Part shown: piece by piece, positions 1 to 64,000 of the stretch
Layout of the letters: every line of letters begins with the position of its first letter
Position numbering within the stretch: position 1 is the stretch's first letter
Virus record (IMG/VR): IMGVR_UViG_3300044296_000239
Reading direction: 5' to 3' (one strand)
Source of the DNA: a virus
Taxonomy: Duplodnaviria; Heunggongvirae; Uroviricota; Caudoviricetes
DNA: 64,000 nucleotides
Notes under the pieces: generated by a model
Database searches by the model: none
The model's input: only the letters and a program-made list of their open reading frames with translations
What the model was told of the DNA's origin: nothing
Program-made: the position numbers and the translations under genes

Positions 1-1716
1 AACCTTTAATTCAGTTGAAAATTTAGTACCTACACCAGTAACAGTAGTTGAAGATGCAGAGATTGTACCAGTCAATGTTGTATATTGACCCATATCAACA
101 ACATCAGCTGCAATATTATTCAATGTTGTACCTGAATCGAAGAATACAGATTTTAAGTTTCTCTCAAGTGAATAACCACTTGAAATAGTAACATCTGCTA
201 AGTATGCTTTATAAACAGCATTTGTACCAGGAGTACCAGAATCATATTCAATTGCTCTTAAGCGAGCAGTACCAATCTGATTACCTGTACCAGCACTTTG
301 CGCACCGGTAGACGGTAACATTTGATCATATAACTTGATAGTTGGATATGCAGTTAAATCTGGAACACCATACAAGTTTGTAAGGTAAATGTAATTACCA
401 TACTTAATATTTACAGAGTCAGATTCAATGCGATCATATTGACGAGCTTTATCGATAGGCAAGAATTCAGTTGCAATTTTTTCAATTTCAAAACCTTGAA
501 CATATGCTTTACCAGCATCAATACCCATAGCAAACATTGCTTCATCGCCGCCCTCTTCAGGACGCTTATACCCACGATTATATGGAGGACGATTTGTATA
601 ATTCCAATGTAAAACGCCATCAGACAATACTTGATATGGATTAGTAGAACTAAATGTTGTGCTAGGACTAATTGTACCAGAAGTACCATTTTCTGTACAA
701 ACAAAATAATTAGATCCGGACTTTACGATATCATTATATTTGTAAACAGTTGCAGCTGACCAAGTACCACGATCGTTGTTACGATGTTCTTTAAATGAGA
801 AATTAAATGGACGAACTGTATAGTTACCAGACTCATCAAATGTACGACGAGCTAATGTTTTAGCTAGTTCAGAATAAGTTGTTGTATCAACCTTTGATTG
901 TAAAACTCCACCTTCAACTTTAATTAATTCAATAAAATTTTGGTCAGTTGTGGAATCTAAATCTAGCTTAATAAATTCTAATAATAGTTGATAACGATGT
1001 GCGCCAGGTGCATTTTCGTTAGGAGAACCATTAGCATTATCAACTAATGTAACGTCAGTATTAGATGTTACAATATTTTCATGTGCTAAAAGACCAATTC
1101 TATATGATGGAGTATTAGAGTATTTGTCAAGAATAATCGTCGTTGTATCAACTTGTACAAATTCTGACTTAATAAAGTAAATACCAGCTTGAATATAGGC
1201 AAGAGAACCCATTCCAATCGGATCATTGGCAAGAGATTTAATTTGTACAGTATATGTTTCTGTGTTGATGATAGTTGTTAATAATTCACCTGGACTAAAT
1301 TCTTTTACTGTATTGTTGCTAGCAGATGATGAAACATAGCGAACAAATAATGTAATTGGATCAGTACCCTCAGAGTTACTATACGCAAGTACTTGTGCTT
1401 GAACTCCACTAGCACCAGTAAATACAGCATTTTCCAACTGTGAAAGGAATGTACTAACGTTAACTCCGTTAGTAGTTGATTCAATTTTTAAATAAACAGC
1501 CTTAATATCAACACCAGTTTGACCTGGAACTACCATTGAACCTTCTTTAAAAAGGTGTAATCCTAAGCGTTCAATTTGAGTTTGAAGATATGTTTGAAGT
1601 TGGTTTAATTCTCTAACTTGAAGAGAAACACCTGGACGAAATAACATGCGCAGATAGCGTTTATCTGCATCGTAATCATCATAATATGGTGCTTGTGAAA
1701 AAACTGTTAATGACAT
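1..1716 (-). CDS. virion structural protein of the baseplate/tail-fibre module; C-terminus lies beyond window start
   Basis: ATG at 1714-1716 (minus); translation MSLTVFSQAPYYDDYDADKRYLRML... stays open to position 1; contiguous with the baseplate gene string; missing from the ORF track only because it runs off the edge. Confidence 0.7.
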   Translation of the reverse strand, partial: MSLTVFSQAPYYDDYDADKRYLRMLFRPGVSLQVRELNQLQTYLQTQIERLGLHLFKEGSMVVPGQTGVDIKAVYLKIESTTNGVNVSTFLSQLENAVFTGASGVQAQVLAYSNSEGTDPITLFVRYVSSSASNNTVKEFSPGELLTTIINTETYTVQIKSLANDPIGMGSLAYIQAGIYFIKSEFVQVDTTTIILDKYSNTPSYRIGLLAHENIVTSNTDVTLVDNANGSPNENAPGAHRYQLLLEFIKLDLDSTTDQNFIELIKVEGGVLQSKVDTTTYSELAKTLARRTFDESGNYTVRPFNFSFKEHRNNDRGTWSAATVYKYNDIVKSGSNYFVCTENGTSGTISPSTTFSSTNPYQVLSDGVLHWNYTNRPPYNRGYKRPEEGGDEAMFAMGIDAGKAYVQGFEIEKIATEFLPIDKARQYDRIESDSVNIKYGNYIYLTNLYGVPDLTAYPTIKLYDQMLPSTGAQSAGTGNQIGTARLRAIEYDSGTPGTNAVYKAYLADVTISSGYSLERNLKSVFFDSGTTLNNIAADVVDMGQYTTLTGTISASSTTVTGVGTKFSTELKV

Positions 1717-1731
1717 ATTTTTGCCTTTTTA

Positions 1732-3054
1732 TTATAGCTCTAAAACTAATCTGATATCTTCTGTTTGATTAACATTTCGTGTTACTGGCGAAATGTTTTC
1801 AATGTATAATACTTCTCCAGATGATAGATTAATCTCTGGTTGTGTAATTGATGCAACTGTTGCTGTTACTGTACCAACATGTACTGTTTCGCCGACTTGG
1901 AAATTTGTAAATCCTGTACCGCTATTTTGATGAATGTACAATACATTACCGCTAACAGAATCGATCTTTGCATTTGCAGTAGATGTATTACCAATTAAAG
2001 TTGTGTAGTGTGCAAAAGTACCACCTGCAACATTATTTACAGTAATCTTTTTACAAGCTGAATATGTTGTGCCTGTAGCGATTGCACTAGTAGCAGTATC
2101 TATTGGATTACGCATGATACCAATTTGACGGAAACCAGAATCAACAATGAAATCACCATTTCCATCAGCGCCAGCAAGAGTTGATGTAATCATTGCAAAA
2201 TATCCACCAAGCTCTTTAACCGGATCACTACCATGACCGCCTGCTGGAGAAATTACTGCTCGAGCTGTTGCTGCAACTGTTGGACCACCACCTGTAAATG
2301 ATACATTTGCTTGTAAGTATCCAGTACCAGGAGTATTAACTAAAATTTCTGTGACAACGCCATTTGTCAATGTAACACCAGAAGCTTGAACAGTACATCC
2401 AGTTCCGTTTCCTGTAATTGTGACTGTAGGTTTAGATTGATAACCAGATCCTCCATCTACAATCTTAATTCTATGAATGCCGCCTGAAATAGCAGCTTGT
2501 TGTACTGACCACTGATAAGAGTTATCATTAGCAGCTAGCGTTTTTACTGGAATAAATGTAGATGTTGTAAATTTACCGATATCAGAACCAGTTAATGTAT
2601 ACATGTATTTCCACTGATAACCGTCAGATAATACACTACCAATTGAAGTAGACGCAGTAGTTGGTTTAATCACAGATGGACCTGAACCGGCTTTAATACA
2701 TTTCCATACTGTTAAATCATCATCAGTGAATGCATAAAAACGCTTTGTGGTCAATGCATCATCTTGGTCATCATATTCAGAGTATGTTTGTCCTGAAGTC
2801 CATGTATATCTTGGAATCACGTGACTAATATAGCCAGATGTAATTTTTTTAAGAGATAACATATTATAACGAGCATCATTTTCATTATTAGGAGAATCTG
2901 CAGGTGTTGGTGGTGTATTGTCATTTGACCAACTTTCAGTTCTGCCAATAAAAAGATAATAGCTCTCTGTACCTTGTGATCCATTACCACCAATCGCATT
3001 GATTAAGTTCTGTGCGGTCTGATAACGAAATTTTGTAGTGATAATTGCTGACAT
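1732..3054 (-). CDS. Gly/Thr-rich structural protein (tail fibre / baseplate-like)
   Basis: 440-aa ORF; G/T/S-rich beta-like repeats (TVTITGNGTGCTVQASGVTLTNG...); TATAAATA late-promoter motif about 25 nt upstream. Confidence 0.7.
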   Translation of the reverse strand: MSAIITTKFRYQTAQNLINAIGGNGSQGTESYYLFIGRTESWSNDNTPPTPADSPNNENDARYNMLSLKKITSGYISHVIPRYTWTSGQTYSEYDDQDDALTTKRFYAFTDDDLTVWKCIKAGSGPSVIKPTTASTSIGSVLSDGYQWKYMYTLTGSDIGKFTTSTFIPVKTLAANDNSYQWSVQQAAISGGIHRIKIVDGGSGYQSKPTVTITGNGTGCTVQASGVTLTNGVVTEILVNTPGTGYLQANVSFTGGGPTVAATARAVISPAGGHGSDPVKELGGYFAMITSTLAGADGNGDFIVDSGFRQIGIMRNPIDTATSAIATGTTYSACKKITVNNVAGGTFAHYTTLIGNTSTANAKIDSVSGNVLYIHQNSGTGFTNFQVGETVHVGTVTATVASITQPEINLSSGEVLYIENISPVTRNVNQTEDIRLVLEL

Positions 3055-3079
3055 AGTCTGTCCTTAGTTTAACCTTTAT

Positions 3080-3087
3080 TATTTATA
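3080..3087 (-). promoter_or_regulatory. T4-type late promoter TATAAATA
   Basis: rc of tatttata, about 25 nt upstream of the 1732..3054 start. Confidence 0.45.
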
Positions 3088-3096
3088 GACTTTCCA

Positions 3097-4032
3097 TTAG
3101 CTTACTGTAATGGAAGAATTAGGTAAAATATTAAATGGAGATCCACCAGCTGCTTGCGCTAGTGTGAAATTTCCATAAATTCTATTTGGTTGATTAATCA
3201 TAAATTTAATCTTATCTAGTAATGCAAATCCAGGACCAAATTTTGGTTTAAATAATGTGTTTACTATAGAGATGTATAGTGTATTCAAAAATGAAGTCGT
3301 TTCAACAACTGTAGTAGAAGCCTTTACAGCTGGAGCATATAACGCTATTGTATTGTTATATGAAGAAATTGTAGAACCTGGTTGTGCAAGCGGAGATTTT
3401 AATCTCTTTACTTCTGCTTGACTTCTAATTACTACTTGTCCAAATAATGCAAATCCTGTTGGATGTAGCATTTTTTTAACTGGACCTTCCCATTGTTCGA
3501 ATGGTTTACGTGTTTTAATTACATAAGAATAATCTTGATAGTAATTACTATCTTGAATATAATTATAATTAGATAAAAAGCCACCTTTATTTAAATAGCG
3601 ACTATTTGCTTCATTCCAATTTCCATCTGATAGTTTCATCAAATCTACGCGTGGGTAATAAATCTCTATTTCATCACCATACAATAAATTAAATAATGCT
3701 TCAAATGCTGGAATAGTTCCACGAGCTCTGTAAATATCATTTATTTGTTTATATAATTTACGCTTGTCAATGTCAGGCATATTTCCCGGAATTGCAACAG
3801 CATATTCCATTTCAAGATATTTAATATATCTGTCATCGACTAAATCAATATCTCTGTTTTCATTTAATTTGTTAATGATACCAATAGGAGAATCAACATT
3901 TAATTGATTCCACTCAAAATATGTCTTTAAAAATTCTGTAAAATTTACATTTTCTTTCAAATATTCTGGTAATATCGAATCTAATGCATAAAATTTATCA
4001 TCAGATAAAGGAATTCTTTGAAGATTTTGCAT
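3097..4032 (-). CDS. baseplate wedge-like protein (gp8-like by position and size; uncertain)
   Basis: 311-aa ORF, start abutting the stop of the gp6-like gene. Confidence 0.55.
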   Translation of the reverse strand: MQNLQRIPLSDDKFYALDSILPEYLKENVNFTEFLKTYFEWNQLNVDSPIGIINKLNENRDIDLVDDRYIKYLEMEYAVAIPGNMPDIDKRKLYKQINDIYRARGTIPAFEALFNLLYGDEIEIYYPRVDLMKLSDGNWNEANSRYLNKGGFLSNYNYIQDSNYYQDYSYVIKTRKPFEQWEGPVKKMLHPTGFALFGQVVIRSQAEVKRLKSPLAQPGSTISSYNNTIALYAPAVKASTTVVETTSFLNTLYISIVNTLFKPKFGPGFALLDKIKFMINQPNRIYGNFTLAQAAGGSPFNILPNSSITVS

Positions 4033-5963
4033 TATACAAACCTATTTGTTGTTGTGTAACCAATACCCGATTGAGAAGCTCCAGTTGCAATAGTATCAAT
4101 TGTAGGTGTAATGTTAACTAGTGACATATCAACTTCTAACAATTGTTCTCTCTTAGGAGCAATATCATCAGATGCTGGAATAGTACTAAATGAAATATAT
4201 GATAAATTGTTTAGTAATGAATCAACTAAAAGATCAATCAAGACTACTTTACCAGTATCAGCATTAATATAACCAACATCTGTGTTTACAACAACTTTAC
4301 TATTATCTGCAATAGTATACATTTGTAACACGTGTGTAGCGCCTTCACCCAAATGTGTATTAACTTCTCCAACTTTTAGCACACGATCTTCAATATACAC
4401 AGTTTGACCATTGTGGACAAATGCACTAGATTTGATGATTGGTTCATTAACATTAGCACGAGAACCAAAAATAGGCGCTGAAAATTTTAATTCATAACGT
4501 TTAAATGTACCTAGTGTTGGTACTAAACGCTTTTGCATATAAAGTCTAATAGTAGAACTTAAAATGCCAGTATCAGAATTATCAATTAAGCCTAATAGAC
4601 GTGAATGTCTAAATACGCCATCAAATTTTTTCAATTCATTATTATTAAAATTATTAATAGTATTATAAACAATAGTAGCTAATTGACTAGACGTTGAATC
4701 AGTAGCATTAGGATTATATTTAAAAAATACATCTAAATACAAATATGTGTATTCTGGATCTACGATTACTGGACTAATTGAAACTACATTCTTTGGTTTT
4801 AAAATGCTATCGATAATGTATGATTTTTCTACATCATCTAAAAAATCAGCATTTCTTGGCTTAACACAAATATATGCTTTGCCATATTGAGGAGGATCAT
4901 TTTCTTCTCCACCCCAAACCGTCACAGTTTCCACATCTCCATAATTATTTGATATCATAGCCTGATAGTCAGCTGATGTCACACATCTGTTTTGTGAAAG
5001 ATATGATAGCGGTGCATTAAATTTAATTGAAGAAATATCTTCATTTCCTGCTCCACCGATTGACTTATTTAACACAGATAACGTAATATCTGTGTTTCCT
5101 GAAATAGTATCAGCCAGTGAAAACACACTAGCGCCGTTTGCGGCAACACCATTTGTACTTAGCCATTCCAATGTTACAACATTTCCACCCACAAGTTGTT
5201 TACCAACGGTTCCATCACCAAAATAAACTTCATATTTTCCATCAAGACCTTCTTGTAAAAAATATGCTTGAGTGTCGCTTTTTACTGTTGTGAAATCAGT
5301 AGCAAGAGTATATACATCTGCTTTTGTTGATACGCTATTTTCTTTTACTTTTACAATTAGTGTAGAAATATCAGCGTTTATATCTGGGATTTCAAAATAG
5401 TGTCCGTTATCAAAAGAATCAACGGTATATTGTATATTTTTAATACTACCTTCACTAATTTTTACATTCTCAAATCTATAAACATTATAGTATGTGGTTG
5501 GCAATCCGGTTTGTTCATTTGTGATTGTAACATCTTGAGGAACTATTGTTTTACTATCTAAAACGACGAAATTATACTGATTATCGCCCACAGTTGACAC
5601 AAAGCGTGTTCCTCGTTCTAATGTTAGAGTAAGAGGAGATCCAGCTGGGGAATTTACATCAAAATTAACAATTGAATATGCCGCAGAAGCAGATCTTGGC
5701 ACATATGATAACATCTTTGCGAGTGAAACAACGTTGTTTCGACGTTCGGCGCTATCTAAAAATACTTCATTCATTGCCATATTAGCATTAATAGCATTAT
5801 AATGAGTATTATAAGCTAAAATATCTAAAAGCACAGACATTCCTGACCCATCAAAGTCATAGTCGGTGAATTTACCTTTATCTTGTTGTGCTTTTAAGTA
5901 AGATTTGAAGTTTTCCTTAATTTGGAAAAAATCTAACTCTGTTACTTTTAGGTTAGATGCCAT
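4032..5963 (-). CDS. baseplate wedge protein, gp6-like
   Basis: 643-aa ORF immediately downstream of the gp25 homologue; T4 gp6 is about 660 aa. Confidence 0.55.
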   Translation of the reverse strand: MASNLKVTELDFFQIKENFKSYLKAQQDKGKFTDYDFDGSGMSVLLDILAYNTHYNAINANMAMNEVFLDSAERRNNVVSLAKMLSYVPRSASAAYSIVNFDVNSPAGSPLTLTLERGTRFVSTVGDNQYNFVVLDSKTIVPQDVTITNEQTGLPTTYYNVYRFENVKISEGSIKNIQYTVDSFDNGHYFEIPDINADISTLIVKVKENSVSTKADVYTLATDFTTVKSDTQAYFLQEGLDGKYEVYFGDGTVGKQLVGGNVVTLEWLSTNGVAANGASVFSLADTISGNTDITLSVLNKSIGGAGNEDISSIKFNAPLSYLSQNRCVTSADYQAMISNNYGDVETVTVWGGEENDPPQYGKAYICVKPRNADFLDDVEKSYIIDSILKPKNVVSISPVIVDPEYTYLYLDVFFKYNPNATDSTSSQLATIVYNTINNFNNNELKKFDGVFRHSRLLGLIDNSDTGILSSTIRLYMQKRLVPTLGTFKRYELKFSAPIFGSRANVNEPIIKSSAFVHNGQTVYIEDRVLKVGEVNTHLGEGATHVLQMYTIADNSKVVVNTDVGYINADTGKVVLIDLLVDSLLNNLSYISFSTIPASDDIAPKREQLLEVDMSLVNITPTIDTIATGASQSGIGYTTTNRFV

Positions 5964-6394
5964 TATCGTAATCTCTCTAATATGATTGTTACTGTGCTAA
6001 CTTGTTCTGTAGCTATAACTTGAAATGTAAGTGATACATTATATGCATTATTGTCAATGTCATCACTAATGTCTATATTTTGTACAATAACTCGTGGTTC
6101 AAAGTTATCGATTGTGCGTTGTATAGCCATCTCTATGTCATGCATAGTGATTGGATCAGCTAATTCAAATAATAATCCTCTAATTCCAGAGCCAATTTCA
6201 GGTTGAAATGGTCTTTCCTGAAAGTTAGTTTGCATTAGATTTCTTACTGAGTTTTTAATAGCTTCAACATCTTTTAGTGGATTTATATCTCCGCTAATTG
6301 GATTAGGTTTAAAAAGCAAATCTAAGTCGCTATGAACTACAGAGCTTATAATAGACGCTGGGGATGAAGAATCTGATGGGTTTTGAGTACGCAT
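5963..6394 (-). CDS. 25: baseplate wedge protein gp25 (GPW/gp25 family)
   Basis: 143 aa; motifs IKNSVRNL...RPFQPEIGSGI...FEPRV match recalled T4 gp25 (IKNSLLGI...RPFDPEFGCDL...YEPRI). Confidence 0.8.
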   Translation of the reverse strand: MRTQNPSDSSSPASIISSVVHSDLDLLFKPNPISGDINPLKDVEAIKNSVRNLMQTNFQERPFQPEIGSGIRGLLFELADPITMHDIEMAIQRTIDNFEPRVIVQNIDISDDIDNNAYNVSLTFQVIATEQVSTVTIILERLR

Positions 6395-6405
6395 GATCCT
6401 ATTTA

Positions 6406-7737
6406 TTATCCATTGAAGGTATTATATGCTTTTTGAGCTAATTCTACGCGTTTATTATATCCAATTACAATTTTAGTTGCATCTTCATTACTCTTGATAG
6501 GTCTTCCAAGATTAACCAACGCTGCACATGCGCCCCAATCTTTCTTATCTGCATAAGAAGCAATATTGACAGTCTTATAATACCAGCATCCTGTTTCTAC
6601 AGCAATATTTTTATCAGTTACTACTTGATCTGGATTAGTAACTAATCTATCATCACCAAAAAATACCTTTGATGCGCGTGTATAGTTATCTTTACCCGTC
6701 AATTGTTTAAGACCTCTACCTCTATATTTGTAGCCTTCTCCTGTTTCTGGAGGTCCATTTAGCATACGATTACCGTAAATTACATTTGCAATCGCTTCCT
6801 TACCTTTAGCTACTAGAGCTTGAGCATCCTCCAAGGTTGGAAAGCGTTTTTTACCTGGATTTAATGAATTGTATAGGAAATTGGCTCCATAATTACAATT
6901 TTCTTCTAAAAGTTTCCAATTAGTTTCTACTGTAACATTTGCACAGAACGCAGCTACACGTTCTGGAGTGGTAATATTATACTTTGGTAGCATTTCACTT
7001 AAATAACTATGCCATTTTGCAGCTTCAGCACCACACGCAGCTTGTAATTTATCAGCTGTAAATGCAAAGGTAAAACCTCCAGCTGGAGGTGCCTTTGGCT
7101 TAGATTCTACAACTGGATCTTTTTGAGGTTGTTTTGGAGGATCCGGATTAACTGTAGGAGTTTGTGGAACAGGAACTACTACTTCCTGTTGTTTTTGTGG
7201 ATTTTGTGGATCTACGATTACTTGTGTTTCAGTAACTTCAGGAATTTCTAAATTTGGAACACCTTTACATATATCTCCAACAATAGATTCAATATTTAAT
7301 TGAGATAACTGTTGCTGTGCTTCTTGAAATGCTTTTCCAAGCTTATCATTTAATGCTGCTAGTCCAGCAAATATATCCTTATCACCATCTACTGTTAATC
7401 CAGCAGGTTTTGGTATTTTACCAATAACTTCGTCTAAATCTTGGCCAGCTTCTTTCATCGCTGCACCAAACTTTTGCTTTAGTTCGGCAACTTTAGCTTG
7501 ATATTCTTCTGGTGATAAATTTGGTAAATTAGCTAATTCTTGTTGTAAATTTGTTATTGGCACTTGAGGAATGTTTACTTCTGCAAGTTTACTTTTAATA
7601 GTTTCAGCTATATCTCCAAGATTTCCAATTGAATTGACGCCCGCAGCGATTTGTCCTTTCAATGAATCAATTGCGGCTTTAGCTTCATCGAGCGATGCAT
7701 TAATGCCGCAAACAGGACTTGATTTATTATCTGCCAT
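6406..7737 (-). CDS. baseplate-associated cell-wall hydrolase with C-terminal GH19 chitinase/lysozyme domain
   Basis: 443 aa; coiled N-terminal part, Pro-rich linker, then a GH19-like motif YKYRGRGLKQLTGKDNY with candidate catalytic Glu residues (VETNWKLLEENCNYG). Confidence 0.75.
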   Translation of the reverse strand: MADNKSSPVCGINASLDEAKAAIDSLKGQIAAGVNSIGNLGDIAETIKSKLAEVNIPQVPITNLQQELANLPNLSPEEYQAKVAELKQKFGAAMKEAGQDLDEVIGKIPKPAGLTVDGDKDIFAGLAALNDKLGKAFQEAQQQLSQLNIESIVGDICKGVPNLEIPEVTETQVIVDPQNPQKQQEVVVPVPQTPTVNPDPPKQPQKDPVVESKPKAPPAGGFTFAFTADKLQAACGAEAAKWHSYLSEMLPKYNITTPERVAAFCANVTVETNWKLLEENCNYGANFLYNSLNPGKKRFPTLEDAQALVAKGKEAIANVIYGNRMLNGPPETGEGYKYRGRGLKQLTGKDNYTRASKVFFGDDRLVTNPDQVVTDKNIAVETGCWYYKTVNIASYADKKDWGACAALVNLGRPIKSNEDATKIVIGYNKRVELAQKAYNTFNG

Positions 7738-7738
7738 A

Positions 7739-8989
7739 TTAATTTAACTCTACTTTATCTGCTAATACTTTGAACGTTGGTCCAGCATTAATATTAAGTG
7801 CTCCACTAACATTAATTGTCATACTAGACTTACAATTTAAAATCCAGTCCGATTGAGAACCAAAATCTAAACCATCCTTTGATAAAAACTGTTGTGTGGA
7901 ATTAGTAGACATCGATTGTGCACCATTTGAAAACATACTATATGTTGAAAGATACATCTGATCAGCTTTACCAACAACAGTCAATCCACTAGTACCACCA
8001 ACAGATTCAGTTTTATCAACGTCTACTAACAACGTTTGATTTTTACCAACTCTACTTAAGAAATCGCGTTTTACGTTACGGTTAAAGTTTCCAACTACTT
8101 CCATAAAATCATTGCCAACAATTTTTGTATGACGATTACCGTGTACCTTTAAATGATAATCACCTCTAACTTCAGTTATTAAATCGCCTTTAACTAATAA
8201 ATGAGCAGCACCTTCAACAGTTACGCTTCTAGATCCACGAACTAAAATGTTTTCGTCATGAACTACTATTTCAAAATTATTTCCAGAAACTTTGGTTACC
8301 TTATCTCCATCTGGAAATATTTCATGCCAAGTACCAGCTGGATGATACTCGACAATACGAGCACCGTTTGGTGTATCATCAATTTCATGTACTATGCCTT
8401 GCTCAGATTCATGTACATGAACATATGGATACATACCACCAGCACCATGTCTTGGTTCAGGTTCATTCCAAGTCTTGCGTACATCTTCAGTACCTTCAGA
8501 GGCTTTAGTATCAACGGTATCTAATGTTGGTTTAGATGATTTTTCAATTCCTGTTATTCTCTCATGATATCTAGAATAATAGGATTGATGCGCATTCCAT
8601 TTTTCTCTGGCCACATAACTAACATCAGTGTCATTGTGCCAACGAGGATATACTCCATAGAAATCTTTAAATGCTTTTTGTTCATCTTTCGGTTGAGTTG
8701 GATAACCATGAATAGATCCCATAACGATAGGATCTTGCATATTTTCACCATCTGCAAAAAAACCTACTACCCAAGATCCTTCAACTAAACCTGTTGGAGA
8801 AAAACCAACGCCTGAAATAGAAGCTGATGTACAAGGCATCATAGTATGAGCCCATGGTAAATTTCCAATATTAATTTTGGAAAGATCATCTGTATGTAGA
8901 CCAAATATACGAACTCGTACACGACCAAGCTTTTGAGGGTCATCTCTATCCTCAACTACGCCAGTCCACCAATGCATTAATTGTTTCAT
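7739..8989 (-). CDS. 5: baseplate central spike protein, gp5-like N-terminal OB-fold
   Basis: N-terminus WTGVVEDRDDPQKLGRVRVRIFGLHTDD is typical of the gp5/gpV/VgrG OB-fold; this homologue has no lysozyme domain. Confidence 0.75.
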   Translation of the reverse strand: MKQLMHWWTGVVEDRDDPQKLGRVRVRIFGLHTDDLSKINIGNLPWAHTMMPCTSASISGVGFSPTGLVEGSWVVGFFADGENMQDPIVMGSIHGYPTQPKDEQKAFKDFYGVYPRWHNDTDVSYVAREKWNAHQSYYSRYHERITGIEKSSKPTLDTVDTKASEGTEDVRKTWNEPEPRHGAGGMYPYVHVHESEQGIVHEIDDTPNGARIVEYHPAGTWHEIFPDGDKVTKVSGNNFEIVVHDENILVRGSRSVTVEGAAHLLVKGDLITEVRGDYHLKVHGNRHTKIVGNDFMEVVGNFNRNVKRDFLSRVGKNQTLLVDVDKTESVGGTSGLTVVGKADQMYLSTYSMFSNGAQSMSTNSTQQFLSKDGLDFGSQSDWILNCKSSMTINVSGALNINAGPTFKVLADKVELN

Positions 8990-10248
8990 TCGCTCTTTCT
9001 CACCTTCTTACCTAAAGAATCACGAACAACGTCTATAATATTCACATATTTTCCTGCAGACATCTTGTGATGAACGTTAAGAACTAAATATTTTCCACTC
9101 AAATATTCATTATCTTCTCTTGTATTACCATAACTAGATGGCCTATTTCTATCTACAATAAATTCAATAACTTTACCAGCACTTAAATCAGCTCTTCCAC
9201 GAACAGATAAGGTTAATTTATTAAGAGTTAATTGATAAACAAATGCATCTGTTTCTAGTTTTGTATATTCAGCAGCACTATTATAATTGCCTACTGGTTT
9301 ATCGCCAAAAGCTTTTGTGTTTTTATTAATAGTATAATGAACTGCATCATATTCTGTTATTTTTTTATCTTCAACTTTAAAATCCGGATTAACAAACGCT
9401 TGTTCGGCTAAATGAGTTTTTTTCTTAAAATCATTTTCATAATTATATTGTACAAATTTATATGATTTTGTTGCAATATCAACAACCCACATACCAGAAC
9501 CAAAAGCTCCTCTTAATGTATTTTTATATGTGTTAGCGTAATCTTTAAAGTCATATTCAAAAGCAACATTATATGTTGCAGATTGATTATCAGCATCATC
9601 TTCTGCAGTTGAACCACCCTTATGAACAAACTTATTATATGTTTTCTTTTTAAACATAGTTTCATATGATTCAAACATAAAACCATCTTGGAATGTTTCA
9701 TAAAAAGCAAATGGCATCTTCGAAGACGTCATAGCTCTTTTTGCTATCCAATCAATTGCATGAAATGGATTCCAATTTGGAATGACTAAACCATAATTTC
9801 CAATTGTTTTTTCTTTTACGTTTAATTTGCTTCTTAAATAGTCTTTTGTTATTTTTTCAATTGCTGTATCTAATGTACCATCATACGCACGAGACACTAG
9901 TAATAAACTATTCATCATTTGCTCTGGAGTAATTAATTTCATTACATAAAGTGCAGCCTGATTATTAGCTCTAACAAAGTTTGTTATAGAACCAACATAA
10001 AATACTCTTTGTATTAGATTGTTGCCTTCCATTATAGTTAAATCAACTTTTTCTTGGCCAATAATCGGTAATGATTCCATCAAATTGGAAGAATCAACAA
10101 TTGTTAAATCTGCTTTAATATATGGAGACAATAAAGATTCATAGATATCAACGCCTGATATCAAGTCTTTAAATTCATATGAATCACCATTAGATGAAAC
10201 AATCTTAGCACTTACTATCGAATAATCTAATTTACCTAATTGTGCCAT
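8986..10248 (-). CDS. baseplate hub protein (gp27-like by position; uncertain)
   Basis: 420-aa ORF whose stop overlaps the gp5-like start. Confidence 0.5.
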   Translation of the reverse strand: MAQLGKLDYSIVSAKIVSSNGDSYEFKDLISGVDIYESLLSPYIKADLTIVDSSNLMESLPIIGQEKVDLTIMEGNNLIQRVFYVGSITNFVRANNQAALYVMKLITPEQMMNSLLLVSRAYDGTLDTAIEKITKDYLRSKLNVKEKTIGNYGLVIPNWNPFHAIDWIAKRAMTSSKMPFAFYETFQDGFMFESYETMFKKKTYNKFVHKGGSTAEDDADNQSATYNVAFEYDFKDYANTYKNTLRGAFGSGMWVVDIATKSYKFVQYNYENDFKKKTHLAEQAFVNPDFKVEDKKITEYDAVHYTINKNTKAFGDKPVGNYNSAAEYTKLETDAFVYQLTLNKLTLSVRGRADLSAGKVIEFIVDRNRPSSYGNTREDNEYLSGKYLVLNVHHKMSAGKYVNIIDVVRDSLGKKVRKSE

Positions 10249-10251
10249 TTG

Positions 10252-10974
10252 TTACTCACGATTTGGATTAATTTGTTTAAAAAACTCATCTGCAATTCGC
10301 GTAATATATGCAGGACGAATAACGCGAATTTCAGCTTTTAAGTCGTTTAAATCTTTCTCATATTCTAGATAAGTAACTGGAATAGCAACAATGGCTGATT
10401 TATCAACAATTGCACCATCTCCATCTACATAATATTTAGTCGCATTATAATATTCTGTTTGACCAGTAATAGTCTTAACATCATTGCTAATATCACCACG
10501 AATAATTTCATTCTCTCTAAATTGACCAACAATATTAGTTACTCTAAACGTATTTGTATTAGCATCTTTACTTTCTAAAGTACCATAAGCACCAGAAATT
10601 AATCCTCTGACTATTTCGCCTTTTACAAATCCTTGAGATATATCTTGATTAGTAGTTAATACATATCCATCATATTTTTGGACTATCATATCTTCAAATT
10701 CTTGTCTAGATAGCGGCCAATCAGTATAATAGTTAACCAAATTCTCATTTACCATAAAAAATGTCCAAAAATAATCTGGAGAACCATAAAGTTTTAATGA
10801 TAATTGATCAGGACGCTGTCCATCTTTAATTGTGTACTTATGATATAATAAAATATCTTCTTTTATGCTTGATTTTATTCTAACAGTTCTAAAAATATCA
10901 GTTAGCTTCATCGTATGACCATCGTCATACATATCATAGTCTAAAATAGGAAAATTTTGAAAGTATACCGACAT
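10252..10974 (-). CDS. baseplate protein
   Basis: 240-aa ORF in the contiguous structural string. Confidence 0.55.
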   Translation of the reverse strand: MSVYFQNFPILDYDMYDDGHTMKLTDIFRTVRIKSSIKEDILLYHKYTIKDGQRPDQLSLKLYGSPDYFWTFFMVNENLVNYYTDWPLSRQEFEDMIVQKYDGYVLTTNQDISQGFVKGEIVRGLISGAYGTLESKDANTNTFRVTNIVGQFRENEIIRGDISNDVKTITGQTEYYNATKYYVDGDGAIVDKSAIVAIPVTYLEYEKDLNDLKAEIRVIRPAYITRIADEFFKQINPNRE

Positions 10975-10975
10975 A

Positions 10976-11884
10976 TTAATATCCTTCCATGATATGTTTA
11001 CGGTTAAGAGCTTTAGACTCTTGGAATTGAAGTGTTAAATCAACTTCTGATGGCATACCATCGGCATGGAATGTAGGGCTACTAGCATTATAAGTAACAG
11101 TAACTGAAGTCAAATATGAGTGCATAATTTGAGTCATGTTTTTATTCTTTTTACCATTTGTCAAATATGTGATTTCGAAAATATCAGGAAACTTAAACGT
11201 TGACATTTCAATAGATTGCTGACCTTTTACTTCTTTTTCGCTATTACCAGCTCCAAGTTCTGGATATGCTGCAATACGGAAAAATTGAACAATCTTAATT
11301 ATATCTCTCGCTTCTGCTCTAGAACGAGGAATCATTTTAAAATTAAATGAAAACTGTCTTAAAGATGGTGCACGAAACAACATTTGTGTATGTGGATTAA
11401 CAACTTCACCACTATTAATTAACATCTGTGACGCAGCACCACCAATCATACCCTTTTCTTGAGAAAAATCTGCTAATTTTGCTGCCGCTACACGATGTGC
11501 AATTGGTTTAGCATTTTCTTTGATTTTGTCAATAAATTCGCCAGTATTTGCTGAAGAACCTGCCGCATTTACCATCATGCCACCCATTCCAGTATCAGCA
11601 TTGTCATATGACAAATTATCATTTACTGAAACGCCAGCAGGCATGTATAATGTAACGCTACCTAACGGTGTTTCTGCAAGTTGAGGAACACGAAAATCTA
11701 AAACTCCACCCTTTTTTACACGGGCAAGAGCTGTAAATTTAATCACATTCTCGTATTTTGTTGTATCACCGGATGGGTAACGATAACTCACTTGTGAACC
11801 ATATGGATTTGTGAAAATATCAGCACCAAGGATGGTTGTGAGCGTATTTTTAATATCGCTAAATAGATTGTCGAATAGAGCCAT
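10976..11884 (-). CDS. baseplate/tail protein
   Basis: 302-aa ORF; TATAAATA motif (minus) at 11919-11926 about 35 nt upstream. Confidence 0.55.
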   Translation of the reverse strand: MALFDNLFSDIKNTLTTILGADIFTNPYGSQVSYRYPSGDTTKYENVIKFTALARVKKGGVLDFRVPQLAETPLGSVTLYMPAGVSVNDNLSYDNADTGMGGMMVNAAGSSANTGEFIDKIKENAKPIAHRVAAAKLADFSQEKGMIGGAASQMLINSGEVVNPHTQMLFRAPSLRQFSFNFKMIPRSRAEARDIIKIVQFFRIAAYPELGAGNSEKEVKGQQSIEMSTFKFPDIFEITYLTNGKKNKNMTQIMHSYLTSVTVTYNASSPTFHADGMPSEVDLTLQFQESKALNRKHIMEGY

Positions 11885-11918
11885 AGATAACCTTATTAGG
11901 TTGAAGGAATTTATTTAC

Positions 11919-11926
11919 TATTTATA
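11919..11926 (-). promoter_or_regulatory. T4-type late promoter TATAAATA
   Basis: rc of tatttata; about 35 nt upstream of the 10976..11884 start, in a divergent intergenic region. Confidence 0.45.
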
Positions 11927-12369
11927 TGTCAACATACAAAGGTTTTTATCGGGTGAAGAACCCAGCGAAATATGAAGGCGATTTTAAGAATGTCGTCTAT
12001 AGATCACATTGGGAGATGCAAGTCTTTAGATGGTGTGATTCTAATGATCAGGTGTTAAAATGGAGCTCTGAAGAGACAGTGGTGCCTTATTGGCTTCCTC
12101 TGGATAAAAAATATCATCGATATTTCGTGGATTTAAAGTTTACAACAGTAGAAGGCACATTTTTAATCGAAATCAAGCCAAAATCACAAACCTTACCTCC
12201 AAAAAAGCCATCTCGTCAGACAAAAAAGTATTTAGAAGAGTCTAGGACATATGTTAAGAACGTATGTAAGTGGAAAGCAGCTGAAAATTATGCTAAAGAT
12301 CGTAATTGGAAGTTTTTAATATGGACAGAAGATACAATTAAATCGATGGGCATCAGATTACTTACATAA
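11926..12369 (+). CDS. 4: head completion protein gp4-like
   Basis: 147 aa; KNPAKYEGD...VVYRSHWEMQVF...VLKWSSEE..PY...KKYHRYFVDLKF pattern resembles gp4-family head completion proteins. Confidence 0.55.
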   Translation: MSTYKGFYRVKNPAKYEGDFKNVVYRSHWEMQVFRWCDSNDQVLKWSSEETVVPYWLPLDKKYHRYFVDLKFTTVEGTFLIEIKPKSQTLPPKKPSRQTKKYLEESRTYVKNVCKWKAAENYAKDRNWKFLIWTEDTIKSMGIRLLT

Positions 12370-12377
12370 ATAGAGAT

Positions 12378-12980
12378 ATGGCACAACAAAAAAGCTTATT
12401 TGATAAACTTAGAACTGGTCTCAACGCTCCTGAAAGAACGAAAGAGTCCCAACAGTGGTTTATGAATAAATTGAAGGGTTTAAAGGGAAACATCAATGCG
12501 ATGCAGTTCCTAAAAGATCCTCATTTTATTAAAGCTACTAAATTTAGACCGGGTTTTATGTACCACTTTTTGTATGATGCAAAAGGTGCGCAAACTCTTG
12601 AGTATTGGGATAGATTTCCGCTAATGATTGCAATAGGTCCAGCTGAAGGTGGATTCTATGGATTGAATTTACACTATTTAAGTCCAATTTATCGTGCAAA
12701 GTTAATGGATAAATTAATGGAAACTACAAATAATGATAAATGGGATGAAACTACTAAGATGAAAGTTAATTATAGTCTATTAACTTCAGTTTCTAAGCTT
12801 CGTTATTTTGCACCGTGCTTTAAACACTACTTATTTTCACAAGTCGAATCTAGAATGATGTTAGTTCCATCATCTGAATGGGAAATTTCAATGTATTTAC
12901 CAACAGAAAAATTTGTTGGAGCTAATAAACGAGATGTTTGGAGAGATTCGAAAGCTGCAATCACAGGATATAGAGCATAA
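12378..12980 (+). CDS. hypothetical structural-module protein
   Basis: 200-aa ORF, plus strand, tightly spaced with its neighbours. Confidence 0.6.
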   Translation: MAQQKSLFDKLRTGLNAPERTKESQQWFMNKLKGLKGNINAMQFLKDPHFIKATKFRPGFMYHFLYDAKGAQTLEYWDRFPLMIAIGPAEGGFYGLNLHYLSPIYRAKLMDKLMETTNNDKWDETTKMKVNYSLLTSVSKLRYFAPCFKHYLFSQVESRMMLVPSSEWEISMYLPTEKFVGANKRDVWRDSKAAITGYRA

Positions 12981-13630
12981 TGGAAATCGATAAATTCAAG
13001 TCGACTATTAGTAAACGCGGTGGTTTAGCTCCGCAAAATCGTTTTGCTGTTTATATGGCAATCCCACTTATTAGCTTTGATCCGCAAGATCTTATTGCTA
13101 AATTGTTTAATCAAGGTGCAGATACTGGAGGAATGGGATTTGGTCTAAACGATCCGCGAGATGTATCAATATTGTGTGATTCTATTACCATGCCAGGTCG
13201 ACAAGTTGCAACAAATGAATTAGCAACTAATATGTTATCAGTAAAGATGCCATACACTTATATTAATGATGATGTGACTATATCATTTCATATTACAAAT
13301 GACCATTTTATGAAAAAATACTTTGAAAAATGGTTTAACAGTATCATTAATCGTCAGAATATGACGATTAAATATAAATCACAGTATGCAACTGATATTA
13401 TCATTCAACAATTAGATCAACGTGACATTCCTGTTTATACGTGCACGTTGAGAAACGCATTCCCAACCACAATAGCTAGCTATGAAGTGAGTAATATGGG
13501 TGAAAATCAAACCCAAAAGATGCAAATCACATTTGCATATGAGGATTGGTATCAAGAGGGTTTTGTCGAGTCTATCCTTTCCAAAGGCAAAGTGTTACTT
13601 GGATCGGTTGGCCAAACCCTTGGTCTTTAA
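12980..13630 (+). CDS. hypothetical structural-module protein
   Basis: 216-aa ORF; ATGA start/stop overlap with the upstream gene. Confidence 0.6.
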   Translation: MEIDKFKSTISKRGGLAPQNRFAVYMAIPLISFDPQDLIAKLFNQGADTGGMGFGLNDPRDVSILCDSITMPGRQVATNELATNMLSVKMPYTYINDDVTISFHITNDHFMKKYFEKWFNSIINRQNMTIKYKSQYATDIIIQQLDQRDIPVYTCTLRNAFPTTIASYEVSNMGENQTQKMQITFAYEDWYQEGFVESILSKGKVLLGSVGQTLGL

Positions 13631-13646
13631 TTATTAGGAGTTTATT

Positions 13647-14366
13647 ATGTCTGGATTACCTATCGTCCTTAATACGGCGAAGTATGAAGTAGAGTTACCA
13701 ATTAGCAAGAAGAGGATCGAGTATAGACCGTATCTTGTTAAAGAAGAAAAACAGTTGATGTTGGCTATGGAGTCGCAAGACCCTGCAACAATCATGAAAA
13801 CAGTACAAGATATCATTGAAGCTTGTACATTTAATAAAGTTAAAGCGAAGACGCTTCCGACTGCAGAATTAGAACTACTTTTCTTAAAGCTTCGTTCTAA
13901 ATCAGTTGGTGAAACGTCTAAAGTTGGTTATAAGTGCTCTAGTTGTGGCACAGTAAACCAACTAAGTGTTAATCTAGAGGAAGTTACCATTGACATGGGA
14001 GATGAATCTAGAACTAACAAAGTAATGATCACTGATAGTGTTGGTGTTATGTTGAAATACCCAACAACTGATGAAGTCATGAAGATCATGGCTAGTGGAG
14101 ATAAGACTGATATCAAGACTATCTTTGCGTTAGTAACATCATGCATTGAATCTATCTTTGATAAAGAAAACATTTATGAAACAAAGAATTTAGAGAAGAA
14201 AGAAATCGATGCATTTGTCGAGTCTTTAAACTCTAAGCAGTTTGAAAGCATCAAGGACTTCTTTGAAGGAATCCCTAAGCTTAGAAAAGATGTATCATTT
14301 GATTGCGAAAAATGTGGAACCCATAATCCATTAGTGTTAGAAGGTTTACAGAATTTTTTCGGATAG
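13647..14366 (+). CDS. zinc-binding protein (two CxxC pairs); possibly a baseplate hub assembly factor
   Basis: 239 aa; CSSCG...CEKCG motifs; RBS AGGAG upstream. Confidence 0.6.
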   Translation: MSGLPIVLNTAKYEVELPISKKRIEYRPYLVKEEKQLMLAMESQDPATIMKTVQDIIEACTFNKVKAKTLPTAELELLFLKLRSKSVGETSKVGYKCSSCGTVNQLSVNLEEVTIDMGDESRTNKVMITDSVGVMLKYPTTDEVMKIMASGDKTDIKTIFALVTSCIESIFDKENIYETKNLEKKEIDAFVESLNSKQFESIKDFFEGIPKLRKDVSFDCEKCGTHNPLVLEGLQNFFG

Positions 14367-14559
14367 CTCTCTCACACGATAGTCTTGAGAACCACTTCAA
14401 GACTAACTTTATCATGATGCAGCATCACAAGTATAGTCTTACTGAGCTTAATGAGATGTTGCCGTGGGAGAGAGAAGTCTACATTGCCATGTTAATTGAG
14501 TACATCAAAGAAGAAAACGAAAAAACTAAACAGCTTAATCAAAAGTATAAGGTTTAAGT

Positions 14560-16275
14560 ATGGGAAAAAAGAACAAGGGCGGAAAAGGATCCGGAGCTCA
14601 TAACCCTAAAACAGAGGGAGGGCCAGATTCTGTCCGTGGCAATATAGCTGCTCTCACGACAGAGATACAGAACACAAATAAGCTGTTAGAAGTATCTGTC
14701 GACTATGAACAGACATCATCATATGGTATCAAACTATTGACTAATGTGATCGGTGACATGGAGTCTAATGTCGCCAAGATCGTAGAGTTGATGACGGCTA
14801 ATCGCTTGAAGGAAAAAGAAGCGGACGCTGAACGTGCTAAGATGATGGAGGACATGTTCAAGCTAATGAAAGACAAGAAAGAGCCTAAGAAAGAAGAGAA
14901 GAAGGGTGACTTCTCCTGGCTTGGACTAGCAGCTTCATTGGTTGCAGGCTTGGTGATGGGCGGTGTAGCCTTTATCAAGAACTATATCAAGGGCTTAGAG
15001 GTATTTTGGACAGCTATGGCCAAAGCTTTTAAGGTCGACGGCATCATTACTGCTATCTTTACAAAGATTAAGAACGGGTTTACTTTCATACAAGAGCTAG
15101 TTACGGGCGGTTTCACTAAGGCTTGGGCTTGGTTGAAAGGCTTATTTGCCGAGATGAAGTGGTTAAAGTCCATTGAGGAGTTCTTTGTCGGCGTAGGGAA
15201 ATACTTGACTAAGATCTTTAACCTAGGCGAGATAGGCAAGGACTTTGAACAGTTATGGGCTTCCATCAAAGGTATATGGGAGATGATGGGCAAGCCACTG
15301 AAGTTCTTAGGCAAGATCTTTGGTGAAGGAGGAGGCGGACTATTGAGTTACTTTACTGACCTATTGTCATTCTTTAAGCCTCTCATGGGTTTCTTCAAAG
15401 GCTTAGGCGCGATCCTAGGTAAGTTAGCTCTCCCGTTACAAGTCATCATGTCTGTGTTTGATACTGTGTCTGGTGCACTAGATGGTTGGAACAAGACCGA
15501 AGGGACGTTCTTTGACAAGTTGACTGCAGCTATCAAAGGTGGTCTGACTGGGTTGGTCAACGGCTTGATCGGTGGGTTATTAGACCTATTGAAGGATGGC
15601 TTATCGTTCATATTAGACTTCTTTGGCATGAAGGATGCAGCAGCATGGTTAGACAGCTTCTCGTTCTCTGACATCTTCGCGAAGGGTATAGGTTCTCTCG
15701 TAGACGGCTTGATCGGTATGTTTAAGGACTTGATCTCCGGCCCAGTCAAGATGTTTGAGGCAGCGAAAGGCCTATGGGAAGGCAAGATCGATTGGACTAC
15801 CTTCTTAAAGCAGGCACTCGCCGGTTTAATCACTGCATTATTAGCTCCGGTTAACATGGTGTCCAAGTGGGCAGGGTTTGATTTAACTAAGAAGGCATTA
15901 GACTTATTAGGCTTGAATGATACTAATGCTAAGCCAGCGGCGGCCGCACCAGCAGCTGCAGCTGCGCCGACTCCTGCAGCAGAGACTCCCGCACCACCGA
16001 CTCCTGCATTAGTTGCTAAGGAAGCGCAAGCTCCAGCTCAGGCACAGGAGACGCTCCAGCAAGCTCAGGACCGTTTAGATAAGGCAGTCGCAGAGGGCCA
16101 GATGTCTAAGGCCGACGCGAATGTAGAGAAGATGAAGTTAGGTCTCCGTCCTAGCTTTGGTCGTGCTAACCAGAACTTTGGTAAGGATATGTCAGCTCCT
16201 GCTGTGCCTATCTCCTCACGTACTACGAACTATGACCCAGAGGACGCGATGGCAAGAGGCGCGGTGATGCCGTAA
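14560..16275 (+). CDS. tape-measure / tail-length determinator-like protein (gp29-like by size and composition; uncertain)
   Basis: 571 aa; Lys/Gly-rich N-terminus, many amphipathic Gly/Leu-rich helices, Ala/Pro-rich segment AKPAAAAPAAAAAPTPAAETPAPP; followed by a strong terminator. Confidence 0.45.
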   Translation: MGKKNKGGKGSGAHNPKTEGGPDSVRGNIAALTTEIQNTNKLLEVSVDYEQTSSYGIKLLTNVIGDMESNVAKIVELMTANRLKEKEADAERAKMMEDMFKLMKDKKEPKKEEKKGDFSWLGLAASLVAGLVMGGVAFIKNYIKGLEVFWTAMAKAFKVDGIITAIFTKIKNGFTFIQELVTGGFTKAWAWLKGLFAEMKWLKSIEEFFVGVGKYLTKIFNLGEIGKDFEQLWASIKGIWEMMGKPLKFLGKIFGEGGGGLLSYFTDLLSFFKPLMGFFKGLGAILGKLALPLQVIMSVFDTVSGALDGWNKTEGTFFDKLTAAIKGGLTGLVNGLIGGLLDLLKDGLSFILDFFGMKDAAAWLDSFSFSDIFAKGIGSLVDGLIGMFKDLISGPVKMFEAAKGLWEGKIDWTTFLKQALAGLITALLAPVNMVSKWAGFDLTKKALDLLGLNDTNAKPAAAAPAAAAAPTPAAETPAPPTPALVAKEAQAPAQAQETLQQAQDRLDKAVAEGQMSKADANVEKMKLGLRPSFGRANQNFGKDMSAPAVPISSRTTNYDPEDAMARGAVMP

Positions 16276-16378
16276 TGACATGGCAAGAGAAGAGACACTT
16301 AAGGATAACTATAGCTTGTAGTGTAGCGATCATCCTCGCGCTGACCCTACTATAACAGGCAGAGGGCCAAAAAATTCA

Positions 16379-16401
16379 GGGAGCTTGCGCTCCCTTTTTT
16401 T
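16379..16401 (+). terminator. rho-independent terminator, probably bidirectional
   Basis: GGGAGC-ttgc-GCTCCC followed by T7; near-identical to the element at 38579-38601. Confidence 0.7.
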
Positions 16402-16968
16402 ATTTCCCCAGGTAAAACATCCCTACCTTGACCATGGCTTCTGCGTGCTCCTTATTAACAGGCACTGGCACCGCGGCCCCATCTCTTATAGGATCCCCGT
16501 TAAATAGTGTATCCCCTAACAGGCGTGGGAAGCGGGCACCCCAATCTGCGATCCACTGCATGTCCTGTTCCTCTGCCCAAGGAGAATGCTCACTCATAGG
16601 AGGAGAACCAATATAATACTGCACACCATCCCACTCATCGACTACTCTGACTATACCAACTGTAGACCTACCTGAGAACCAAATAACTTGCATACACTGC
16701 CTTTATCAAAAGATATATCTGTATTATACCATAGAAATAGTCTGTTGTACATTGTAAAGTTATCTAAGACTATTGTAAAGCAAACAATGTACTATTGTAA
16801 AGTTAAACCCTGGGGATCGCTGTGGGCCCAGGGGGGATTTTTCCCTGGGAAGCGACTGAGAATCTTTGTGAGACAGACGTTGGCTTTAACTGAAAGGGTA
16901 ACCAATAGATGGTCTCCTATAAGTATGGAACCTTATTAAAGGGTTCCTTATAGGGTACTGCTACCCCC

Positions 16969-17187
16969 TTACAGAGACATCACGTGTTTGATTACTTCAT
17001 CAGCTTCTTTGAAACCTGAGGCCTCGACTGCTGCCTCAATCATCTCATCATATTGCTCTTGCATATCAGCCATCATGCGATCTATGATCTGTCTCTTACG
17101 GCTACCGAGACTATACGGTTGTGTCCATCGGGCACCGTTCTGATAGTAGTGTGGTCTCTTCTCATTCGGGTTCATACTCACCTCCAT
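16969..17187 (-). CDS. small hypothetical protein (GC-rich island)
   Basis: 72-aa ORF; GGAGG RBS; overlaps the stop of the upstream small ORF. Confidence 0.45.
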   Translation of the reverse strand: MEVSMNPNEKRPHYYQNGARWTQPYSLGSRKRQIIDRMMADMQEQYDEMIEAAVEASGFKEADEVIKHVMSL

Positions 17188-17189
17188 CC

Positions 17190-17334
17190 ACCAATTCGGT
17201 CAATTCATTATCATCTATCATGTCCGATACGTCATCCTCTGACATATGTTGTAGGCACAGTAGGCATATCTGCTCATAGGACAGTACTCCCTCATCCAGC
17301 AGCTCGATCAATCGGTTAGTCTTTGCCCTACTCA
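17190..17334 (-). CDS. small acidic hypothetical protein (47-57 aa)
   Basis: MSRAKTNRLIELLDEG...; ATGA overlap with the upstream ORF; below the ORF-track size cutoff. Confidence 0.4.
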
Positions 17335-17335
17335 T

Positions 17336-17476
17336 CTGTTCACCCCATCCTTAACACACCGGATAGCTAAGCCCGGGGAGAGTAAGCCTACTATGCAGAT
17401 GATTACTCCCAGCAGACACATATACATCCGTGCCTCGATCATGTCTGTCACTGCGTTGAATAAGTTCTTAAACATA
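17336..17476 (-). CDS. small membrane protein (about 47 aa)
   Basis: MFKNLFNAVTDMIEARMYMCLLGVIICIVGLL...; RBS GGAGAGG; ATGA-coupled to the downstream ORF. Confidence 0.4.
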
Positions 17477-17489
17477 AATCCTCTCCAGA

Positions 17490-18416
17490 TTAGTTAGTCA
17501 AAACATAAGTTGCCAAGTCTTTGTAGTCCTTGGGGTTAGCTGCACGGATCTTAGCTACAGAGATGAGCGTACGGAGACTGATCTCCTTAGCTTCGTCCTT
17601 AACTTCGCGAATAAGAGCCAAAGCGTCTTGCTTGATCTGAGAGTCATATTCAGGCATGAACTCTTCAGAGGCAGCGATGTGCTCCATACGATCGATCTTT
17701 TGATCGTCTGTCATGGACAAATCGATCATCATAGAACGTGAACGGATGGCTTGGTCGATCTTGTCTTGATCCAAGTTACTGATGAACACGATACGACCTT
17801 TGAACTCGAAGCTGCGTGGCAACTCATCGTCCTTGCCGAAGGACTCAGCGTTCCAAGAGATGATACGCTTAGAGTAGCTGTCCAAAGCGCCTTTCAACAA
17901 GTTAAGTGCTGTAGGGTCTTTGAGGATCGAGTCACAATCATCGAACACGATCGTCGCATTTTGGTTCTCGAACAAGGTACGATAGAGACCTTTAGGAGTG
18001 GAGTAACCTTTAACTGTGACAAATACTTTGTTCATGTGGATCGTAGCGCCAACAGGCAACTTTTGAACGACCTCGCTGAAGTCCTCGAGACCATTGGCCT
18101 TCAAGGTCTTCATTACGGTATAAGTCTTACCTAGACCGCCTTGACCGGTGATCACAGTGGAAGGCTGAACGCCCGTAGCGACCATGCCAACGATCTTCTC
18201 CACGAAACCAAAGCGTTGGTTGATGCCAAACTTCTCAGCGGATGCAGGCTTCTGCATCTCTTCGATCTGCTTGAAAGTGGCCTTCTCGCCAGTGATCTGC
18301 TTGTACATGTACTCGATGTACTGCTGTTTGGTAGTAGTGAACTTCTGACCATTGATCGAGCACTTGAACTTGCCTTGAGCCTTATCGAAGCTGATGATCA
18401 CTGAGACGTCTTTCAT
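17490..18416 (-). CDS. AAA+/P-loop ATPase
   Basis: Walker A GQGGLGKT, Walker B IVFDDCD; start trimmed to MKDVSVIIS, which has an AAGGAA RBS. Confidence 0.7.
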   Translation of the reverse strand: MKDVSVIISFDKAQGKFKCSINGQKFTTTKQQYIEYMYKQITGEKATFKQIEEMQKPASAEKFGINQRFGFVEKIVGMVATGVQPSTVITGQGGLGKTYTVMKTLKANGLEDFSEVVQKLPVGATIHMNKVFVTVKGYSTPKGLYRTLFENQNATIVFDDCDSILKDPTALNLLKGALDSYSKRIISWNAESFGKDDELPRSFEFKGRIVFISNLDQDKIDQAIRSRSMMIDLSMTDDQKIDRMEHIAASEEFMPEYDSQIKQDALALIREVKDEAKEISLRTLISVAKIRAANPKDYKDLATYVLTN

Positions 18417-18457
18417 ATATTTCCTTAAGTGTGTGTGTTTTTTCAATCTATGGGTAG

Positions 18458-18485
18458 ATAATACCACAGTGGGTGGGTTTGTACA
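18458..18485 (-). promoter_or_regulatory. sigma70-like early promoter (T4 early type)
   Basis: minus strand: -35 TGTACA, 17-bp spacer, extended -10 TGTGGTATTAT; upstream of the ATPase gene. Confidence 0.5.
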
Positions 18486-18633
18486 TAGGCCCTTGCGAAA
18501 TAAAAAAAAGCTAATGGCATCATAGGCTTACAGAGCTCCCATACTCTACCGTTTTAGTAGACTATTACTCCCGGGTACCATTTTCGCGTGCCTCAGTTGC
18601 TACCTACGAAGTTCCTATGATAATCATTATCAT

Positions 18634-18927
18634 TTACCATGATGCCTTGGGGCCTTCCTCTGCCTGTGGTGTGGATGGGTCGGTGGCCTTTTGTTTCTGT
18701 TCTTTGACTGGCGTCTCAATGGATACCTTTGTTTCTGTGTCTGTATGCTTGACCGAGAATAGGATTCCTGATATATCAAACAATGATGAGATGAACCATA
18801 TCGCTATGGCCAGATCGATCGCGTGTCTTGCGAACCAGTGGATTACGTTGTTCATGATACCTTTCCAAGTGCTACTAACACAGACGTCACTACACATAGT
18901 AAGACCAGTGTGGTGATAGCTACCCAA
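18634..18927 (-). CDS. hypothetical membrane protein (start uncertain)
   Basis: 97-aa ORF; hydrophobic segment; C-terminal tail DPSTPQAEEGPKASW. Confidence 0.35.
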   Translation of the reverse strand: MGSYHHTGLTMCSDVCVSSTWKGIMNNVIHWFARHAIDLAIAIWFISSLFDISGILFSVKHTDTETKVSIETPVKEQKQKATDPSTPQAEEGPKASW

Positions 18928-19602
18928 TCTATCTTAGGATTTGATGTATCACGATATCGATAGTAACAATCAAAGTCTGGATCATACTTAAACTTTCCAT
19001 GCGGTGTGTCTATATACTCATTATATGGATCTTTATTCATGTGTCCCCCTACGTGTAAGGTACTTATAGAAGAAGTTACTGATCGGTCCATATACGTGGG
19101 CAAAACCAATCCAAATACGAAGGTACGGCAAGATGAAGCCGATGCCTGTCCTCGAGGGTGATAACTCCACGTCAACGGAAAGGGATACATGACTCAGAGT
19201 CCATACATGAAAGATGAGCCAATGAAAGCTTGCATCCCATGAATTCCATTCATCTCGAGCTCGATACGTGAAGCGTGGCACGAGCGGACACAAGTCGTTA
19301 CACCACAGCTGATGCAATGGATAGTGTTCCCACCAATTGAGTTCACGATAACACTCATTCATCTTGTTCATCCTTATCTTGCGGTAACATGTCACGGAAT
19401 ACGGTGACAGCATTGATTAGTTGGTTGCAACCTTCCCGATCCATCGTGAACTCACTGTATCCCATATTGAAGCTAACTCGATTGGTGTCTGTATAACCAA
19501 GTCGATAGAACGTGTGTGCTGGCTTTTCCTTCTTTTCTGGTGGGCTCACCTCTGCCACAGCCACGTCCTCTACTTTTTTCTTTGCCTTCAAAAAGTCTAA
19601 TA

Positions 19603-20100
19603 TCATAGTAAGCCTTCCTCTGTCTGTGGTGGTGCCGATGGGGTGGCATCACTATAACGATACACATACTCGGTCTTTGGTGTGTAGGGAAAATCTACGT
19701 AGACACGAGACTCTCGACACGTGTAGTGCGACTTATATGGATCTTCCTTCGTGCCGCTCCATTCCCAAAATACCTTACCATTGATGTCATATGCTCGATC
19801 GCTGCCATAGTCCTTGAACACATGCGATGCTCTCATGTTTTGGTAGTTGTGTCCGGTATCACGCCACTCCCAATCCTCACCAGTCAATGGCGTGATGGGC
19901 TCGAAGGATGCGATCTTCTTAAACAATGATATCGCATACGGCGCGGTGCTACCGCTGTGTCCTTCCTCTGCAAACACCTCGATCATCTTCATCACGTGCT
20001 TACAGATCATCTCTTGCATCTCATCATTAAACTTGCCATGCTCATCGACCCAACCCGCGGCACGAAACTCTGTCAATGCATGTCTCTCAAAATTATTCAT
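19603..20100 (-). CDS. hypothetical protein
   Basis: 165-aa ORF; C-terminal Pro-rich acidic tail encoded by a repeat shared with the ORF ending at 18634. Confidence 0.55.
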   Translation of the reverse strand: MNNFERHALTEFRAAGWVDEHGKFNDEMQEMICKHVMKMIEVFAEEGHSGSTAPYAISLFKKIASFEPITPLTGEDWEWRDTGHNYQNMRASHVFKDYGSDRAYDINGKVFWEWSGTKEDPYKSHYTCRESRVYVDFPYTPKTEYVYRYSDATPSAPPQTEEGLL

Positions 20101-20181
20101 CGTCTCTATCCTTATACTGGTTTACTAAATCGATGAACCAATAGATGAACACCGCGACTACGATAGCACAAACGATATAGA

Positions 20182-20394
20182 CTACCACGTCTCTTCTCCC
20201 CATAGTTCATATGAGAATGTACCAGGCAAACAGTTAAATTTAACCGGCACGTGCAACGTACCTATTGATCCAATTCCTGAAGACGCATCTACTTCAATCT
20301 CTACCAATTCATCCTTATCATAATGCACTGAGTCTAACACAGCGATGATGCGCGTGATGTCTTCATATGTCAACCTAATTTTTGTGCTACTCAT
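20182..20394 (-). CDS. small hypothetical protein
   Basis: 70-aa ORF in the coupled string. Confidence 0.4.
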   Translation of the reverse strand: MSSTKIRLTYEDITRIIAVLDSVHYDKDELVEIEVDASSGIGSIGTLHVPVKFNCLPGTFSYELWGEETW

Positions 20395-20777
20395 ACGATC
20401 GTCCTTATTGTGTGTACTGCTACCTCTTTGATGGTGAACTTACCATCGCTCTCCTTTGCTTTCTTATAGAAGTTATTCAATACATCACTGCCATAACCGC
20501 TCGTGCCAGTGCGATTCTTGTAACACTTATAGATGGATCCACTAACGTTGTGGAATTCATAGTGATCGTCTTCCTCTACCACCTTACAGATGCCCGAGGA
20601 TAATTTCCATGACTCGCTACCTAAATAGCTGCCATACCAATTACCGAACACCTTACAGATCGGTCCATCTGCAGATGTGTCATCCATCTCGAGGATGATC
20701 CATCGATCAGGGCAATAATCATAACTCATTATCAAACACTCCTTGTTGTTGCAATCGTATATGTGATTCGATCTCAT
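20391..20777 (-). CDS. hypothetical Cys-rich protein
   Basis: 128-aa ORF (the true start may be the internal MSYDY). Confidence 0.45.
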   Translation of the reverse strand: MRSNHIYDCNNKECLIMSYDYCPDRWIILEMDDTSADGPICKVFGNWYGSYLGSESWKLSSGICKVVEEDDHYEFHNVSGSIYKCYKNRTGTSGYGSDVLNNFYKKAKESDGKFTIKEVAVHTIRTIV

Positions 20778-21057
20778 CCATATACAATTCCTCTGCTTCT
20801 TCCACAGTCACGTCATAATACTTCATCACAAACTCTGTAGCTCTTGAACGACGCATGCTTTCCTCTCGTACAGCAACAAATTTATCATGATCTTCCTTGT
20901 TGCCAATACGATATCCACCGTCACCCGCATGGATATCTGCACCGACCATTACTTGTTTCAATAGATCACGTGCGTTACGAAGCGATCGATGTTCCTCTGG
21001 ATGTTCGATCACAAACTCAACCCATTCGAGTGCTTCTTTAATCTTTTGTTCGTTCAT
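20719..21057 (-). CDS. hypothetical protein
   Basis: 112-aa ORF. Confidence 0.45.
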   Translation of the reverse strand: MNEQKIKEALEWVEFVIEHPEEHRSLRNARDLLKQVMVGADIHAGDGGYRIGNKEDHDKFVAVREESMRRSRATEFVMKYYDVTVEEAEELYMDEIESHIRLQQQGVFDNEL

Positions 21058-21199
21058 GTCAGTAAGTTATTAATTGTGTCGATGATCATCTGTACCTGTG
21101 CTGGATCCAATTTCATTCGCGAAGCAATCTCATATACATCGAGGTGACGCTCGAGAAACTCGCGCACTTGCAGTATTAGATCATGCTTATAGCTCATGA

Positions 21200-21529
21200 T
21201 TATTCCTTCCAAAATTCTCCGATATCAAACCATCTGTCTTCGATGATGTGGCCAATTGCTTTAATCGGGCCAGTGAATTCATTGTCCTTACGTATGCGTA
21301 CGAGCTTGCCTTTTAGATCTTCCCACTCTCGCACATCGACAGTCTCAAGGATCTTGCGAATGGCTTGAATTGATTTGCTATGACCAATCTTACCAGCTTT
21401 TCCATCGAGCGCATAACCACCGAACCCTTGACCGCATCCACCCATATCCATCATCAATGAGAATGTCATGATGCCGTGGTCCTCGATGCCTAACATTGTC
21501 GAACTAATCTTTGCATTCGTTACGTACAT
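21200..21529 (-). CDS. hypothetical protein
   Basis: start trimmed to MYVTNAK (RBS GGAG; stop/start overlap TGA/ATG with the upstream gene). Confidence 0.45.
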   Translation of the reverse strand: MYVTNAKISSTMLGIEDHGIMTFSLMMDMGGCGQGFGGYALDGKAGKIGHSKSIQAIRKILETVDVREWEDLKGKLVRIRKDNEFTGPIKAIGHIIEDRWFDIGEFWKE

Positions 21530-21530
21530 A

Positions 21531-21893
21531 TCAACTCCATGTCCTATGGACCTCTGCGATCCACTCTTTTCCATCATATTCATCGACTTCCCAATCCACG
21601 CCATCAGGTACATCAACGATCTTAAGATCTGAGAATCGACTATTTGCTGCTTCACCGAACTGCTCGATCACAGCAATCAAATCTTCATCAGCGCGATTAC
21701 GTCTAAATTCATAGTCACTGATGTAGTGATCATCCTCACCCTCATGGCCTTCGTGGTAATAATCATGACCGGTCAAATTGAAATACTTGCCTTTGACCTT
21801 CACATACTTGATGCCTTTGCGATCAAGCAAAGCATCGAATGCTTCCTCTGATAGACCGAATCCACCGTAGCATGTATTAATTGCAACTTTCAT
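21531..21893 (-). CDS. hypothetical protein
   Basis: 120-aa ORF MKVAINTCYGGFGLSEEAFD... Confidence 0.5.
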   Translation of the reverse strand: MKVAINTCYGGFGLSEEAFDALLDRKGIKYVKVKGKYFNLTGHDYYHEGHEGEDDHYISDYEFRRNRADEDLIAVIEQFGEAANSRFSDLKIVDVPDGVDWEVDEYDGKEWIAEVHRTWS

Positions 21894-22068
21894 TATCTAA
21901 ATCCTTCTGTACTTTTTTCAATGCTTTAATCAGATGTGGGATTATCTTCTGATCGAAGTTTACGACGTAGAGACCGTAGTCCATCATTCTCAAGCATAGA
22001 CGACCTTTCTCTGTATAAACTTCTAGTCTCGGATTCCCGACGTGATCCTTTATCATATGTCTGCTCAT
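21877..22068 (-). CDS. small hypothetical protein
   Basis: 63-aa ORF. Confidence 0.35.
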   Translation of the reverse strand: MSRHMIKDHVGNPRLEVYTEKGRLCLRMMDYGLYVVNFDQKIIPHLIKALKKVQKDLDNESCN

Positions 22069-22103
22069 ACAATCTCTTTTCTTTACATGATATACAAATG
22101 CAG

Positions 22104-22382
22104 TTATTCATTTTGATCTGGTAATGGTTGAATGGTTGGTTTAATATAATTTGGATCTGTCTGTTCAAATTCTTTAGGAATTTTCCAGTTATAACGAGAA
22201 CCTTCTTGCCAAGGATCATCAGATCCAGTGCATGCATTCTCATGTGATGTTGCTTTAGGACATCTACGATTACCACATAAAGGACATGTGATTATGCCTT
22301 TAAGTAAAACTGATGTGCCATTTTCATCAACATCATTCTTCACACATTCATAACAACCACATCCTTCTAGTTTCTCTGTCAT
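22104..22382 (-). CDS. zinc-ribbon protein
   Basis: 92 aa; CGCYEC...CPLCGNRRCP. Confidence 0.5.
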   Translation of the reverse strand: MTEKLEGCGCYECVKNDVDENGTSVLLKGIITCPLCGNRRCPKATSHENACTGSDDPWQEGSRYNWKIPKEFEQTDPNYIKPTIQPLPDQNE

Positions 22383-22600
22383 AAATTCTCTATCTTCTGT
22401 CTCAATGTTTGGATCTCATCCCTCAACTCTAGCTTTTCTTTCTTTAATACTCGAATGATATATTCTGGTTCCATATCAAGTGCAATTCGTTTATCAAGTT
22501 CGTCGTGTTTTTCTTGTAACACTTGGCACCGATGTTGCATCTTTTCTTTTGTTATCATTCTTCTTCTCCAAGTTAAAGGTAAATGTACTGCTTGGACCAA
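22379..22600 (-). CDS. DUF465/YdcH-like small coiled-coil protein
   Basis: EKHDELDKRIALDMEPEYIIRVLKKEKLELRDEIQTLRQKIENL pattern. Confidence 0.4.
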   Translation of the reverse strand: MVQAVHLPLTWRRRMITKEKMQHRCQVLQEKHDELDKRIALDMEPEYIIRVLKKEKLELRDEIQTLRQKIENL

Positions 22601-22797
22601 TATCTGAATGCTTGCACTTCACTAGAGTTTTACCACTCACAGGCAAATCTAAATGAACGATCACGTATGGTCCTTCTTCTAGAGATACGAGTGTGTCATT
22701 GCCAACAGTTCCAGAGATTGGAATTCCATCAACAATGCCACGTACACGATCACCAATATTATATATTGGCGTGTGCAGCGGATTCTTCTCATAATAT

Positions 22798-23094
22798 TCA
22801 GTTAGATTTCCCATCTTGATCTCCAAAAATGGTGCTCCATTGCATCAACTTATTACGCTTGCGCTTAGATGCGTCTAATACACCAACCATGTCAACGACA
22901 CCTCGTTCGATGAGTAAGTTAATCATGCATTGTAGATCACCGAGTTCTTCCTCGAGGTGATCTCTGTTTGACCGACCGTTATGTGTGGTATCCAATCCAA
23001 AGCGCATGACTTTAGAGATTGCTTGTACGACTTCTGCGCACTCTTCTTGAGTGATCGCATAGATCTCATTGATTTTATCGTCCATCGTCTGCAT
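22798..23094 (-). CDS. small MazG-like nucleotide pyrophosphohydrolase
   Basis: 98 aa; EECAEVVQAI...EEELGDLQCMINLLI matches the MazG EExxE/ExxD core. Confidence 0.55.
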   Translation of the reverse strand: MQTMDDKINEIYAITQEECAEVVQAISKVMRFGLDTTHNGRSNRDHLEEELGDLQCMINLLIERGVVDMVGVLDASKRKRNKLMQWSTIFGDQDGKSN

Positions 23095-23717
23095 CGATCA
23101 TTCCACTTCCATAACCACTATCAAATGTCACATCTTCATACAAATCCAAAAGGTCAGTATCGCTCAAATGATACAATTCTTCCTCTGTTATTTCGTATGA
23201 GTCATTTAACACGTCTTCATCAACTGCGAACAAGATACGTTCGATGATCATTTCACGAAGAGTCAATTCACGAATAGTCATTTCAATCCCTTTAGTCAAT
23301 TTGAATGTCTACGATTTTACCATTACGAACGACATAGTAAGCACTAATACGTCCATACGAAACACCAACACAATGATTGGCCTTATAAGTTGTGTAGTGT
23401 TGAATGCCTTCTTCGGCAAGCTTTTGCTTCACAACTTCCAAGTCTTGCTCATATGAGCTTTGCAAATAACCGTACATTTTAAACCTCAAACAAAATCAAA
23501 TGAATACTCGTTGTTGCCTTGTGGTGTCACAATGATACCACAGTTGAGGATCTTCAGCAATGCTGTTTCGATCTTAGTCATCTCACGAGGTACACCGAGC
23601 ACAAACAGTGTGCCATTACAAAAATATGCCATGGCATTTGGTGCAACTTTTTCAACTTTAGCCAACACAACTTTTTCCATTCCCATTTAAAACTCCTTTT
23701 GTTCGTTCGATGGAGTA

Positions 23718-23746
23718 ATTATACTGCAGTTTGCGTGGTTTGTACA
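23718..23746 (-). promoter_or_regulatory. sigma70-like early promoter
   Basis: minus: -35 TGTACA, spacer, -10 CAGTATAAT. Confidence 0.4.
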
Positions 23747-23772
23747 TGTAGAACTTTAATACTACAACCGAT

Positions 23773-24039
23773 TTAGTAGACTTCTCTTTCTTTGGATCGA
23801 TATTCTGACAATATCTTTTCGAATGTGGGATTTGGTGTACGCATACAAAGCCACATAGTTTCTAAGATTTCTTGTATGTCATAGCGTTCTTTCCATGTGC
23901 CCACAAAATATCCAGTTGGATCGACTGAACCTCTTACACTGATGGCATCATGCACAAATCTGTGATCGTTAGGATTCAATCCATACCTTCGTATGAACTG
24001 ATCGTATTGTGCTTTATTTCCTGCTATTACAAATTTCAT
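23773..24039 (-). CDS. hypothetical protein
   Basis: 88-aa ORF preceded by an early promoter. Confidence 0.5.
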   Translation of the reverse strand: MKFVIAGNKAQYDQFIRRYGLNPNDHRFVHDAISVRGSVDPTGYFVGTWKERYDIQEILETMWLCMRTPNPTFEKILSEYRSKEREVY

Positions 24040-24066
24040 ACGCGTAAAAAAACCGTGATATGTTCT

Positions 24067-24096
24067 ATTATACCACGGTTTTTCTTTGCTGTAAAC
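24067..24096 (-). promoter_or_regulatory. sigma70-like early promoter
   Basis: minus: GTTTACA-N17-CGTGGTATAAT. Confidence 0.5.
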
Positions 24097-24098
24097 AG

Positions 24099-24683
24099 TT
24101 ATTTAGTTTGCAGTGATGCCTTATCAGCGTCAGTGAAATTGATCGCTGTGCCCATCGTAGCATAACTTGCTGATGCTGTTGCAAGCATGTCCATACCACG
24201 AGCAAAATTCCCTGCTCCGTAATTGAGTGTCTTGCTTGATACAACACCAACAGAACCAGATACAGATTCAACTGAATCGAAGTTTGCGCCAAGGAATACA
24301 ACTTCCCAGTTTTTTTCTTCCCACGCTTTTACCTTTGCTTTGATAGCAGCCTGCGTGTATTCTTTCGATGCATTCTCGTAACCATCAGTCATCACGACCA
24401 ACATAGTCTTCTTAGCTTTGATGTCCTCTGCTAATGACATGATACGACCACATGAGTCATACAATGGTGTGCCTCCACGTGGTTCTGCTTCTTCACGTGT
24501 TACGTCTTTCCAGTCTTTTACTTTACAGTCGCGAATTGTCTCGTGTGATAGCGTGTCGAATACTGCAAGATAAATTTGATCTTTATCTTTTAGCTTCTTA
24601 ACGTATCCATTAATCGAGCCGAGTGCCTCAGTCCAGAGGCTTTGCATGGATCCTGAACGGTCCAATAGAATATAAACATTCAT
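24099..24683 (-). CDS. von Willebrand factor type A (vWA) domain protein
   Basis: 194 aa; MIDAS motif DRSGSM near the N-terminus; Rossmann-like alternation. Confidence 0.7.
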   Translation of the reverse strand: MNVYILLDRSGSMQSLWTEALGSINGYVKKLKDKDQIYLAVFDTLSHETIRDCKVKDWKDVTREEAEPRGGTPLYDSCGRIMSLAEDIKAKKTMLVVMTDGYENASKEYTQAAIKAKVKAWEEKNWEVVFLGANFDSVESVSGSVGVVSSKTLNYGAGNFARGMDMLATASASYATMGTAINFTDADKASLQTK

Positions 24684-24741
24684 AGTGTGTCTCCTAGTGT
24701 GTTGTGTTGAATGTAACAGGACGTATGTCCTATTCTATATA

Positions 24742-25452
24742 TCAATGAAAAGGGCATTTCCTTTGTTTTTGATATGTGTTTACGAACGAAGAACGATAAT
24801 GCGTCAAATAGATGTTATCATATTCTGCTCGATCGACAAGGTGACATTTTACCTTGATTTGTTTATCACTCAATGGGATGAGGTGAATCACAGGCTCTCC
24901 AGCAAGGAATGATATTGTGTTGTCAACTTTCTCTAGGAGTACAGATAAGTTAACGGTGTTTTGATCTTTGAAGTTTAGGATACCAGGTGTGGTACTCACA
25001 CGATTGATTTTTTCTAATGTGTTGTAATACGGAGTATTTAGATAGAAGTTAACTCCGCTCTTTTCTTTTAACATCCACGGTGTGGCTATCTTTAATGCAA
25101 CAAATAATCGTGTGATGTCGGGTTCCCCATGCGGAGTAATTTGTGGCATCATCGTTCCAGCTGCATACTCATGTACGAATCCGCCTTCACGAGTTGTCTG
25201 AATTTGCAAGTCTGACCACATTGGCATGATAATACCATTCGTGTAATGTGAGATTAGACCAGCACATGTCTTTGCCGTTCCAATTGGCACCAACATCCCA
25301 TTTTTAGAACGAGCTAATGCTTCTTTAGGCAATGCTTTCCACCACTGAGGAAAGAAATGTCGTGCCTCTTTGATAGGAAAAAATTGATGGATACCTGAGT
25401 GGTAAGTAAATGCATCAACTGTGATCGTTGATGGCTTCATAAAAAACATCAT
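24742..25452 (-). CDS. hypothetical protein, paralogue of 26545..27267 (possible DSBH-fold)
   Basis: 236 aa; shares VDAFT..SG....F....A...PQWWK.LPK and C-terminal G.P....PLS.K....HL.D with its paralogue. Confidence 0.55.
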   Translation of the reverse strand: MMFFMKPSTITVDAFTYHSGIHQFFPIKEARHFFPQWWKALPKEALARSKNGMLVPIGTAKTCAGLISHYTNGIIMPMWSDLQIQTTREGGFVHEYAAGTMMPQITPHGEPDITRLFVALKIATPWMLKEKSGVNFYLNTPYYNTLEKINRVSTTPGILNFKDQNTVNLSVLLEKVDNTISFLAGEPVIHLIPLSDKQIKVKCHLVDRAEYDNIYLTHYRSSFVNTYQKQRKCPFH

Positions 25453-25582
25453 TGCAACCCCTTATAATATCGATACAGCTTCACTTGCATTGCAAATCTA
25501 CGTGGCTCGTGTTCAAAGTTTGCTAGCTTATCTCCATAAAAATCCACTAACAAATTATAGAACGCGAGCGCTTCTTCATCGC

Positions 25583-25822
25583 TCATGAACCACCACCAAC
25601 AAATGCATGATGCATTAAGTAATCATACACTCTACCTGCTTCAGCGCCATCAAATAATTCTTGTGGTGTTTTATATTCGAATGCTTGGTTCTGCGTTACC
25701 CACCACATCTCAGCGAGTTCATCACTACCAACCAATGCACGAATTAATACATCGCAGCGATCTTTGATATCTTTTTTAGAGTGCATCATCATTGTAGTCA
25801 ATTCCATCAATTCTTTTTGCAA
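25583..25822 (-). CDS. small protein resembling the C-terminal domain of Xre/MbcA/ParS-type antitoxins (DUF2384-like); tentative
   Basis: WWVTQNQAFEYKTPQELFDGAEAGRVYDYLMHHAFVGG pattern; no HTH and no adjacent RES/ART toxin gene. Confidence 0.3.
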   Translation of the reverse strand: MQKELMELTTMMMHSKKDIKDRCDVLIRALVGSDELAEMWWVTQNQAFEYKTPQELFDGAEAGRVYDYLMHHAFVGGGS

Positions 25823-26228
25823 TAGTCTTGCTCATCATATCCTCACCAAGGGAATAATTTTCTCTATATGCCTTGACTAAACCCTTGCGAGATAGTCCTT
25901 CAACCGCTAAGATTGACATATACATCTTCAATCGTAACAATGAATCTTCTAGTGACTCAGCTGCTTCTAATCCTTCTGCTCGTGCAAGCATCTCAGAATG
26001 TAGAAGTAATTCATCGAAGTGATCATTGTCTTCATTATCAGCGATATGTAATAGTTTATCTAGTAACTTTGACGGCATCTCATTCATATAATCTCCCATT
26101 GAGATATATGGATTATGCTTCAAAGATCTCGCAAGATCACGTGTACACTCAAGCAATCCATCTGCACGAAGGATCTCGTCATAATTAATCATAAATGGGT
26201 AATCTACCATGATTCTACCTCTTGCCAA
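25776..26228 (-). CDS. hypothetical acidic protein
   Basis: 150-aa ORF. Confidence 0.5.
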   Translation of the reverse strand: MARGRIMVDYPFMINYDEILRADGLLECTRDLARSLKHNPYISMGDYMNEMPSKLLDKLLHIADNEDNDHFDELLLHSEMLARAEGLEAAESLEDSLLRLKMYMSILAVEGLSRKGLVKAYRENYSLGEDMMSKTIAKRIDGIDYNDDAL

Positions 26229-26545
26229 TCATCTTTATCTTTTAAATCTTCCCGATCACCATAATCGGGTACCACGTACCAATCATCATCTTGTAAAACA
26301 TATTCGCCATTCTCTCTGCGAATCTCGTTTTGTTTATGCTTCTCTATATCACGAGCAAATTTCTTTGTACTCGCTACACCTTCTGGTGTTTTCTTCCACT
26401 CCTTTGCATTATATGAATGCTTGAGTTTTGTTTTGTCACTGATTTGTCTATGCGAGTTAGAACAAGCCTGAGAGCAAAAAGGTCCACGCTTTCGGTGAAC
26501 TTCTTTGCATTCAGGACATGTCTTTTCTTTATAAACTCCGGGCAT
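26204..26545 (-). CDS. zinc-finger protein
   Basis: 113 aa; CPEC...CSQAC. Confidence 0.5.
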   Translation of the reverse strand: MPGVYKEKTCPECKEVHRKRGPFCSQACSNSHRQISDKTKLKHSYNAKEWKKTPEGVASTKKFARDIEKHKQNEIRRENGEYVLQDDDWYVVPDYGDREDLKDKDDWQEVESW

Positions 26546-27267
26546 TACTTAAATGGGCAACGTAATTTATTTTTTTTATAGAATCCACTAAACGATGAAA
26601 CATACATTGTTTTATCATGTATACGTTTCCATTCTCCTTCATCTATTAAATGTGTTTTTATATTTACATTTTTTTCTGAAAGCGGAGTAAACATTAGTAA
26701 TGGATCTCCACTAGACAAATGTATTTCATTGTTTTGTTTTAACGCTAAAAATACATTAACTACTGCATTTTGATGTTTAAAATTTAAAACACCGGGAGCA
26801 GTTCTGATAGAATTAATTAAATGAAGTCTATTCCAAAAAGGCTCTTGCAATTGAAATTTTACACCATACTTTTCAACGAATAACCATGGTGTTGGTAATT
26901 TTAATTGAATAAATTTGCCCAATTCTTCAACACCATGAGTCATATATTCTTTGTGTTCTTGAAGCGATGGAGTATCTTCAGTAGAAAACATATATCTCCA
27001 TGATCCATCACTATATGTTTTGATAACCAAATCTGCCCATAGTGGAACAATAAAAGAATTTTTATATTGCTCAATAAATCCATCACATTGTTTCATAGTA
27101 GCATACTCAACATGCATGTCATGTTGTTCTACTGTAGTAAATTTAGGTAAATATTTCCACCACTGAGGAATATAATCTACAGCTTTTGATGGTGAAAAAT
27201 GACGTTCTACACCGCTATTCAATGTAAACGCATCAATTGTAATAGGTTCAGATTTGAAAATAAACAT
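26545..27267 (-). CDS. hypothetical protein, paralogue of 24742..25452
   Basis: 240 aa; shared motifs listed above. Confidence 0.55.
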   Translation of the reverse strand: MFIFKSEPITIDAFTLNSGVERHFSPSKAVDYIPQWWKYLPKFTTVEQHDMHVEYATMKQCDGFIEQYKNSFIVPLWADLVIKTYSDGSWRYMFSTEDTPSLQEHKEYMTHGVEELGKFIQLKLPTPWLFVEKYGVKFQLQEPFWNRLHLINSIRTAPGVLNFKHQNAVVNVFLALKQNNEIHLSSGDPLLMFTPLSEKNVNIKTHLIDEGEWKRIHDKTMYVSSFSGFYKKNKLRCPFK

Positions 27268-27297
27268 ATTGTGAAAGAGGGCCGAAGCCCTCTATGA

Positions 27298-28194
27298 TCA
27301 TGATTCTTGTGCTAACTTGCTGAAGTAACTTAATGTAGAATCATCTTCGTCTTCAGCAGATACTGGTACCATTTTTGGTGCAGCTGTTCGTGCTGATGGT
27401 GCAGATGATGACTCATCTAAAGTAATTGATTCAGCCGTTGTACGTGGTGCAGATCCACCGAGTACACGCTCAAGCTTTGCCTTCAACTCATCATATGACT
27501 TGTATTTAGAAGGATCAGTAAACTCTTTCAATGAATAGCATTTGCCATAGATTGATTCAAGTTCATCTTCATCGCCGTTTGCAACAGCAGTAACTTTATC
27601 GAACTCTGATTTGTCATAGTTACGATAACCTTCAACATTACGAATCTTCAACTTGAAGTTTGCACCTTCCCATAGATCAAACGGATTTACCGGTTGCTCA
27701 TCTTGGAATTGTGGTTGCATAACATCCATCATTTTGTCATAAATTTTCTTACCATATTGGAATAAGAAAACTTTACCTTCATTTTCAGGATGTGCAGGAT
27801 CAGATACAACAAGGATGTTAGACACATAGTGAAGACGACGCTTCTGCTTGCGTGCAATATCTTTATCAGATTCTAGTCCGCTGTTCCACAACTTGGTGTT
27901 AACTTCACCAACTGGATCGTTTTGACCAATCGACGTGAGAGACTTCTCAATATACCAACCACCAGGACCTTGAAAGCCGTGATCCCAATAACGAGTCCAC
28001 GGATAATCATCGCCTTCGGGTGCAGGTAAGAAACGAATTACAGCAAAACCGTTACCAGCTTTGTCAACTTCAGGTTTCCAAAATCGATTGTCTTCGTATG
28101 ATTGTTGTTGTTGACCTCCACCTACTTTTTCCGCTGCTGCGACAAGTTTATTGATAGAGGATGCGCGTTGCGCCTTGAGATTTGCTAATGACAT
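27298..28194 (-). CDS. 32: ssDNA-binding protein gp32
   Basis: [34 protein letters not shown] and WEGANFKLK match T4 gp32 ([43 protein letters not shown]); start trimmed to MSLANLKAQ. Confidence 0.9.
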   Translation of the reverse strand: [298 protein letters not shown]

Positions 28195-28240
28195 ATTATT
28201 TTCCTTTATGTAGCAATATTTTACACTATATGGAATAACT

Positions 28241-28270
28241 ATTATACCACATCCACACTCGATTGTAAAC
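28241..28270 (-). promoter_or_regulatory. sigma70-like early promoter upstream of gene 32
   Basis: minus: GTTTACA-N17-TGTGGTATAAT. Confidence 0.55.
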
Positions 28271-28862
28271 AATCTTTGAGTGCTTCTTTGACTTTTTCGT
28301 TATTCACCGTTATAAATGGATTATACTTCTTGATCTTCTTCGAGAGTTCGGGCCACATGATGGGATCCGTAATCTGTTTGTCGAACTTCGGCATGAATCC
28401 AATATATCGATTCAATACAATAAAAACCTCTAATGGTATCTCGTCTTGAAGTAACATCTTGACGAGTTTAGGATGTTGTCCATCCTCTACCACAAATAGA
28501 CTCTTAAAGTCATTCGTCGATACAATCTTATCTATACAAGTTTTGAAGCGATATGTGAAGGATTCTTGCAAAGATTTAAAAGCTTTGTAAGTCTCATCCG
28601 CACGGTCTTCATTCAAATCACCAATCCACTTGGTGCCATGATGTGCAAAATTACATGCATAGAAAGTTTTAAGCTCATCGAGTCCATACTTCTTTACTAC
28701 CTTTGCAAAGAAAAATTTATCTCGACGAGCGAAAAATGATTTTGCGTTTACACTCGTCTTACCGTTATATTTAAAGTAATCATAAGTGTTTGATTCAAAG
28801 TGAAGCTTACAACCGATATAAATCTTGTATGCATCAAATGGATCAGTCGAACGTAAGCTCAT
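28242..28862 (-). CDS. 59: helicase loader gp59
   Basis: FFARRDKFFFAKVVKKY and KWIGDL match T4 gp59 (YQKRRDKYFFQKLSEKY, AWIGDI); immediately upstream of gene 32, as in T4. Confidence 0.75.
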   Translation of the reverse strand: MSLRSTDPFDAYKIYIGCKLHFESNTYDYFKYNGKTSVNAKSFFARRDKFFFAKVVKKYGLDELKTFYACNFAHHGTKWIGDLNEDRADETYKAFKSLQESFTYRFKTCIDKIVSTNDFKSLFVVEDGQHPKLVKMLLQDEIPLEVFIVLNRYIGFMPKFDKQITDPIMWPELSKKIKKYNPFITVNNEKVKEALKDCLQSSVDVV

Positions 28863-29079
28863 TCTTCTTTTTCAAATAACCTAAATTCATCCCTTCAGCT
28901 TCAAGCTTTGCTTTAATGGGATTACTCAATAACTTCACAATGTCCTCAGGATCGATCATACGCTCTTTGCAGATATCAATTACTGCATCGAGGTATGTTC
29001 CTCGATCCTTAGTCACTCGCTCTTGAATTAGATTCGAGAACGACTTCTTTGTGAACATTCCGTCTGGTTGTTCTGACAT
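28843..29079 (-). CDS. late-transcription coactivator gp33-like (tentative)
   Basis: 78 aa; the C-terminal pattern KERMIDPEDIVKLLSNPI...KKNELTFD loosely resembles gp33; consistent with T4 order 33-59-32. Confidence 0.4.
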   Translation of the reverse strand: MSEQPDGMFTKKSFSNLIQERVTKDRGTYLDAVIDICKERMIDPEDIVKLLSNPIKAKLEAEGMNLGYLKKKNELTFD

Positions 29080-29564
29080 TTTTCAATTGCCCTATAATAA
29101 ATGTGGCTACCAATAGTGGTTACCTTTTCAACGCCTCTCCAACCTGGATTGACATACGTTGCATGATAGAATGTTGATCCTTGTGTAACGTCTACTTGTC
29201 TGTAGTAGTACATCTTCAAAGCTTCTTGCACTGCTTCAAGAGATTCGTGCCATCTGCTTGCTTCTTTAGCGGGTAAATTACCCATCAACTTTCTATCACA
29301 TGTCCAAGAGAATTGACAAACTGTCTTCTCTGTTTCTGGATTTTTGTTTTTCTGATAAACTACTTCACATGCTTTTTTTGGAAAGCCGTTTGCGTTCATC
29401 CTATTTAATACTACATGCGTCACAGCAATCTGTGACATCTGCGAATCTCCATACGCTTCGTAGTATGCATTACGTGTTAGACAATATACATCTTGGTCAT
29501 TTAATGGTATCGGATTGATTAAAGCCGACAGCCACGCGGTGATCGCGACTAATATTTCTGTCAT
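29028..29564 (-). CDS. SleB/CwlJ-family cell-wall hydrolase (Hydrolase_2-like) with signal peptide
   Basis: 178 aa; N-terminal hydrophobic leader; NAYYEAYGDSQMSQIAVTHVVLNRM resembles the SleB core. Confidence 0.5.
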   Translation of the reverse strand: MTEILVAITAWLSALINPIPLNDQDVYCLTRNAYYEAYGDSQMSQIAVTHVVLNRMNANGFPKKACEVVYQKNKNPETEKTVCQFSWTCDRKLMGNLPAKEASRWHESLEAVQEALKMYYYRQVDVTQGSTFYHATYVNPGWRGVEKVTTIGSHIYYRAIEKCQNNQTECSQRSRSRI

Positions 29565-30739
29565 TTAGTTACCTTTAAAATAATCGTATCCTCGTTGATC
29601 CGTCCATTTGGTTCCTTTGGCTTCGTAGTTAATGAAGCAAATAATTTGGCTGCTTTCGTTTTTGAAGACGACAGCACCTCTGACAATGTATCTTCAGGCT
29701 TACGCAGTGTGCGAGTTTGGGATTCGGAAGTATTGAACTTAATAAGGGAAGTGCCCTTGATTTCAAACCCAAGACCTGACTCAGCGATAAATCGTGTAAG
29801 AGCTTTGTACTTAACGTTGTAAGTCCATAACTCTGTTGCACCAATTATCAGAGACGGATTGATCGAAACTAATTTATGCTCGGGCGACTCCTTTAAGTAT
29901 TTGAGTTTTGAGAGTTGTTTCTCAAGTGATACGGGTTTTTTAACACGGGCTTTACGTACAGTTTTGGTGTTAGTACCAAATCGCTGAGCGTCCGCAATAA
30001 TGCCCTCGAACCATGACGCAAACTCTTTCTTCCGTTTTGTCGTCAGGTGTGAATAACCCTCAACTAATTGAGGATCTATCTTATTTATAGCACCTTGGAT
30101 CTCCACAAGGTGTCTTTCCGCCCACGATGTGATAAACTTAGCTGCTTGGGCAGGTAAAATAGCAGCCTTCATTGCCTCATATACATCGATCTGCGGTGAA
30201 TTACCGAGAATCCATTCATCGAGCAAATCTTCAAGATCACCTAAAACTGTTTCACTCGTTTTATTTTTAATACGATCTTGGATCGAGACGATTGGCATTT
30301 TTGGTTTGTCATCGTCTTCTACTTGTTCTTTCGACTTGCGGAGACCATGCTCCAACATCTTTTCTAGATTTCGGCGTATGCGATCTAATTCACTATCAAC
30401 AAGAATAAAGCCACGGCTACGCATGCGAAGAAGAGCTCCAGATTGTAATTCAGAACTCCAATCAGGCGCAAGATCCAATAGTTGAAGCTTGTCTTTAGTG
30501 TATTTAAGTTCGTCTTTAGCATATTTAATTAAGTCCTTCTTAAAAACTTTTCCGCTATTATAATAGTTATAATAGTTCAATGCTTGCATTACTTTAATGC
30601 GTCGATCTTGCTCATCTTTAAATTCTACGCCAATGAAAGAAGGTTCCTCACCGGTATACTTCTCATCAGCCATTAACGGATTTGTGATACGTTTCTTTGG
30701 TGGTTTAAATGTCTTACCGTTAATTTTTACTGTCGCCAT
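29561..30739 (-). CDS. hypothetical basic protein
   Basis: 392-aa ORF preceded by an early promoter. Confidence 0.6.
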   Translation of the reverse strand: MATVKINGKTFKPPKKRITNPLMADEKYTGEEPSFIGVEFKDEQDRRIKVMQALNYYNYYNSGKVFKKDLIKYAKDELKYTKDKLQLLDLAPDWSSELQSGALLRMRSRGFILVDSELDRIRRNLEKMLEHGLRKSKEQVEDDDKPKMPIVSIQDRIKNKTSETVLGDLEDLLDEWILGNSPQIDVYEAMKAAILPAQAAKFITSWAERHLVEIQGAINKIDPQLVEGYSHLTTKRKKEFASWFEGIIADAQRFGTNTKTVRKARVKKPVSLEKQLSKLKYLKESPEHKLVSINPSLIIGATELWTYNVKYKALTRFIAESGLGFEIKGTSLIKFNTSESQTRTLRKPEDTLSEVLSSSKTKAAKLFASLTTKPKEPNGRINEDTIILKVTK

Positions 30740-30756
30740 AATTCCTCCATTGTAAT

Positions 30757-30785
30757 ATTATACCACAACGAGCTATTATTGTACA
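30757..30785 (-). promoter_or_regulatory. sigma70-like early promoter
   Basis: minus: GTGTACA-N17-TGTGGTATAAT. Confidence 0.5.
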
Positions 30786-31018
30786 CTCTTTACATCAGCG
30801 ATGGTGAATGATCTCCATCCTTGCTTCTCAGTGTCAAATACTGCGAGCACATTATCATTTACTTTGTGTGTGCTACCTTCTTTAGGCTTGTGTTCTTGCG
30901 GAATGATTGATTCACTTAACGTACACATCATAGTACGCTCTGTGCCGTCTTTCTTTGTAAACACTACTTGATGAATACCATTACGCAATGTATTTTTAAT
31001 ATTTTCTTTATCAAACAT
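30776..31018 (-). CDS. small hypothetical protein
   Basis: start trimmed to MFDKENIKN; the upstream extension in the ORF track is hydrophobic junk. Confidence 0.45.
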   Translation of the reverse strand: MFDKENIKNTLRNGIHQVVFTKKDGTERTMMCTLSESIIPQEHKPKEGSTHKVNDNVLAVFDTEKQGWRSFTIADVKSVQ

Positions 31019-31022
31019 ATTT

Positions 31023-31562
31023 TTACCAATCAGATGAAGGACCTGAATCTGAAGACGATGAACTCCACGAATCAGATGATGAAGAACTACTAGACCAAGA
31101 TGAAGATGTGTCCATTGAATCACTAATAGATTTACGACTATCACTGTCGTCTAATCCCCATGATGGTCTCGTATCAACTTTAGGTGATTCGATTACTGGT
31201 GATTCGCTATGATGATGACTATGCGTGAGAGAATCAATTAGCATACCTGTCAACATACCATTCACAAATCCGTCATCGCTTGATTGTTGTACACTTTGTG
31301 TTGGAGATGCGAAATGAGTTGGTGGTTTACTCTCAACTTCTTTACGATACTCTTCAACTTTCTTTTGTGTTACTGGTGAAGTTGCAGGCTTTTTCATTCG
31401 ATCACGTAAAGCACGATCACGATCTAAAGCAGCTTGCGCTGAAGCGATTGCACGTTCTGTCTCTTCTCGTTTTCTTTTAAGATGTGAGAAGAGTTTAACG
31501 AATAGGCTTGTGATGATAGCCGTAGCTATCAACCCTACTACTAATAGTAAGCAATCATCCAT
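31023..31562 (-). CDS. membrane-anchored protein with Ser-rich C-terminus (possible NfeD-like partner of the SPFH protein)
   Basis: 179 aa; N-terminal TM LLLVVGLIATAIITSLFV; charged coiled segment; C-terminal SSSSSSSDSWSSSSSDS. Confidence 0.5.
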   Translation of the reverse strand: MDDCLLLVVGLIATAIITSLFVKLFSHLKRKREETERAIASAQAALDRDRALRDRMKKPATSPVTQKKVEEYRKEVESKPPTHFASPTQSVQQSSDDGFVNGMLTGMLIDSLTHSHHHSESPVIESPKVDTRPSWGLDDSDSRKSISDSMDTSSSWSSSSSSSDSWSSSSSDSGPSSDW

Positions 31563-31564
31563 GA

Positions 31565-32368
31565 TTATTTGCTACCAACTGGAACGACTGGTTGTGCAGA
31601 TCCACCAATGATGAGTGTCTGACCTTTGAAGTTAGCGATAGCACCAGGCAATTCACGTAGATACTGTGCTTGTGCTTCAGCCGTCATCAATGGGATCATC
31701 GTTGGGTTTGCTTGCATAGACTCATTACGTTTTTTAGCGGTAGCAACTTTGATCTCTTCAGTCTTCAGTTCGTTCTTTGCTTTAACCAATTCATTTGCAG
31801 ATGCAACGATTGAGTCTGCTGGAAGAACATTACGCACGAGAACTTGAGAGATGGTGATTGTACCATCGAGCTTTTCATCAGCAAGTGTCTTAGTAATATA
31901 TTCTTTGATTTCTTGTTCCATCTGACCACGATTGTCAGCCATATTTAGAGCTTCATATTTACGTGCAGATTTGTAGATAGCATTACGAGCTGCATTAAAG
32001 ATGTAGTTGTACATCAAATAAGTGTCGCCATTGTGAACAGCATGGAATGATTTATTCTTACTGTTATAGATCTCTGCTACTTGAGATTGATTGATGTTAT
32101 AGATGACGATGGCATCAAAGTCCTTCATCGTTGAGTTATCAGCTGCAAGAGGAGTCAAGTCTTCAACTTTAACTGCAACCTCTTTTACTGGAAATGTCAT
32201 GACTGAACCGATGATCGTTTGATTAAACGAACCAGGCAAAAGTTCATCAGTCTTAACTTGTTTGTCGAAGCCAACACGCAAACCAACTTCACCGGTCTCA
32301 ATACGTGTACATGCAGGCAATGCTGCAACAGCCATGGCAATTGCCAAAAGTTTCATAGACGTCTTCAT
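31565..32368 (-). CDS. SPFH/band-7 (prohibitin/HflC-like) domain lipoprotein
   Basis: lipobox LPAC after the signal peptide MKTSMKLLAIAMAVAA; EVGLRVGF...DAIVIYNI...AIYKSARKYE is typical of SPFH; start trimmed to MKTSM (RBS AAGGA). Confidence 0.55.
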   Translation of the reverse strand: MKTSMKLLAIAMAVAALPACTRIETGEVGLRVGFDKQVKTDELLPGSFNQTIIGSVMTFPVKEVAVKVEDLTPLAADNSTMKDFDAIVIYNINQSQVAEIYNSKNKSFHAVHNGDTYLMYNYIFNAARNAIYKSARKYEALNMADNRGQMEQEIKEYITKTLADEKLDGTITISQVLVRNVLPADSIVASANELVKAKNELKTEEIKVATAKKRNESMQANPTMIPLMTAEAQAQYLRELPGAIANFKGQTLIIGGSAQPVVPVGSK

Positions 32369-32655
32369 ATAAATCCTTAAAATAAAATCACGATCAATGT
32401 CATTGTAGCCACTGCTAACAGCGTACACACAAGACTATACATTACCAACTTTGCTACTGACCACTTCTCACGTTTAGTGAGTTGTAGGAATGTTGGAATT
32501 CCAACATAGAATACAGCAAAGATGATCAAGAATACGAGCCAAAGTCGAATCATATAGTTCCTTAAAAAGTGCCGGTTACTCCGTCCGGCGACCTATGCAG
32601 CCAGATTCTCCCGAATGTGGTGGTCAGTCTAAGCTTCTTTTAGGAAAGGAGCTGC

Positions 32656-33153
32656 TTAGTCCATCGAATTGCGAAAATCACCAAGACCGAACTCGTTGCG
32701 TAGAGACACTACGTCATCATAGCCAACGGTATTATCGAAACCACCGGTACCGATATCTGAGTCTTCCTTAGCTGCACGTTTGGATGCAGTCACTTTGGTT
32801 GCGGTAACTTTTGCAACTTTAGCTTTAGGTGCAGACGATTTGACTGTCGACACTTTAGCCTTAACAGCTTTTACTTTTGTCTTAGGTGCGAGAGCTGCGT
32901 CAGCTTCTGGCGTACCTTTGATCAATGCACCTTTCGTAGGCATCTTGTAGACACCTTTCGACACTTGGTTAGTGAAAAAGTAGAACGGATACTCGTTACC
33001 ATTGCGTGGATTCAAACCCATCGCACGAATAACTTTGATTGCATCCTTCCACTGGAAAGTGCCACCACTCTTAACTTCAGGATGTGCTGCGTAGAATTTC
33101 TTCTCGAAATTAGTAACGAAGCTTGCATCATACACACGTGCTTTACGACCCAT
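32656..33153 (-). CDS. DNA-binding-like protein with histone-H1-like Lys/Ala-rich tail
   Basis: 165 aa; AKVAKVTATKVTASKRAAK repeats. Confidence 0.5.
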   Translation of the reverse strand: MGRKARVYDASFVTNFEKKFYAAHPEVKSGGTFQWKDAIKVIRAMGLNPRNGNEYPFYFFTNQVSKGVYKMPTKGALIKGTPEADAALAPKTKVKAVKAKVSTVKSSAPKAKVAKVTATKVTASKRAAKEDSDIGTGGFDNTVGYDDVVSLRNEFGLGDFRNSMD

Positions 33154-33298
33154 AATTTAACTCCTTTTCAGTTTCACGTTTAGTCGTTTGTCGGCAAAAA
33201 ACCAACTTCTTGCTCATGACTATACGCATACGATATTTCGGTGTGCGCAGATCCTTAGCGATAGGATTGCGTTTGCGAGTTACTTTTTGCTTAGTCAT
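33142..33298 (-). CDS. small highly basic protein (51 aa)
   Basis: MTKQKVTRKRNPIAKDLRTPKYRMRIV...; the stop overlaps the downstream start; preceded by an early promoter; below the ORF-track size cutoff. Confidence 0.35.
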
Positions 33299-33303
33299 GA
33301 TAT

Positions 33304-33333
33304 ATTATACCACAATTTTACATGCTTGTAAAC
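33304..33333 (-). promoter_or_regulatory. sigma70-like early promoter
   Basis: minus: GTTTACA-N17-TGTGGTATAAT. Confidence 0.5.
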
Positions 33334-33335
33334 TG

Positions 33336-33498
33336 GGGCCCCTTAAAGTTTATTGCTAATTTTTTGAACACCGAACAACATAGACAAAAGACCTAACATT
33401 GCGATGAACAGAAGTGCAGGTAATTGTGCATCAGTGGCATTATCCATGCCGCCAACTGCACCGAAGACCAACAAGAAACCAATCACTGTACGAATCAT
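33336..33498 (-). CDS. small membrane protein (about 54 aa)
   Basis: MIRTVIGFLLVFGAVGG...; RBS AGGAATAAAC; below the ORF-track size cutoff. Confidence 0.35.
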
Positions 33499-33529
33499 TT
33501 GTTTATTCCTTTTTTCAATTTATGGATCC

Positions 33530-33558
33530 ATTATACCCTATATCCTGCTGTTTGTACA
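33530..33558 (-). promoter_or_regulatory. sigma70-like early promoter
   Basis: minus: TGTACA-N17-AGGGTATAAT. Confidence 0.45.
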
Positions 33559-33654
33559 TAGGCCCCCCTAAAATATTTTTCGCAGAAAAAAAGCCAATGA
33601 AATCATTGGCTTGCACGGAGGGGCTTAGATCCTGGTGTATTCCACCAGGTGAAA

Positions 33655-33954
33655 TTATAACTTTTGTATACTATCTAGCTTAGCTCGGAATGCTTTTACC
33701 TTGCTAGTACGATCTGGCCAGTGAATGTATGCCTTCTCAGGATTTGCTTCTAAGTTTTTCAATAGTGGTTCAATTGACTTGCGTAGTAGCATGATCTTTT
33801 CTTTGAGCGCGTCTACTTCTTCGCTAGTAGCAACAAGCTTGTTGCTTGTCTCTTCGACTTGCGCGAGGGTTTGTTGTACTGACTCTAGTTCTTCTTCATC
33901 GACTGCGGTAAATCCGAAGTCAAAGTCAATCTCTTGTACTTGATTCTTATTCAT
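33655..33954 (-). CDS. hypothetical coiled-coil protein
   Basis: 99-aa ORF. Confidence 0.5.
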   Translation of the reverse strand: MNKNQVQEIDFDFGFTAVDEEELESVQQTLAQVEETSNKLVATSEEVDALKEKIMLLRKSIEPLLKNLEANPEKAYIHWPDRTSKVKAFRAKLDSIQKL

Positions 33955-34472
33955 AGTAATTCTTCCAATCGTGTGCCTTCTTTTGTATTATGAACGATGA
34001 TGTTGAATCCTCTGTATTTTTGCCATCTTTCACGCCAATGTATGTATAGATCAAATTGCGCTCTATTGCGTTCAATGATTTGATCTGTTCTAGTTTCTTG
34101 TGTATCTGCCCAAATCGAATCGAATCCCCACAGATGTATTTCATCATAGTCATGTTCTATTGCCCAATCAACTGCTACATGACCGGCGCTCATATACTTT
34201 TCAAGATACGGTACTTTGTGCCATATCTCAAATTCATGTGTTATCTCTTTTTCTTCAAGCGTTGGCATTGCATAAACAGAGGTGATGATAGGTTTATGTT
34301 GAAATAGAGATCTATTACCGCAATACTTTAAAAATGGTCTTTTATCTAATACAACAGATACATCCACTGGATGATCATGTATATTACAACCTATAACAAA
34401 ATTGTCTACGGGGGCATAAAGTGCCAAGCTTGGTCCGTTACCTAATACATCTGCGCGCATTATTTGATCCAA
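33951..34472 (-). CDS. hypothetical protein
   Basis: 173-aa ORF; the palindromic TATTTATAAATA late motif is upstream on its strand. Confidence 0.55.
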   Translation of the reverse strand: MDQIMRADVLGNGPSLALYAPVDNFVIGCNIHDHPVDVSVVLDKRPFLKYCGNRSLFQHKPIITSVYAMPTLEEKEITHEFEIWHKVPYLEKYMSAGHVAVDWAIEHDYDEIHLWGFDSIWADTQETRTDQIIERNRAQFDLYIHWRERWQKYRGFNIIVHNTKEGTRLEELL

Positions 34473-34495
34473 ATCAATGTTTACATGCTTTTATT

Positions 34496-34503
34496 TATAA
34501 ATA
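34496..34503 (+). promoter_or_regulatory. T4-type late promoter TATAAATA; the near-palindrome TATTTATAAATA can be read on both strands
   Basis: exact TATAAATA 54 nt upstream of the ATG at 34557; the same element in reverse could serve the divergent gene 33951..34472. Confidence 0.5.
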
Positions 34504-34508
34504 CATCC

Positions 34509-34531
34509 AGAGGCAAAAAATGCCTCTTTTT
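34509..34531 (+). terminator. leader stem-loop with U-tract (attenuator/terminator-like) between the late promoter and the operon start
   Basis: AGAGGCA-aaaaa-TGCCTCT followed by TTTTT. Confidence 0.4.
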
Positions 34532-34556
34532 ACACAACAACAACGGAATTTCAAAA

Positions 34557-35225
34557 ATGTACAAAAAGGTCGCCACAAGCGTGCTTTTTGTTATGTTTAC
34601 ATTAAACGCTTGGGCAGTAGATCCAATCGTAACTGACTCGACTTCAAATAGCACTGCATATTCAAAATCCGATACAACTACTAAAGTTATATCTCCACCT
34701 CCAACTGCTGTTGCACCAGCTGTAACAGTAATCAACAATGACGTTTGTGCCACAGCAGCTAGTGGTGCAGTTCAAACACAGATTCTTGGCATCTCTATGG
34801 GCGGTACAGTTAGAGATATGAATTGTGAAAGAATCAAACTATCAAAGAATCTATATGACATGGGCATGAAAGTTGCAGCTGTTGCAACGCTATGTCAAGA
34901 TGATCGTGTATTCCAAGCTATGTTAGATGCCGGTACACCATGCCCAGTTATGGGTAAAATTGGCGAATCCGCAAAAGAAGTTTGGATTCAACGCGGTCGT
35001 GTTAGCGAAAAAGATATCGTAAAACAAACTCCTGAAAAAGCAAAGGAAGAACCACTAAGAGAAACTGGTAAAGATGGAAAGGAGGCGCAGGAGACTTCAC
35101 AGTCAAATGCTGAAACGTTTCCAGTCGCAAGACAGTCAACTGTGGTGGCAAATCCCCTCTGTGCTGCTGATCCTAAAGTTGCTGCTGGTGATCCTGTAAG
35201 AAAAGCTGAACTCGGCTGTAACTAA
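34557..35225 (+). CDS. secreted protein (signal peptide), first gene of the late plus-strand operon
   Basis: start trimmed to MYKKVATSVLFVMFTLNAWA|VDP; Thr/Ser-rich region, 4 Cys. Confidence 0.6.
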   Translation: MYKKVATSVLFVMFTLNAWAVDPIVTDSTSNSTAYSKSDTTTKVISPPPTAVAPAVTVINNDVCATAASGAVQTQILGISMGGTVRDMNCERIKLSKNLYDMGMKVAAVATLCQDDRVFQAMLDAGTPCPVMGKIGESAKEVWIQRGRVSEKDIVKQTPEKAKEEPLRETGKDGKEAQETSQSNAETFPVARQSTVVANPLCAADPKVAAGDPVRKAELGCN

Positions 35226-35227
35226 TC

Positions 35228-37630
35228 ATGCGCAAGTTTCTAGTATTCATTTACTGGACTTTTGCTGTTGTTGCTGTGTGGAGTGGTGATATTGTTGCTC
35301 CACAAGCACAAGTTGGTTCAGTAATAAACACAGTCACTGATACTTCTACGACTGCTAACCTAATCACGTCACCATTATCGCCAACTGTTAATGCTACTAC
35401 ACCAGGTGGATTCACTGGTGGTAGTTCAGTTGGATACAATGCATCAACTAATGCGTATTATTTTGGCTATATGCAAAGAACTATTGCTACTTCTGTAGCA
35501 ATTAATAATGCATTACAGGGTAGCGGTGTACAGGTGAATGGTGTTAAGTATGGTATGACATATCTTAACGGTGCTGATTCATATGGCACATTAAGCATGG
35601 CAGTTAATGTTACTAGTAACACTGGCACAACTCTACAGTCATATAATCATTCATTTAATACTCAAAACTCTACTTGGCAGCAGTTTGACCAAACACAAAC
35701 GTTTACTAACCCATATGCTTTAGCAAATTTGGGCAATGTTAGCATGTCCATTACAGGCAAAGACTCTCGTTTTTGGGCAGGTTATTATGGTCCACAAGTG
35801 AAAGATCCATATCTTAAACTAACATACGGTTCTGATCCTAAGACATACTATAACATTTCTGATGATGGTTATGTTCCAGTTGCTTTACCATTTACGTTTC
35901 CATTTTATGGTAGAAACTTTACACAATCATATTTCTTTTCCAATGGTGTAGTTGGTTTCTTAGATCCTACCACTCATTGGAATAGTTTTTGTTGTGATGG
36001 TGTAAATTTAACTAACAATCCTGGATCTCCATGGCATTTCGCGATCTATGCTTTGCAGACAGACTTGATTGCAGCAAATGCAAATGCTAAGTTCTATACA
36101 CAAACTGATAGTAGCTCATACATGAAGTATGCATGGAGCAACATCAACGAATATGGTACACAAAACTTAAACACATTCAGTGCAACTATTAAGCCAACCG
36201 GTTATATTGGTATCCAACATGATGCTATCAACGTTCAGTATCATAACGTAACGACTGGCATCGCAGGTGATTTATCACAAGGTCAATATAGTCAATACTA
36301 TAATGGTCCAGGAAGATCATTTCCATATACAGCTGGTTCTGTGATCACTTTTACTGGAACAGAAACAAATCTATGTTTCTCTAATCCATTAAGTAACCCT
36401 TCGTGTCCAGGATATGCAGCTGCGTACTACTCACAGCAGTGTTCTATTAGTGCACTGTATGACTCATCATGTCCAGGATATGCAGCTGCATATTTAGATC
36501 AACAGTGTTCGGCTAATCCATTATATTCCACAACTTGTCCTGGGTATGAAAGAGCATATTTTAATCAACAATGCTCTTTAAATCCACTATACAACATCAA
36601 TTGCTCTGGATATGCTACTGCTTATCACAATCAACAGTGTTCATTAAATCCTCTTTATGCAACAGATTGTGTTGGTTATGCAGATGCTTATTATGTTCAA
36701 CAATGCACAGCAAATCCGCTATATGATAGCGGATGTACAGGTTATGCAGCTGCATTTAAAGCTCAACAATGTAGTTTAAATACATTATATGCAACAGACT
36801 GTCCAGGTTATGCTCAAGCATATTTCAATCAACAATGTTCTCTGAATGGACTCTATGATAGACTTTGTCCTAATTATTCTACTGCTTATGCTACCAAAAT
36901 GTTGCTCGAACAACAAAATACTGCTAGCATCGTTGCCACCGCTGGTGTTGTTGCTTCTACTGCACCTAGCACTAGCACAGGAACTGCCACCACATCAGTG
37001 AGTAGTGATGGTACTGTATCAACTACTACTACATCAGCAACTGGTAACACAACAGTTGATAAAGTAGTTGCTGCACCAACAAGTACAACAAACACAGCTG
37101 CAGCTCCTGCCGCTCCAGTTCAATTAGTACAATCAGCACCTCCTCCATCATCACCAGTTGCACCTCAACAACAGGCTTCACAACAAGAAAAGAAACCTGA
37201 AGGTGGTCAACAAAAACCTGAAGGTAGTAGTCAACAACAAGCTGGTGGACCACAACAACAAGGCGGAGGTCAACAAGGTGGTGAGAAAACACAACCGACT
37301 AATCGTCAAGCTTTAGCTGAACGTAGATTAGAAGCTGCGCGAGCAAAAGCAGTTGAAGAAGGTAAAAATATGGCAGGCGAAATTGGTAAAGCATCAGATC
37401 TTGAAGCACAAAAAGCAGTACAAGGCGTTGTCGTTGCTGCTATGAACTTCGTTCCAGGATTTGATCGTTATTCAACAGTGTTTGTACCAGATGTGATCGG
37501 CTATAAACCGTTTACTGTCTATAATAATCAAAAAACCGTAGATAATGCTAGATTGATGAGAGGATTATCTGGTGCCTCAGATAGATTACATGAGGAAATC
37601 GTAGCATCACAATATAACAAAGGAAATTAA
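35228..37630 (+). CDS. large secreted/exported protein with 7.5 Cys-containing 22-aa tandem repeats, Thr/Ser-rich and Gln/Pro-rich low-complexity regions
   Basis: 800 aa; N-terminal signal-like MRKFLVFIYWTFAVVAVWSG; repeats CPGYAxAYxxQQCSxNPLYxxx x7.5; C-terminal QQQASQQEKKPEGGQQKPEG. Confidence 0.75.
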   Translation: MRKFLVFIYWTFAVVAVWSGDIVAPQAQVGSVINTVTDTSTTANLITSPLSPTVNATTPGGFTGGSSVGYNASTNAYYFGYMQRTIATSVAINNALQGSGVQVNGVKYGMTYLNGADSYGTLSMAVNVTSNTGTTLQSYNHSFNTQNSTWQQFDQTQTFTNPYALANLGNVSMSITGKDSRFWAGYYGPQVKDPYLKLTYGSDPKTYYNISDDGYVPVALPFTFPFYGRNFTQSYFFSNGVVGFLDPTTHWNSFCCDGVNLTNNPGSPWHFAIYALQTDLIAANANAKFYTQTDSSSYMKYAWSNINEYGTQNLNTFSATIKPTGYIGIQHDAINVQYHNVTTGIAGDLSQGQYSQYYNGPGRSFPYTAGSVITFTGTETNLCFSNPLSNPSCPGYAAAYYSQQCSISALYDSSCPGYAAAYLDQQCSANPLYSTTCPGYERAYFNQQCSLNPLYNINCSGYATAYHNQQCSLNPLYATDCVGYADAYYVQQCTANPLYDSGCTGYAAAFKAQQCSLNTLYATDCPGYAQAYFNQQCSLNGLYDRLCPNYSTAYATKMLLEQQNTASIVATAGVVASTAPSTSTGTATTSVSSDGTVSTTTTSATGNTTVDKVVAAPTSTTNTAAAPAAPVQLVQSAPPPSSPVAPQQQASQQEKKPEGGQQKPEGSSQQQAGGPQQQGGGQQGGEKTQPTNRQALAERRLEAARAKAVEEGKNMAGEIGKASDLEAQKAVQGVVVAAMNFVPGFDRYSTVFVPDVIGYKPFTVYNNQKTVDNARLMRGLSGASDRLHEEIVASQYNKGN
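36404..36895 (+). repeat. in-frame 66-nt tandem repeat array (about 7.5 units) inside the 800-aa CDS
   Basis: units beginning tgtccaggatatgcagctgc... recur every 66 nt with diverged wobble positions; each unit encodes two Cys. Confidence 0.8.
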
Positions 37631-37631
37631 A

Positions 37632-37952
37632 ATGGCAACACAAGATACAAAGGGCGCATTCATAGAGAAGTTGTTATTTGCTCTATTACCGCTGATCATG
37701 GCAGGTGTAGGTTATTTACTAAATTCAGTAAGTCAACTTAATCACCAAGTAACAATTTTAGAAAGCAAAGTAAGTCTAGTAGTTACACAGGATAACAAAC
37801 AAGCATCTAACACTGGTAGTGAACTTGCTCGTGAAAAACTACGCCAAGACTTAACAGAAGCAATTCAAAAGAATCGTGATGCGATCCAGGCGAATAAAGA
37901 AATGATTGCTATTATCGAAGAAAAATTAAAACACATGAACAAAGGAAAGTAA
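37632..37952 (+). CDS. small membrane protein with coiled-coil
   Basis: 106 aa; TM LLFALLPLIMAGVGYLL; ATG overlaps the upstream stop. Confidence 0.6.
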   Translation: MATQDTKGAFIEKLLFALLPLIMAGVGYLLNSVSQLNHQVTILESKVSLVVTQDNKQASNTGSELAREKLRQDLTEAIQKNRDAIQANKEMIAIIEEKLKHMNKGK

Positions 37953-37953
37953 A

Positions 37954-38466
37954 ATGTCAGAAGAAATCAAAAGCGTCGATGCAAAGATTGACGAAGCAGA
38001 AGCCGCTGTAAAGAAGTATGCTAGTAAAGATACAGTAATCAGCATTGGTGGATATGAATTTACACCAGCTAAGTTGATGGTTGCGTTTACATTAGCATCA
38101 TCAATTCTTGGTGGTTTATATGGAACGTTTGAAGTCTACAAAGACTATCAAAGTATGAAGAAGCGTATCGCTGAGTATGTTGCGCCGGACCTTTCAGAAC
38201 TTCAAGCTAAGATGGATATCGTAGTTGAAAAGTCAGAGAAGTCTGTTCAATACACTCAAGATATTAAGAATGATCTTAAACAAGACATTCGTCGTTTAGA
38301 AGGTGTGGTTGATTCAGTTGAACGTAATTCAAAAGCAACTGAACGTGAGTTGAGTGTAGATATGAGAAACCTTCGTAAAGAAACTGAATTAGCTATTAAA
38401 GAAACTAATTCTAATGTTGATAAGAAGATTCAACGAGCATTAGATAACCCGTTAGCTAACAAATGA
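37954..38466 (+). CDS. membrane protein with coiled-coil
   Basis: 170 aa; TM LMVAFTLASSILGGLYG; coiled C-terminus. Confidence 0.6.
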   Translation: MSEEIKSVDAKIDEAEAAVKKYASKDTVISIGGYEFTPAKLMVAFTLASSILGGLYGTFEVYKDYQSMKKRIAEYVAPDLSELQAKMDIVVEKSEKSVQYTQDIKNDLKQDIRRLEGVVDSVERNSKATERELSVDMRNLRKETELAIKETNSNVDKKIQRALDNPLANK

Positions 38467-38578
38467 TTAATGTACTCATAGATTTATGGGTGAATCATGT
38501 ACTACATCTTTGGTTTATGCCATACTTTATAGCAGGTAAAACCACAGAGAATGAACTGCACGAATGTGCAAAAAGAAA

Positions 38579-38601
38579 GGGAGCGTAAGCTCCCTTTTTT
38601 T
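38579..38601 (+). terminator. rho-independent terminator (bidirectional)
   Basis: GGGAGC-gtaa-GCTCCC followed by T7; near-copy of the 16379-16401 element. Confidence 0.7.
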
Positions 38602-38782
38602 ATTTCTTCTTAGTATCTTCTACTTCAAGCTTTTTGTGTTTCTTGATCTCTTTGCATTGCTCAGTTACTTTTCCTGTCTTTGCATCCTTAACTTCTACAC
38701 AAGCCTTTTCTTTTTTGACCTCTCCTGCATACACATATTGTGTGCCTAAGGCGATACAAATTGCCAATAAAATTTGTTTCAT
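38600..38782 (-). CDS. small secreted Lys-rich protein
   Basis: 60 aa; signal peptide MKQILLAICIALGTQYVYA. Confidence 0.4.
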   Translation of the reverse strand: MKQILLAICIALGTQYVYAGEVKKEKACVEVKDAKTGKVTEQCKEIKKHKKLEVEDTKKK

Positions 38783-39001
38783 TTATTTTCCTTTCGATGA
38801 AAATTTTTCTGAAGCTGTAAATCCTAAACCAGCTACTACTATATACATCATTGAATCAAACAACGCTGGTGTAACTTTATGACCAAGAGTATCAGCCACA
38901 AATCCACCAGCACATAACAAGAATGACAAGAGAGTAATAACTCTTTTTGAAGAAACAGTCCCGTTATCTCCATCTTGTAACATACTTGATAACCAATTCA
39001 T
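38783..39001 (-). CDS. small two-TM protein, holin-like
   Basis: 72 aa; two hydrophobic helices, charged C-terminus; lies in the candidate lysis cassette. Confidence 0.4.
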   Translation of the reverse strand: MNWLSSMLQDGDNGTVSSKRVITLLSFLLCAGGFVADTLGHKVTPALFDSMMYIVVAGLGFTASEKFSSKGK

Positions 39002-39002
39002 T

Positions 39003-39527
39003 TTATAACTCTGGTTGTGGTGGTTGCACAGGCATTGGTTTACCCGTTGAACTCATTACAACTTGCGGTGTGAAGTTGGCAACTGGTGCTTGAATCACTA
39101 CAGGTTGTGGAGGAGGAGTTGGATTTAAGATAGCAGCTTGTGCCAATGTATTTTTCGCTGCAGCATCTGCATTTGCTTGTGCTTGCTTTTGCGCTTCTAA
39201 CATTGCCTTTTGATCTTCTGGTTTTTGACCAGCTAACATGATACCAGAGAGAGTACCAGTTAAGAACGTCGCGATAGGTACAATCAACTCAAAGAATTTT
39301 TGGTCGATAGGACTAATCGCATTCAGTGGTTGTGTAACGAAGATCAATGAATACAAGACAACGAATACGATTCCGAATAATGTAAGTGTTAGACAAATGC
39401 CGATGAAAAATTTTAATCGAGCCATCAGCTGCTCTTCTGTGTATATGAAATTATTTTCCACAGTTGGCTCCTTGATTAGTAGGTTGTACACTAATTGCTT
39501 TACTTTGTTGAGTAGTATCTTTATCAT
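39003..39527 (-). CDS. membrane protein with Ala/Gln-rich helix and Pro-rich C-terminus (i-spanin-like)
   Basis: 174 aa; TM FFIGICLTLTLFGIVFVVLYSLIFV; then AMLEAQKQAQANADAAAKN...PPPQPVVIQ. Confidence 0.45.
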   Translation of the reverse strand: MIKILLNKVKQLVYNLLIKEPTVENNFIYTEEQLMARLKFFIGICLTLTLFGIVFVVLYSLIFVTQPLNAISPIDQKFFELIVPIATFLTGTLSGIMLAGQKPEDQKAMLEAQKQAQANADAAAKNTLAQAAILNPTPPPQPVVIQAPVANFTPQVVMSSTGKPMPVQPPQPEL

Positions 39528-39738
39528 CTGGCATTCCTAATCTAGGGTCTCTTCCACCCTTAAAAACATGTTCTGGACAAGTTCTCGTCACGTCACATAG
39601 TGGTTTCTTACACATCTCTTTATCCCAATTGTGGGGATCTTGACATGGGTATCTAAATTTATCTTCGCTAAAAATTGCTAATCCTAATGGAAATAGTAAA
39701 AGCAATAATAGCCATCTTACTAGCTTTATATCACTCAT
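39451..39738 (-). CDS. small secreted Cys-rich protein (o-spanin-like position; no lipobox)
   Basis: 95 aa; signal peptide; 6 Cys; its 3' end overlaps the downstream gene in another frame. Confidence 0.4.
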   Translation of the reverse strand: MSDIKLVRWLLLLLLFPLGLAIFSEDKFRYPCQDPHNWDKEMCKKPLCDVTRTCPEHVFKGGRDPRLGMPDDKDTTQQSKAISVQPTNQGANCGK

Positions 39739-39739
39739 A

Positions 39740-40405
39740 TTATGCTCCCATTACATGCAGAGCGTGTTGATAGTGGGCAATTCGATCTTCTAGACCGATG
39801 AATCCGCCATTAATCGCTTTTGTTAATCCTTTGATATCACCTGCATCTGCAAATTTATTTAGGTTATTATTTTCCCAGAACCAACAAGCAGATTGTGCGG
39901 CACCTTCAAACGTTTGTAGGTATTCTGCGGCTTCTTCTACTGGAATATCTAATGACGCAGCAAACCAAGAATAGTTTGATTTACCAGTCAATTGGATTAG
40001 ACCTCGACCACAGTAACGATATCCGTCACCTGTTTCAGGTCCACCGTTACCCATACGGTTTGCATAAACTAAGTTAGCAATTGCTTCTTGTTTATTTGGC
40101 TTAGAAGCATATTCATTTGCCATCTCATCTGTCGGGAAATACTTCGGAAAGATTTTACGAAGTGTTACAGCTTTATAATTTAAGTTTTCCTTAAGAACCA
40201 TAAACCCACCGGATTCATGTGCGCATTGCGCAATAAATGCAGCAATTCGCTGTGGTGTGTTTATCTCATATTCTGGTAGCAATTGTGCTAGTGCACGGTG
40301 CCAATGGTCAACGTATGGATTCTTTGGGAGAAGCTGTTTTAATTGTTCTAATGATAATTCCATCTTCACTCCAATATATGTTGAATAATTCATGTCATAT
40401 GACAT
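39740..40405 (-). CDS. GH19 family endolysin
   Basis: 221 aa; YRYCGRGLIQLTGKSNYSWF GH19 core. Confidence 0.75.
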   Translation of the reverse strand: MSYDMNYSTYIGVKMELSLEQLKQLLPKNPYVDHWHRALAQLLPEYEINTPQRIAAFIAQCAHESGGFMVLKENLNYKAVTLRKIFPKYFPTDEMANEYASKPNKQEAIANLVYANRMGNGGPETGDGYRYCGRGLIQLTGKSNYSWFAASLDIPVEEAAEYLQTFEGAAQSACWFWENNNLNKFADAGDIKGLTKAINGGFIGLEDRIAHYQHALHVMGA

Positions 40406-40518
40406 GTTACTATTTATATGTTACATATATCGGGAGCGAAAAAAGGGGACAAACGTCCCCTTATATCTATCCCCTGGCCCTTATAGATCTATCTATAAAA
40501 AGCCATTTCTCTGCAGCG

Positions 40519-40773
40519 TTACTTACTGCGTGTATTGGTGGATGCTGTGGCATAAGTTGCACCGCTACCACTTACAAACTCATTGAGTAACTTTGCTTCA
40601 TTGACGATCGCTTCAGCAGTTGGGAATTTATAATTCTTTAAGAATTCCTTTTGTACTTCTGGATCATCAAATGCTCGAGTCTCCTCAAGCTTTGCAAAAT
40701 ACTCTGTTGAGAGTCTATCTTTAGCAAGCCCTAATAGTTCTTGTCTAATCTCGAAAGGTGTTTTATTAGTCAT
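40519..40773 (-). CDS. hypothetical protein
   Basis: 84-aa ORF. Confidence 0.45.
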   Translation of the reverse strand: MTNKTPFEIRQELLGLAKDRLSTEYFAKLEETRAFDDPEVQKEFLKNYKFPTAEAIVNEAKLLNEFVSGSGATYATASTNTRSK

Positions 40774-40836
40774 GTGTGTGTTTCCTTGTGTGTTAAAAAA
40801 AAATACCAGTGGCCGACTGGTGGCGGTTTTTACTGC

Positions 40837-41289
40837 TTAGAATGAAACTTTCAAACCAGCAGAAACTACATTACCATCAAAGTTATTTACGCGAGATTGA
40901 ATCGCGCTTTGATAGCGATAATCTGCAGTCAATGCGACTGATTTAGTTAATGAATAGCTTGCGCCTACACCAACTGAGCCTTGCCAACCACTAGCAGTAG
41001 ATGTTGGATCAACAAATGCAACACCAACTTTAGGAGTAATAGTAACTCCAGCAACTGTTGCTACATCATAACCAGCAACTAAGCTGTAACGATTAGTGTC
41101 ATTAGAGTTTTGTGTATAGCGTTCAAATCCGCCAGTAACAGAAGTCTTACCAAACTTTTCGCCGAGTGTTACACCAAAACCATTTTTATCTGGATTTTGT
41201 GAATAATCACGTTGAGCTGTAAGACCAACTTCTACTGCTTGTGCAGAACCTGCTACTAACAATGCTAAAATAGCTAATTTAACTTTCAT
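40837..41289 (-). CDS. outer-membrane beta-barrel protein (OmpX/Ail/Lom-like 8-strand type)
   Basis: 150 aa; signal MKVKLAILALLVAGSAQA; alternating hydrophobic beta-strands with Gly/Tyr girdles; C-terminal beta-signal ending in Phe (GLKVSF). Confidence 0.6.
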   Translation of the reverse strand: MKVKLAILALLVAGSAQAVEVGLTAQRDYSQNPDKNGFGVTLGEKFGKTSVTGGFERYTQNSNDTNRYSLVAGYDVATVAGVTITPKVGVAFVDPTSTASGWQGSVGVGASYSLTKSVALTADYRYQSAIQSRVNNFDGNVVSAGLKVSF

Positions 41290-41324
41290 TGAAATATTTC
41301 CTTTTCTAGTTTAAAGATCAAGAG

Positions 41325-41704
41325 TTGGTTTTTCTGTTACGAGGTAAACCAACTTAAACCCTAAGCAGCGTTTAGGCTGCTAATGCATAACTTTCGTCAT
41401 TTGCATTTACTTAGTTTGCTTCTTCGGCCAAGTTTCCTCAACCCTACGGGTTTCACATTCCCGTGTTGCCGTCTCTACTATCTACCTCTGTCGAAACCAT
41501 GGCATCCCCATCAAAAACATACTAAGGTGAAATGAACTTACTAAGTAGAGGTTCCGGCTTACCAATCCTGATCCCAACCTTTCGGTTTTGTAGAGATTTA
41601 AGTATGTTTTTGGTGGAGATGGGCGGAGTCGAACCGCCGTCCAGAAGTCCTTCGCTTTGAAGGGATTACAACAATTCCTCGTCCACTTTCTTCCAGCTAT
41701 TTTT
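41325..41704 (-). ncRNA. ssrA: circularly permuted (two-piece) tmRNA gene (ssrA); acceptor piece about 41611-41704, coding piece about 41325-41510
   Basis: coding piece: GGGGAUGCCAUGGUUUCGAC...GGGAAUGUGAAACCC (P2) ...GCA AAU GAC GAA AGU UAU GCA UUA GCA GCC UAA = ANDESYALAA*; upstream acceptor piece: T-arm GGCGG-UUCGACU-CCGCC then CAUCUCC-A-CCA, which pairs with GGGGAUG; candidate promoter TGGACA-N16-TATACT at 41711-41738. Confidence 0.7.
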
Positions 41705-41832
41705 GCCTTCAGTATAGTGTCCTATATATTTTTGTCCAGTCTCTTGATCTATTAATAACCATTTACCAGGACATTTTGTGCGAATAGTTAAAGTTTTAGC
41801 TTCATCTAATTCTTTAACACTTGTACCATCTT

Positions 41833-42435
41833 TTAATTTACGTTTTCTGTCCATGTTGCAACAATATATTTTTCATTAGAAATAGGAGGATTGCCGCGAT
41901 GAGTATGTGTATATCCAACAGGGAAAAGAACAATTCTTCCTTTTTTTGGTTTAATTCTTCTAGGATAATACAAAAATTCAGTTTCTCCACCCTCGTCAAC
42001 ATCATTAAGATAAATCAAAATGGCCAATATTCTATTACTATCTTCTTTTCCACTATTTTCATAATGCCATACATGATATCCACCACCTACCGATGTTCGT
42101 TGAAGTCTATGACCCCATAATCCATAGCCTCTAGACAATAAAACATCATATTTTTTATTATATTCATCAATACATTCACGAATGGCTTTATTCATGACAC
42201 CAGCTAAGAATGTATTAATGACTTTTACATCATCCAAATGTTCTTCATGTAAAAAATATGTTGTATCATCTTTGTGAACTTTTTCAATTCTTTCAGCTTC
42301 TTGTCTACTAAACGTACGTTTATTAGTTAATGCCCATTGATCCACATAATGGTAATGATTAATCAATTGTTCACAAATAGTTTCTGGCAAAATATCATCA
42401 AATACACCAATAAAATCTTGAATATCACTTTTCAT
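41833..42435 (-). CDS. 2OG-Fe(II) oxygenase, prolyl-4-hydroxylase-like
   Basis: 200 aa; GGETEF, HTHRG and C-terminal strand GRIVLFPVGYTHTH; paralogue of 48077..48622. Confidence 0.65.
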   Translation of the reverse strand: MKSDIQDFIGVFDDILPETICEQLINHYHYVDQWALTNKRTFSRQEAERIEKVHKDDTTYFLHEEHLDDVKVINTFLAGVMNKAIRECIDEYNKKYDVLLSRGYGLWGHRLQRTSVGGGYHVWHYENSGKEDSNRILAILIYLNDVDEGGETEFLYYPRRIKPKKGRIVLFPVGYTHTHRGNPPISNEKYIVATWTENVN

Positions 42436-43034
42436 TTTAATTTGTCTCTCATTTCTTCATATAATTCTGTTCGCTTAGCTGCATTGATAACTCCACCGGT
42501 GATTCGCTTAGTCATACCGATCATATCTTCAGCATCAGCATAAGCATTTAAATCTTTAATCATCCACACCCAACATGCTGAATGTACAGCGCCTTGTGGT
42601 GTGATGATATAATCTAATACATCTTCTATGCCAAAACCTGCATGTTCTGCAAATTTTCTATATGAATCTTTTCCAGTGATATGTAATAAGCCTCGTCCTT
42701 TATAGCGAGAACCATCACCAGATTCTTCACTACCATTTCCAAATCTATACGCATATATTCTATTTGCGATAGAATTTTCTTTATGCATATATGCTTCAGC
42801 AATCACTTGATTATTAAAGTGAGCAGGAAACAATATCATTAAATTGTTTCTGCTATAATTTAGATTTTCTTCAACGCACCTGAACTCTAACGACTCATAT
42901 GATGCTTGTGAAACAAATGCCGCCACACGCTTAAGCGTATTAATCTTATACTTATCAAAGAATAGCTTGAATGCCTCTATCCAAACTTTTTCTTCGATTA
43001 CTGATTCAAGCTTATCATAATATAATTGTAACAT
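42432..43034 (-). CDS. GH19 family lysozyme (third GH19 paralogue)
   Basis: 200 aa; SRYKGRGLLHITGKDSYRKF. Confidence 0.7.
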   Translation of the reverse strand: MLQLYYDKLESVIEEKVWIEAFKLFFDKYKINTLKRVAAFVSQASYESLEFRCVEENLNYSRNNLMILFPAHFNNQVIAEAYMHKENSIANRIYAYRFGNGSEESGDGSRYKGRGLLHITGKDSYRKFAEHAGFGIEDVLDYIITPQGAVHSACWVWMIKDLNAYADAEDMIGMTKRITGGVINAAKRTELYEEMRDKLK

Positions 43035-43037
43035 CTT

Positions 43038-43445
43038 TTAACTTAAAATAAATGCTGTTGCAAATGATGCTTTGCTTGCATTGCTTACGTTTGTAGTCTG
43101 TGCAGTATTTACTTGGTCGGTGTAACTCTTGATCTGTGCTTCAAACTCTGACATAAACCCTGCAGATAAACGAACCTCGATCTTTGTACCTTTAGGCCAA
43201 TCGAGTGCAGTAGATCCGTATTGTCCACGCACTAATGTAAACGTTTTAGTAGGTCTATCTATGTTTGTAATCTTTACTTGTTCGCTCAAACTGTTATCGT
43301 CATTGGCAAGTGTAGCTACAGCTGGATCAGTGATGCTAATTCCAGTTGGAAATGATGATACAGACTCAACAACAACATAAACGTTTGCCGCTGGTAATGC
43401 ATCAAATAATTGGGTGCCTACGTTATCTGCGTATTTTAATGCCAT
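43038..43445 (-). CDS. hypothetical protein (between the GH19 and PAAR genes)
   Basis: 135-aa ORF. Confidence 0.5.
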   Translation of the reverse strand: MALKYADNVGTQLFDALPAANVYVVVESVSSFPTGISITDPAVATLANDDNSLSEQVKITNIDRPTKTFTLVRGQYGSTALDWPKGTKIEVRLSAGFMSEFEAQIKSYTDQVNTAQTTNVSNASKASFATAFILS

Positions 43446-43446
43446 A

Positions 43447-43773
43447 TTAACCTAACTTCTCTATACCGAACTTTGAAATACCAAAACGAGTTGGACCAGG
43501 ATTTGGATAAAAACCAGTTAGCACATTAGAAGAACCTGTAATTGGATGACCACACGATGCTAAATCGCCCGTCCTACATATGGCTATACCACAAGCAAAC
43601 ACGTCAGCAGCGGCTTCTTCCATAACTGGTGCATCATGTGGTGATCTACCATGACCTGCAATAGCAGCGCCTTTTACAACAATTGGTGATCCATTTACAA
43701 ACACAGTAGGAGCTAGATTGCCGACTACTACTCCGCCCGCTTTGTCAACACCTACTCTAGAAATTCCTGGCAT
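43447..43773 (-). CDS. PAAR-repeat spike-tip protein (gp5.4-like)
   Basis: 108 aa; VFVNGSPIVVKGAAIAGHG...ICRTGDLASCGHPITGSSNVLTG matches the PAAR pattern. Confidence 0.55.
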   Translation of the reverse strand: MPGISRVGVDKAGGVVVGNLAPTVFVNGSPIVVKGAAIAGHGRSPHDAPVMEEAAADVFACGIAICRTGDLASCGHPITGSSNVLTGFYPNPGPTRFGISKFGIEKLG

Positions 43774-43802
43774 GAGATATCCTTATAATATCTCTATTTA
43801 TA

Positions 43803-44069
43803 TTATTTTTTAGCTGGTGAAACGGCTTGTGGAGCTGTAGAGTCCTTAAATTGACCAGACAAAGACATTGACATTACCATACTCTTACAGATCTCATTAT
43901 ATGGATCCATAGAACACATAGCATACAATGGATTTTGACCTTGTTGTAATGACATCTTAATAGTTTCAGTCTTCCATTGGGTGGATAAAATTCCCCATCC
44001 AATTGCACCACCTATAATTATAGTTACTGCAACAATCAAAAGATAGATTACGTTTTTATTATCTGACAT
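43803..44069 (-). CDS. small membrane protein
   Basis: 88 aa; TM LLIVAVTIIIGGAIGWGIL. Confidence 0.45.
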   Translation of the reverse strand: MSDNKNVIYLLIVAVTIIIGGAIGWGILSTQWKTETIKMSLQQGQNPLYAMCSMDPYNEICKSMVMSMSLSGQFKDSTAPQAVSPAKK

Positions 44070-44392
44070 TACATATCCTTTACTTTTTCAAGTTGTTCTG
44101 ATGAAACATTAAACAATTTACCAGGGAATCGTACCATGACCACATCATTTAACTCTTTCATATTTTTCCCTTGGCCTAAAAATTGATTGGTCTCTTTGTT
44201 ATACAGATAGATCATTCCATTCTCTACTTCTAAGCGAGAAGAGATGATCATATCTTTAAGACGTTTCAGTGAATCTCTGATCGCATTATCAATATCATTT
44301 TCAAGCTTGCGGATGCGAATTACATTAATGATGTACGTCAGCAACCCAAACAACGCACAGCCAAAAATGAAACCAATGATGAGATCATCCAT
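44069..44392 (-). CDS. small membrane protein
   Basis: 107 aa; N-terminal TM. Confidence 0.45.
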   Translation of the reverse strand: MDDLIIGFIFGCALFGLLTYIINVIRIRKLENDIDNAIRDSLKRLKDMIISSRLEVENGMIYLYNKETNQFLGQGKNMKELNDVVMVRFPGKLFNVSSEQLEKVKDM

Positions 44393-44575
44393 ATTATTTT
44401 GCCTTTTTAATTGCAGAAGAACCTATGATAGATGTTAACCAAAATGATGCTAGCCAAGTTTCAATACTAACAGGAATACTCAAGCTAAATAGAGTGTTTA
44501 AAGCCCAAATCGTTGCGATCGGTCCACCGATAATAATTCCCAAAACAATTGCAATAATAAATAAATATTTCATAA

Positions 44576-45334
44576 TTAATCCCATAATGTTCTAAAGTAT
44601 TTGCCAAATAAACGAAGACCGTTGTCAACTCGTTCCCACTCTTTTTGTAAACCATCATAATCACATTGGTAAGTATGATTAGGACCTTCTTTCATTTGAT
44701 ATAAGGTTGGTTTACCATTTTCATCCCATTTACATGGTTCATGATAATGATCCATTTCGCCACTGCGATATTTTTCTTCCCACGAATCATCGATGAGATG
44801 TTCAAACGCAAAGATCATTTCATCTAGTGCCCATTCATATCGGCTATGTACATCGTGTCCTTCTGGTACATTTTCTTCATAGAAGTCGAATGTCTTTTGA
44901 TCGTCATAGTCTTCTGTAGTAGTTGTACGCATATGTTCAGGTACATCTTCCATATCAATGAAGCCTGAACCATGCTTAGTTGCTTTAAGTTGCTTTAACA
45001 TCGGAAGAATGATAGGTGTCAATGTATGATCCATTGACCATGTGTCCCAATAATCGATCTTGATGTATTCTTTCTTAATCTTCTTCTCGTGTACCCATTC
45101 TAAGAACCTATAAAGAAGTGTCTTTGGGCGATCAGATCTTGACCAACAACGTTTCTTCTGTTCTTCAGTTTCTTTATGGAAACCATGTGCTAAGAACTCT
45201 CCGAAGTTATGAACCCAATCTGGTTTATCCTTAATACCCCATTCATCTTCAACTTCCTTTACCCAAAAGCAAAGTAGATCTGCTAGTTGATAAGGTCCAA
45301 ACCAATTGTTTGGTTTGCCAATATAGACTTTCAT
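44576..45334 (-). CDS. hypothetical protein
   Basis: 252-aa ORF. Confidence 0.55.
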   Translation of the reverse strand: MKVYIGKPNNWFGPYQLADLLCFWVKEVEDEWGIKDKPDWVHNFGEFLAHGFHKETEEQKKRCWSRSDRPKTLLYRFLEWVHEKKIKKEYIKIDYWDTWSMDHTLTPIILPMLKQLKATKHGSGFIDMEDVPEHMRTTTTEDYDDQKTFDFYEENVPEGHDVHSRYEWALDEMIFAFEHLIDDSWEEKYRSGEMDHYHEPCKWDENGKPTLYQMKEGPNHTYQCDYDGLQKEWERVDNGLRLFGKYFRTLWD

Positions 45335-45547
45335 TTCATTAGATCTTTCATTACTGCTTGAATTCTACTAAATGCTGCCCACTGATTACGTGTCATGTTT
45401 AATGTGTCATCATAACCAAGATACTGCAAATCGTTTTGTAAATCCTTCAGAAGCAAATAAACTTCTAAAGGATCCTTTGCTTTAAAATTTTCTACTGCTC
45501 GCTTGTGTGCTGCATCAGCAGCATCTTCGTACATCCTTTTGATACCA

Positions 45548-45994
45548 TCACTCATAATCTTTCCTTTGTGTTACGAATGCATCAATCTTCTGTTCATCTG
45601 ACCAAGACTTACAATAATGATTATCTATATCACAAAGTTCAATAAGTTCTTTATATGAAATATCGCGTTGGCTTATGATCTGTTCTCCAATGTGTTCCTG
45701 AGAGAACTCTTTAGCTTCATTCATCACAACAGTATCACCAGCCCAATCGTCAGTACCAACTGGTACTTCTACAACATAACGCATACGGAATGTAGACACA
45801 CATTCAACTAGTGTGTACTTAGTTTCTTTTTCTTTTTTAGTCATACACCAACTCCCATTTCCAAGATCATTCCATTCTACAGTATCGCCAATTTCTAAGC
45901 CAGTTCCCTCTAGGATCTCATCATTCAATGGAAGGATAAGATCACCAGTTTCAGGATCTTCTTCTAACTCAACTGTCCACGTTTTGTTCATCAT
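45548..45994 (-). CDS. hypothetical protein
   Basis: 148-aa ORF. Confidence 0.5.
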   Translation of the reverse strand: MMNKTWTVELEEDPETGDLILPLNDEILEGTGLEIGDTVEWNDLGNGSWCMTKKEKETKYTLVECVSTFRMRYVVEVPVGTDDWAGDTVVMNEAKEFSQEHIGEQIISQRDISYKELIELCDIDNHYCKSWSDEQKIDAFVTQRKDYE

Positions 45995-46349
45995 CTTCTC
46001 CTTTGATAGCGAGAGCTTTATTTAATGACTTTTGTGCAACGCGCAAGCCATATTCCATTTCATAGTTTCTTTGACGTTCAAGCTGTAATTCTTTATATGT
46101 ATCTTTAAACTGATCATGTAAATCCACTGTGCTTTTGAAAATACGTTCTACATAGTCAGTTAATTTGCATACAGTTACCCATGAACCATCAGCAAGCTTT
46201 GTATGACCATCACGAATACGAAACTCATCAGTCCATCGTTCATTCAACTTGAAGTCTGGCATAGGGATGAATACAAATAATTCTTGTTCTGATATCTTAT
46301 CTAAAGCAATTTTAAATTGCTCATCGATTGAGCTTCTACCGTAAAACAT
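45969..46349 (-). CDS. hypothetical protein
   Basis: 126-aa ORF. Confidence 0.5.
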   Translation of the reverse strand: MFYGRSSIDEQFKIALDKISEQELFVFIPMPDFKLNERWTDEFRIRDGHTKLADGSWVTVCKLTDYVERIFKSTVDLHDQFKDTYKELQLERQRNYEMEYGLRVAQKSLNKALAIKGEDDEQNVDS

Positions 46350-46879
46350 TATTCTTCATCCTCATCATCATATTTGTTCGTACGTCCATCCATTGCTGCA
46401 TGGATATCGCACAGCGTACGATGCCAACCATCAGTATATCTTTGTCCAGGTGCACCGCATACTTCACATGTACGATAACTCATGCTCTCAGCAAAGCTAA
46501 TATAATGATAATGTTCATCAATTGCACCTTGCACATAGAACCGTAGACCACCAAACTTCTCTTTAACTTGTGAAGCAATCGGTACATGACCACGTTCATG
46601 CTCCATCTTTTCTTTAGCTTCATCAATCATTTCTTGTGTAATAATCTTAGTACTACCATTCCATTGAGGTTGATTAAGCTTATCTTTAATAGCGTTATAA
46701 CGAGATTCTGCTTGACGATAATGACTAGTCAAATGTGCACAAAGCGTATCGATGATAGTATACCATCCATCACCACAACTAAATCCCCAACACATTGCTG
46801 TGTGTTGCATATCTCCATTACGATCTCTAAAGATTAATGGATACTTTGCGCAAAGCGCTTCATCTAGTTCTTTTCTCAT
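46349..46879 (-). CDS. hypothetical Cys/His-rich protein
   Basis: 176-aa ORF. Confidence 0.5.
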   Translation of the reverse strand: MRKELDEALCAKYPLIFRDRNGDMQHTAMCWGFSCGDGWYTIIDTLCAHLTSHYRQAESRYNAIKDKLNQPQWNGSTKIITQEMIDEAKEKMEHERGHVPIASQVKEKFGGLRFYVQGAIDEHYHYISFAESMSYRTCEVCGAPGQRYTDGWHRTLCDIHAAMDGRTNKYDDEDEE

Positions 46880-47073
46880 TGATTTAACACCCAGTCTTCT
46901 GCACTATTTTCAGCATCAAGTAAAGTTGAATAGCGATTATTAAAACCAGTCAATAAACCTTCATGAGTACGTTCTACGATGTACTCGCGTGTTTTAAGGT
47001 CTTGATAAACCGTAGCACGTCTACGGTTTTCCCCATAAAACTTTGAACATTCTCTTAAAGGTTTATCTGGCAT

Positions 47074-48006
47074 TTAGATCTCCACTACTTTCAATTTCCA
47101 TTCATCGGCTCGAGCTTCATAGTGAATATAACCTCGAGGATTACAAACAACTCTGCAGTTCTCACCAACCATATAATCAAAATCTTCATGTGTATGACCA
47201 TGAGTCCACAGTTTGATATTAGGACGATTCACAATGAATTCTTCTAAGTCACTATGGTAACCACCATTCATGATTGCATCATGTTTATAACGAGGATGAC
47301 ATGATTGATGACTTGGACTATGATGAGTACAGACTACATACTTCTTTGGATCTTCACCAAGATGTGCAGTGCACACTTGAAGGTATTGCACAAACTTATC
47401 AAACTCATCCGCGGCATCTTCAGGAGAAAAACGAGAAGGCTCTTCTTTCTTCTTCATACCAATCTGAATCATCTTGTTGTTTTCATCAAACTCATAACCT
47501 CGTCCATCTTCTTTTTCTTTGTAGATTGGAACATTACGGTACACTTGACGGTTGCTGTTTTTAATAATACGAAAATCATTCATCATATCTTTCATGTTGA
47601 ATAAAGTAAGCGGATCACGCTTATTCATATCAGTCCACATTGTACCGCCGATGAATGACACACCTTCGATCTCTCTATATTCATTATCCAACAAATATAC
47701 ATTATCAAGATGCTCGAGATTTCTCTTAAGATATGGTGCAGTAAATTTGAAGTCATAGTTGTAATGTTCATGATTACCAATCACGTACACAACATGTTTA
47801 AAATTCTTTGAACACATCTTGAAGAAGTCAACAAAACTAGCTGCTTTTCTTGAGTGCGGCATGTCGCCATAAGCTGCAGCAGTTGTATCAAAATCTTTTG
47901 CAGTACAGATGTCGCCGCTCAAAACAAGCACATCTGCACCTTCAGTATTTTCAAATTGTAGTGGTCCAAATTCTAAATGGATATCACTTGCAATTGCAAT
48001 TTTCAT
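47074..48006 (-). CDS. calcineurin-like metallophosphoesterase
   Basis: 310 aa; ASDIHLEF, GDI, GNHEHY, GHTHEDF motifs; preceded by an early promoter. Confidence 0.75.
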   Translation of the reverse strand: MKIAIASDIHLEFGPLQFENTEGADVLVLSGDICTAKDFDTTAAAYGDMPHSRKAASFVDFFKMCSKNFKHVVYVIGNHEHYNYDFKFTAPYLKRNLEHLDNVYLLDNEYREIEGVSFIGGTMWTDMNKRDPLTLFNMKDMMNDFRIIKNSNRQVYRNVPIYKEKEDGRGYEFDENNKMIQIGMKKKEEPSRFSPEDAADEFDKFVQYLQVCTAHLGEDPKKYVVCTHHSPSHQSCHPRYKHDAIMNGGYHSDLEEFIVNRPNIKLWTHGHTHEDFDYMVGENCRVVCNPRGYIHYEARADEWKLKVVEI

Positions 48007-48032
48007 AAGACACCTTTACATATTATGGGTAT

Positions 48033-48061
48033 ATTATACCACATTTTTTACATGCTGTACA
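48033..48061 (-). promoter_or_regulatory. sigma70-like early promoter
   Basis: minus: TGTACA-N17-TGTGGTATAAT. Confidence 0.5.
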
Positions 48062-48076
48062 TGTAGTGCTTAAATA

Positions 48077-48622
48077 TTACGTATAATGTAAGTATGTACC
48101 AGCAATGTATTTTGCATTAGAGACTGGTGGAAGACCAGCATGTGGGTGAGTCCACATTGGGGGAAACATTAGCAAACGTCCAGTTTTTGGCTGTACTCGC
48201 ATATCATGATCGATACCGATGAAGGCAGTTTCACCGCCTTCTGCTAAATTATTGAGATAGAAAAACATGACAAGGAATCGACGAGCAGATGCATGATCTC
48301 CTACGTCAACGTGTTCCCTAAACTCATCTTTACCACCGACTTCATACTTCTTCATGCGAACTTGTTCAAAGCCGATTTGTTTAGGGAAAAATTTAACGTT
48401 ATGTTGTTCGCAATACTTATCAACGAATGGCTGTACTCGCGAAAGGATATAATTTTGATCTTCAGCAAATAATGGAATTTGACCGAAATTTATTTCATTG
48501 AAGTTCTTGTATGAATCTTCTCTACGAATCCACGCAGTTTTATTGCGTTCAAATTTATCAATAAGACCTTTGCAAAAGTCTTCTTCTAAAACATTATCAA
48601 ATACAGAGATATAATTCTTCAT
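48077..48622 (-). CDS. 2OG-Fe(II) oxygenase (P4H-like), array member 1
   Basis: 181 aa; EHVDVGDH (HxD), GGETAF, HPHAG. Confidence 0.7.
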   Translation of the reverse strand: MKNYISVFDNVLEEDFCKGLIDKFERNKTAWIRREDSYKNFNEINFGQIPLFAEDQNYILSRVQPFVDKYCEQHNVKFFPKQIGFEQVRMKKYEVGGKDEFREHVDVGDHASARRFLVMFFYLNNLAEGGETAFIGIDHDMRVQPKTGRLLMFPPMWTHPHAGLPPVSNAKYIAGTYLHYT

Positions 48623-49272
48623 TATTCTACCACAAAATTAATATTAAGCAAATACCTAGTTTTAAAATTCATTGGATTACTAGGAGCGTGATAACGAAGT
48701 CCATCGAAACATACAATTCTTCCTTGTTGAGGAGTAACTCGTGCAGCTACTGTCGTATGAATATCAGAACCAGGTATATTGTGTTTTGGTTCGAATCGTT
48801 CATTCATAATGATAGTATCACCATCGCTGTCATTAATATAATAAATTAAAGTCTTGTGTTGGATCTCTGTATCTGTATGAATACCATTACAGTTATTTTC
48901 AGAAAACCCGTGTAACGGAATCTGTTTATTAATTTTCATCCGCAAGATTTTTTTTACATTTAATCCGGCTTTTTCAGCAAACAAATCTAGTATGAATAAA
49001 CCCATGTAATAAAAACATTCTGGTTGATGAATCACTTCTGGATCATCTGGAGATCTTGCACCACCAGTATAAGCTAATTTTACCAAGCATGGAGATTCTT
49101 TAATTTCTAAACCTTCGCATGAATAATTGCGTGCTTTCCAATAATCTCCAGCTGAGACTTCTTCATTAAAATCAAGCCAATGTAAATTTCTATCTGTTAC
49201 AGAGTCTAGAATTCTTCTTTGTAAATTTTTAGGAATAAGATCATCATATACGACAATATCATCATTATTCAT
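48622..49272 (-). CDS. 2OG-Fe(II) oxygenase-like paralogue (subfamily with NDSDGDT motif), array member 2
   Basis: 216 aa; HTDTE...H, YYINDSDGDTI, GRIVCFDGLRYH. Confidence 0.6.
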   Translation of the reverse strand: MNNDDIVVYDDLIPKNLQRRILDSVTDRNLHWLDFNEEVSAGDYWKARNYSCEGLEIKESPCLVKLAYTGGARSPDDPEVIHQPECFYYMGLFILDLFAEKAGLNVKKILRMKINKQIPLHGFSENNCNGIHTDTEIQHKTLIYYINDSDGDTIIMNERFEPKHNIPGSDIHTTVAARVTPQQGRIVCFDGLRYHAPSNPMNFKTRYLLNINFVVE

Positions 49273-49934
49273 TGTGTACCTCCTAAATTCATATTAAGTG
49301 TAAGTCTTCGTTTAGCTATTGTTGGAGTGCTGCTACTATGATAGCGCAACCCATTAAATTTAATACAACGCCCAGCTTTTGGCTCAATTCTAGCAGCTAT
49401 AGATAATTCTATTTCTTTATTATTATGAGATGGTTCAAACATTTCGTTATAAAGAATTGTATCTCCATCACTATCATTAATATAATATAATAAAACATCA
49501 TGTGGATATTCCGCATCAACGTGTGGAAAATTAATATTGTTTATTGGCGCATTATTAAGCTGATTAATTTTCATTCTATATAAACGATTAAAGTTCCAAT
49601 TAGTTTTTTGTGCAAACATTTCACATATAAACAATGAATGTTGTAAAGCCCAATATGGATCATACCACTCTTTATCATGAAAAACAGAATGTGTCAATCC
49701 TGGATTATCAATCCACTCAATTTCATCAGTTGACTTATATGTTCTAGGAATTTCAGAACGTGTAATATTTTCTAAATAAAACCAATTAAAATCTTTATCT
49801 AAAGCTTTTTGTGCATATCGTTCAACAAAACTCTTTGGCAAAAAATCATCTAATACAATTATATCATTTGGTAAATTCATAGTTTGCCGCAATTGATATG
49901 CGTTCTCCATGTGGATTTTTAAATGGCCAAACAA
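49269..49934 (-). CDS. 2OG-Fe(II) oxygenase-like paralogue, array member 3
   Basis: 221 aa; HVDAEYPH, YYINDSDGDTI, GRCIKFNGLRYH. Confidence 0.6.
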   Translation of the reverse strand: MFGHLKIHMENAYQLRQTMNLPNDIIVLDDFLPKSFVERYAQKALDKDFNWFYLENITRSEIPRTYKSTDEIEWIDNPGLTHSVFHDKEWYDPYWALQHSLFICEMFAQKTNWNFNRLYRMKINQLNNAPINNINFPHVDAEYPHDVLLYYINDSDGDTILYNEMFEPSHNNKEIELSIAARIEPKAGRCIKFNGLRYHSSSTPTIAKRRLTLNMNLGGTQ

Positions 49935-50514
49935 AGTGTTGACATTTTGGTGGAAAAATAAAAATATCTCCTACTTCTGGTCTATGGGCAAATTTATCAT
50001 TAGAAAAATCCATGTATTCACCATATTTCCATGCAACCATTCCACCATGACATGCAATGTCTTCTTCAGTTGGTGCTGGAATTTGAATATACATTACGAA
50101 TGACACATCCCCCGGGTGATGATGTAATGCATGCATATCTCCAGGTTTTTGTATATTTGCCCAAAGCGATGATTCTCCATCTTTATCTTTATAAGGACGC
50201 ATCGTTTCAACTTGTTGTATACATTTTTCAGATAATTCTTCTGACATACGTATTGATCCACGTAATTCTAAAAAATAATTTAGAATATGACGTTTAACTT
50301 CACTGTCAAATAACTTAAATTCTTCAGGAGTAAAATCCATCATTGGATTTGTACCATTAGTAAACTGTCCTGCTTTAGAACTTCTATTTAATGATGGATC
50401 TTGACGTACACGTTGAATAGCATTATAACACATCTCTAAAACATTAGCATCAATACTTGCTTTATAAATTGCTGGACCAAATGGATATATTACTGCGGGC
50501 ATGGTTCCTCCCAA
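49864..50514 (-). CDS. 2OG-Fe(II) oxygenase-like paralogue (HHH subfamily), array member 4
   Basis: 216 aa; LHHHPGD, GDIFIFPPKCQH. Confidence 0.55.
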   Translation of the reverse strand: MGGTMPAVIYPFGPAIYKASIDANVLEMCYNAIQRVRQDPSLNRSSKAGQFTNGTNPMMDFTPEEFKLFDSEVKRHILNYFLELRGSIRMSEELSEKCIQQVETMRPYKDKDGESSLWANIQKPGDMHALHHHPGDVSFVMYIQIPAPTEEDIACHGGMVAWKYGEYMDFSNDKFAHRPEVGDIFIFPPKCQHFVWPFKNPHGERISIAANYEFTK

Positions 50515-51143
50515 TCAATACAAAACGAAACAGTCATTCTTAGTTCATCAGTCTTATTGGTTTTGATTTCGTGATCTAAATAACCTGGCCAAATTAACAT
50601 ATCACCAGTTTCAGGCATAAATGAATAATAGTTATTTAAAAGCCAGCGCTGACTCATTTCTTGATTTTTATAATACGCAAATGCATTTGGATTAGTAAAT
50701 TCAATTGATCCACCGACCATAGATTTTGGTACGTTCACATAGTATGTTCCAGCTAATAAAAATCCTGCATGATGGTGTCTAGCTTGATATCCATGTTTAG
50801 GATTAATATTAAACCACATCTTTGAAATTTTTAAACGAAGATCAGATTGAACTTCATTGCATCGTAAATCGCATTTTAAAACGGATATACGATTAGCTAC
50901 ATATTCACTAGAATTTTGTAATATTTTATTGACTAAAGGATAAAATTCTGGTAGTGTATGCAATTCACTAGTAAAATCATTATAAAAATGAGTAGTAAAT
51001 CCAGTATTATAAAAATTACCATCATTAACAGGAGATTTTGAATACAAATTCAAAATCCATTCTTTTATTGTTGTATGTGTATCTTCTGACAGTTTATCTC
51101 TAGAATATAATATTTCTGTAGAAAATGGAGTGATAATTTTCAT
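50490..51143 (-). CDS. 2OG-Fe(II) oxygenase-like paralogue (HHH subfamily), array member 5
   Basis: 217 aa; ARHHHAGF, GDMLIWPGYLDH. Confidence 0.55.
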   Translation of the reverse strand: MKIITPFSTEILYSRDKLSEDTHTTIKEWILNLYSKSPVNDGNFYNTGFTTHFYNDFTSELHTLPEFYPLVNKILQNSSEYVANRISVLKCDLRCNEVQSDLRLKISKMWFNINPKHGYQARHHHAGFLLAGTYYVNVPKSMVGGSIEFTNPNAFAYYKNQEMSQRWLLNNYYSFMPETGDMLIWPGYLDHEIKTNKTDELRMTVSFCIDWEEPCPQ

Positions 51144-51745
51144 ACTTTAGAAGCACCCAGCAAATTATAATTAATAATACATCTAGAGCTTTTAGTCGGT
51201 TGTGTACTGCTGTGATACGTATGACCATCAAAAATAACAACTCTTCCTTGTTTGGGTTCAACTTTCATCTTTACTGTCAATTTATCTAAACTTATATCAT
51301 GTTCTTTAATGTCGCTTAAAGTTTCATTATATAATACAGTTGGTCCATCGCTATCATTTACATAATATAATACGACTAAATGTGGAATTTCATAATCAAT
51401 GTGCGGATGATTTAATAGTTTATTATTTGGATCAGTTGGAAAATGTAAAAATGATCTTGCTCGCATCAGTTCATCGAATACAATACCTTGTTTATCGCAT
51501 ACTTCCAATAAAAGAGGATAAATCATATGATGCCATGGACTAAGAGGATTTGGGCTCCTAACATTATCATAATACAAATGAGATAAACCAGGTTTTGGAA
51601 TAAAACCAATTGGCATTTTACCCATTGGATATGTAATATCAGGCTGATAATACCATTCAATCTTTGCACTTAAAAGACTATCACGAATGTGTTCTTGATA
51701 AAGTTTCGAAATTACGTTGTCTAACACAATTGGTTCATCAAACAT
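51140..51745 (-). CDS. 2OG-Fe(II) oxygenase-like paralogue, array member 6
   Basis: 201 aa; HIDYEIPH, YYVNDSDGPTV, GRVVIFDGHTYH. Confidence 0.6.
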   Translation of the reverse strand: MFDEPIVLDNVISKLYQEHIRDSLLSAKIEWYYQPDITYPMGKMPIGFIPKPGLSHLYYDNVRSPNPLSPWHHMIYPLLLEVCDKQGIVFDELMRARSFLHFPTDPNNKLLNHPHIDYEIPHLVVLYYVNDSDGPTVLYNETLSDIKEHDISLDKLTVKMKVEPKQGRVVIFDGHTYHSSTQPTKSSRCIINYNLLGASKV

Positions 51746-52337
51746 TTTGTATAAAGTTTCCTAATAAATTAAAATTTATGATTGCTCTTGGATTATAAAT
51801 TGGTTGTTCTGCAGTGTGATAATTATCGCCATTAAATATAACACATCTTCCTTTTTTTGGAGTGATTCGTATTAATTCTTTAAAATCTTTTGCTTCTAAA
51901 TTAAAATCTACTGCATCAGTGCGTTTGTGATCTACTAGTATCGTATCACCGTCAGAGTCGACTATGTAATATAATACAACTAAATGCGGAAATGGTTGAT
52001 CAACGTGTAGAGCATCTACATCTTTAGACCTAAAATGTTCAGAGAGAGGAAGTTGTAAAAATGATCTAGCTTTTATTACTAAATCGATTTTAAAATTGAT
52101 ATGCTTACACGCTTCATAAGCAATAGGACTTACCATATGAAAATACTGTTCATCGTGGTATTTTTGAAAATCTGTAAATAGATGAGAAAATGCTGGTGTC
52201 TTGCGATGATTTGCACCGTTAGCATACGTAATATCATTTACAAAAAACCAAGGAGCTTTTTGTACAAATTCTTCTATTAAGACATTTTGATATGAAATGT
52301 CTATAACATCGTCAATAATTATTGGAGTATCAATCAT
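51738..52337 (-). CDS. 2OG-Fe(II) oxygenase-like paralogue, array member 7
   Basis: 199 aa; HVDQPFPH, YYIVDSDGDTI, GRCVIFNGDNYH. Confidence 0.6.
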   Translation of the reverse strand: MIDTPIIIDDVIDISYQNVLIEEFVQKAPWFFVNDITYANGANHRKTPAFSHLFTDFQKYHDEQYFHMVSPIAYEACKHINFKIDLVIKARSFLQLPLSEHFRSKDVDALHVDQPFPHLVVLYYIVDSDGDTILVDHKRTDAVDFNLEAKDFKELIRITPKKGRCVIFNGDNYHTAEQPIYNPRAIINFNLLGNFIQNV

Positions 52338-52384
52338 AATCTATATATCTCAAAAATTAGGGCCTCTGAAGGCCCTAAATTGAT

Positions 52385-52942
52385 TTACATCAAAACCCGC
52401 GAATGTTTTGGTACACCGCTTAATAAGTATTCCATTTGATCAGCAAGAATATTTCTATTCATGAGAATCATGTGTTCGTAGTGGTTTGGTTCATATGGAA
52501 TGTATAGTAATTCCAACCTAGCTTCTTTAAGAGTTCTGTCACTCTTCACAGAGTTACATTTCTTACAAGCTGTTACTACGTTCATCCAAATATTCTCACC
52601 GCCACGTGACACAGGAGTGATATGATCACGGGAAAGATTATTAGAAGTGAAATGATTACCACAGTAGGCGCAGACATGTCGATCTCTCGCGAATAGTGTT
52701 TTGTTACTCAAAACAACACGTCCAAATTTAGCTGGGTTAAATCCTTCACCGCCTTTAATGGCAATGATAGATGGAGATTCTAAATATGATTCAGTTCCAT
52801 CATTTTGCAAACCACCGCGGAATTTAGCGACTGGCTCACCAAGTGTCCATGCCACTTGATTTTTCGCATGATACATAATTGCTTGTTCGAAATTTAACCA
52901 TTGACGTGGTATACCACCCACATCAAGCGCTAGCACATTCAT
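52385..52942 (-). CDS. HNH endonuclease
   Basis: 185 aa; CAYCG...DHITPVSRGGENIWMNVVTACKKCN (HNH with zinc-binding Cys pairs). Confidence 0.75.
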   Translation of the reverse strand: MNVLALDVGGIPRQWLNFEQAIMYHAKNQVAWTLGEPVAKFRGGLQNDGTESYLESPSIIAIKGGEGFNPAKFGRVVLSNKTLFARDRHVCAYCGNHFTSNNLSRDHITPVSRGGENIWMNVVTACKKCNSVKSDRTLKEARLELLYIPYEPNHYEHMILMNRNILADQMEYLLSGVPKHSRVLM

Positions 52943-52975
52943 GATTACCTCATTTGTTGTTTCTCTTTATTTATC

Positions 52976-53051
52976 TGGTACCCAGTGTTGGACTCGAACC
53001 AACATCGCTCTCCTTGTAAGGGAGACGTATCACCTCTCTACGCAACTGGGC
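52976..53051 (-). tRNA. tRNA-Val(UAC)
   Basis: manual fold: acceptor GCCCAGU/ACUGGGU, anticodon loop CUUACAA, T-loop UUCGAGU, CCA encoded. Confidence 0.7.
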
Positions 53052-53174
53052 ATAATTCTTTGGGGTGTCATACGAGTATCGATCTCGTACCACCAGTTTC
53101 ACAGACTAGTATGCAGGCCACTACACTAATGACACCATAGATCAAAATACACTCTTTGAATACACTTTGATTTA

Positions 53175-53249
53175 TGGTAGGGGCACAGAGAATCGAACTC
53201 TGATTTACTGGTTAAAAGCCAGTTACTTTAGCCGTTAAGTTATACCCCC
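53175..53249 (-). tRNA. tRNA-Lys(UUU)
   Basis: acceptor GGGGGUA/UGCCCCU, anticodon loop CUUUUAA, T-loop UUCGAUU, CCA encoded. Confidence 0.7.
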
Positions 53250-53277
53250 ATCATCTTTCGAGGTTTATGTTTTCGTT

Positions 53278-53469
53278 TCATCGTCTTTTCTTCCATTCAT
53301 AATCGATACCATCTGGACATACTCCGTTTTTCACAGAATCTATACCAAACTTACCGCATACTTCCATGTTGTTTCCTTTGATTGTTACAAATGTACCCAA
53401 TTCTTTTGCGTACTCTAATGCTTCATCAAGTGTTTTAAATTGTTTTTCGTTTATACTATACATTATCAT
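53278..53469 (-). CDS. small hypothetical protein inside the tRNA array
   Basis: 63-aa ORF between tRNA-Lys and tRNA-Gly. Confidence 0.4.
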   Translation of the reverse strand: MIMYSINEKQFKTLDEALEYAKELGTFVTIKGNNMEVCGKFGIDSVKNGVCPDGIDYEWKKRR

Positions 53470-53470
53470 T

Positions 53471-53543
53471 TGGAGCGGGAGACGGGATTCGAACCCGCTC
53501 CGTCAGCTTGGAAGGCTGAGTCCTCTCCCAGGAGAACTCCCGC
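53471..53543 (-). tRNA. tRNA-Gly(UCC)
   Basis: acceptor GCGGGAG/CUCCCGC, anticodon loop CUUCCAA, T-loop UUCGAAU, CCA encoded. Confidence 0.7.
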
Positions 53544-53807
53544 AAATTAGATGGAGATAAGAATTCAATTCAGACCGCGATAAGTCGCTCAGCAACCTGC
53601 AACTAGCAATACGCAACATGCAGGCCACAAAGTCTATATTCCCATTAGCAATAAGCAGCGACTTAATGTCAGTATAATGGGAGCAACTAACTATGGGTTG
53701 GCCGTTGTTAGTCGGATTAGCTTTCAAGGCTAACCAATTCCAGTAAAAGTGGAATTGTTTGTGCGCTTATCTAATGCAGATCCTCTTATCCTTCTTACCT
53801 CCGAAAA

Positions 53808-54392
53808 TTAAACTAAACCTTCCTCTTGAAGAGTCAATTTAGTTGGATCACTCAATTGAATGAGTGTGTTAACATTTAGCTGCAATAGCTTATCAGCTAG
53901 ACCTTGACGCTCACGCTTCAACATCTTTACCGTTGCCTTTGCAGCTACGATATCTGTCTCAGATACCACAGTAGTGTCAACGTTGTTGTAACGTTCACCA
54001 TATAGTGCACTACGCGCATCTACTGGAGTTTGCTTCATCTTAACGATGCGCGCATTGATCTCGCTAACGTCTTTACGAGGCTGTGTATTTACAACTACGT
54101 TATTGATTGCGATCTGTGCATCAATTAATTCAACATCAGCCAATACATCGCTAATGCCGCTTTCAACGTTTGCACGTCCCACTGCAGCTCGAATCTGGTA
54201 CAAAGCTTTATTCAAAGCTTCTTTACGCTCAAGCGCTTGTTTAAATTCTAATGCACCTTTACTCAAGGTACCTTCTACATCTGCAGTGAATTCATTCACT
54301 ACGATATCTGTTTTTGTGTTTACGCCGCCAATTGCACGACGAAGTTCACTTTGGATTGCATTTGCTTTACGAAGATTAATTTGCATATTCAT
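53808..54392 (-). CDS. hypothetical protein
   Basis: start trimmed to MNMQINLRK (RBS AAGGAAA); the ORF-track N-terminal extension would run through tRNA genes. Confidence 0.55.
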   Translation of the reverse strand: MNMQINLRKANAIQSELRRAIGGVNTKTDIVVNEFTADVEGTLSKGALEFKQALERKEALNKALYQIRAAVGRANVESGISDVLADVELIDAQIAINNVVVNTQPRKDVSEINARIVKMKQTPVDARSALYGERYNNVDTTVVSETDIVAAKATVKMLKRERQGLADKLLQLNVNTLIQLSDPTKLTLQEEGLV

Positions 54393-54413
54393 TTCCTTTG
54401 CATTGTATAGTAT

Positions 54414-54443
54414 ATTATACCATAATTTTAAATTGTTGTAAAC
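54414..54443 (-). promoter_or_regulatory. sigma70-like early promoter
   Basis: minus: GTTTACA-N17-TATGGTATAAT; directly downstream of a tRNA 3' end. Confidence 0.5.
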
Positions 54444-54538
54444 TGGTACTCCCGACCGGATTCGAACCGATATCATTCCCTCATCTAGAGACATCGCCAA
54501 GGTATAAGCTTGGAGTTTTACCATTAAACTACAGGAGC
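54444..54538 (-). tRNA. atypical long tRNA-like gene (95 nt; anticodon loop CUUAUAC gives UAU; about 25-nt variable region)
   Basis: acceptor GCUCCUG/CGGGAGU, D-arm GUUU-AAUGGUA-AAAC, T-arm AUCGG-UUCGAAU-CCGGU, CCA encoded; identity unresolved. Confidence 0.45.
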
Positions 54539-54545
54539 ATTGATC

Positions 54546-54621
54546 TGGCACCCCGTAAAGGAATCGAACCTCTACCTCAACGTTCGTAGCGTTGTATGAT
54601 CATCCATTTCACCAACGGGGC
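54546..54621 (-). tRNA. tRNA-Arg(ACG)
   Basis: acceptor GCCCCGU/ACGGGGU, anticodon loop CUACGAA, T-loop UUCGAUU, CCA encoded. Confidence 0.7.
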
Positions 54622-54626
54622 ATTGT

Positions 54627-54702
54627 TGGTCCCGACACTTGGTTACGCACCAAGCTCTCTGGCTTTTCAGACCAGCGCTTTCACTAGATTAGCTTTATCG
54701 GG
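54627..54702 (-). tRNA. tRNA-Phe(GAA)
   Basis: acceptor CCCGAUA/UGUCGGG, anticodon loop CUGAAAA, non-canonical T-loop UGCGUAA, CCA encoded. Confidence 0.6.
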
Positions 54703-54711
54703 AAAATTAAT

Positions 54712-54788
54712 TGGTGCCCTAGGAGAGACTCGAACTCTCAGAACCTGGTTTCTAAGACCAGTACGTATACCAATTCCGTCACCAGGGC
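54712..54788 (-). tRNA. class-I-architecture tRNA with Leu anticodon UAG (identity uncertain)
   Basis: acceptor GCCCUGG/CUAGGGC, anticodon arm CUGGU-CUUAGAA-ACCAG, short variable GUUCU, T-loop UUCGAGU, CCA encoded. Confidence 0.55.
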
Positions 54789-54795
54789 ATTGTTG

Positions 54796-55437
54796 TTATT
54801 TCGATTTCATCAACTCATTGACAAAATCTAATAGTAATTGTTGTTTGGGTTTATACTTACCCTTCATCCATGTATATGAATCATACCAAAATTGTTCTGC
54901 TTCAGGATGACAACCTATTAGACCAACATTGTCTTGTATAATTGCCATCGGATCACCGTTCATGTATCTTGCATATGTTCTAAAATTTTCTTCACTTCCT
55001 GTAACTGCAAATCCATCGTAAAAGAACATTCTTTCCCGTCTACCGTTCCAGTCAACTTCCAAATCTTTTGCGTGCGGTCTTCTTGTATCTGTTCCTGGGC
55101 GAGTGATATACTGAGTTGTATCACAAGCATTAAGTATGCCAAAATAATGAGACCCTGCCCAATAACCTCCCATGCATATACCAATGTAGGGTCGACCGGA
55201 CCTGACAAATTTCCGTATATGATCTCTATTATTGACAAACAAGTGACGGAAAGAATCGCTATCACCGAACCCGCCCCCAAAACATATTGCATCAACCGTT
55301 TCAAAGAATCCATTCTCTACTTCCTGCTTAGTGAATAGTTTAAAATCATAATGAGAAGATAACGCAGCCATTATACCATTATTTGACTGCGTTGAACAAT
55401 ATGGTTGTGCAACAAATAAACCTATTTTTGGTTTCAC
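54796..55437 (-). CDS. class-I glutamine amidotransferase-like / BPL_N-like protein
   Basis: 213 aa; GGGFGDSDSF and GICMGGYW (nucleophile-elbow-like Cys). Confidence 0.4.
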   Translation of the reverse strand: MKPKIGLFVAQPYCSTQSNNGIMAALSSHYDFKLFTKQEVENGFFETVDAICFGGGFGDSDSFRHLFVNNRDHIRKFVRSGRPYIGICMGGYWAGSHYFGILNACDTTQYITRPGTDTRRPHAKDLEVDWNGRRERMFFYDGFAVTGSEENFRTYARYMNGDPMAIIQDNVGLIGCHPEAEQFWYDSYTWMKGKYKPKQQLLLDFVNELMKSK

Positions 55438-55451
55438 ATTTTTCCAATATT

Positions 55452-55525
55452 TGGAGCGGGTAGCGAGACTCGAACTCGCAAATAAACCTTGGCAAGGTTT
55501 CAGGTTACCTTTACATCATACCCGC
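55452..55525 (-). tRNA. tRNA-Gly(GCC)
   Basis: acceptor GCGGGUA/UACCCGC, anticodon arm AAACC-UUGCCAA-GGUUU, T-loop UUCGAGU, CCA encoded. Confidence 0.65.
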
Positions 55526-55755
55526 ATGTTTTTTAGATTGAACCTTTGATTTTAATGTCTGGAATAATTGCAGTAATTTTTACTTCTTTTTTATCCTCGG
55601 ACTCTAAATCATAATACTCATCTTTATTTATTGCTTCATCAAATTTTTCAGCTTCAGTTTTCTTTTTCTTTCCAAAGATAGCATCCCAACGATTATCATA
55701 TTCTTCTTGAGAAACACTAAATGGTCTTGGTTTACTTCCTTTTCCACCATCACTC

Positions 55756-55923
55756 ATTTTTTACCTCTGCGCTTTTCAACTTGTTTTTGTTTAATACGTC
55801 CGTCTAAGGCTTGAACTGTGTTTAACAATTTTTGTTTCCATTCCTCTTCACTGAGTGAATGCCAACCGACACACTTAGACGTCAACGATCTACCGCATGT
55901 ACACTTTTTATCTTCAGTCATAA
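55756..55923 (-). CDS. small Cys-containing protein (about 55 aa)
   Basis: MTEDKKCTCGRSLTSKCVGW...; below the ORF-track cutoff. Confidence 0.3.
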
Positions 55924-56564
55924 TAATTCCATTTTATGGATCTTTTTGAGACCTTTGTTTTTAACATAACATTAAAACTTAGCGAAATACGTTCTCCTAT
56001 AAAATTTCCTGGTTGTGTTCCGTGTTGTAACCAACTTGGAAATATAAAAATTTTACCCTGAGTTGGTTTAAATTTATATATTTCAAAATTATTAAATCCA
56101 GGCTTATAGTCAAAAACATACGTATTTGATATTGGTCCTCGAGGATCAGTAAAAAACAAATCTCCTGAACCTTCTGGTGCATTTAAATAAAATACACCCG
56201 AAAACATACTGTTTGGATGATGATGTATTTCATGCTGACTTTTATCAACGTGTGAATTTCCCCACATACAATTAATATGAAGATCTTCGTGTAAAATACC
56301 CATATCATCAACTGCAGCTGCAACTCTACTTAAGAATATATCTCTTATAGGAAACCACTCTTCTCTTAAGTGTAAATCATCTGGACTTACCCAATTTCCC
56401 AATCCAGAATAAACTCCACTATCTTCATTTTCACGAATATCTATAAATTTTTGTGTATATTCATTTAATATTGTTGTATCAGCTAAATGATATTCCCAAA
56501 TTCTAGTTGGAAATAAAGTATGTCTAATTGATTCATCAAATTGTGGAATCATATAATCTCTCAT
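55914..56564 (-). CDS. 2OG-Fe(II) oxygenase-like paralogue (HHH subfamily)
   Basis: start trimmed to MRDYMIPQF; EIHHHPNS, GKIFIFPSWLQH; the untrimmed ORF would read through tRNA-Pro. Confidence 0.55.
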   Translation of the reverse strand: MRDYMIPQFDESIRHTLFPTRIWEYHLADTTILNEYTQKFIDIRENEDSGVYSGLGNWVSPDDLHLREEWFPIRDIFLSRVAAAVDDMGILHEDLHINCMWGNSHVDKSQHEIHHHPNSMFSGVFYLNAPEGSGDLFFTDPRGPISNTYVFDYKPGFNNFEIYKFKPTQGKIFIFPSWLQHGTQPGNFIGERISLSFNVMLKTKVSKRSIKWNYYD

Positions 56565-56566
56565 GT

Positions 56567-56644
56567 TGGTCGGAGATACAGGATTCGAACCTGTGACCCT
56601 CTGCTCCCAAAGCAGATGCGCTAGCCAGACTGCGCTAATCTCCG
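56567..56644 (-). tRNA. tRNA-Pro(UGG)
   Basis: acceptor CGGAGAU/AUCUCCG, anticodon loop UUUGGGA, T-loop UUCGAAU, CCA encoded. Confidence 0.7.
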
Positions 56645-56649
56645 ATAAG

Positions 56650-56723
56650 TGGTGCCCCATCACAGAATCGAACTGCAAGCCTCGGATTACAAAACCGATG
56701 TTTTACCATTAAACTAATAGGGC
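56650..56723 (-). tRNA. tRNA-Thr(UGU)
   Basis: acceptor GCCCUAU/AUGGGGC, anticodon loop UUUGUAA, T-loop UUCGAUU, CCA encoded. Confidence 0.6.
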
Positions 56724-56739
56724 AAATAACTATATATCT

Positions 56740-56814
56740 TGGTGGTAATGGTTGGATTCGAACCAACGTTAGCTTCCGTATGAAGGAAGTGCAAGGCCTC
56801 TTTGCTACATTACC
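56740..56814 (-). tRNA. tRNA-Met(CAU), elongator type (or Ile-lysidine)
   Basis: acceptor GGUAAUG/CAUUACC, anticodon arm CUUCC-UUCAUAC-GGAAG, T-loop UUCGAAU, CCA encoded. Confidence 0.65.
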
Positions 56815-56818
56815 AATA

Positions 56819-56906
56819 TGGTGGGTGTTGATGGTAACGCTCCACGAACTCAACTTCCCACCTCTTAGAGTAACGGATTTACAGTCCGCCGGCGGGGGCA
56901 ACACCC
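56819..56906 (-). tRNA. tRNA-Tyr(GUA) candidate, class II, atypical T-arm
   Basis: acceptor GGGUGUU/AACACCC plus A-CCA; anticodon arm GCGGA-CUGUAAA-UCCGU; long variable region; T-arm does not fold canonically by eye. Confidence 0.4.
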
Positions 56907-56912
56907 TTAATA

Positions 56913-56990
56913 TGGCTGTGCATCTAGGGATCGAACCTAGCTCATTCCTGATTAACAGTCAGGCGCATACACCTTGCTTGCTCATGCACA
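56913..56990 (-). tRNA. tRNA-Asn(GUU)
   Basis: acceptor UGUGCAU/AUGCACA, anticodon arm CCUGA-CUGUUAA-UCAGG, T-loop UUCGAUC, CCA encoded. Confidence 0.65.
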
Positions 56991-56997
56991 ATAAAAT

Positions 56998-57068
56998 TGG
57001 TTGCGGGGGAAAGATTCGAACTTTCTAGGAAAAGCTTATGAGACTCTCCTCTACCCTGACTCCCCGCG
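56998..57068 (-). tRNA. tRNA-Met(CAU), initiator-like (C1xA72 mismatch), short
   Basis: acceptor CGCGGGG/CCCCGCA, anticodon loop CUCAUAA, T-arm GAAAG-UUCGAAU-CUUUC, CCA encoded; D-arm unclear. Confidence 0.45.
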
Positions 57069-57072
57069 ATTT

Positions 57073-64000: not shown

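Follow-up and report, generated by a model that had tools for sequence, protein, structure and literature searches.

A conserved anchor domain and a GH19 hydrolase beside a lysozyme-less gp5-like spike: a putative entry enzyme of an uncultured T4-type phage

Results

The window, a stretch of 64,000 nucleotides, belongs to an uncultured T4-type myovirus, and the cultured phages nearest to it are those of the Melnitz/HTVC008M pelagimyophage group. We take it to have no close cultured relative because a megablast search with the baseplate region gave 0 matches among 50,697 phage records. Four wall-hydrolase genes, three of them encoding GH19 proteins and one a SleB-like protein, lie on the minus strand exactly where the initial annotation had placed them, and a tblastn scan of the 64-kb window found no further fragments. 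The family assignments made there are supported for all four genes, whereas Pfam PF00182 alone (cut-off 25.5 bits) recovers copy 1 (29.7 bits), leaves copy 2 under the cut-off (21.2 bits) and does not detect copy 3, which had no Pfam hit. The cut-off for both PF07486 and PF05488 was 27 bits.

GH19 copy 1 (6406..7737, minus strand) encodes a baseplate-module protein of 443 aa, lies between the gp5-like and gp25-like genes and matches phrog_181 with an E value of 9e-80. The protein is made up of three parts: a helical N-terminal anchor (aa 1-166; 7240..7737), a beta-hairpin followed by a proline-rich, low-confidence linker (aa 167-226; 7060..7239) and an endolysin-type GH19 catalytic domain (aa 227-443; 6409..7059). 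In an alignment of 55 homologues the anchor carries an invariant Cys10-Gly11 and Cys157...Pro161. AlphaFold places strands at residues 163-191, gives a pLDDT of about 47-67 over roughly residues 192-226 and models the GH19 domain with a pLDDT above 90. The length of the linker is very variable, and homologues of 520-560 aa differ chiefly by long repeat- or proline-rich inserts at this point. The best Foldseek matches to the model are the GH19 endolysins 9eoi, 8p8e and 4ok7, and also 9ms6, with TM(target) values of 0.72-0.84, in keeping with the two-lobed, alpha-helical fold of GH19.

Active-site residues were numbered against SPN1S and PaGH19Lys (PMC8547705, PMC12329726). The catalytic glutamates of GH19 endolysins are E49 and E58 in SPN1S and E51 and E60 in PaGH19Lys, and the water-coordinating threonine, T130 in SPN1S, follows a G-R-G motif (PMC8547705, PMC12329726). 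The substrate-binding residues His48 and Gln128 occur in 93% and 92% of the GH19 endolysin subfamily, respectively, and are thus frequent, not defining (PMC8547705, PMC12329726). Aligning the three GH19 domains of the window bore out the expectation that their catalytic glutamates are conserved: both glutamates and the threonine are kept in every copy, as is the GRG motif. The map for copy 1 comprises E271, E279, Y321, G340-R-G, Q345 and T347, the last within the motif GRGLKQLT347, and E271, E279 and T347 are invariant in the 55 homologues. Copy 1 departs from the canonical pattern at two points, in that its glutamates are spaced Glu-x7-Glu, one residue below the canonical Glu-x8-Glu, and the residue before the first of them is valine instead of the usual histidine; the glutamine is kept. 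Valine at the His48 position is found in 2.3% of the endolysin subfamily (PMC8547705, PMC12329726). Because of this substitution and the shorter spacing, the activity or specificity of copy 1 could differ. PaGH19Lys, which matches best in structure, acts as a muramidase (PMC8547705, PMC12329726), and the copy 1 domain is predicted to be of muramidase type with an intact Glu-Glu-Thr centre.

Approximately 100 full-length homologues of copy 1 were found in metagenomes, occupying the same slot between gp5 and gp25, compared to a single full-length homologue in IMG/VR. A profile search with the anchor retrieved 85 proteins, many with other C-termini, which retain the CG...C..PNxE hallmarks. For example, the slot is occupied by an anchor protein with a VanY domain in contig L103, and by an anchor protein with an M15-like domain followed by a PAAR protein in L102; these peptidase-bearing proteins are distant homologues of the anchor. 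Spike or PAAR proteins of Melnitz, Cr30, pf16 and PA5oct have the same M15-like cargo as a fused domain. Many other anchor proteins have a C-terminal domain that we could not recognise. That the N-terminal half of copy 1 is a conserved anchor with interchangeable cargo was overlooked in the earlier reading of this DNA. As judged by these comparisons, the gp5-gp25 slot is a cargo-swapping locus for a predicted baseplate wall hydrolase, with the anchor constant and the cargo varying.

The anchor has no recognisable fold and no named homologue in the PDB or the phage records. Neither the anchor by itself (E up to 0.1) nor the 560-aa homologue P0079 gave an anchor match in tblastn searches of the 50,697 phage records, and a Foldseek search of the PDB with the full copy 1 model gave nothing significant over the anchor. 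Modelled alone, the anchor is predicted with low confidence (pLDDT 57, pTM 0.33). A 231-aa ORF of Pseudomonas phage Milchi was considered as a stand-alone anchor and set aside as a positional analogy only, its similarity being too weak (BLASTP E about 0.003; 10.6 bits against the profile).

Directly upstream of copy 1, the gp5-like central spike gene (7739..8989, minus strand) encodes 416 aa in which Pfam recognises only Gp5_OB and Gp5_trimer_C. The claim that this spike lacks a lysozyme domain is borne out by its alignment to T4 gp5, which covers T4 residues 7-132 and 378-492 and skips the lysozyme segment; in place of T4 residues 133-377, the stretch that contains the lysozyme domain, it has about 53 residues. 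The spike gives a one-piece match to Milchi and Astolliot, compared to a two-piece match to T-even gp5. The next gene (8986..10248, minus strand) encodes a hub or tail protein of 420 aa that matches phrog_350, "tail protein", at an E value of 1e-85; its assignment to gp27 is positional only, and Milchi and the metagenomic relatives have a protein in the equivalent place. At the position expected for gp29, after gp26 and a gp51-C-like ORF, there is another ORF, of 571 aa, whose composition resembles that of a tape measure protein. Pfam and PHROG searches gave nothing useful for this ORF or the gp27-position protein. Directly downstream of copy 1 is the gp25-like baseplate wedge gene (5963..6394, minus strand; PF04965, 52.9 bits; phrog_261).

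The gene order gp48, gp53, gp27-like, gp5, fusion protein, gp25, gp6 is kept in relatives down to 37-44% identity, and the position of copy 1 between gp5-like and gp25-like genes is kept in L004-L006, L102 and L103. The order is also kept in the cultured phage Milchi, where the slot holds a helical protein and a PAAR-M15 peptidase. The baseplate operon with copy 1 begins with the gp48-like gene, and a late-promoter-like box, TATAAATA, lies 35 nt upstream of that gene at 11919..11926 (minus strand). Because the number of TATAAATA boxes in the window equals chance (7 found, 7.35 expected), we use only their placement, as weak evidence.

Copy 2 (39740..40405, minus strand) is a probable endolysin annotated at 221 aa. 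Its true start is likely Met15 at 40363, giving 207 aa; orthologues are 204-210 aa long and up to 77% identical, with alignments beginning at residue 15. In phmmer searches copy 2 matches the solved GH19 endolysins 9eoi, 9ms6, 8p8e and 4ok7 at E values of 1e-38 to 4e-32, the best being 9eoi (1e-38). Its active site (H-E64...E73, Y114, GRG, Q138, T140) has the canonical Glu-x8-Glu spacing between E64 and E73, the motif GRGLIQLT140, and both the substrate-binding histidine and glutamine. A TATAAATA box at 40411..40418 (minus strand) lies directly upstream, the distance being 6 nt to the first ATG, or 48 nt if Met15 is the start.

Three minus-strand genes downstream of copy 2 have membrane-protein-like products and are candidates for lysis-associated functions. 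The small membrane protein o72 (38783..39001) has hydrophobic segments and is a holin-like candidate, 56% identical (E 5e-24) to the product of a gene directly downstream of a copy-2-type GH19 gene in L104. The protein o174 (39003..39527) has two TM-like segments (34-72 and 78-100) and a proline-rich tail, belongs to phrog_25359 (function unknown category) and has an orthologue near the stand-alone GH19 gene of the relative L010. The third, o95 (39451..39738), combines an N-terminal TM or signal segment with a Cys-rich domain and is 60% identical to its L010 orthologue; the o95/o174 pair is inverted in L010 and does not adjoin the GH19 gene. Pfam and PHROG searches of o95, o174 and o72 gave no hits to holin or spanin families, with no family matched at all for o72 and o95, and those of o84 gave nothing useful. 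No lipobox spanin was seen around copy 2. In L106, a GTA_holin_3TM protein is encoded near a copy-2-type GH19 gene. Given the late-promoter-like box and the holin-like neighbours, which also lie beside orthologues, copy 2 is likely an endolysin transcribed late beside holin-like membrane proteins.

Copy 3 (42432..43034, minus strand) encodes a diverged stand-alone GH19 protein of 200 aa, assigned to the GH19 fold by homology only (phrog_181, E 1e-49; 40% identity to copy 2). Its active-site map reads Y-E47...E56, Y94, GRG, H118 and T120: the glutamates have the canonical Glu-x8-Glu spacing and the motif is GRGLLHIT120, with tyrosine for histidine and histidine for glutamine at the substrate-binding positions. 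Copy 3 is fast-diverging yet under purifying selection: it sits on a long branch of the GH19 tree, and comparison with a relative that is 81% identical gives a dN/dS of about 0.09. Its operon, predicted to be a late one, is headed by a PAAR-motif protein of 108 aa (43447..43773, minus strand; phrog_281, E 1.6e-15), which scores 26.3 bits against PF05488, just below the cut-off, and is 83% identical in L010; a TATAAATA box (43795..43802, minus strand) lies 22 nt upstream of this gene. Between the PAAR gene and copy 3 is o135 (43038..43445, minus strand), which encodes a protein with a tail-fibre-N-terminus-like region (phrog_8469, E 1e-9). The order PAAR, o135, GH19 is kept in L007-L011, and copy 3 is the positional counterpart of P0171, the single stand-alone GH19 protein encoded after PAAR and o135 in L010 and L011. 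Possible roles of copy 3 are those of an additional lysin whose substrate preference has changed and of an enzyme associated with the spike.

The SleB/CwlJ-type (Hydrolase_2) protein of 178 aa (29028..29564, minus strand) matches PF07486 at 77.4 bits. Its E36, in YYEAYGD, aligns with the glutamate of YGESRGE in Bacillus SleB (4f55), a residue we take to be catalytic. A signal peptide had been proposed for this protein; its uncharged N-terminus (MTEIL...) has a 13-aa hydrophobic stretch (KD 2.47), which is kept in 8 relatives, but no basic n-region, so that proposal is unproven. The 3' end of the gene overlaps a gp33-like gene, and the order o392, SleB, gp33, gp59, gp32 is kept in 8 IMG/VR contigs. 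We predict that this protein is a fourth wall hydrolase, unrelated to GH19 and fixed in the gp33/gp59/gp32 block. It shares PF07486 and the conserved glutamate motif with SleB/CwlJ spore-cortex lytic enzymes and with phage Hydrolase_2 proteins (Melnitz gp77, Moby gp194), but it has no peptidoglycan-binding domain and is set apart by an N-terminus that is short, hydrophobic and uncharged and by its constant place in a replication and late-transcription block. SleB-like proteins are the annotated endolysin in some phages, for example Moby; given this annotation, copy 2 is the likely rather than the certain lysis enzyme of this phage.

Discussion

We consider it probable that peptidoglycan work in this phage is split among several genes: copy 1 would be a tail-associated entry hydrolase that replaces the gp5 lysozyme and occupies a cargo-swapping slot, copy 2 the endolysin, and copy 3 and the SleB-like protein further hydrolases. 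A division of labour between entry and exit, as put forward in the initial annotation, fits the conserved gp5-gp25 slot of copy 1 and the promoter-like box and holin-like neighbours of copy 2; the host-range specialisation also raised there is a conjecture. Gene position and analogy suggest that copy 1 is present in the virion, where the anchor would most likely fix it in or beside the gp27-gp5 hub. Contraction of the sheath would drive the spike through the outer membrane, and the tethered GH19 domain would then cut glycan strands locally, allowing the tail tube to pass. Relatives keep the anchor and have a VanY or M15-like peptidase as substitute cargo. Lysis would be carried out by copy 2, expressed late together with the holin-like membrane proteins.

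An unlikely alternative, which also makes copy 1 virion-associated and gives it a different location and route, is that it is an internal, tape-measure-like protein of the tail lumen that travels down the tube with the DNA and carries its hydrolase at the C-terminus, as in some siphovirus tape measures. The anchor is long and helical with a tape-measure-like composition, P0250 has a VanY cargo that hits a tape-measure PHROG, and the low-probability tails of the Foldseek results include tape measure and minor tail proteins. Distant homologues also have weak matches to the helical families Baculo_PEP_C, apolipoprotein and PhageMin_Tail, but such matches are typical of any coiled-coil-like sequence. 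A tape measure is the one long helical protein that a tail module encodes, and its length follows that of the tail; copy 1, with 443 aa of which only about 166 form the helical anchor, is short for a T4-type tail, and the gp29 position is already taken by the 571-aa ORF.

We give still less weight to the possibility that copy 1 is not packaged and merely resides in the baseplate operon as a second late lysis enzyme or an assembly-time enzyme, with entry accomplished by the spike alone. Some myoviruses do infect with no detectable tail lysozyme, and PHROGs files the copy 1 family under "endolysin". However, a conserved non-catalytic anchor and a tether would be purposeless in a soluble endolysin, the position is strictly kept across deep divergence with varied hydrolase cargos on one anchor, and the same cargo types are fused to spike or PAAR proteins in other phages.

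The GH19 genes had been described as paralogues, a term that holds only loosely, in the sense of homologues. Pairwise identity among the three copies is 36-40%, they fall in separate clades, and copies 2 and 3 were monophyletic in 0 of 60 bootstraps; the tree and the identities rule out recent in-genome duplication. A scenario of redundancy after recent duplication, in which one enzyme stays functional while copies 1 and 3 decay, is thus very improbable. The substrate-binding His is Val in copy 1 and Tyr in copy 3, where His also replaces Gln; these changes, the long branch of copy 3 and its failure to match Pfam could be read as decay, but every copy, and the set of copy 1 homologues, retains the catalytic residues, and the dN/dS of copy 3 is low. 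Least likely of all, the JGI label "putative chitinase" and the Pfam family title Chitinase class I would make these auxiliary metabolic genes acting on chitin, a reading ruled out by matches to the endolysin subfamily that far exceed those to plant and bacterial chitinases (about 1e-3) and further opposed by the muramidase activity of the best structural match and by genomic contexts of baseplate and lysis genes.

The job proposed for copy 1 is the one served in T4 by the GH24 domain of gp5, namely local digestion of peptidoglycan at the contractile-tail tip as the phage enters the cell. The two systems share the neighbourhood of gp27, gp5, gp25 and gp6, and the OB and beta-helix domains of their spikes are homologous. 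In T4 the lysozyme is inserted between these two domains; the window spike has no such insertion, and copy 1 is instead a separate polypeptide beside gp5, of family GH19 rather than GH24, with its own anchor and a long flexible tether. By analogy, copy 1 would work like the gp5 lysozyme without being a member of that family. The catalytic fold and Glu-Glu-Thr centre are common to the GH19 proteins of the window and the phage endolysins SPN1S (4ok7), PaGH19Lys (9eoi) and KTN6 gp46 (8p8e), among which copy 2 is canonical. These endolysins are soluble, single-domain lysis enzymes; copy 1 differs from them in its fusion to an anchor, its Val-Glu pair and its Glu-x7-Glu spacing, and copy 3 in the tyrosine and histidine at two substrate-binding positions.

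Wall-degrading modules of puncturing devices are likewise interchangeable and move between carriers in other phages, as seen in the spike- and PAAR-fused peptidases of the distant T4-like and jumbo phages Milchi (PAAR-M15, at the same locus), Melnitz, Cr30, pf16 and PA5oct, and Delftia phage PhiW-14 has a GH19-like domain in gp5 itself. The carrier in the window differs from all of these, being a dedicated anchor protein, neither gp5 nor PAAR. Large virion-associated tail proteins of phiKZ/EL/RSL2-type jumbo phages (phrog_3201) also carry GH19 towards the C-terminus, but they are 1000-2400 aa long, come from unrelated tail modules and lack the anchor domain. A GH19-like lysozyme fold on a contractile spike is also known from the T6SS effector TseP (8xcl) and from PAAR- or VgrG-borne effectors, and a PAAR gene heads the copy 3 operon. 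TseP is used by bacteria as a weapon and not by a phage for entry, and the PAAR-copy 3 association is known here from gene order alone.

We found no description of a T4-like phage with a lysozyme-less gp5 and a separate baseplate hydrolase, or of a dedicated anchor protein, in the incomplete literature searched. We speculate, as a doubtful extension of these results, that the anchor, as a "CG-helical" domain, may be an undescribed, widespread hub component of a large aquatic T4-like clade, a universal adaptor that docks GH19, VanY, M15-like or unrecognised cargo onto the puncturing device, and that copy 3, if co-transcribed with PAAR, may likewise be delivered by the spike, placing two different muramidases on the tail in the style of T6SS effector loading.

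Several wall hydrolases in one phage are ordinary in themselves. Tail-associated wall hydrolases determine the passage of the contractile tail tube through the cell wall and are mined as antibacterials. Our analysis suggests that across a large branch of T4-like phages, most of them uncultured, the spike does not contain the entry enzyme, which is instead a protein of its own that joins a conserved docking domain to interchangeable catalytic cargo. Copies 1 and 2 would represent a natural entry/exit pair of GH19 enzymes from one phage for the comparison of specificity. The anchor domain could serve as a marker for unannotated entry enzymes, including the anchor proteins with unrecognised C-termini, and the locus offers a concrete, testable model for the swapping of entry enzymes between phages.

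Results

Wall-degrading enzymes and their catalytic residues

The initial annotation listed four cell wall hydrolase genes, and all four ORFs are present at exactly those limits on the minus strand: three GH19 genes, here called copy 1 (6406-7737, 443 aa), copy 2 (39740-40405, 221 aa), and copy 3 (42432-43034, 200 aa), and a SleB-like gene (29028-29564, 178 aa). A tblastn scan of the window finds three GH19 genes, one SleB-like gene, and no others. The family assignments were borne out by profile searches: PHROG 181 ("endolysin") matched copies 1, 2, and 3 with E-values of 9e-80, 7e-74, and 1e-49, and the SleB-like protein matched Pfam Hydrolase_2 (SleB/CwlJ) at 77.4 bits. Against the Pfam Glyco_hydro_19 cut-off of 25.5 bits, copy 1 scored above (29.7) and copy 2 below (21.2), and the Pfam profile search gave zero matches for copy 3. 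Solved GH19 endolysins (9eoi, 9ms6, 8p8e, and 4ok7) matched copy 2 at E-values of 1e-38 to 4e-32, compared to only ~1e-3 for plant and bacterial chitinases.

Conserved sites of GH19 endolysins, in SPN1S numbering, are H48, E49, E58, Y106, G123-R124-G125, Q128, and T130 (PMC8547705), with E49 acting as the proton donor, E58 as the base, and T130 in water coordination (PMC8547705; GH19 Engineering Database paper). The counterpart glutamates of PaGH19Lys (9eoi), a muramidase whose activity is abolished by E60Q, are E51 and E60 (PMC12329726). Copy 2 has the canonical His before the first Glu, with E64, E73, Y114, GRG from G133, Q138, and T140. Copy 1 has Val at the His position, E271 and E279 (a spacing one residue shorter than canonical), Y321, GRG from G340, Q345, and T347; E271, E279, G340-R-G, and T347 are invariant among 55 aligned homologues. 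Copy 3 has Tyr before the first Glu, then E47, E56, Y94, GRG from G113, H118 at the Gln128 position, and T120. All three copies thus retain the catalytic triad, so loss of catalytic residues in all but one copy did not occur.

Genome type and the gp5-like spike

PHROG and Pfam annotation identifies the genome as T4-type. Equivalents of T4 gp4 and gp2, a tail tube-like protein, and gp26 are on the plus strand; a divergent minus-strand module encodes gp48, gp53, a protein in the gp27 position, the gp5-like protein, the GH19 fusion (copy 1), gp25, gp6, and two wedge proteins. Megablast against 50,697 phage records gave zero matches. The nearest cultured phages by protein are Methylophilales phage Melnitz and Pelagibacter phages HTVC008M and Mosig, with ~40% identity in gp6.

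The claim that the gp5-like spike lacks a lysozyme domain holds. The 416-aa protein has solely OB and beta-helix domains by Pfam. Because it aligns to T4 gp5 residues 7-132 and 378-492, the 245 residues in between, lysozyme domain included, correspond to ~53 residues here. The match is in two pieces to T-even gp5 and in one piece to the proteins of Pseudomonas phages Milchi and Astolliot.

Several other features of the window were recorded. A 571-aa ORF with tape-measure-like composition (14560-16275, plus strand) lies 3' of gp26 and of a 47-aa gp51-C-like ORF (14414-14557, plus strand); it had no match in Pfam, PHROGs, or the 50,697 phage records, and is probably a highly diverged gp29 equivalent. 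G+C content is 0.42-0.47 at ~14000-22000 and 0.31-0.41 elsewhere, and the region of ~16.4-24 kb has short ORFs only. A dense minus-strand cluster at 52976-58863 has 24 tRNA genes by ARAGORN, including an unusually long tRNA-Ile(tat) of 95 nt (54444-54538), plus one found by Rfam (54630-54702).

A proposed anchor protein with exchangeable cargo

Copy 1 has about 100 full-length homologues, every one metagenomic, at 37-99% identity. Gene order on the larger contigs is strictly conserved (gp48-gp53-gp27-like-gp5-fusion-gp25-gp6-wedge-gp8). An AlphaFold model built with the family alignment has a helical N-terminal domain (aa 12-157, pLDDT ~60-87), a beta-hairpin (aa 163-191), a low-confidence proline-rich linker (aa ~192-226), and a confident GH19 domain (pLDDT > 90) whose top structural matches are GH19 endolysins. 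Homologues of 520-560 aa are set apart chiefly by linker expansions rich in repeats and proline.

We refer to the N-terminal 166 aa as the anchor and to the C-terminal wall-degrading domain as the cargo. A HMMER profile of the anchor, searched against 1.84 billion representative proteins (E <= 1e-3), matched 85 proteins. Those outside the GH19 family, mostly 280-590 aa, keep the motifs "CG", "SLQxEL", "KFGxxVxDLD", and "C...PNxE" and differ in their C-termini. Among the C-termini of 59 scanned anchor proteins, none was GH19, one was VanY (E 1.5e-25), and most were unrecognised. The VanY protein (P0250) occupies the gp5-gp25 slot of its contig (L103), as does P0255 on L102, which joins the anchor to an M15-like/"endolysin" domain and has the PAAR gene next to it downstream. 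In P0253 and P0296 the anchor precedes a region that matches "baseplate hub subunit and tail lysozyme" proteins in their middle part, and in P0241 a "baseplate hub"/peptidase-type region.

The same kinds of cargo occur on other carriers. The P0255 cargo is also found in "baseplate hub subunit and tail lysozyme" features of Melnitz, Cr30, and pf16, in PAAR-annotated features of PA5oct-like and Vibrio phages, and in Milchi and Astolliot. Milchi has the entire gene order in common, and between its gp5 and gp25 lie a helical protein of 231 aa and a PAAR-Peptidase_M15 fusion; in Melnitz a VanY-like domain is fused to the gp5 OB domain. A search of the BFVD library matched gp5 of Delftia phage PhiW-14 through a GH19-like domain, and a 560-aa UniProt viral protein over its whole length. 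Because the anchor carries other cargo and cargo recurs on spike and PAAR proteins elsewhere, the wall-degrading module of the puncturing device is interchangeable, with a dedicated anchor protein predicted to carry it in this clade.

As a side observation, gp5 in Melnitz (L001, 4962-8310) is divided between two proteins, one with OB and VanY-like domains and one with a beta-helix and an M15-like domain at its C-terminus, and PAAR comes next; in Milchi (L002, 5079-7947) the PAAR-Peptidase_M15 fusion is labelled just "endolysin". These labels conceal enzymes that are likely tail-associated.

The anchor had no tblastn match in the phage collection and no significant match in a PDB fold search, and showed weak similarity to the Milchi 231-aa ORF. 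Modelled alone it gave a poor model, which would fit a domain that needs oligomerisation or a surrounding complex in order to fold. A tape measure role is unlikely, given the short helical part and the 571-aa tape-measure-like ORF at the expected gp29 place. Across 55 homologues, Cys10-Gly11 and Cys157...Pro161 are invariant. Cys10 (7708-7710, minus strand) and Cys157 (7267-7269, minus strand) are kept throughout the anchor family, distant cargo variants included; Gly invariably comes after Cys10, which is 3-10 residues from the protein start. The two cysteines could mark a processing site, form a disulfide, or bind metal on a symmetry axis.

Stand-alone GH19 genes

Orthologues of copy 2 have lengths of 204-210 aa and identities of up to 77%, with alignment beginning at residue 15. 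The true start is probably Met15 (nt 40363), because a perfect TATAAATA box lies 6 nt upstream of the annotated ATG versus 48 nt upstream of Met15. Downstream are three membrane-protein-like ORFs (o95, o174, and o72). On contig L104, a copy-2-type GH19 gene is followed by a two-TM protein with 56% identity to o72, and on L106 by a TM/coiled-coil protein, a GTA_holin_3TM protein, and a small secreted protein. The small ORFs beside copy 2 in the window had no holin or spanin family match. Copy 2 is the best candidate for the endolysin.

The genes for PAAR (43447-43773), o135, copy 3, and a 2OG-Fe(II) oxygenase form a run in that order, and a TATAAATA box is located 22 nt upstream of the PAAR gene. 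The PAAR-o135-GH19 order is kept in close relatives (L007-L009) and in the distant L010/L011, a 169,842-bp contig on which an orthologue of copy 1 is also found. There, a single GH19 protein (P0171; 52% identical to copy 2, 45% to copy 3) precedes a tmRNA, a small secreted protein, and an orthologue of o84, with the o95/o174 pair nearby but inverted.

The GH19 genes had been called paralogues; they are not recent ones, given pairwise identities of 36-40% and a neighbour-joining tree (support out of 60) in which copies 2 and 3 grouped 0/60 times. The tree recovers the copy 1 family as monophyletic (60/60) and places copy 3, with its close relatives, on a long branch within the part of the stand-alone family where P0171 lies; copy 2 falls in another subclade. 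In the simplest history, copy 3 would derive from the stand-alone GH19 already present at the PAAR locus, copy 2 and o72 would have come from another phage lineage, and copy 3 would then have diverged fast. Copy 3 is not in decay: compared with a relative at 81% identity, its dN/dS is ~0.09, in line with the neighbouring genes, although dS is near saturation.

The oxygenase gene (41833-42435, minus strand), directly after copy 3, is present in L007/L009 and absent from that position in L010/L011; a second 2OG-type gene (48077-48622) is 76% identical to one in L010. Between copies 3 and 2 is a permuted two-piece tmRNA (41315-41737, minus strand; ARAGORN tag ANDESYALAA), scoring 131.7 bits with Rfam tmRNA_permuted and 122 bits with beta_tmRNA. 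L010 has a counterpart at the same place (tag ANDSVYALAA, by eye), and two-piece tmRNAs were already reported in Melnitz-like phages (PMC9004378). The best match is of betaproteobacterial type, a possible hint at the host. Next to the tmRNA, a 150-aa protein (40837-41289, minus strand) has a signal-peptide-like N-terminus and outer-membrane beta-barrel/porin Pfam matches (OMP_b-brl, 31.9 bits); HTVC008M also has an annotated "outer membrane porin", and L010 has a different small secreted protein in this place.

The SleB-like protein

In alignment with Bacillus SleB (4f55), E36 in the "YYEAYGD" motif corresponds to the Glu of "YGESRGE". Hydrolase_2 genes occur in ~980 phage records, including Melnitz, and the homologue in Stenotrophomonas phage Moby is annotated as the endolysin. 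PHROG and Pfam place gp32, gp59, and gp33 beside the gene, which is fixed in the replication and late-transcription block: the order o392-SleB-gp33-gp59-gp32 is kept in eight IMG/VR relatives at 64-83% identity. The N-terminus (M[TN]EIL...NPIPLN, conserved in these eight) is uncharged and hydrophobic, lacks a basic n-region, and does not reach the length of a transmembrane helix; the proposed signal peptide is plausible but unproven. At its 3' end the gene overlaps the gp33-like start (28843-29079) by 52 nt (29028-29079, minus strand), and the overlap is of similar size in all eight relatives.

Discussion

The suggestion of separate enzymes for entry and exit is supported for copies 1 and 2 by their conserved gene context; for copy 1, virion incorporation is inferred. 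Precedents exist for hydrolases associated with tails, for GH19 endolysins, for GH19 domains within structural proteins, and for spikes that exchange cargo. Set against these, the novelty lies in the carrier, a conserved anchor protein that occupies the gp5-gp25 slot and bears exchangeable wall-degrading cargo, of which the literature searched gave no description.

Follow-up and report, generated by a model that had tools for sequence, protein, structure and literature searches.

gBGC enriches recombination hotspots in GC in eukaryotes. In bacteria, recombination and GC content are known to be correlated, the cause being debated (PMC11879095), and a conversion-tract model has been put forward (PMC3020949). 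The hyperplastic regions (HPRs) of T4-like phages are zones of recombination-driven shuffling (PMC4122927). Codon usage can also differ between the early and late genes of a phage, with late genes using phage-encoded tRNAs (PMC5683454, PMC12482277). Among anti-defence proteins, Tad3 binds ThsB and blocks Thoeris (PMC13402655, PMC13243611). The locus described here is compared with all these systems. We think it rather probable that it is a T4-like hyperplastic early region with an NrdC.10-type ATPase and a Tad3, lying under a conserved GC hill that arose in situ and not by recent import, with a position-linked cause favoured.

The window, the whole stretch of 64,000 nucleotides that was analysed, carries T4-type baseplate genes, gp2, gp26, gp51, gp32 and gp59. 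Its source is, judged from its genes, a distant T4-like (Kyanoviridae-like) aquatic myovirus, whose nearest isolates are Methylophilales phage Melnitz and Pelagibacter phage HTVC008M (~40% identity in gp6). The stretch of interest (Table 1), bounded by the gp4-gp2-tube-gp26-gp51 late operon on one side and by gp32/gp59 on the other, is the hyperplastic early accessory region of the lineage plus the adjoining tape-measure-like late gene. A sequence-only reading had proposed a hyperplastic module of tightly packed, ATGA-overlapping minus-strand ORFs, and this description stands. Gene content and order vary from the tape measure to MazG among four syntenic relatives (L002, L003, L006, L012), and a ~2.1-kb block (20391-22540) is missing in L003. 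The 25 minus-strand junctions in 16400-24683 include 6 ATGA overlaps, 9 other overlaps and 5 gaps of ≤14 nt. The same reading's switch to strong GGAGG ribosome-binding sites did not hold up: of the 18 island genes one has GGAGG upstream, as have 2 of 72 elsewhere, and the usual site is TAAGGA/AAGG inside and outside the stretch.

Table 1. Features of the accessory region and its flanks, in window coordinates.
Feature	Position	Strand	Remarks
gp51-like baseplate hub assembly catalyst, 47 aa	14414-14557	+	GC3 0.48; last small gene before tape measure
gp29-like tail tape-measure / baseplate hub candidate, 571 aa	14560-16275	+	by synteny
Bidirectional intrinsic-terminator-like hairpin	16378-16395	.	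7-bp stem, 5 GC pairs; T runs on both strands
97-aa ORF	16400-16693	-	GC3 0.47; apparently own promoter and terminator
Early-type promoter TGTACAA-N14-TGGTATAAT	16723-16751 (element 16723-16802)	-	
68-aa ORF	16969-17175	-	first of three coupled small ORFs
57-aa ORF	17162-17335	-	second of three
47-aa hydrophobic ORF	17332-17475	-	third of three
AAA+ ATPase, T4 NrdC.10 family, 308 aa	17490-18416	-	phrog_1250, E 3e-68
Early-type sigma-70-like promoter of ATPase operon	18458-18485	-	kept in relatives
73-aa ORF, hydrophobic stretch	18634-18855	-	one of four coupled small ORFs (18634-19606)
62-aa ORF, C-terminal hydrophobic stretch	18852-19040	-	same group
126-aa W-rich ORF (or 110 aa from 19362)	19033-19413	-	same group
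83-aa ORF	19355-19606	-	same group
Tad3-family protein, 165 aa	19603-20100	-	GC3 0.54
Seven small ORFs, right flank of hill	20182-22056	-	GC3 0.34-0.53
Right-flank ORFs 1-4	20182-20394, 20391-20729, 20719-21057, 21054-21197	-	
Right-flank ORF, phrog_30930	21200-21529	-	
Right-flank ORF, phrog_16527	21531-21893	-	
Right-flank ORF 7	21877-22056	-	
Cys-rich zinc-ribbon-like ORF	22104-22382	-	outside GC-rich part
DUF465-like ORF	22379-22540	-	Pfam 20.9 bits, under cut-off 25
MazG-like	22798-23094	-	Pfam MazG 28.6 bits (cut-off 22)
Further early-array ORFs	22494-22814, 23075-23281, 23292-23477, 23486-23686	-	
Early-type promoter	23718-23746	-	

At the hairpin, the late operon of the plus strand meets the early array of the minus strand. 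The early-type promoter is conserved in five relatives and occurs at 11 sites in place of the 1.5 expected, each of them on the minus strand; the sites at 16723, 18458 and 23718 are among these, and three CTTTACAAT repeats, spaced 21-22 nt, precede the first of the three. The TATAAATA late-promoter motif has no occurrence in 12-29 kb. Host RNA polymerase would transcribe the minus-strand genes from conserved TGTACAA-N14-TGGTATAAT promoters, and the small ORFs would be translated as tightly coupled units. The promoter at 23718 probably drives a long polycistronic array, the transcript extending down to perhaps ~18634, while the 97-aa ORF is apparently monocistronic.

Many of the small proteins are orphans. 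The gp51-like protein is 61% identical to the 'base plate hub assembly catalyst' of HTVC008M, its precomputed Pfam Gp51_C match being weak. The tape-measure assignment follows the HTVC008M order gp2 - tube protein - gp26 - gp51 - 'putative tail tape measure'; in L001, L002, L003 and L012 this slot contains an orthologue of 517-580 aa, the hhalign probability against the HTVC008M protein is just 28%, and there was no match in Pfam, PHROG, NCBIfam, PDB or by tblastn. Relatives of the 97-aa ORF occur in few viral contigs at ≤57% identity (45% in L183), with none in L001-L012. The three coupled ORFs before the ATPase (GC3 0.50-0.60) were called as genes in independent assemblies and have homologues of 43-77% identity in L003, L006 and L012, where the four coupled ORFs at 18634-19606 also have homologues. 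The 126-aa family counts only 36 cluster representatives, and adjoins Tad3 in two further contigs as well (L004 and L005), which are otherwise unrelated. The 120-aa right-flank protein has homologues in 31 viral contigs at ≤65% identity, with GC3 tracking the resident genome. In the part of the early array beyond the GC-rich stretch (22104-23686) GC3 is 0.15-0.46 and one ORF matches phrog_4856; the DUF465-like protein named from the sequence falls short of the Pfam cut-off.

The AAA+ ATPase recognised in the sequence-only reading is solid by its phrog_1250 match and predicted fold, despite a Pfam AAA_22 score under the cut-off (22.1 vs 27). Its tblastn matches comprise nrdC.10 of Aeromonas phage 31 and ~1300 phage records, its motifs Walker A (GQGGLGKT) and Walker B (VFDDCD) do not vary in the family alignment (A4), and the AF2 model (pLDDT 83) has a generic AAA+ fold, like clamp loader, ORC/Cdc6 and dynein modules. 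The suspected anti-defence cargo was also borne out, by homology and predicted fold. ORF 19603-20100 scores 107 bits against Pfam PF25185 (cut-off 27; E 6e-31) and matches PDB 9b7d_B 'Tad3' by phmmer (E 3e-12, residues 34-151); the only significant PDB matches of its AF2 model (pLDDT 89.4) by Foldseek are 9b7d_B and 9b7d_D ('ThsB-Tad3 complex'; probability 1.0, TM 0.60/0.55). It is a candidate ThsB-binding inhibitor of type I Thoeris: by homology, it would bind the TIR protein ThsB, so that type I Thoeris makes no alarm signal.

The compositional deviation noted from the sequence is real and strong. Mean GC is 0.377 in the window, 0.447-0.473 in the 1-kb bins of 15001-20000, and peaks at 0.55 in 15900-16199. 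The 18 genes in 14560-22068 have a mean GC3 of 0.48 (length-weighted 0.50), against 0.27 (0.255) for the 66 remaining genes (Mann-Whitney p = 1.8e-9). Codon usage differs between the GC-rich stretch and the rest (chi-square 736, 41 df), and the tetranucleotide correlation with the whole window is 0.43-0.60 in the stretch versus 0.84-0.96 elsewhere. The limits of the anomaly are not those first proposed. The ~7.5-kb GC-rich stretch (~14560-22070) begins sharply at the first codon of the tape-measure gene, not after its terminator, and this gene (GC 0.474, GC3 0.52, even along its length) forms the left flank of the hill. The stretch ends between 22056 and 22104 instead of ~23300, which leaves the MazG, zinc-ribbon and DUF465-like ORFs outside; genes in 22104-24039 have a near-background GC3 of 0.33. 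The shift is limited to synonymous and, more weakly, non-coding sites: GC3 alone departs from the rest of the window, GC1 and GC2 being the same, and amino-acid composition is unshifted (GARP 0.199 vs 0.207).

Atypical composition, codon usage and tetranucleotides, together with accessory, anti-defence cargo, are what recent acquisition from a higher-GC phage or host would produce, as the sequence-only reading proposed. We nevertheless regard such an import, or an assembly chimera, as highly improbable. Six independent assemblies contain positions 7489-28416 at 99.96-100% identity, which rules out the chimera, and the same block occupies the same place in all syntenic relatives. A megablast search of 50,697 phage records turned up neither a donor lineage nor near-identical DNA; in other phages, the homologues of island genes are ≤65% identical and have the GC3 of their resident genome. 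Neither mobility genes (integrase) nor flanking repeats nor tRNA targets were found at the stretch, its protein composition is native, and the ATPase orthologues have diverged at four-fold sites to the same degree as the backbone. A real GC anomaly in an accessory region is here a conserved hill shared by related phages, not a recent foreign import.

The raised GC is a clade-wide, in-situ synonymous-GC hill centred on the ATPase gene (GC3 0.60), with about +0.2 GC3 at the summit. GC3 is raised at the same position in every syntenic relative, including in ORFs without homologue in the window, and the GC3 of the ATPase gene exceeds the local background in 40 of 41 related loci (mean +0.195, p = 3e-8, for loci that are not phylogenetically independent and whose ORFs were called naively). 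From the summit, GC3 drops smoothly to background over ~5-6 kb on each side, across strands, expression classes and non-homologous genes, and the decay with distance is symmetric over 33 loci. It declines gradually into the tape measure, gp51 and gp26, which are raised in the window and in six relatives (L181, L183, L187, L188, L191, L200). The same hill is seen in raw GC, throughout four identity classes that reach down to 49% identity of the ATPase. Its excess is +0.142 in GC3, +0.017 in GC1 and ~0 in GC2; intergenic GC is raised by 0.036, in 28 of 33 loci (p = 6e-6), where the "intergenic" DNA of relatives may hide small genes. Amplitude and width vary by subclade, and the stretch looks like a 7.5-kb "island" because the window's subclade has the broadest version.

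Some of these patterns might be left by an older event, in which an ancestor of the clade or subclade recombined in a segment from a GC-richer phage of the same group, the excess GC being a slowly decaying relic of incomplete amelioration. The sharp edges of the block, the raised GC of all its genes on either strand and the variation among subclades fit this account. High-background members of the clade exist (L217: GC 0.52, ATPase GC3 0.85), and the Tad3 allele is uniformly ~70% identical to all three syntenic relatives, compared with 75-95% for backbone genes, which suggests allele replacement. Yet, an old import seems improbable. Even at 49% ATPase identity the hill of each genome stands above that genome's background, lineage-specific ORFs that are non-homologous are raised in this place too, amino-acid composition is unshifted and no donor was found. 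The hill does not have the same boundaries in the window as in its closest relative (L001/L006). Four-fold sites, with identities of 0.52-0.64 for ATPase orthologues and 0.60-0.62 for the backbone gene gp32, are almost saturated among relatives, so a relic should have faded and would not leave a symmetric, summit-centred gradient.

Expression-linked codon selection, a rival account of the hill, would have immediate-early genes translated before the 25 phage tRNAs accumulate, their codons staying G/C-ending and host-like, while late genes drift to the A/T-ending codons served by these tRNAs. In agreement with this, the shift is limited to synonymous sites, conserved early promoters are present, and GC3 follows a rough gradient from baseplate genes (0.15-0.22) through other early-promoter genes (0.28-0.42) to the hill (0.42-0.60). 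The strongest shift is from A to G in Lys, Glu and Gln codons (AAG, GAG and CAG have the top odds ratios), for which the phage tRNAs are U34 types reading A-ending codons; this hints at translational selection, and codon differences between early and late genes are documented in other phages. A tmRNA of the permuted beta type hints at a betaproteobacterial host richer in GC. In nearly all relatives the ATPase gene is high whatever its neighbours: where these are not raised, its GC3 is 0.54 against near 0.35 (L186) and 0.49 against near 0.30 (L195), which looks gene-specific rather than purely positional. Still, we consider codon selection unlikely as the main cause, because the hill continues past the convergent terminator into late structural genes of the opposite strand, decays by distance and not by transcription unit, and extends to non-coding DNA. 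Moreover, further genes with this type of promoter do not reach such a level, and all codon families share in the W-to-S shift (odds ratios ~2-5), with A/T-ending codons still preferred in four-fold boxes.

Our tentative preference is for a position-linked process, associated with recombination, rather than for expression-linked codon selection; it is based on the shape of the hill and the turnover of gene content at this apparently recombination-prone locus. GC could rise there through GC-biased repair, or because selection for GC is more effective under frequent recombination; either may add to a gene-specific codon preference of the ATPase gene.

Comparison with known systems brings out both sides of this locus. 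Like islands from horizontal transfer, it has atypical GC, codon usage and tetranucleotides over several kb and accessory cargo, but the hill is kept at one locus clade-wide, graded, summit-centred and synonymous-only, with native protein composition and without mobility genes, repeats or an identified donor. Like GC enrichment at recombination hotspots, its GC3 peak decays from a point and is weaker in non-coding DNA and GC1, although the link to recombination comes here from hill shape and gene turnover, the prokaryotic mechanism is disputed, and the literature searched held no phage precedent. As in tRNA-rich phages (PMC5683454, PMC12482277), distinct synonymous usages coexist in one phage whose tRNAs suit the A/T-ending codons of late genes; here, however, the pattern follows position rather than temporal class, since late structural genes beside the summit are included.

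In organisation the locus resembles the HPRs of T4-like phages (Comeau, Arbiol and Krisch 2014, PMC4122927), where small, mostly orphan, early ORFs also cluster between conserved core blocks, shuffled in content and order from one related phage to the next. The locus differs in that no repeated promoter-stem-loop (PeSL) family or PeSL-like recombination motif was detected flanking its genes, and in the conserved synonymous-GC hill, of which we found no description for HPRs in the literature searched. Compared along its entire length, its ATPase is 28-30% identical to nrdC.10 of the T4-like phages of Aeromonas and Acinetobacter, and shares the Walker A and B motifs and the early-region location, whereas nrdC.10 of Aeromonas phage 31 has no GC3 summit. 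The Tad3-family protein differs from Tad3 of PDB 9b7d in identity (~26%) and length (165 vs 194 aa), but is similar to it over the full length, scores far over the Pfam cut-off and matches this fold only. Its setting, a variable accessory hotspot, is one that it shares with other anti-defence genes and is comparable to the hotspot of N4-like phages (bioRxiv 10.64898/2026.06.04.730250).

The window has a mean GC content of 37.7%, and the one-kb bins of 15001-20000 reach 44.7-47.3%, followed by 42.5% in those of 20001-22000. At a finer scale, the rise begins around 14550, has its maximum (55%) near 15900-16200 and is over near 21900. This compositional effect is at third codon positions. GC3 (GC at the third codon position) averages 0.48 (length-weighted 0.50) in the 18 genes of 14560-22068 and 0.27 (0.255) in the 66 others (Mann-Whitney, p = 1.8e-9), and there is no difference between the island and the rest in GC1 (0.493 vs 0.471) or in GC2 (0.349 vs 0.350). 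Codon usage departs from that of the other genes (summed chi-square of 736, 41 df), and the tetranucleotide correlation with the whole window is 0.43-0.60 in the island against 0.84-0.96 elsewhere. The deviation proposed in the sequence-only reading is thus real and strong in GC, codon usage and tetranucleotides, and the composition is atypical of the resident genome, as in compositional islands. An assembly chimera is ruled out, because 7489-28416 is found at 99.96-100% identity in six independent assemblies. The window is a compositional mosaic in both directions, since its arrays of paralogues have very low GC3 (0.15-0.25).

The limits first proposed for the island, 16300-23300, were misplaced. 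Its GC-rich part starts with the 571-aa gene, which lies wholly within the anomaly (GC3 of 0.52, even along the gene), and stops before 22104. The MazG-like, zinc-ribbon-like and DUF465-like ORFs that had been placed in it are therefore outside, among the genes of 22104-24039 (GC3 of 0.33). The supposed switch to GGAGG ribosome-binding sites is mistaken: it concerns one of the 18 genes, TAAGGA/AAGG being the common motif everywhere. The tight coupling of the ORFs was borne out by the 25 junctions (six ATGA overlaps, nine other overlaps and five gaps of at most 14 nt); overlaps of a similar kind are also found elsewhere in the window.

PHROG and Pfam matches identified T4-type genes in the window (table). 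The closest isolates are Methylophilales phage Melnitz, Pelagibacter phage HTVC008M and cyanophages, with gp6 identities of about 36-40%. The minus-strand array extends from around 23700 down to 16400, between the late operon and gp32, and the variable region is flanked by core blocks: gp4, gp2, gp26, gp51 and the tape measure on one side, gp32 and gp59 on the other. Between the island and gp32 are genes for a small vWA-domain protein and for two diverged paralogues (phrog_7084; identity of 44% via L003, a related IMG/VR viral contig). Two proteins share a lysozyme/GH19-like domain (phrog_181); the gene of one adjoins gp5 among the baseplate genes, and that of the other is isolated and preceded by a late-promoter motif.

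Features of the window, with their positions and the matches or remarks that accompany them
Feature	Position	Strand	Match or remark
Motif TGTACAA-N14-TGGTATAAT	671, 16723, 18458, 23718, 30757, 33530, 48033, 57775, 58733, 58881, 61180	-
Baseplate wedge and hub genes, gp5, gp48, gp53	1732-11884	-	PHROG/Pfam
Proteins with phrog_181 domain	6406-7737, 39740-40405	-
gp4, gp2, tube-like protein, gp26	11926-14366	+	PHROG/Pfam
gp51-like 47-aa ORF			61% identity to HTVC008M counterpart
571-aa candidate tape measure	14560-16275	+
Bidirectional terminator-like hairpin	16378-16395		Separates convergent units
97-aa ORF	16400-16693
Three copies of CTTTACAAT	16751-16802		Spaced 21-22 nt
Palindrome	about 16925-16960
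NrdC.10-family ATPase, 308 aa	17490-18416	-	phrog_1250, E 3e-68
ORFs with hydrophobic stretches	18634-18855, 18852-19040
W-rich ORF, 110-126 aa	19033-19413	-	Family of only 36 cluster representatives
Tad3-family ORF	19603-20100		PF25185, 107.1 bits (cut-off 27), E 6e-31
120-aa ORF	21531-21893
Small vWA-domain protein	24099-24683	-
Diverged paralogue pair	24742-25452, 26545-27267	-	phrog_7084
gp32 and gp59	27298-28862
Permuted (two-piece type) tmRNA	41315-41737	-	Rfam beta_tmRNA 122 bits (gathering 84), tmRNA_permuted 131.7 bits
Paralogue arrays, proteins of ~200-220 aa	41833-43034, 48622-52337	-	PHROG matches to 2OG-Fe(II) oxygenase and annotated 'endonuclease V'
tRNA cluster, 24-25 genes	52976-58863	-	ARAGORN, Rfam
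tRNA-Ile(tat)	54444-54538		95 nt long
Additional tRNA	54630-54702		Found by Rfam, not by ARAGORN

The tape-measure label of the 571-aa gene fits by position and size. The gene occupies the slot after gp26 and gp51 in the baseplate-hub operon, as in HTVC008M, whose gene at this place carries the annotation 'putative tail tape measure'. Relatives have orthologues of 517-580 aa in the same slot, and the length suits a T4-like tail. Direct homology, however, was not found: the protein had no match in Pfam, PHROGs, NCBIfam, PDB (sequence and profile) or by tblastn, and its alignment to the HTVC008M protein with hhalign was weak (probability 28%, 76 columns). We thus regard it as a candidate tape measure.

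The sequence-only reading had the block acquired horizontally from a higher-GC source, and this does not stand. Instead of being absent from close relatives, or showing donor-like identity elsewhere, the block is present and raised in all syntenic relatives. No donor DNA was found for 14000-24000 by megablast against 50,697 phage records, and searches by tblastn and in IMG/VR for a near donor of Tad3, the ATPase and the 120-aa and 97-aa ORFs turned up nothing closer than distant homologues, each with a GC3 in keeping with its own genome. Counterparts of island genes in other phages do not exceed 65% identity; their GC3 is 0.21-0.34 where the contig is low in GC and 0.70-0.74 where it is GC-rich. 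The encoded proteins have the native composition (GARP of 0.199 vs 0.207 in the rest of the genome, FYMINK of 0.297 vs 0.315), not that of a donor. Neither mobility genes nor flanking repeats were found at the island, and the tRNAs lie 30 kb from it. Recent transfer is effectively excluded. A recent recombination tract shared with the closest relative, L001, was also considered and rejected, as identity is around 74% throughout, gp51 alone standing out with a 95% patch. An old import still in the course of amelioration is difficult to square with synonymous sites that are near-saturated between relatives, with boundaries that differ between close relatives, and with lineage-specific ORFs that are raised too. 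What looks like a textbook 'foreign GC island' in a phage can be native and conserved, and a deviation in GC or codons is not by itself to be taken for horizontal transfer.

The elevation is native, old and maintained, and it is centred on a fixed locus, the ATPase gene. The equivalent stretch is raised over its own flanks in each relative, by about 0.2 GC3 in L003 and L002 and by less in L012, and the raised ORFs include some that have no homologue in the window. Orthologues of the ATPase with 72-89% amino-acid identity have four-fold-site identities of 0.52-0.64, equal to those of gp32 (0.60-0.62), and the gene is therefore as old as the backbone. Among orthologues that are 28-89% identical, the GC3 of the ATPase gene exceeds the background (beyond 4 kb) in 40 of 41 loci, by 0.195 on average (p = 3e-8), and the ORFs within 3 kb of it are raised in 35 of the 41. 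When 33 loci are pooled, the GC3 excess over the local background is +0.21 at the gene; one side has +0.135 and the other +0.118 within the first kb, and the excess then decays to about +0.09 at 2-3 kb and about +0.03 at 4-5 kb before vanishing past 6 kb. Raw GC, which needs no ORF calling, shows this hill in four identity classes, the lowest reaching 49%; its greatest width is in the class of the window itself (about +/-4 kb, +0.10), and below 44% identity it is absent. It passes the convergent terminator into the late genes: the tape measure, gp51 and gp26 are raised in six relatives (L181, L183, L187, L188, L191 and L200) whose tape measures are only 32-62% identical. The elevation thus decays with distance whatever the strand, expression class or gene identity. 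Close to the gene, compared with far from it, GC3 is higher by 0.142 across 35 loci, GC1 by 0.017 and GC2 by 0.009 (not significant), and non-coding GC is higher by 0.036 (raised in 28 of 33 loci, p = 6e-6). A distance-decaying hill of synonymous GC is a reproducible pattern over about 35-40 related loci.

Calling this region hyperplastic was right, taking the term as it is applied to T4-like phages (PMC4122927), because the syntenic relatives differ in which genes lie between the tape measure and MazG and in how these are ordered, and because L003 lacks a block of about 2.1 kb of the window (20391-22540). These relatives have the same backbone order and include L001, L002, L003, L006 and L012, among others in IMG/VR. 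L003, L006 and L012 each have homologues of only 7-8 of the 17 minus-strand ORFs, arranged in another order. Two of the relatives come from the same metagenome (IMG/VR 3300047476). The contig of L001 stops right behind the tape measure and that of L006 right behind the ATPase operon, and a single genome may have been split into these two contigs precisely at the convergent junction beneath the hill.

The motif TGTACAA-N14-TGGTATAAT, which is probably the consensus of the phage early promoter, occurs 11 times in the window when 1.5 occurrences are expected, always on the minus strand and in intergenic DNA, with copies also inside and upstream of the tRNA cluster. The copy upstream of the ATPase gene is kept in five relatives, and the rest of that intergenic sequence has diverged. 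The T4 late-promoter motif TATAAATA is found at six gene starts elsewhere in the window. Because early-type promoters are present at 23718, 18458 and 16723, and no TATAAATA in 12-29 kb, the promoter types indicate that the array is most likely early and transcribed by the host polymerase. On this motif, its small ORFs lie under host-type promoters, as in hyperplastic regions. The intergenic sequences 16694-16968 and 18417-18633 each pair a hairpin or a T-run with a promoter, and a search for PeSL-like (promoter-early stem-loop) repeats flanking modules returned nothing beyond two similar promoter sites. Directly upstream of the promoter at 16723-16751 are the sole copies of CTTTACAAT in the window, which look like iterons or operators, and a palindrome is found further upstream.

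The guess that the region carries anti-defence cargo found support in one ORF, which sequence profiles and a predicted fold assign to the Tad3 family. Its Pfam match covers profile positions 2-114 of 119, and PF25185 was found in 120 of the 120 homologues listed. The phmmer comparison with crystallised Tad3 (9b7d_B) aligned residues 34-151, close to the entire protein (E 3e-12). The AlphaFold model (pLDDT of 89) retrieved with Foldseek the two Tad3 chains of the ThsB-Tad3 complex (9b7d; E 6e-8, probability 1.0, TM of 0.60 and 0.55), and no other PDB structure with E < 1. Published work reports direct binding of Tad3 to the TIR protein ThsB and a block of type I Thoeris (PMC13402655, PMC13243611), and by homology this ORF is a candidate Thoeris inhibitor that would act via ThsB. 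The family comprises about 2100 homologue clusters; the ORF of the window has a GC3 of 0.54, its homologues in relatives 0.30-0.41. A W-rich ORF adjoins Tad3 in this phage and its relatives, and its homologues are also beside Tad3 in two contigs that share nothing else with the window (L004, 2378-2710; L005, 9630-9962); judging from this arrangement, the two genes may be a co-travelling pair. The other small ORFs, two of which have hydrophobic stretches, had no match of known function in Pfam, PHROG or NCBIfam, anti-defence families included. The Tad3-family ORF is a concrete counter-defence candidate, a putative Thoeris inhibitor in aquatic T4-like phages whose lineage is abundant and uncultured, and the variable region is a hotspot in which to seek further such genes.

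The gene at the summit of the hill encodes an AAA+ ATPase of the T4 NrdC.10 family, as indicated by the profile match, the Walker motifs GQGGLGKT and VFDDCD, which are invariant among the aligned homologues, and the predicted AAA+ fold. Its homologue in Aeromonas phage 31, nrdC.10, shows no GC3 peak; the hill thus belongs to the aquatic clade and is not universal to the gene family. Foldseek matched the model to clamp loader, ORC/Cdc6 and dynein AAA modules (probability 1.0, TM of only 0.3-0.4), a generic AAA+ fold that gave no finer function.

The tmRNA sequence suggests a betaproteobacterial host. Its tag, ANDESYALAA, is common to many beta- and gammaproteobacteria and is present in genomes of Methylophilaceae, Moraxellaceae, Neisseriales and Oxalobacteraceae. 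The best local matches, from Alcaligenaceae and unclassified Proteobacteria MAGs, keep the order of the pieces but are short, so that identification of the host from the tmRNA was not retained. Most tRNAs of the cluster have U34 anticodons reading A-ending codons, and the long tRNA-Ile(tat) may have an intron or a long extra arm.

What maintains the hill? We infer that a position-linked force could act at this locus. The shape of the hill, the weak but consistent rise of non-coding GC and GC1, and the coincidence with the zone most shuffled by recombination favour recombination-associated GC enrichment. The relation between recombination and GC is positive in most bacteria, and whether biased gene conversion or more effective selection causes it is disputed (PMC11879095); literature searches found no precedent in phages. 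The chief competing explanation is that immediate-early genes are selected for host-like codons. In its favour are a shift that is synonymous only and is strongest at the codons of Lys, Glu and Gln, for which the phage has U34 tRNAs of its own, and ATPase genes that are high even where their neighbours are not; it also has precedents in other phages (PMC5683454, PMC12482277). Yet this model leaves unexplained why the hill includes late structural genes and non-coding DNA, and other genes behind the same promoter type have ordinary GC3. The latter, together with the low-GC3 2OG-oxygenase paralogues, also weakens a simple 'early versus late' account. The recombination-linked force and codon selection may act together. 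In its most specific form, which we think rather unlikely, the recombination reading would make the hill the mark of a fixed, clade-conserved recombination hotspot, perhaps an origin of recombination-dependent replication, beside a Cdc6/ORC-like NrdC.10-type AAA+ gene; at the hotspot, GC-biased repair would raise synonymous and non-coding GC with a decay resembling that of conversion tracts.

If the hill reflects recombination-linked GC bias, forces known from cellular genomes would apply to phages as well, and a hotspot with GC-biased repair would amount to gBGC-like evolution in a bacterial virus. Such hills would also provide a sequence-only way to locate recombination hotspots, and zones of anti-defence gene exchange, in uncultured T4-like phages. 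The region itself is a known kind of object. Like the hyperplastic regions of T4-like phages, it lies between core blocks, varies in gene content and order, and consists of small ORFs under host-type promoters. It is thus a T4-like hyperplastic early region with a Tad3 homologue, of which the conserved GC hill is the unusual property.

What the first reader, a model, noticed from the sequence alone, without database searches (positions are those of the whole stretch)
34476..38601. Late-promoter operon for secreted proteins, including an 800-aa protein with Cys-containing 22-aa tandem repeats
This four-gene plus-strand unit sits within a mostly minus-strand region. It is preceded by an exact T4 late-promoter motif TATAAATA and a leader hairpin with a U-tract. 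It ends at a strong terminator that is nearly identical to the one after the tape-measure-like gene. The first two genes encode proteins with cleavable-looking signal peptides. The second carries 7.5 in-frame copies of CPGYAxAYxxQQCSxNPLYxxx (two Cys per unit), a Thr/Ser-rich tract and a Gln/Pro-rich tract. The last two genes encode bitopic membrane proteins with coiled coils. Exported, disulfide-rich repeat proteins under late control are not an expected part of a T4-like virion module. They could form an envelope-remodelling, adhesion or superinfection-exclusion system, or be an unusual fibre component.
Basis: partly seen in the sequence, partly recalled or inferred. Interest (0 to 1): 0.7.

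Follow-up and report, generated by a model that had tools for sequence, protein, structure and literature searches.

The report
Conserved phage operon for exported envelope proteins
A late-transcribed operon in a T4-like aquatic phage encodes a secreted cysteine protein, a sugar-binding "head on a stalk" protein and membrane-anchored coiled coils; the three-gene core recurs, uncharacterised, in thousands of aquatic phage sequences and probably acts on the host envelope around lysis.

Summary
Window 34496-38601 (+) holds a TATAAATA motif, a leader hairpin, four tightly packed genes (g1 222 aa, g2 800 aa, g3 106 aa, g4 170 aa) and a bidirectional terminator. g1 and g2 have signal-peptide-like N-termini. 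g2 has 7.5 exact 22-aa Cys repeats, then Thr/Ser-rich and Gln/Gly/Pro-rich tracts.

New findings:
- g1, g2 and g4 form a three-gene core conserved in about 100 of the fetched aquatic phage loci, including cultured Pelagibacter and Roseobacter phages. It is absent from isolate bacterial genomes. g3 is lineage-specific.
- The repeats are predicted as short helices plus loops, not curli-like beta strands. Copy number ranges from 2 to 15 among homologues.
- g2 proteins share a C-terminal module of about 110 aa behind very different heads.
- g4 is a bitopic coiled coil that almost always ends in NPL-x.
- A late-promoter-like motif is conserved upstream of g1.
- The core often sits beside endolysin and holin-like genes.

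No component matches a family of known function, and I found no paper describing it. My best reading (0.35) is an inner-membrane-tethered, glycan-binding periplasmic complex acting at lysis or egress. Receptor masking or superinfection exclusion is the main rival.

The parts
34492..34503 (.). Two overlapping divergent TATAAATA motifs (T4-type late promoter -10). The + copy at 34496-34503 is 54 nt upstream of g1. The - copy at 34492-34499 faces the 173-aa gene that ends at 34472.
   Evidence: An NTAAATA motif is conserved upstream of g1 in 70 of 109 related leaders.
34509..34532 (+). Leader stem-loop (7 bp, 5-nt loop) followed by UUUUU.
   Evidence: dG -10.1, z -2.8. Leader hairpins with z below -2 occur in 31% of related leaders, at the same place but with different sequences.
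34557..35225 (+). g1: secreted 222-aa protein. It has a signal peptide (cleavage after AWA), a Thr/Ser/Pro-rich N-terminal part and an invariant 4-Cys core at residues 64-130. A C-terminal extension with 2 more Cys is present in only a subset of homologues.
   Evidence: 1620 clusters at 50% identity. No Pfam or PDB match. The AF2 model is unusable.
35228..35284 (+). g2 signal peptide (residues 1-19).
   Evidence: an N-terminal hydrophobic leader in all aligned homologues.
35315..35827 (+). g2 head domain 1 (about residues 30-200): lectin-like beta-sandwich.
35840..36352 (+). g2 head domain 2 (about residues 205-375): second beta-rich domain. Some homologues carry an unrelated domain here.
   Evidence: No Pfam match.
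36374..36913 (+). g2 repeat stalk (residues 383-562): a half unit plus 7.5 units of 22 aa, C-P-G-Y-A-x-A-Y-x-x-Q-Q-C-S-x-N-P-L-Y-x-x-x. Each unit is predicted as a 12-residue helix plus a 10-residue loop, and the region holds 16 Cys.
   Evidence: No Pfam or PDB match. Copy number is 2-15 among homologues.
36914..37297 (+). g2 disordered tether: Thr/Ser/Ala-rich (residues 563-640), then Gln/Gly/Pro-rich (residues 641-690).
   Evidence: Composition. pLDDT below 50.
37298..37630 (+). g2 conserved C-terminal module (residues 691-800): basic helices followed by a conserved motif of about 75 aa.
   Evidence: An HMM of this module finds HTVC115P gp53 (E 8.5e-8) and genes of variable length directly after g1 in other lineages.
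37632..37952 (+). g3: 106-aa bitopic membrane protein (TM at residues 15-33) with a helical C-terminal part. It is lineage-specific and occupies the variable slot between g2 and g4.
   Evidence: No homologue in the fetched loci. Other phages have unrelated small genes in this slot.
37954..38466 (+). g4: conserved 170-aa bitopic protein. It has a cytoplasmic N-terminus of about 38 aa, a weakly hydrophobic Gly/Ala/Ser-rich TM, a periplasmic coiled coil and the C-terminal tip ...ALDNPLANK.
   Evidence: (95 of 100 unique members end in NPL-x1-3). CRP-810 gp51 and CRP-207 gp73 are members.
38572..38601 (.). Bidirectional intrinsic terminator shared by the g1-g4 operon and the convergent minus-strand cassette.
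38600..40418 (-). Associated convergent lysis-type cassette: TATAAATA (40411-40418), GH19 endolysin (39740-40405), m95 (39451-39738), m174 (39003-39527), m72 (38783-39001) and m60 (38600-38782). In about 30 relatives, homologues of m95, m174 and m72 follow g4 on the same strand.

Best explanation
The operon encodes a phage-specific exported envelope complex made late in infection.

Shown:
- g1 and g2 have Sec-type leaders and even numbers of Cys.
- g4 (and g3) are single-pass membrane proteins.
- g1, g2 and g4 are inherited together in many aquatic phages.
- g2 is modular: a lectin-like head, a Cys-containing helical-repeat stalk of variable length, a disordered tether of about 130 aa and a conserved C-terminal module.

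Inferred:
- g4 sits in the inner membrane with its coiled coil in the periplasm.
- g4, together with the highly conserved g1, holds the C-terminal module of g2.
- The stalk and tether of g2 project the head across the periplasm to bind a host-specific wall or outer-membrane glycan.
- Because the core is repeatedly placed with endolysin and holin-like genes under late control, I think the complex works at the lysis or egress step. It would either couple the inner membrane to the wall or outer membrane so that the envelope fails cleanly once the wall is cut (a role analogous to spanins), or set the timing of that step.

The anatomy is well supported. The function is a best guess.
For: Late control: TATAAATA lies 54 nt upstream of g1, and the motif is conserved in relatives.

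Export: leaders are conserved across divergent homologues. g2 has 18 Cys and g1 has 6 Cys.

Core conservation: g1, g2 and g4 co-occur in 81 of the 129 fetched loci, many of which are truncated. They are also present in the cultured phages HTVC115P, HTVC202P, Mosig, CRP-810 and CRP-207.

Phage-only distribution: there are 37 hits among 185,579 species genomes, all in MAG or SAG contigs of incoherent taxonomy.

Structure: AF2 model; lectin fold.

Link to lysis genes:
- The window's cassette converges on a set made of a GH19 endolysin and four small membrane or secreted proteins that has its own TATAAATA.
- In about 30 loci, m95, m174 and m72 follow g4 directly on the same strand. In L075 the order is GH19-g1-g2-g4-m95-m174-m60.
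- GH19 lies beside the core in 9 loci and a GH24-type lysozyme in 5 loci. The L006 copy of that lysozyme matches PDB lysozymes at E 2e-24. CHAP lies beside the core in 1 locus.
- No lipobox ORF lies near the window's lysis genes.
Against: - No component matches any holin, spanin or antiholin family.
- Neither g1 nor g2 is a lipoprotein, so this is not a canonical spanin.
- CRP-810 has a separate pair (a TM coiled-coil protein plus a lipoprotein) just upstream of its g1. That pair could be its real spanin.
- In many T4-like relatives the upstream neighbours are nrdA and nrdB, not lysis genes.
- In HTVC202P the M15 peptidase lies 20 kb from the core.
- These genomes carry several wall hydrolases, so some adjacency is expected by chance.
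- A host-variable lectin head fits receptor binding better than a generic lysis step.
- No contacts between the proteins were computed.
Confidence: 0.35

Rival explanations
1. Receptor masking or superinfection exclusion. The lectin head of g2 binds the same host surface glycan that the phage, or competing phages, use as receptor. Alternatively the complex blocks entry in the periplasm. Either way it would protect the infected cell from secondary infection, or stop progeny being wasted on debris. g1 could inhibit an incoming tail lysozyme, as T4 Spackle does.
Against: There is no similarity to Imm, Sp, Cor, Llp or other exclusion proteins, and nothing in PADLOC. Late-only promoters suit exclusion poorly. 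No route across the outer membrane is encoded in the core.
Confidence: 0.25
2. Lysis-timing device. g4 (with g3, or with the tandem g4 paralogues seen in some phages) would be a single-TM holin or antiholin. g1 and g2 would be periplasmic regulators or sensors, by analogy with T4 T and RI.
For: g4 has an N-in, C-out single-TM topology with a large periplasmic part, like T4 holin T. Its TM is weakly hydrophobic and rich in Gly, Ala and Ser, which is SAR-like. Many loci carry tandem g4 paralogues. The core is adjacent to endolysins.
Against: There is no Pfam hit to the holin T or RI families. A separate 2-TM holin-like gene, m72, is already present. An 800-aa lectin protein is not needed for known antiholin mechanisms.
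Confidence: 0.15
3. Cell-surface adhesin ('sibling capture'). g2 would be displayed on or released from infected cells to stick them to neighbouring host cells, as has been proposed for phage-encoded curli.
For: g2 has the head, stalk, Thr/Ser-rich linker and anchor architecture typical of adhesins. The concept has been published for pelagiphage curli modules (PMC9599517, PMC7029224 as cited in PMC9004378).
Against: No secretion channel is linked to the core. The repeats are predicted helical rather than curli-like, and there is no Curlin hit. The partner g4 is an inner-membrane protein.
Confidence: 0.1
4. Virion component: an accessory fibre that joins particles.
For: Some jelly-roll hits are to tail fibres and tailspikes. 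In the podoviruses the core lies in late or structural regions.
Against: The proteins carry Sec signal peptides and their partner is a membrane protein. The operon lies outside the baseplate and tail block of this T4-like genome.
Confidence: 0.05

Closest known systems
Two-component spanins (lambda Rz/Rz1 type)
   Same: Both are late and linked to the lysis cassette. Both have a single-pass inner-membrane protein with a periplasmic coiled coil and a conserved C-terminal tip (g4), plus secreted Cys-containing partners. Both are predicted to span the periplasm.
   Different: There is no outer-membrane lipoprotein and no lipobox in g1 or g2. g4 has a cytoplasmic N-terminus of about 38 aa. An 800-aa lectin-stalk protein has no counterpart in spanins. 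CRP-810 has a separate spanin-like pair.
F-box-associated (FBA) sugar-binding domain of Fbs1/FBXO2 and Fbs2/FBXO6, and bacterial CBMs
   Different: Identity is only 13-16% and the hit is below the Pfam threshold. The context is a secreted phage protein, not a cytosolic ubiquitin-ligase subunit. The ligand is unknown.
Pelagiphage curli (type VIII secretion) modules
   Same: Both are phage-encoded exported machinery absent from the host. Both occur in the same phage groups (pelagimyophages, the Melnitz-like tmRNA-bearing T4-likes). Both have repeats of about 22 aa rich in Gln and Asn.
   Different: The genes are different. There is no CsgA, CsgF or CsgG match in the genes tested. The g2 repeats are predicted as helix plus loop with two Cys, not a beta-solenoid.
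T4 Spackle/Imm and T5 Llp (phage exclusion and receptor-masking proteins)
   Same: All are small phage-encoded proteins that are secreted or membrane-bound and act in the envelope.
   Different: There is no sequence similarity. Those proteins are made early. None has a modular lectin-stalk partner.
DUF948 / YoxC membrane-anchored coiled-coil proteins
   Same: JGI names g4 'YoxC'. Both have a TM followed by a coiled coil.
   Different: The Pfam score is 13.7 bits against a cut-off of 37.2. The resemblance is probably only architectural.

Membership tests
T4-type late promoter | TATAAATA -10 element a short distance upstream of a late gene, with no -35 element | tested here: met
   34496-34503 lies 54 nt upstream of g1. 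NTAAATA occurs in 64% of related leaders against 4% expected. Five of the other six copies in the window precede gene starts, including baseplate genes and the endolysin.
T4-type late promoter | Dependence on gp55/gp33 and late timing | not testable with these tools
   No expression data are available, and gp55/gp33 were not looked for in the window.
Sec-dependent secreted protein (g1, g2) | Positively charged n-region, hydrophobic h-region and a small-x-small cleavage site | tested here: met
   g1 reads MYKK-VATSVLFVMFTL-NAWA|V and g2 reads MRK-FLVFIYWTFAVVAV-WS|G. Leaders are present in all aligned homologues despite sequence drift. This was judged by eye and by hydropathy; SignalP was not available.
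Two-component spanin | i-spanin: N-terminal TM with a periplasmic coiled coil | tested here: inconclusive
   g4 has a single weakly hydrophobic TM and a helical C-terminal part, but the TM is preceded by about 38 cytoplasmic residues. The coiled coil was not computed.
Two-component spanin | o-spanin: small outer-membrane lipoprotein with a lipobox Cys | tested here: not met
   There is no lipobox in g1, g2, m95 or m60. The only lipobox ORF in the window is at 61254-61973.
Curli subunit (CsgA/B) | Curlin repeats that form a beta-solenoid, with linked CsgG/CsgF | tested here: not met
   No Curlin repeat hit. AF2 gives a helix plus a loop per unit. Of the window genes, only g1-g4, the lysis set and about ten neighbours were scanned against Pfam, and none is CsgG or CsgF. 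The rest of the window, and of the genome, was not scanned.
FBA (PF04300) lectin domain | FBA-type beta-sandwich fold | tested here: met
FBA (PF04300) lectin domain | Sequence membership above the Pfam gathering score | tested here: not met
   14.6 bits against a cut-off of 32.4.
T4 holin T / antiholin RI | Sequence match to the family profiles | tested here: not met
   No Pfam, PHROG or NCBIfam hit for g1, g3 or g4.
Known anti-phage or exclusion proteins | Match to PADLOC models | tested here: not met
   The only hit is a ZorA coiled-coil tail at E 9e-4 for g4, which is an architectural resemblance.

The most novel reading that the evidence does not exclude
g1-g2-g4 is a previously unrecognised class of phage envelope machinery. 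It would be a three-part, inner-membrane-anchored, lectin-tipped tether that spans the periplasm. The stalk would be built from a new disulfide-stapled 22-aa helical repeat, with a length tuned by copy number. The machinery would be carried by some of the most abundant aquatic phages (SAR11, Roseobacter and freshwater T4-like jumbo phages). It would perform a step of lysis or egress, or of receptor control, that holins, endolysins, spanins and known exclusion proteins do not explain.
Probability: 0.3. Interest if true: 0.8.

Novelty: new variant of a known kind. Interest (0 to 1): 0.62.

Why it matters
Lysis and envelope-control genes of pelagiphages and their relatives are largely unidentified, although these phages drive much of bacterial mortality in oceans and lakes. 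This work defines a conserved three-gene module that is found only in phage sequences. g1 alone has 1620 clusters at 50% identity, and each component returned thousands of homologues. It gives a domain map, a candidate ligand class (glycans) and a testable link to lysis. It also defines a new Cys-containing helical repeat with no Pfam or PDB match. Finally, it flags probable misannotations ('lysozyme', 'OmpA family', 'TonB') in deposited phage genomes.

Tried and rejected
- Curli idea. The 22-aa Gln/Asn-rich repeats and the tmRNA-bearing, Melnitz-like phage suggested a missing CsgA-like fibre. I rejected this because AF2 predicts a helix plus a loop, there is no Curlin hit, and pelagiphage curli modules are a separate, already described gene set.
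- NIDO-like second domain. I recalled this from the FPFYG motif, but there is no Pfam support even at E of 10 or less.
- g1 structure. The AF2 model has pLDDT 46 and is unusable, so no fold search was run.
- g1 domain fusions. Longer g1 variants carry no Pfam domain, and the 'OmpA family' label of CRP-810 gp53 has no Pfam support. The weak DUF1576 hits fall on a hydrophobic stretch and I set them aside.
- Roseophage 'lysozyme' adjacency. I first counted it as lysis linkage and then withdrew it. CRP-810 gp51 and CRP-207 gp73 have no Pfam family. They share the g4 architecture, including the C-terminal NPL tip, and an iterative profile search starting from them recovers the g4 ORFs. Pairwise BLASTP to g4 is significant for gp73 (2e-5) but finds nothing for gp51.
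- Searches that found nothing. Megablast of the operon and tblastn of g2 against GenBank phages. TRF on the DNA. PADLOC. PDB sequence searches with g1, g2 and the repeat region.
- The afdb50 fold library was not available.
- Pairwise BLAST of g2 against the pelagiphage g2-like proteins was not significant. Only the profile of the C-terminal module linked them.

Full report
CONTEXT
The window comes from a large T4-like phage.
- Minus-strand genes at 1.7-12 kb match T4-type baseplate wedge, hub/tail-lysozyme and tube-cap families. A gp32-like SSB and a gp59-like loader lie at 27-29 kb.
- There are about 25 tRNA genes and a permuted betaproteobacterial-type tmRNA.
- The operon has no nucleotide match in GenBank phages.

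THE OBSERVATION
- TATAAATA is at 34496-34503.
- A 7-bp leader hairpin followed by U5 is at 34509-34532 (dG -10.1, z -2.8).
- Four + strand genes lie 1-2 nt apart: g1 34557-35225, g2 35228-37630, g3 37632-37952, g4 37954-38466.
- A 13-pair bidirectional terminator is at 38572-38601, shared with a convergent operon. A similar hairpin (18/21 identical) follows the 571-aa ORF ending at 16275.
- g2 carries a half unit plus 7.5 units spaced exactly 22 residues apart, with Cys at positions 1 and 13. These are followed by a Thr/Ser/Ala-rich tract and a Gln/Gly/Pro-rich tract.
- The repeat units are only 65% identical in DNA. Codon positions 1 and 2 are 71% identical and position 3 is 52%. They are therefore old copies kept by selection on the protein, and TRF does not see them.

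IS THE PROMOTER MOTIF MEANINGFUL?
By count alone it is not: 7 copies against 7.35 expected. By position and comparison it is.
- Six of the 7 copies lie directly upstream of gene starts in the right orientation. These include baseplate genes and the endolysin.
- In 109 unique g1 leaders from related loci, NTAAATA lies 30-110 nt upstream in 70 cases, against about 4% expected.
- The exact octamer is present in 27 of 107 leaders, against about 1% expected.
- A stable hairpin (z below -2) follows the motif in 31% of leaders. It occupies the same place but has unrelated sequences.

HOMOLOGUES AND THE CONSERVED CORE
Each of g1, g2 and g4 has thousands of metagenomic homologues. Apart from automatic JGI labels on some g4 homologues ('YoxC', 'YacL'), none carries a name, and none has a Pfam domain.
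- A profile search with g1 found 1620 clusters at 50% identity, all small proteins.
- In the 129 loci fetched by then, g1 was found in 122 and g4 in 97. g1, g2 (or its C-terminal module) and g4 were found together in 81. Many loci are truncated.
- g3 has no homologue anywhere. The slot between g2 and g4 holds unrelated small genes in other phages.
- A scan of one genome for each of 185,579 species found only 37 loci. All are in MAG or SAG contigs whose assigned taxa are incoherent (Bifidobacterium, archaea, Melainabacteria and others), which points to mis-binned phage DNA.
- Related contigs reach 327-332 kb and carry phage-type genes.

Cultured carriers:
- Pelagibacter phages HTVC115P (gp54, gp53, gp49), HTVC202P (gp24-26) and Mosig (00202-00200).
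- Roseobacter phages CRP-810 and CRP-207. Their 'lysozyme' genes, gp51 and gp73, have the g4 architecture: GGY/F motif, TM, coiled coil and a C-terminal NPL tip. They have no Pfam family. An iterative profile search seeded with them recovers the g4 ORFs, although pairwise BLASTP to g4 is significant only for gp73.

ANATOMY
g1:
- It has a signal peptide, a Thr/Ser/Pro-rich segment and a core of about 70 aa with four invariant Cys (C64, C90, C113, C129).
- The closest 120 relatives are 63-91% identical to it, which is higher than for g2.
- Its AF2 model failed (pLDDT 46).

g2 (AF2 with 47 sequences, mean pLDDT 72):
- Residues 30-375 form two beta-rich domains (pLDDT about 90).
- Each 22-aa repeat is predicted as a 12-residue helix plus a 10-residue loop (pLDDT about 87). 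This is not a curli-like beta-solenoid. The repeat has no Pfam or PDB match.
- A pattern count of units ranges from 2 to 15 among 130 homologues. Among the 12 closest homologues, a looser count of unit starts gives 6-13.
- Residues 563-690 are disordered.
- Residues 691-800 form a conserved module. An HMM of it detects HTVC115P gp53 (E 8.5e-8) and genes of 284-810 aa directly after g1 in other lineages. The g2 position therefore holds a family with a constant C-terminal module and exchangeable heads. HTVC202P gp25 begins with a sequence I read as CBM-like.

g4:
- Its consensus is ...TVISIGGYEFTPAKLMVAF..VSS.LGGLYGAFEVYKDY...APDLS...coiled coil...ALDNPLA.
- 95 of 100 unique members end in NPL followed by 1-3 residues.
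- The g2 repeat loops contain the same tripeptide (NPLY). This may be coincidence or may indicate a shared binding partner.

GENOMIC ASSOCIATION
- In the window the operon converges on a minus-strand set. That set consists of TATAAATA, a GH19 endolysin, m95 (signal anchor, 5 Cys), m174 (2 TM), m72 (72 aa; one segment passes the hydropathy threshold and a second hydrophobic stretch is visible by eye; holin-like) and m60 (secreted, basic).
- In about 30 related loci, m95, m174 and m72 follow g4 directly on the same strand. In L075 the order is GH19-g1-g2-g4-m95-m174-m60.
- GH19 lies beside the core in 9 loci. A GH24-type lysozyme lies beside it in 5 loci, and the L006 copy matches PDB lysozymes at E 2e-24. 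CHAP does so in 1 locus and a Peptidase_S11 carboxypeptidase in 5 loci.
- This linkage is recurrent and involves unrelated hydrolase families. It is not universal, however. The commonest upstream neighbours in the T4-like relatives are nrdA, nrdB and a 379-aa four-TM protein. These genomes also carry several wall hydrolases.
- The window has no lipobox ORF near its lysis genes.
- CRP-810 has an i-spanin-like gp54 plus an unannotated lipoprotein ORF just upstream of its g1. This argues against a simple 'spanin replacement'.

INTERPRETATION
Well supported: this is a late, exported, phage-specific three-protein envelope module. It has an inner-membrane anchor (g4), a highly conserved secreted Cys protein (g1) and a modular protein made of a lectin head, a stalk, a tether and a docking module (g2).

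Inferred: g4 and g1 hold the g2 C-terminal module, and the head reaches wall or outer-membrane glycans.

I rank the possible functions as follows:
1. A role in lysis or egress, either spanin-like envelope coupling or control of that step (0.35).
2. Receptor masking or superinfection exclusion (0.25).
3. A holin/antiholin-type timing device (0.15).
4. An adhesin for 'sibling capture' (0.10).
5. A virion fibre (0.05).

The variable head favours a host-specific glycan ligand, which keeps the masking hypothesis close behind the first.

COMPARISON WITH THE LITERATURE
- Papers on Melnitz and the pelagimyophages describe phage curli (CsgGF) modules and a two-piece tmRNA in related phages (PMC9004378, PMC9599517). 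They do not describe this cassette.
- The CRP-810 paper does not discuss these genes.
- I found no description of the module in the searchable library.

VERDICT
The finding is real. It is an uncharacterised but widespread phage module with a new repeat type. Its mechanism remains open. Interest 0.62.

Noticed in passing
window 41315-41737 (-): Phage-encoded permuted (two-piece) tmRNA of betaproteobacterial type with tag ANDESYALAA (Rfam beta_tmRNA 122 bits, tmRNA_permuted 132 bits). This is similar to the two-piece ssrA reported for the OM43 phage Melnitz, and it hints at a betaproteobacterial or methylophilaceous host.
   Followed up: partly
window 40837-41289 (-): A 150-aa gene next to the tmRNA matches small outer-membrane beta-barrel families (OMP_b-brl E 1.9e-7), so the phage encodes an outer-membrane protein. 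A weak Porin_4 gene also lies near the cassette in L007.
   Followed up: no
window 52976-58863 (-): An array of about 25 tRNA genes covering most amino acids. One of them, tRNA-Ile (tat) at 54444-54538, is unusually long (95 nt).
   Followed up: no
window 6406-7737, 39740-40405, 42432-43034 (all -): Three separate genes carry a GH19-type muramidase/chitinase domain. One lies next to the gp5-like baseplate hub (probably tail-associated). One heads the lysis-type cassette. The third lies beside a 2OG-Fe(II) oxygenase gene.
   Followed up: partly
window 38600-40418 (-): Candidate lysis cassette with its own TATAAATA: GH19 endolysin, m95 (signal anchor, 5 Cys) overlapping m174 (2 TM, Pro-rich tail), m72 (72 aa, holin-like) and m60 (secreted, basic, 2 Cys in the mature part). 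None of the four small proteins has a family of known function.
   Followed up: partly
window 14000-22000: A block with higher GC (0.42-0.47 against about 0.33 in the flanking baseplate region). It includes the 571-aa + strand ORF 14560-16275, which has no PHROG match and is followed by a hairpin related to the operon terminator.
   Followed up: no
window 29028-29564, 31565-32428 (-): Further envelope-related genes lie upstream of the operon: a SleB-type cell-wall hydrolase (Hydrolase_2) and an SPFH/Band-7 membrane protein. Related loci carry DUF4337 membrane proteins and fatty-acid desaturases next to the cassette. Together this suggests an envelope-directed gene island.
   Followed up: partly
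L130 (CRP-810) 6387-6809; L131 (CRP-207) 3292-3873: The genes deposited as 'lysozyme' and 'putative lysozyme' have no Pfam family. They share the g4 architecture, including the C-terminal NPL tip, so the annotation is probably wrong. The labels 'OmpA family protein' (CRP-810 gp53, a g1 homologue) and 'tonB' (MW202481, in the g2 position) also lack Pfam support.
   Followed up: yes
L130 (CRP-810) 4541-5043: gp54 (80 aa, N-terminal TM plus coiled coil) is followed by an unannotated 86-aa ORF with a lipobox (LLSAC). This is a candidate i-spanin/o-spanin pair directly upstream of that phage's g1 homologue.
   Followed up: partly
L007, L044, L049, L056, L089 (downstream of g4): In five related phage contigs a Peptidase_S11 (PBP5-like D-Ala-D-Ala carboxypeptidase) gene follows the cassette. 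This is an unusual wall-remodelling enzyme for a phage.
   Followed up: no
window 61254-61973 (-): This is the only ORF in the window with a canonical lipobox (239 aa, MKKVILAAAIAAALTGC...). Its function is unknown.
   Followed up: no
g4 C-terminus (window 38440-38463) and g2 repeat loops: The tripeptide NPL is nearly invariant at the extreme C-terminus of g4 family members. It also recurs in every g2 repeat loop as NPLY. It could be a shared recognition motif or a coincidence.
   Followed up: partly

Follow-up and report, generated by a model that had tools for sequence, protein, structure and literature searches.

The window, as we call the whole stretch of 64,000 nucleotides that was analysed, carries on its minus strand five consecutive genes headed by a GH19 endolysin gene, which face a convergent plus-strand operon. 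Five minus-strand ORFs had been predicted here (39740-40405, 39451-39738, 39003-39527, 38783-39001 and 38600-38782) and all were present; with hundreds to thousands of homologues each, all five are real genes. The features of the region, with the gene starts adopted in this work, are:

40443..40462, minus strand: terminator-like hairpin whose 8-bp stem has 5 GC pairs; a T-run comes after it (AAGGGGACGTTTGTCCCCTT TTTTCGC)
40411..40418, minus strand: TATAAATA box matching the T4 late-promoter consensus; the GH19 start at 40363 lies 48 nt downstream
39740..40363, minus strand: GH19 endolysin (GH19a), 207 aa; the longest ORF reaches 40405
39451..39738, minus strand: Cys95, candidate exported or anchored small Cys-rich protein of 95 aa with an N-terminal hydrophobic helix, partner of the two-TM protein
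39003..39461, minus strand: two-TM protein, 152 aa, N-in/C-in helical hairpin, best holin-type candidate
38783..39001, minus strand: TM72, 72 aa, two TM segments and a short basic C-terminal end, candidate for a second holin or an antiholin
38600..38782, minus strand: sec60, 60 aa, two Cys and a KKHKKLE motif, signal-peptide-like N-terminus (VYA/GE)
38572..38601, both strands: bidirectional terminator-like hairpin with stems of 13 bp (plus strand) and 9 bp (minus strand) and a T-run after each
37954-38466, plus strand: p170, one hydrophobic segment and a coiled coil
37632-37952, plus strand: p106, one hydrophobic segment and a coiled coil
34464..37630, plus strand: p253 and p800, signal-peptide-bearing proteins of the convergent operon
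34496-34503, plus strand: TATAAATA box in the p253/p800 region

Adjacent genes of the cassette were separated by 0-1 nt or overlapped by 11 nt; TM72 starts 1 nt past the upstream stop codon and the ATG of sec60 directly abuts the stop codon of TM72. The five genes were syntenic in relatives, and a single compact transcription unit in region 38572-40462 is supported. The hairpin at 40443..40462 terminates the preceding gene, p84, and forms the upstream boundary of the cassette; an equivalent hairpin was located in the same place in the close relatives L006-L008 and L015. The hairpin at 38572..38601 is common to the cassette and the convergent operon. Copies of TATAAATA were not enriched in total in the window (7 observed, 7.35 expected), but six of the seven sit 6-48 nt upstream of same-strand gene starts in a sequence that is about 91% coding. 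The exact box was found in only one of 62 relatives, and the form (A/T)ATAAATA was kept in those where GH19 opens a transcription unit. The box at 40411..40418 is a putative promoter whose position is convincing in this window. When isolate phages were searched for DNA nearly identical to the region, no match was obtained.

The identification of the first gene product as a GH19 enzyme was confirmed by matches to phrog_181 (endolysin, 7.3e-74) and to the PDB sequences 9eoi (8.6e-39), 9ms6 (a further phage GH19 lysin, 9.5e-35) and 4ok7 (4.1e-32). The alignments to the PDB lysins were nearly full length with the HES...EN motif aligned, and the catalytic Glu pair (HE[ST]...E) was conserved, both residues being identical between the query (AQCAHESGGFMVLKENLNY) and 9eoi (AQVGHESSQLTRLVENLNY). 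Pfam Glyco_hydro_19 matched GH19a at 2.7e-4 only, under the gathering score. No hydrophobic segment and no signal or SAR sequence was identified in GH19a, indicating a soluble protein. Its start is most likely the ATG at 40363, because a GGAG Shine-Dalgarno sequence precedes it and in L006 the gene was called from the equivalent position; the ATG at 40405 is disfavoured because no more than 5 nt separate it from the TATAAATA box upstream. GH19a is one of three GH19 genes in the window.

The third gene had been described as encoding a 174-aa type II membrane protein. This length was over-extended, since the true start is the conserved GTG at 39461, giving a polypeptide of 152 aa identical to database protein P0001. 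Relatives showed a conserved AAGGAG Shine-Dalgarno sequence and a GTG or ATG start 13-16 codons before an ARLKF motif, and the longer frame was closed by a stop codon in four of them (L020, L021, L025 and L030). An internal start at Met35 was excluded by the family-wide N-terminal motif RYTxxELxARL[KR]F. With the corrected start, the predicted overlap with the 3' end of the Cys95 gene still exists, but it measures 11 nt rather than 77 nt. Nor is the protein single-pass: two hydrophobic segments were located at residues 40-62 and 78-100 (numbering of the 174-aa ORF). Application of the positive-inside rule to 85 family members (K+R of 3.28 in the N-flank, 0.96 in the loop and 2.49 in the C-flank) gave an N-in, loop-out, C-in orientation. 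The hairpin encloses a conserved periplasmic loop (FVTQPLNAISPIDQKFF). After it come an Ala/Gln helix and a Pro-rich tail with a conserved FTPQVVMSSTGKPMPVQP at its end; both the helix and the tail are predicted to be cytoplasmic. AlphaFold2 models of this protein and of Cys95 were of too low confidence for fold comparison and were used for secondary structure only; that of the two-TM protein (pLDDT 57.6) placed helices at residues 9-43, 52-75 and 81-111. The family comprises at least 8000 homologues in 241 clusters at 50% identity and matches phrog_25359, a PHROG without functional annotation, at 4.3e-16. Within the lineage the TM hairpin is nearly invariant, which is unusual for holins and may indicate a role in specific protein-protein interaction.

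Cys95 has the N-terminal hydrophobic helix and Cys-rich composition originally predicted, with five Cys residues. It has 1169 homologues, and its core, FRYPCQDPxNWx4Cx4Cx5CPEH, was invariant in 52 sequences. No match was obtained in Pfam, PHROG, NCBIfam or PDB sequences, and in the AlphaFold2 model (pLDDT 60.8) a helix at residues 3-23 was confident and the remainder of low confidence. At the lipobox position Cys95 of the window reads GLAIFSED and has no Cys; among 84 window-like loci, 66 had no Cys there, 17 a non-canonical LAMC and one a canonical lipobox. A lipobox was present in the Cys partner in 72 of 73 actino-like loci and, by pattern match, in 94 of 99 diverse loci (about 96 on inspection). 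On the basis of the lipobox, the actinophage and diverse branches have a partner predicted to be a lipoprotein, and the lineage of the window does not. This distribution of anchors is consistent with a protein that works on the outside of the cytoplasmic membrane, not at the outer membrane. Cys95 was rejected as an o-spanin for its missing lipobox Cys.

The Cys-rich and two-TM genes co-occurred in 87 of 88 related loci, in 79/80 and 76/80 loci of two further sets and in 99 of 152 diverse loci, with stop and start codons mostly overlapping. A same-strand lysin gene lay within 1.5 kb of the two-TM gene in 53 of 80 window-like loci (GH19) and in 49 of 80 actino-like loci (CHAP 34, VanY 15). Among 158 further diverse loci a lysin was encoded within three genes in 128 (GH19 41, CHAP 39, VanY 37, GH108 11) and by the immediate next gene in 76. 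With the identities of these neighbours (GH19, CHAP/NlpC, VanY or GH108 lysins) verified by Pfam and PHROGs, the pair is seen in hundreds of uncultured phages to neighbour genes for cell-wall-degrading enzymes, which belong to no fewer than four unrelated families. The two-TM family was common in WhiB-encoding actinophage contigs, beside CHAP and VanY lysins. Approximately 20-25% of loci had no lysin within the fetched flank, and in DSL-LC01 the pair adjoins a ribonucleotide reductase gene. By a crude hydrophobicity test, 89 of the 158 diverse loci encoded no other small TM protein within three genes, so that the two-TM protein may be the sole holin candidate there. GTA_holin_3TM, a recognised holin, was the next gene in about 20 loci and another small TM protein was present in many, from which it follows that the two-TM protein could be a regulator rather than the pore. 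The function of the pair is one that we infer throughout by guilt by association.

TM72, previously interpreted as the holin, does contain two hydrophobic segments and remains plausible in that role, but it has few relatives in isolate phages and none of them lies beside a lysin; adjacency to an endolysin holds within this lineage only and is not seen in Caulobacter phage Cr30 or Microcystis phage Mel-JY01. Its 1440 homologues share the motif SSKRV...AGLGFTASEKF, and a weak match to phrog_1322 ("membrane protein", 0.012) was obtained. It has the shape of a class II holin, with SSKR before the first TM segment and the C-terminus SEKFSSKGK, and is a candidate second holin or antiholin. In actino-like loci a different small two-TM protein, together with a large secreted protein, is encoded just upstream of the pair; homology of TM72 to this small protein was rejected (hhalign probability 1.9%), the two being positional analogues only. 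The last gene product, sec60, has the signal-like N-terminus and Lys-rich composition first described; it was found in 39-48 related loci, and its homologue in L006 (65 aa) has the same C...C...KKHKKLE pattern.

Of the proteins of the convergent operon, p106 and p170 are candidates as the only i-spanin-like architectures nearby; the architecture fits, but no o-spanin partner was found. Neither matched a family in Pfam, PHROGs or NCBIfam. About 25 relatives carry p170 immediately before Cys95 in the same orientation, and L018 has p106 placed between its GH19 and Cys95 genes; a p170 relative in Pelagibacter phage HTVC115P is not adjacent to a lysin. In about 22 relatives p253 and p800 were syntenic with p170, Cys95 and the two-TM gene. 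No Pfam or PHROG match was found for p800, and the idea of a large secreted protein as part of a conserved core was dropped after BLASTP revealed no similarity between p800 and the large secreted protein of actinophages.

The host is probably Gram-negative, as the phage encodes an outer membrane protein (OMP) beta-barrel and a beta-type tmRNA, and probably a betaproteobacterium; a scan of genome collections for hosts returned only MAG contigs binned to mutually inconsistent taxa. The tmRNA-bearing, T4-like Melnitz OM43 phage was set aside as a comparator, belonging to a different group and lacking the GH19 cassette. Comparison of the four small cassette proteins with curated families in Pfam and NCBIfam gave no holin, spanin or antiholin match, so the holin and spanin assignments first suggested found no counterpart there; no significant functionally annotated PHROG and no PDB sequence was matched either, and profile searches of the Cys-rich and two-TM families against PDB sequences returned nothing. 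In keeping with the prediction that T4 e/t/pseT homologues are not used, no matches to e, t, rI, rIII or pseT.3/pseT.2 were found among the five cassette proteins, p106 and p170. No lipoprotein ORF was found in any frame in 33-44 kb, and the outer-membrane step is not attributed because no lipoprotein or o-spanin candidate lies nearby. Judged from the sequences, the core pair of a Cys-rich and a two-helix membrane protein is previously uncharacterised and the cassette holds no recognisable spanin.

The reading of the region as a lysis cassette was borne out by the signal-less endolysin-type GH19, the single compact unit and the position of the pair beside at least four unrelated lysin families. 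The cassette is very probably the gene set with which a large T4-like freshwater phage bursts its host. On balance, gene context suggests a late-expressed lysis operon whose holin-type component is the two-TM protein, together with its Cys-rich partner. The 152-aa protein is the better-supported holin-type candidate compared with TM72, and shares with class II holins small size, two TMDs, N-in/C-in orientation, a hydrophilic C-terminus and, as a family, a gene adjacent to endolysins of different types.

A bolder reading, less likely than not, is that the Cys-knot and two-TM proteins constitute a new and very widespread two-component holin or lysis clock in phages of Actinobacteria and Proteobacteria, in which the lipid anchor of the partner in monoderm hosts would have been exchanged for a peptide signal or anchor in this diderm lineage while the partner stayed at the cytoplasmic membrane, and this T4-like phage would lyse its host without canonical spanins, with the help of other envelope proteins (sec60, p106, p170) or of none. 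On the favoured reading as a lysis operon, GH19 would accumulate in the cytoplasm, since it has no export signal, while the 152-aa protein would enter the inner membrane with both ends inside. Cys95, translationally coupled to it, would be exported, held at the outer face of the inner membrane and probably bind the two-TM protein at its conserved periplasmic loop of 16 residues. Together they would act as a holin-type module that permeabilises the membrane at a set time, presumably by forming holes, after which GH19 could reach and cut the peptidoglycan. Cys95 may tune or gate the trigger in an antiholin-like or co-holin role, and TM72 may serve as a second holin or antiholin.

A rather unlikely alternative, though the best of those considered, is that TM72 is the actual holin and the Cys95/two-TM pair a module for lysis timing or inhibition, an antiholin or sensor comparable to T4 RI acting on T. 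TM72 has a classical small class II holin shape and accompanies the pair in 53 of 88 related loci, a small two-TM protein, GTA_holin_3TM or another small TM protein is adjacent in other loci, and the near absence of variation in the two-TM protein's hairpin and loop would fit a binding or regulatory role. However, TM72 is missing from the remaining 35 of the 88 loci, the crude test detected no other small TM protein near the lysin in 89 of 158 diverse loci, the relatives in Cr30 and Mel-JY01 are not beside lysins, and no homology to T4 RI or to any antiholin model was found in Pfam or NCBIfam.

It is improbable that the module serves a purpose other than lysis and merely travels with lysins, as envelope protection or superinfection exclusion (like T4 Imm and Spackle) or as an anchor for p253/p800. 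In its favour, many exported and membrane proteins are encoded nearby (p253, p800, p106, p170 and the OMP), the pair is syntenic with p253/p800/p170 in the relatives noted above, a large secreted protein is encoded just upstream in actino-like loci, and the combination of a small periplasmic protein with a two-TM protein would resemble the architectures of T4 Spackle and Imm. Against this, the pair accompanies four chemically different lysins (GH19 and GH108 glycosidases, CHAP peptidase/amidase and VanY peptidase), so it cannot be a lysin-specific inhibitor, and it is usually translationally coupled or directly adjacent to the lysin gene. Moreover, p800 and the large actinophage protein share no detectable homology, so that linkage to a large secreted protein is not conserved across lineages.

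The original assignment of the long protein as an i-spanin, the Cys-rich protein as its o-spanin-like partner and the 72-aa protein as the holin is very improbable. In its favour are a gene overlap of the kind known from some spanin pairs, a small, exported, Cys-containing partner that bears a lipobox in other lineages, the Ala/Gln helix and Pro-rich end of the long protein, and a probably Gram-negative host that would be expected to need a spanin. This reading is already contradicted on defining features, with two TM segments in place of a single N-terminal anchor, a helix and Pro-rich tail placed in the cytoplasm by the positive-inside rule, a gene order reversed from the usual i-spanin then o-spanin, a lipobox in 1/84 partners of the lineage, no nearby lipoprotein, no spanin model matched in Pfam, PHROGs or NCBIfam, and a family that is common in WhiB-encoding actinophages, next to their CHAP and VanY lysins, where spanins should not be needed.

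In most aquatic phages, among them the T4-like and actinobacterial phages that abound in freshwater, lysis genes largely lack annotation. A pair as widespread as this one would provide a testable marker of the holin type by which lysis cassettes could be located in the genomes of thousands of uncultured phages. In addition, it could exemplify a new form of holin regulation from outside the membrane, and the switch from a lipoprotein to a non-lipoprotein partner would be a natural experiment on envelope architecture. The apparent absence of spanins with a probably Gram-negative host would add a further case to the question of how the outer membrane is breached by phages without spanins.

Compared with known systems, GH19a resembles the GH19 phage endolysins, including that of Salmonella phage SPN1S (4ok7) and those of 9eoi and 9ms6, in aligning over the full length (4e-32 to 8.6e-39), but is only 40-53% identical to any protein of the phages in isolate collections. 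Class II holins, such as S21 of lambdoid phage 21, have two TMDs in an N-in/C-in topology. The two-TM protein shares with them the inner-membrane location, two TM helices, predicted cytoplasmic ends, a hydrophilic tail and an endolysin-adjacent gene; it differs in having no similarity to curated holin families, in its unusually conserved hairpin and in a tail that is longer and includes a helix and a Pro-rich motif. In place of a dual-start antiholin it has an exported Cys-rich partner that looks obligatory. The T4 holin T has a single TM segment and a large periplasmic domain, and the T and RI genes are dispersed in the T4 genome. Both phages are T4-like, and in both a small exported, membrane-tethered periplasmic protein could regulate a lysis protein of the inner membrane, whereas here the two-TM protein exposes only its 16-residue loop, the cassette genes are adjacent, and no cassette protein matched the T and RI families in Pfam or PHROGs. 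Two-component spanins are exemplified by lambda Rz/Rz1 and T4 PseT.3/PseT.2, and the likeness to these lies in overlapping genes for a membrane protein and a small exported Cys-protein beside an endolysin gene, in a phage of a probably Gram-negative host; the differences are the two TM segments, the cytoplasmic tail, the absence of a lipobox in the lineage, the reversed gene order and the occurrence of the family in actinophages. In mycobacteriophage D29, LysA2a (gp11 "holin"), with two TMDs and a C-terminal coiled coil, works with LysA2b and the lipoprotein gp64, a dispensable 137-aa beta-sheet protein encoded far from the cassette (bioRxiv 10.64898/2026.08.27.747656). The parallels in D29 are a lysis protein with two TMDs, N-in/C-in orientation and a helical extension at the C-terminus, which works with accessory membrane proteins, and a phage lipoprotein that modulates lysis in an actinobacterial host. 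The two-TM family has no homology to gp11 (hhalign probability 0.4%), and its partner, unlike gp64, is built on a four-Cys core of about 30 residues and is encoded immediately upstream, with overlapping codons.

The five minus-strand ORFs of the original prediction were all found between 38600 and 40405, packed head to tail: GH19a, encoding a GH19 endolysin; Cys95, encoding a 95-aa Cys-rich exported protein; a gene for a two-TM protein; TM72, for a 72-aa two-TM protein; and sec60, for a 60-aa Lys-rich protein. The GH19a stop is separated from the Cys95 start by 1 nt, and the junctions of the two-TM gene with TM72 and of TM72 with sec60 read TAAAATG and TAAATG. The signals identified around the cassette, and the boxes of the same sequence elsewhere in the window, were as follows:

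40462-40443, terminator-like hairpin closing the gene that precedes the cassette
40418-40411, minus strand, TATAAATA, a perfect T4 late-promoter box
38572-38601, bidirectional hairpin that ends the cassette where it meets the convergent plus-strand operon
3080-3087, 11919-11926, 34492-34499 and 43795-43802, minus strand, TATAAATA boxes
34496-34503, plus strand, TATAAATA box

Over the whole window the box is not enriched (7 copies against 7.35 expected). However, coding sequence takes up about 91% of the window, and six of the seven copies stand 6-48 nt ahead of a gene start on their own strand; just downstream of the boxes are structural genes, the cassette and the convergent p253-p800 operon. 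This placement looks like that of T4-type late promoters. A hairpin followed by (A/T)ATAAATA is kept in close relatives whose GH19 gene opens a transcription unit; because the exact box occurs in only 1 of 62 relatives, late expression of the cassette is regarded as likely only.

The two-TM gene had been read as encoding 174 aa, which proved over-extended: the real gene spans 39003-39461 and encodes 152 aa, identical to the database protein P0001. This assignment is based on the GTG or ATG located in relatives 13-16 codons ahead of ARLKF, with a conserved AAGGAG before the start, on stop codons immediately in front of the conserved start in four related loci (L020, L021, L025 and L030), and on conservation of YTE[ED]QLMARLKFF (family-wide RYTxxELxARL[KR]F) upstream of an internal Met. 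The gene overlaps Cys95 by 11 nt, and since the conserved Cys95 C-terminus QGANCGK coincides with the Shine-Dalgarno sequence and start codon of the two-TM gene, dual coding probably explains why it is conserved. The first ATG of GH19a (40405) lies 5 nt past the promoter-like box; the most likely start is ATG 40363, giving a predicted 207 aa, which is preceded by a GGAG Shine-Dalgarno sequence and agrees with the gene call in the related locus L006.

Judged from its sequence, GH19a is a phage lysin of the standard GH19 kind. The predicted endolysin identity was borne out by phrog_181 (7e-74) and by matches to PDB entries 9eoi (8.6e-39) and 4ok7 of SPN1S (4e-32), in which the catalytic HES...EN region is conserved; no hydrophobic segments were found in it, and it therefore has no signal or SAR sequence. 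Cys95 carries an N-terminal hydrophobic helix, which AF2 models with confidence at residues 3-23; its core, FRYPCQDPxNWx4Cx4Cx5CPEH, is invariant and leads into a variable linker of Pro, Thr and Gln. In the 152-aa protein, two hydrophobic segments enclose a highly conserved loop, FVTQPLNAISPIDQKFF; after this hairpin come an Ala/Gln helix and then a tail rich in Pro with the conserved FTPQVVMSSTGKPMPVQP at its end, and a low-confidence AF2 model showed a helical hairpin and a third helix. Mean K+R counts across 85 representatives of its family (N-flank 3.28, loop 0.96, C-flank 2.49) indicate a predicted N-in/loop-out/C-in topology. TM72 combines two hydrophobic segments with a C-terminus that is short and basic. 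In sec60 the N-terminus is signal-like, and the protein has two Cys and the motif KKHKKLE. For none of the four small proteins was there a significant match to described families in Pfam, NCBIfam or PDB; the sole significant match in PHROGs was that of the two-TM protein to phrog_25359 ('unknown function').

Homologues of the two-TM protein number at least 8000 in metagenomes, the family forming 241 clusters at 50% identity in an exhaustive search; Cys95 has 1169 homologues and TM72 1440. Matches to the two-TM family in a genome collection (L410-L427) were all on MAG contigs with unrelated labels (Bathyarchaeia, Saccharibacteria, Bacteroides, Aquiluna and others), into which phage contigs appear to have been mis-binned. 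From a viral contig collection, 400 loci were fetched in five scans. Among window-like loci, 87 of 88 carry both Cys95 and the two-TM gene, and 53 of 80 have a GH19 gene on the same strand no more than 1.5 kb away; TM72 was present in 53 and sec60 in 39-48, small-gene counts in the fetched loci being approximate, and probably underestimates, with crude gene calls (greedy longest ORFs). In a second recurrent layout (about 22 loci), p253, p800, p170, Cys95 and the two-TM gene share one strand, which places the convergent operon of the window (p253, p800, p106 and p170; plus strand, 34464-38466) in one linkage group with the pair; p800 is syntenic with the pair in about 22 relatives. The p800 product (35228-37630, plus strand; 800 aa) has a signal-peptide-like N-terminus and about nine 22-residue repeats in tandem (CPGYAxAYxxQQCSxNPLY, each with two Cys), together with a long linker rich in Ser, Thr, Pro and Gln and a C-terminal domain that is conserved; it had no match in Pfam or PHROG.

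The actino-like branch comprises WhiB-encoding contigs (Pfam Whib, 8.7e-11 to 8.6e-18), its hosts being assigned indirectly from WhiB. The usual order is a large secreted protein, a 60-69-aa two-TM protein, a Cys-rich lipoprotein, the two-TM protein and an endolysin, either CHAP (Pfam 1.3e-11; phrog_21825 2e-25) or VanY with PG_binding_1; in this branch 49 of 80 loci have a same-strand lysin no more than 1.5 kb away. In L152 (6059-7633) and similar loci, an Ntn/proteasome-like protein, a small acidic Cys protein and a secreted subtilase follow 3' of the lysin in conserved order (Peptidase_S8 3.6e-16; the Pfam Proteasome match is weak, 0.005). Across further, diverse loci, a lysin was found at most three genes away in 128 of 158 (GH19 41, CHAP 39, VanY 37, GH108 11) and as the immediate next gene in 76; in about 20 the next gene encodes a recognised holin (GTA_holin_3TM, 1.8e-10). 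In MW202675 (L001) the pair is near a GH19 lysin bearing a C-terminal extension, and a signal-peptide staphylococcal-nuclease homologue (3443-3850; Pfam SNase 3.2e-10) lies between them. In Actinomycetia phage DSL-LC01 the pair follows a holin-like protein and adjoins ribonucleotide reductase, not a lysin. A conserved membrane pair beside at least four unrelated families of cell-wall hydrolase is a classical lysis-control signature.

The window derives from a large T4-like myophage with gp6-, gp5-, gp48/54- and gp32-like genes and 24 tRNA genes (array at 52976-58863, minus strand); no near-identical DNA to the cassette region was found among isolate phages. GC content is 0.43-0.47 across about 14000-22000 and 0.32-0.39 in most of the window; a 571-aa ORF within this stretch (14560-16275) had no PHROG match. 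The host was assigned indirectly, from a one-piece tmRNA of betaproteobacterial type (41315-41737, minus strand; RF01850, 122 bits; tag ANDESYALAA) and from a gene two upstream of the cassette (40837-41289, minus strand) whose product, a small beta-barrel protein of the outer membrane (Pfam OMP_b-brl 1.9e-7), carries a signal peptide and implies that the host has an outer membrane.

Of 73 actino-like loci, 72 encode a Cys-rich partner with a lipobox, the lone exception being SASCG. In the diverse loci the lipobox pattern is matched in 94 of 99, and of the remaining five at least two (LPAGCS, ANACS) look like lipoboxes by eye. In the window-like lineage a canonical lipobox occurs in 1 of 84, 66 having no Cys at the site and 17 having LAMC. 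In a monoderm host a lipoprotein stays at the outer face of the cytoplasmic membrane, and in a Gram-negative host it normally goes to the outer membrane by Lol sorting. Loss of the lipobox with a kept hydrophobic N-terminus would fit Cys95 staying beside its inner-membrane partner.

Two further GH19 genes are present, only the cassette copy sitting among membrane proteins. One encodes a 443-aa protein whose GH19 domain is C-terminal, directly beside a gp5-like baseplate hub (6406-7737 and 7739-8989, minus strand) that matches hub/tail-lysozyme profiles only in the N- and C-terminal parts of those profiles; the 443-aa protein is possibly a separate tail-associated lysin. A 200-aa paralogue (42432-43034, minus strand) adjoins a tail-fibre-like gene.

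On gene context and sequence features, the basis of all functional statements here, the cassette very probably serves lysis. The 152-aa protein may itself be the pore-former, a reading we hold tentatively, and Cys95 could, more doubtfully, be its external regulator. Comparative support for a holin is stronger for the 152-aa family than for TM72, owing to lysin adjacency across branches and to the many loci in which no other small TM protein was detected (one was nearby in only 69 of 158 diverse loci by a crude hydrophobicity test). We keep as an alternative that the 152-aa protein is a regulator and not the pore, in keeping with its nearly invariant hairpin and loop and with the other holin-like proteins that often accompany the family. 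TM72, originally proposed as the holin, does have the more classical shape, but its comparative support is confined to the window lineage. In Caulobacter phage Cr30 and Microcystis phage Mel-JY01, the weak relatives of TM72 do not adjoin lysins; that of Cr30 (L428, 3483-3731; 34% identity, 3e-4) is inside a baseplate-hub cluster, which is no lysis context. The neighbours there are gp26/gp51-like baseplate-hub genes and a large protein matching tail-associated-lysin and tape-measure profiles.

The i-spanin role first suggested for the '174-aa' protein failed when its defining features were checked, as it has two hydrophobic segments with both termini predicted inside instead of a single N-terminal TMD with a periplasmic bulk, its partner in the window lineage has a canonical lipobox in only 1 of 84, and the family extends beyond outer-membrane hosts to WhiB-encoding actino-like contigs. 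No credible lipoprotein ORF was found in any frame of 33-44 kb, the sole canonical lipoprotein of the window being at 61254-61973. The only nearby i-spanin-like architectures (single-TM and coiled-coil) are p106 and p170, on the opposite strand and linked to the pair in relatives; no lipoprotein partner was found for them. A p170 relative in Pelagibacter phage HTVC115P (gp49, 2e-27) is not beside a lysin; in the stretch 2766-6187 of that locus (L430) it is flanked by two more single-TM, coiled-coil proteins, gp52 and gp48, forming a recurring trio, and by a 685-aa Gln/Asn/Ala-rich protein. Within the 64-kb window, part of the phage genome, the cassette apparently lacks a canonical spanin; a spanin or a T-like holin may be encoded elsewhere in the genome.

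We file the find as a holin-endolysin cassette with an uncharacterised and widespread two-gene membrane module at its centre. Its closest architectural analogues are class II holins and the two-TMD lysis protein LysA2a (gp11) of phage D29 with its accessory proteins, which include a lipoprotein modulating lysis (bioRxiv 10.64898/2026.08.27.747656). The two-TM family has no detectable homology to D29 gp11, and the lipoprotein gp64 of D29 differs in kind from the Cys-rich partner; the T/RI pair of T4 is a parallel in function only.
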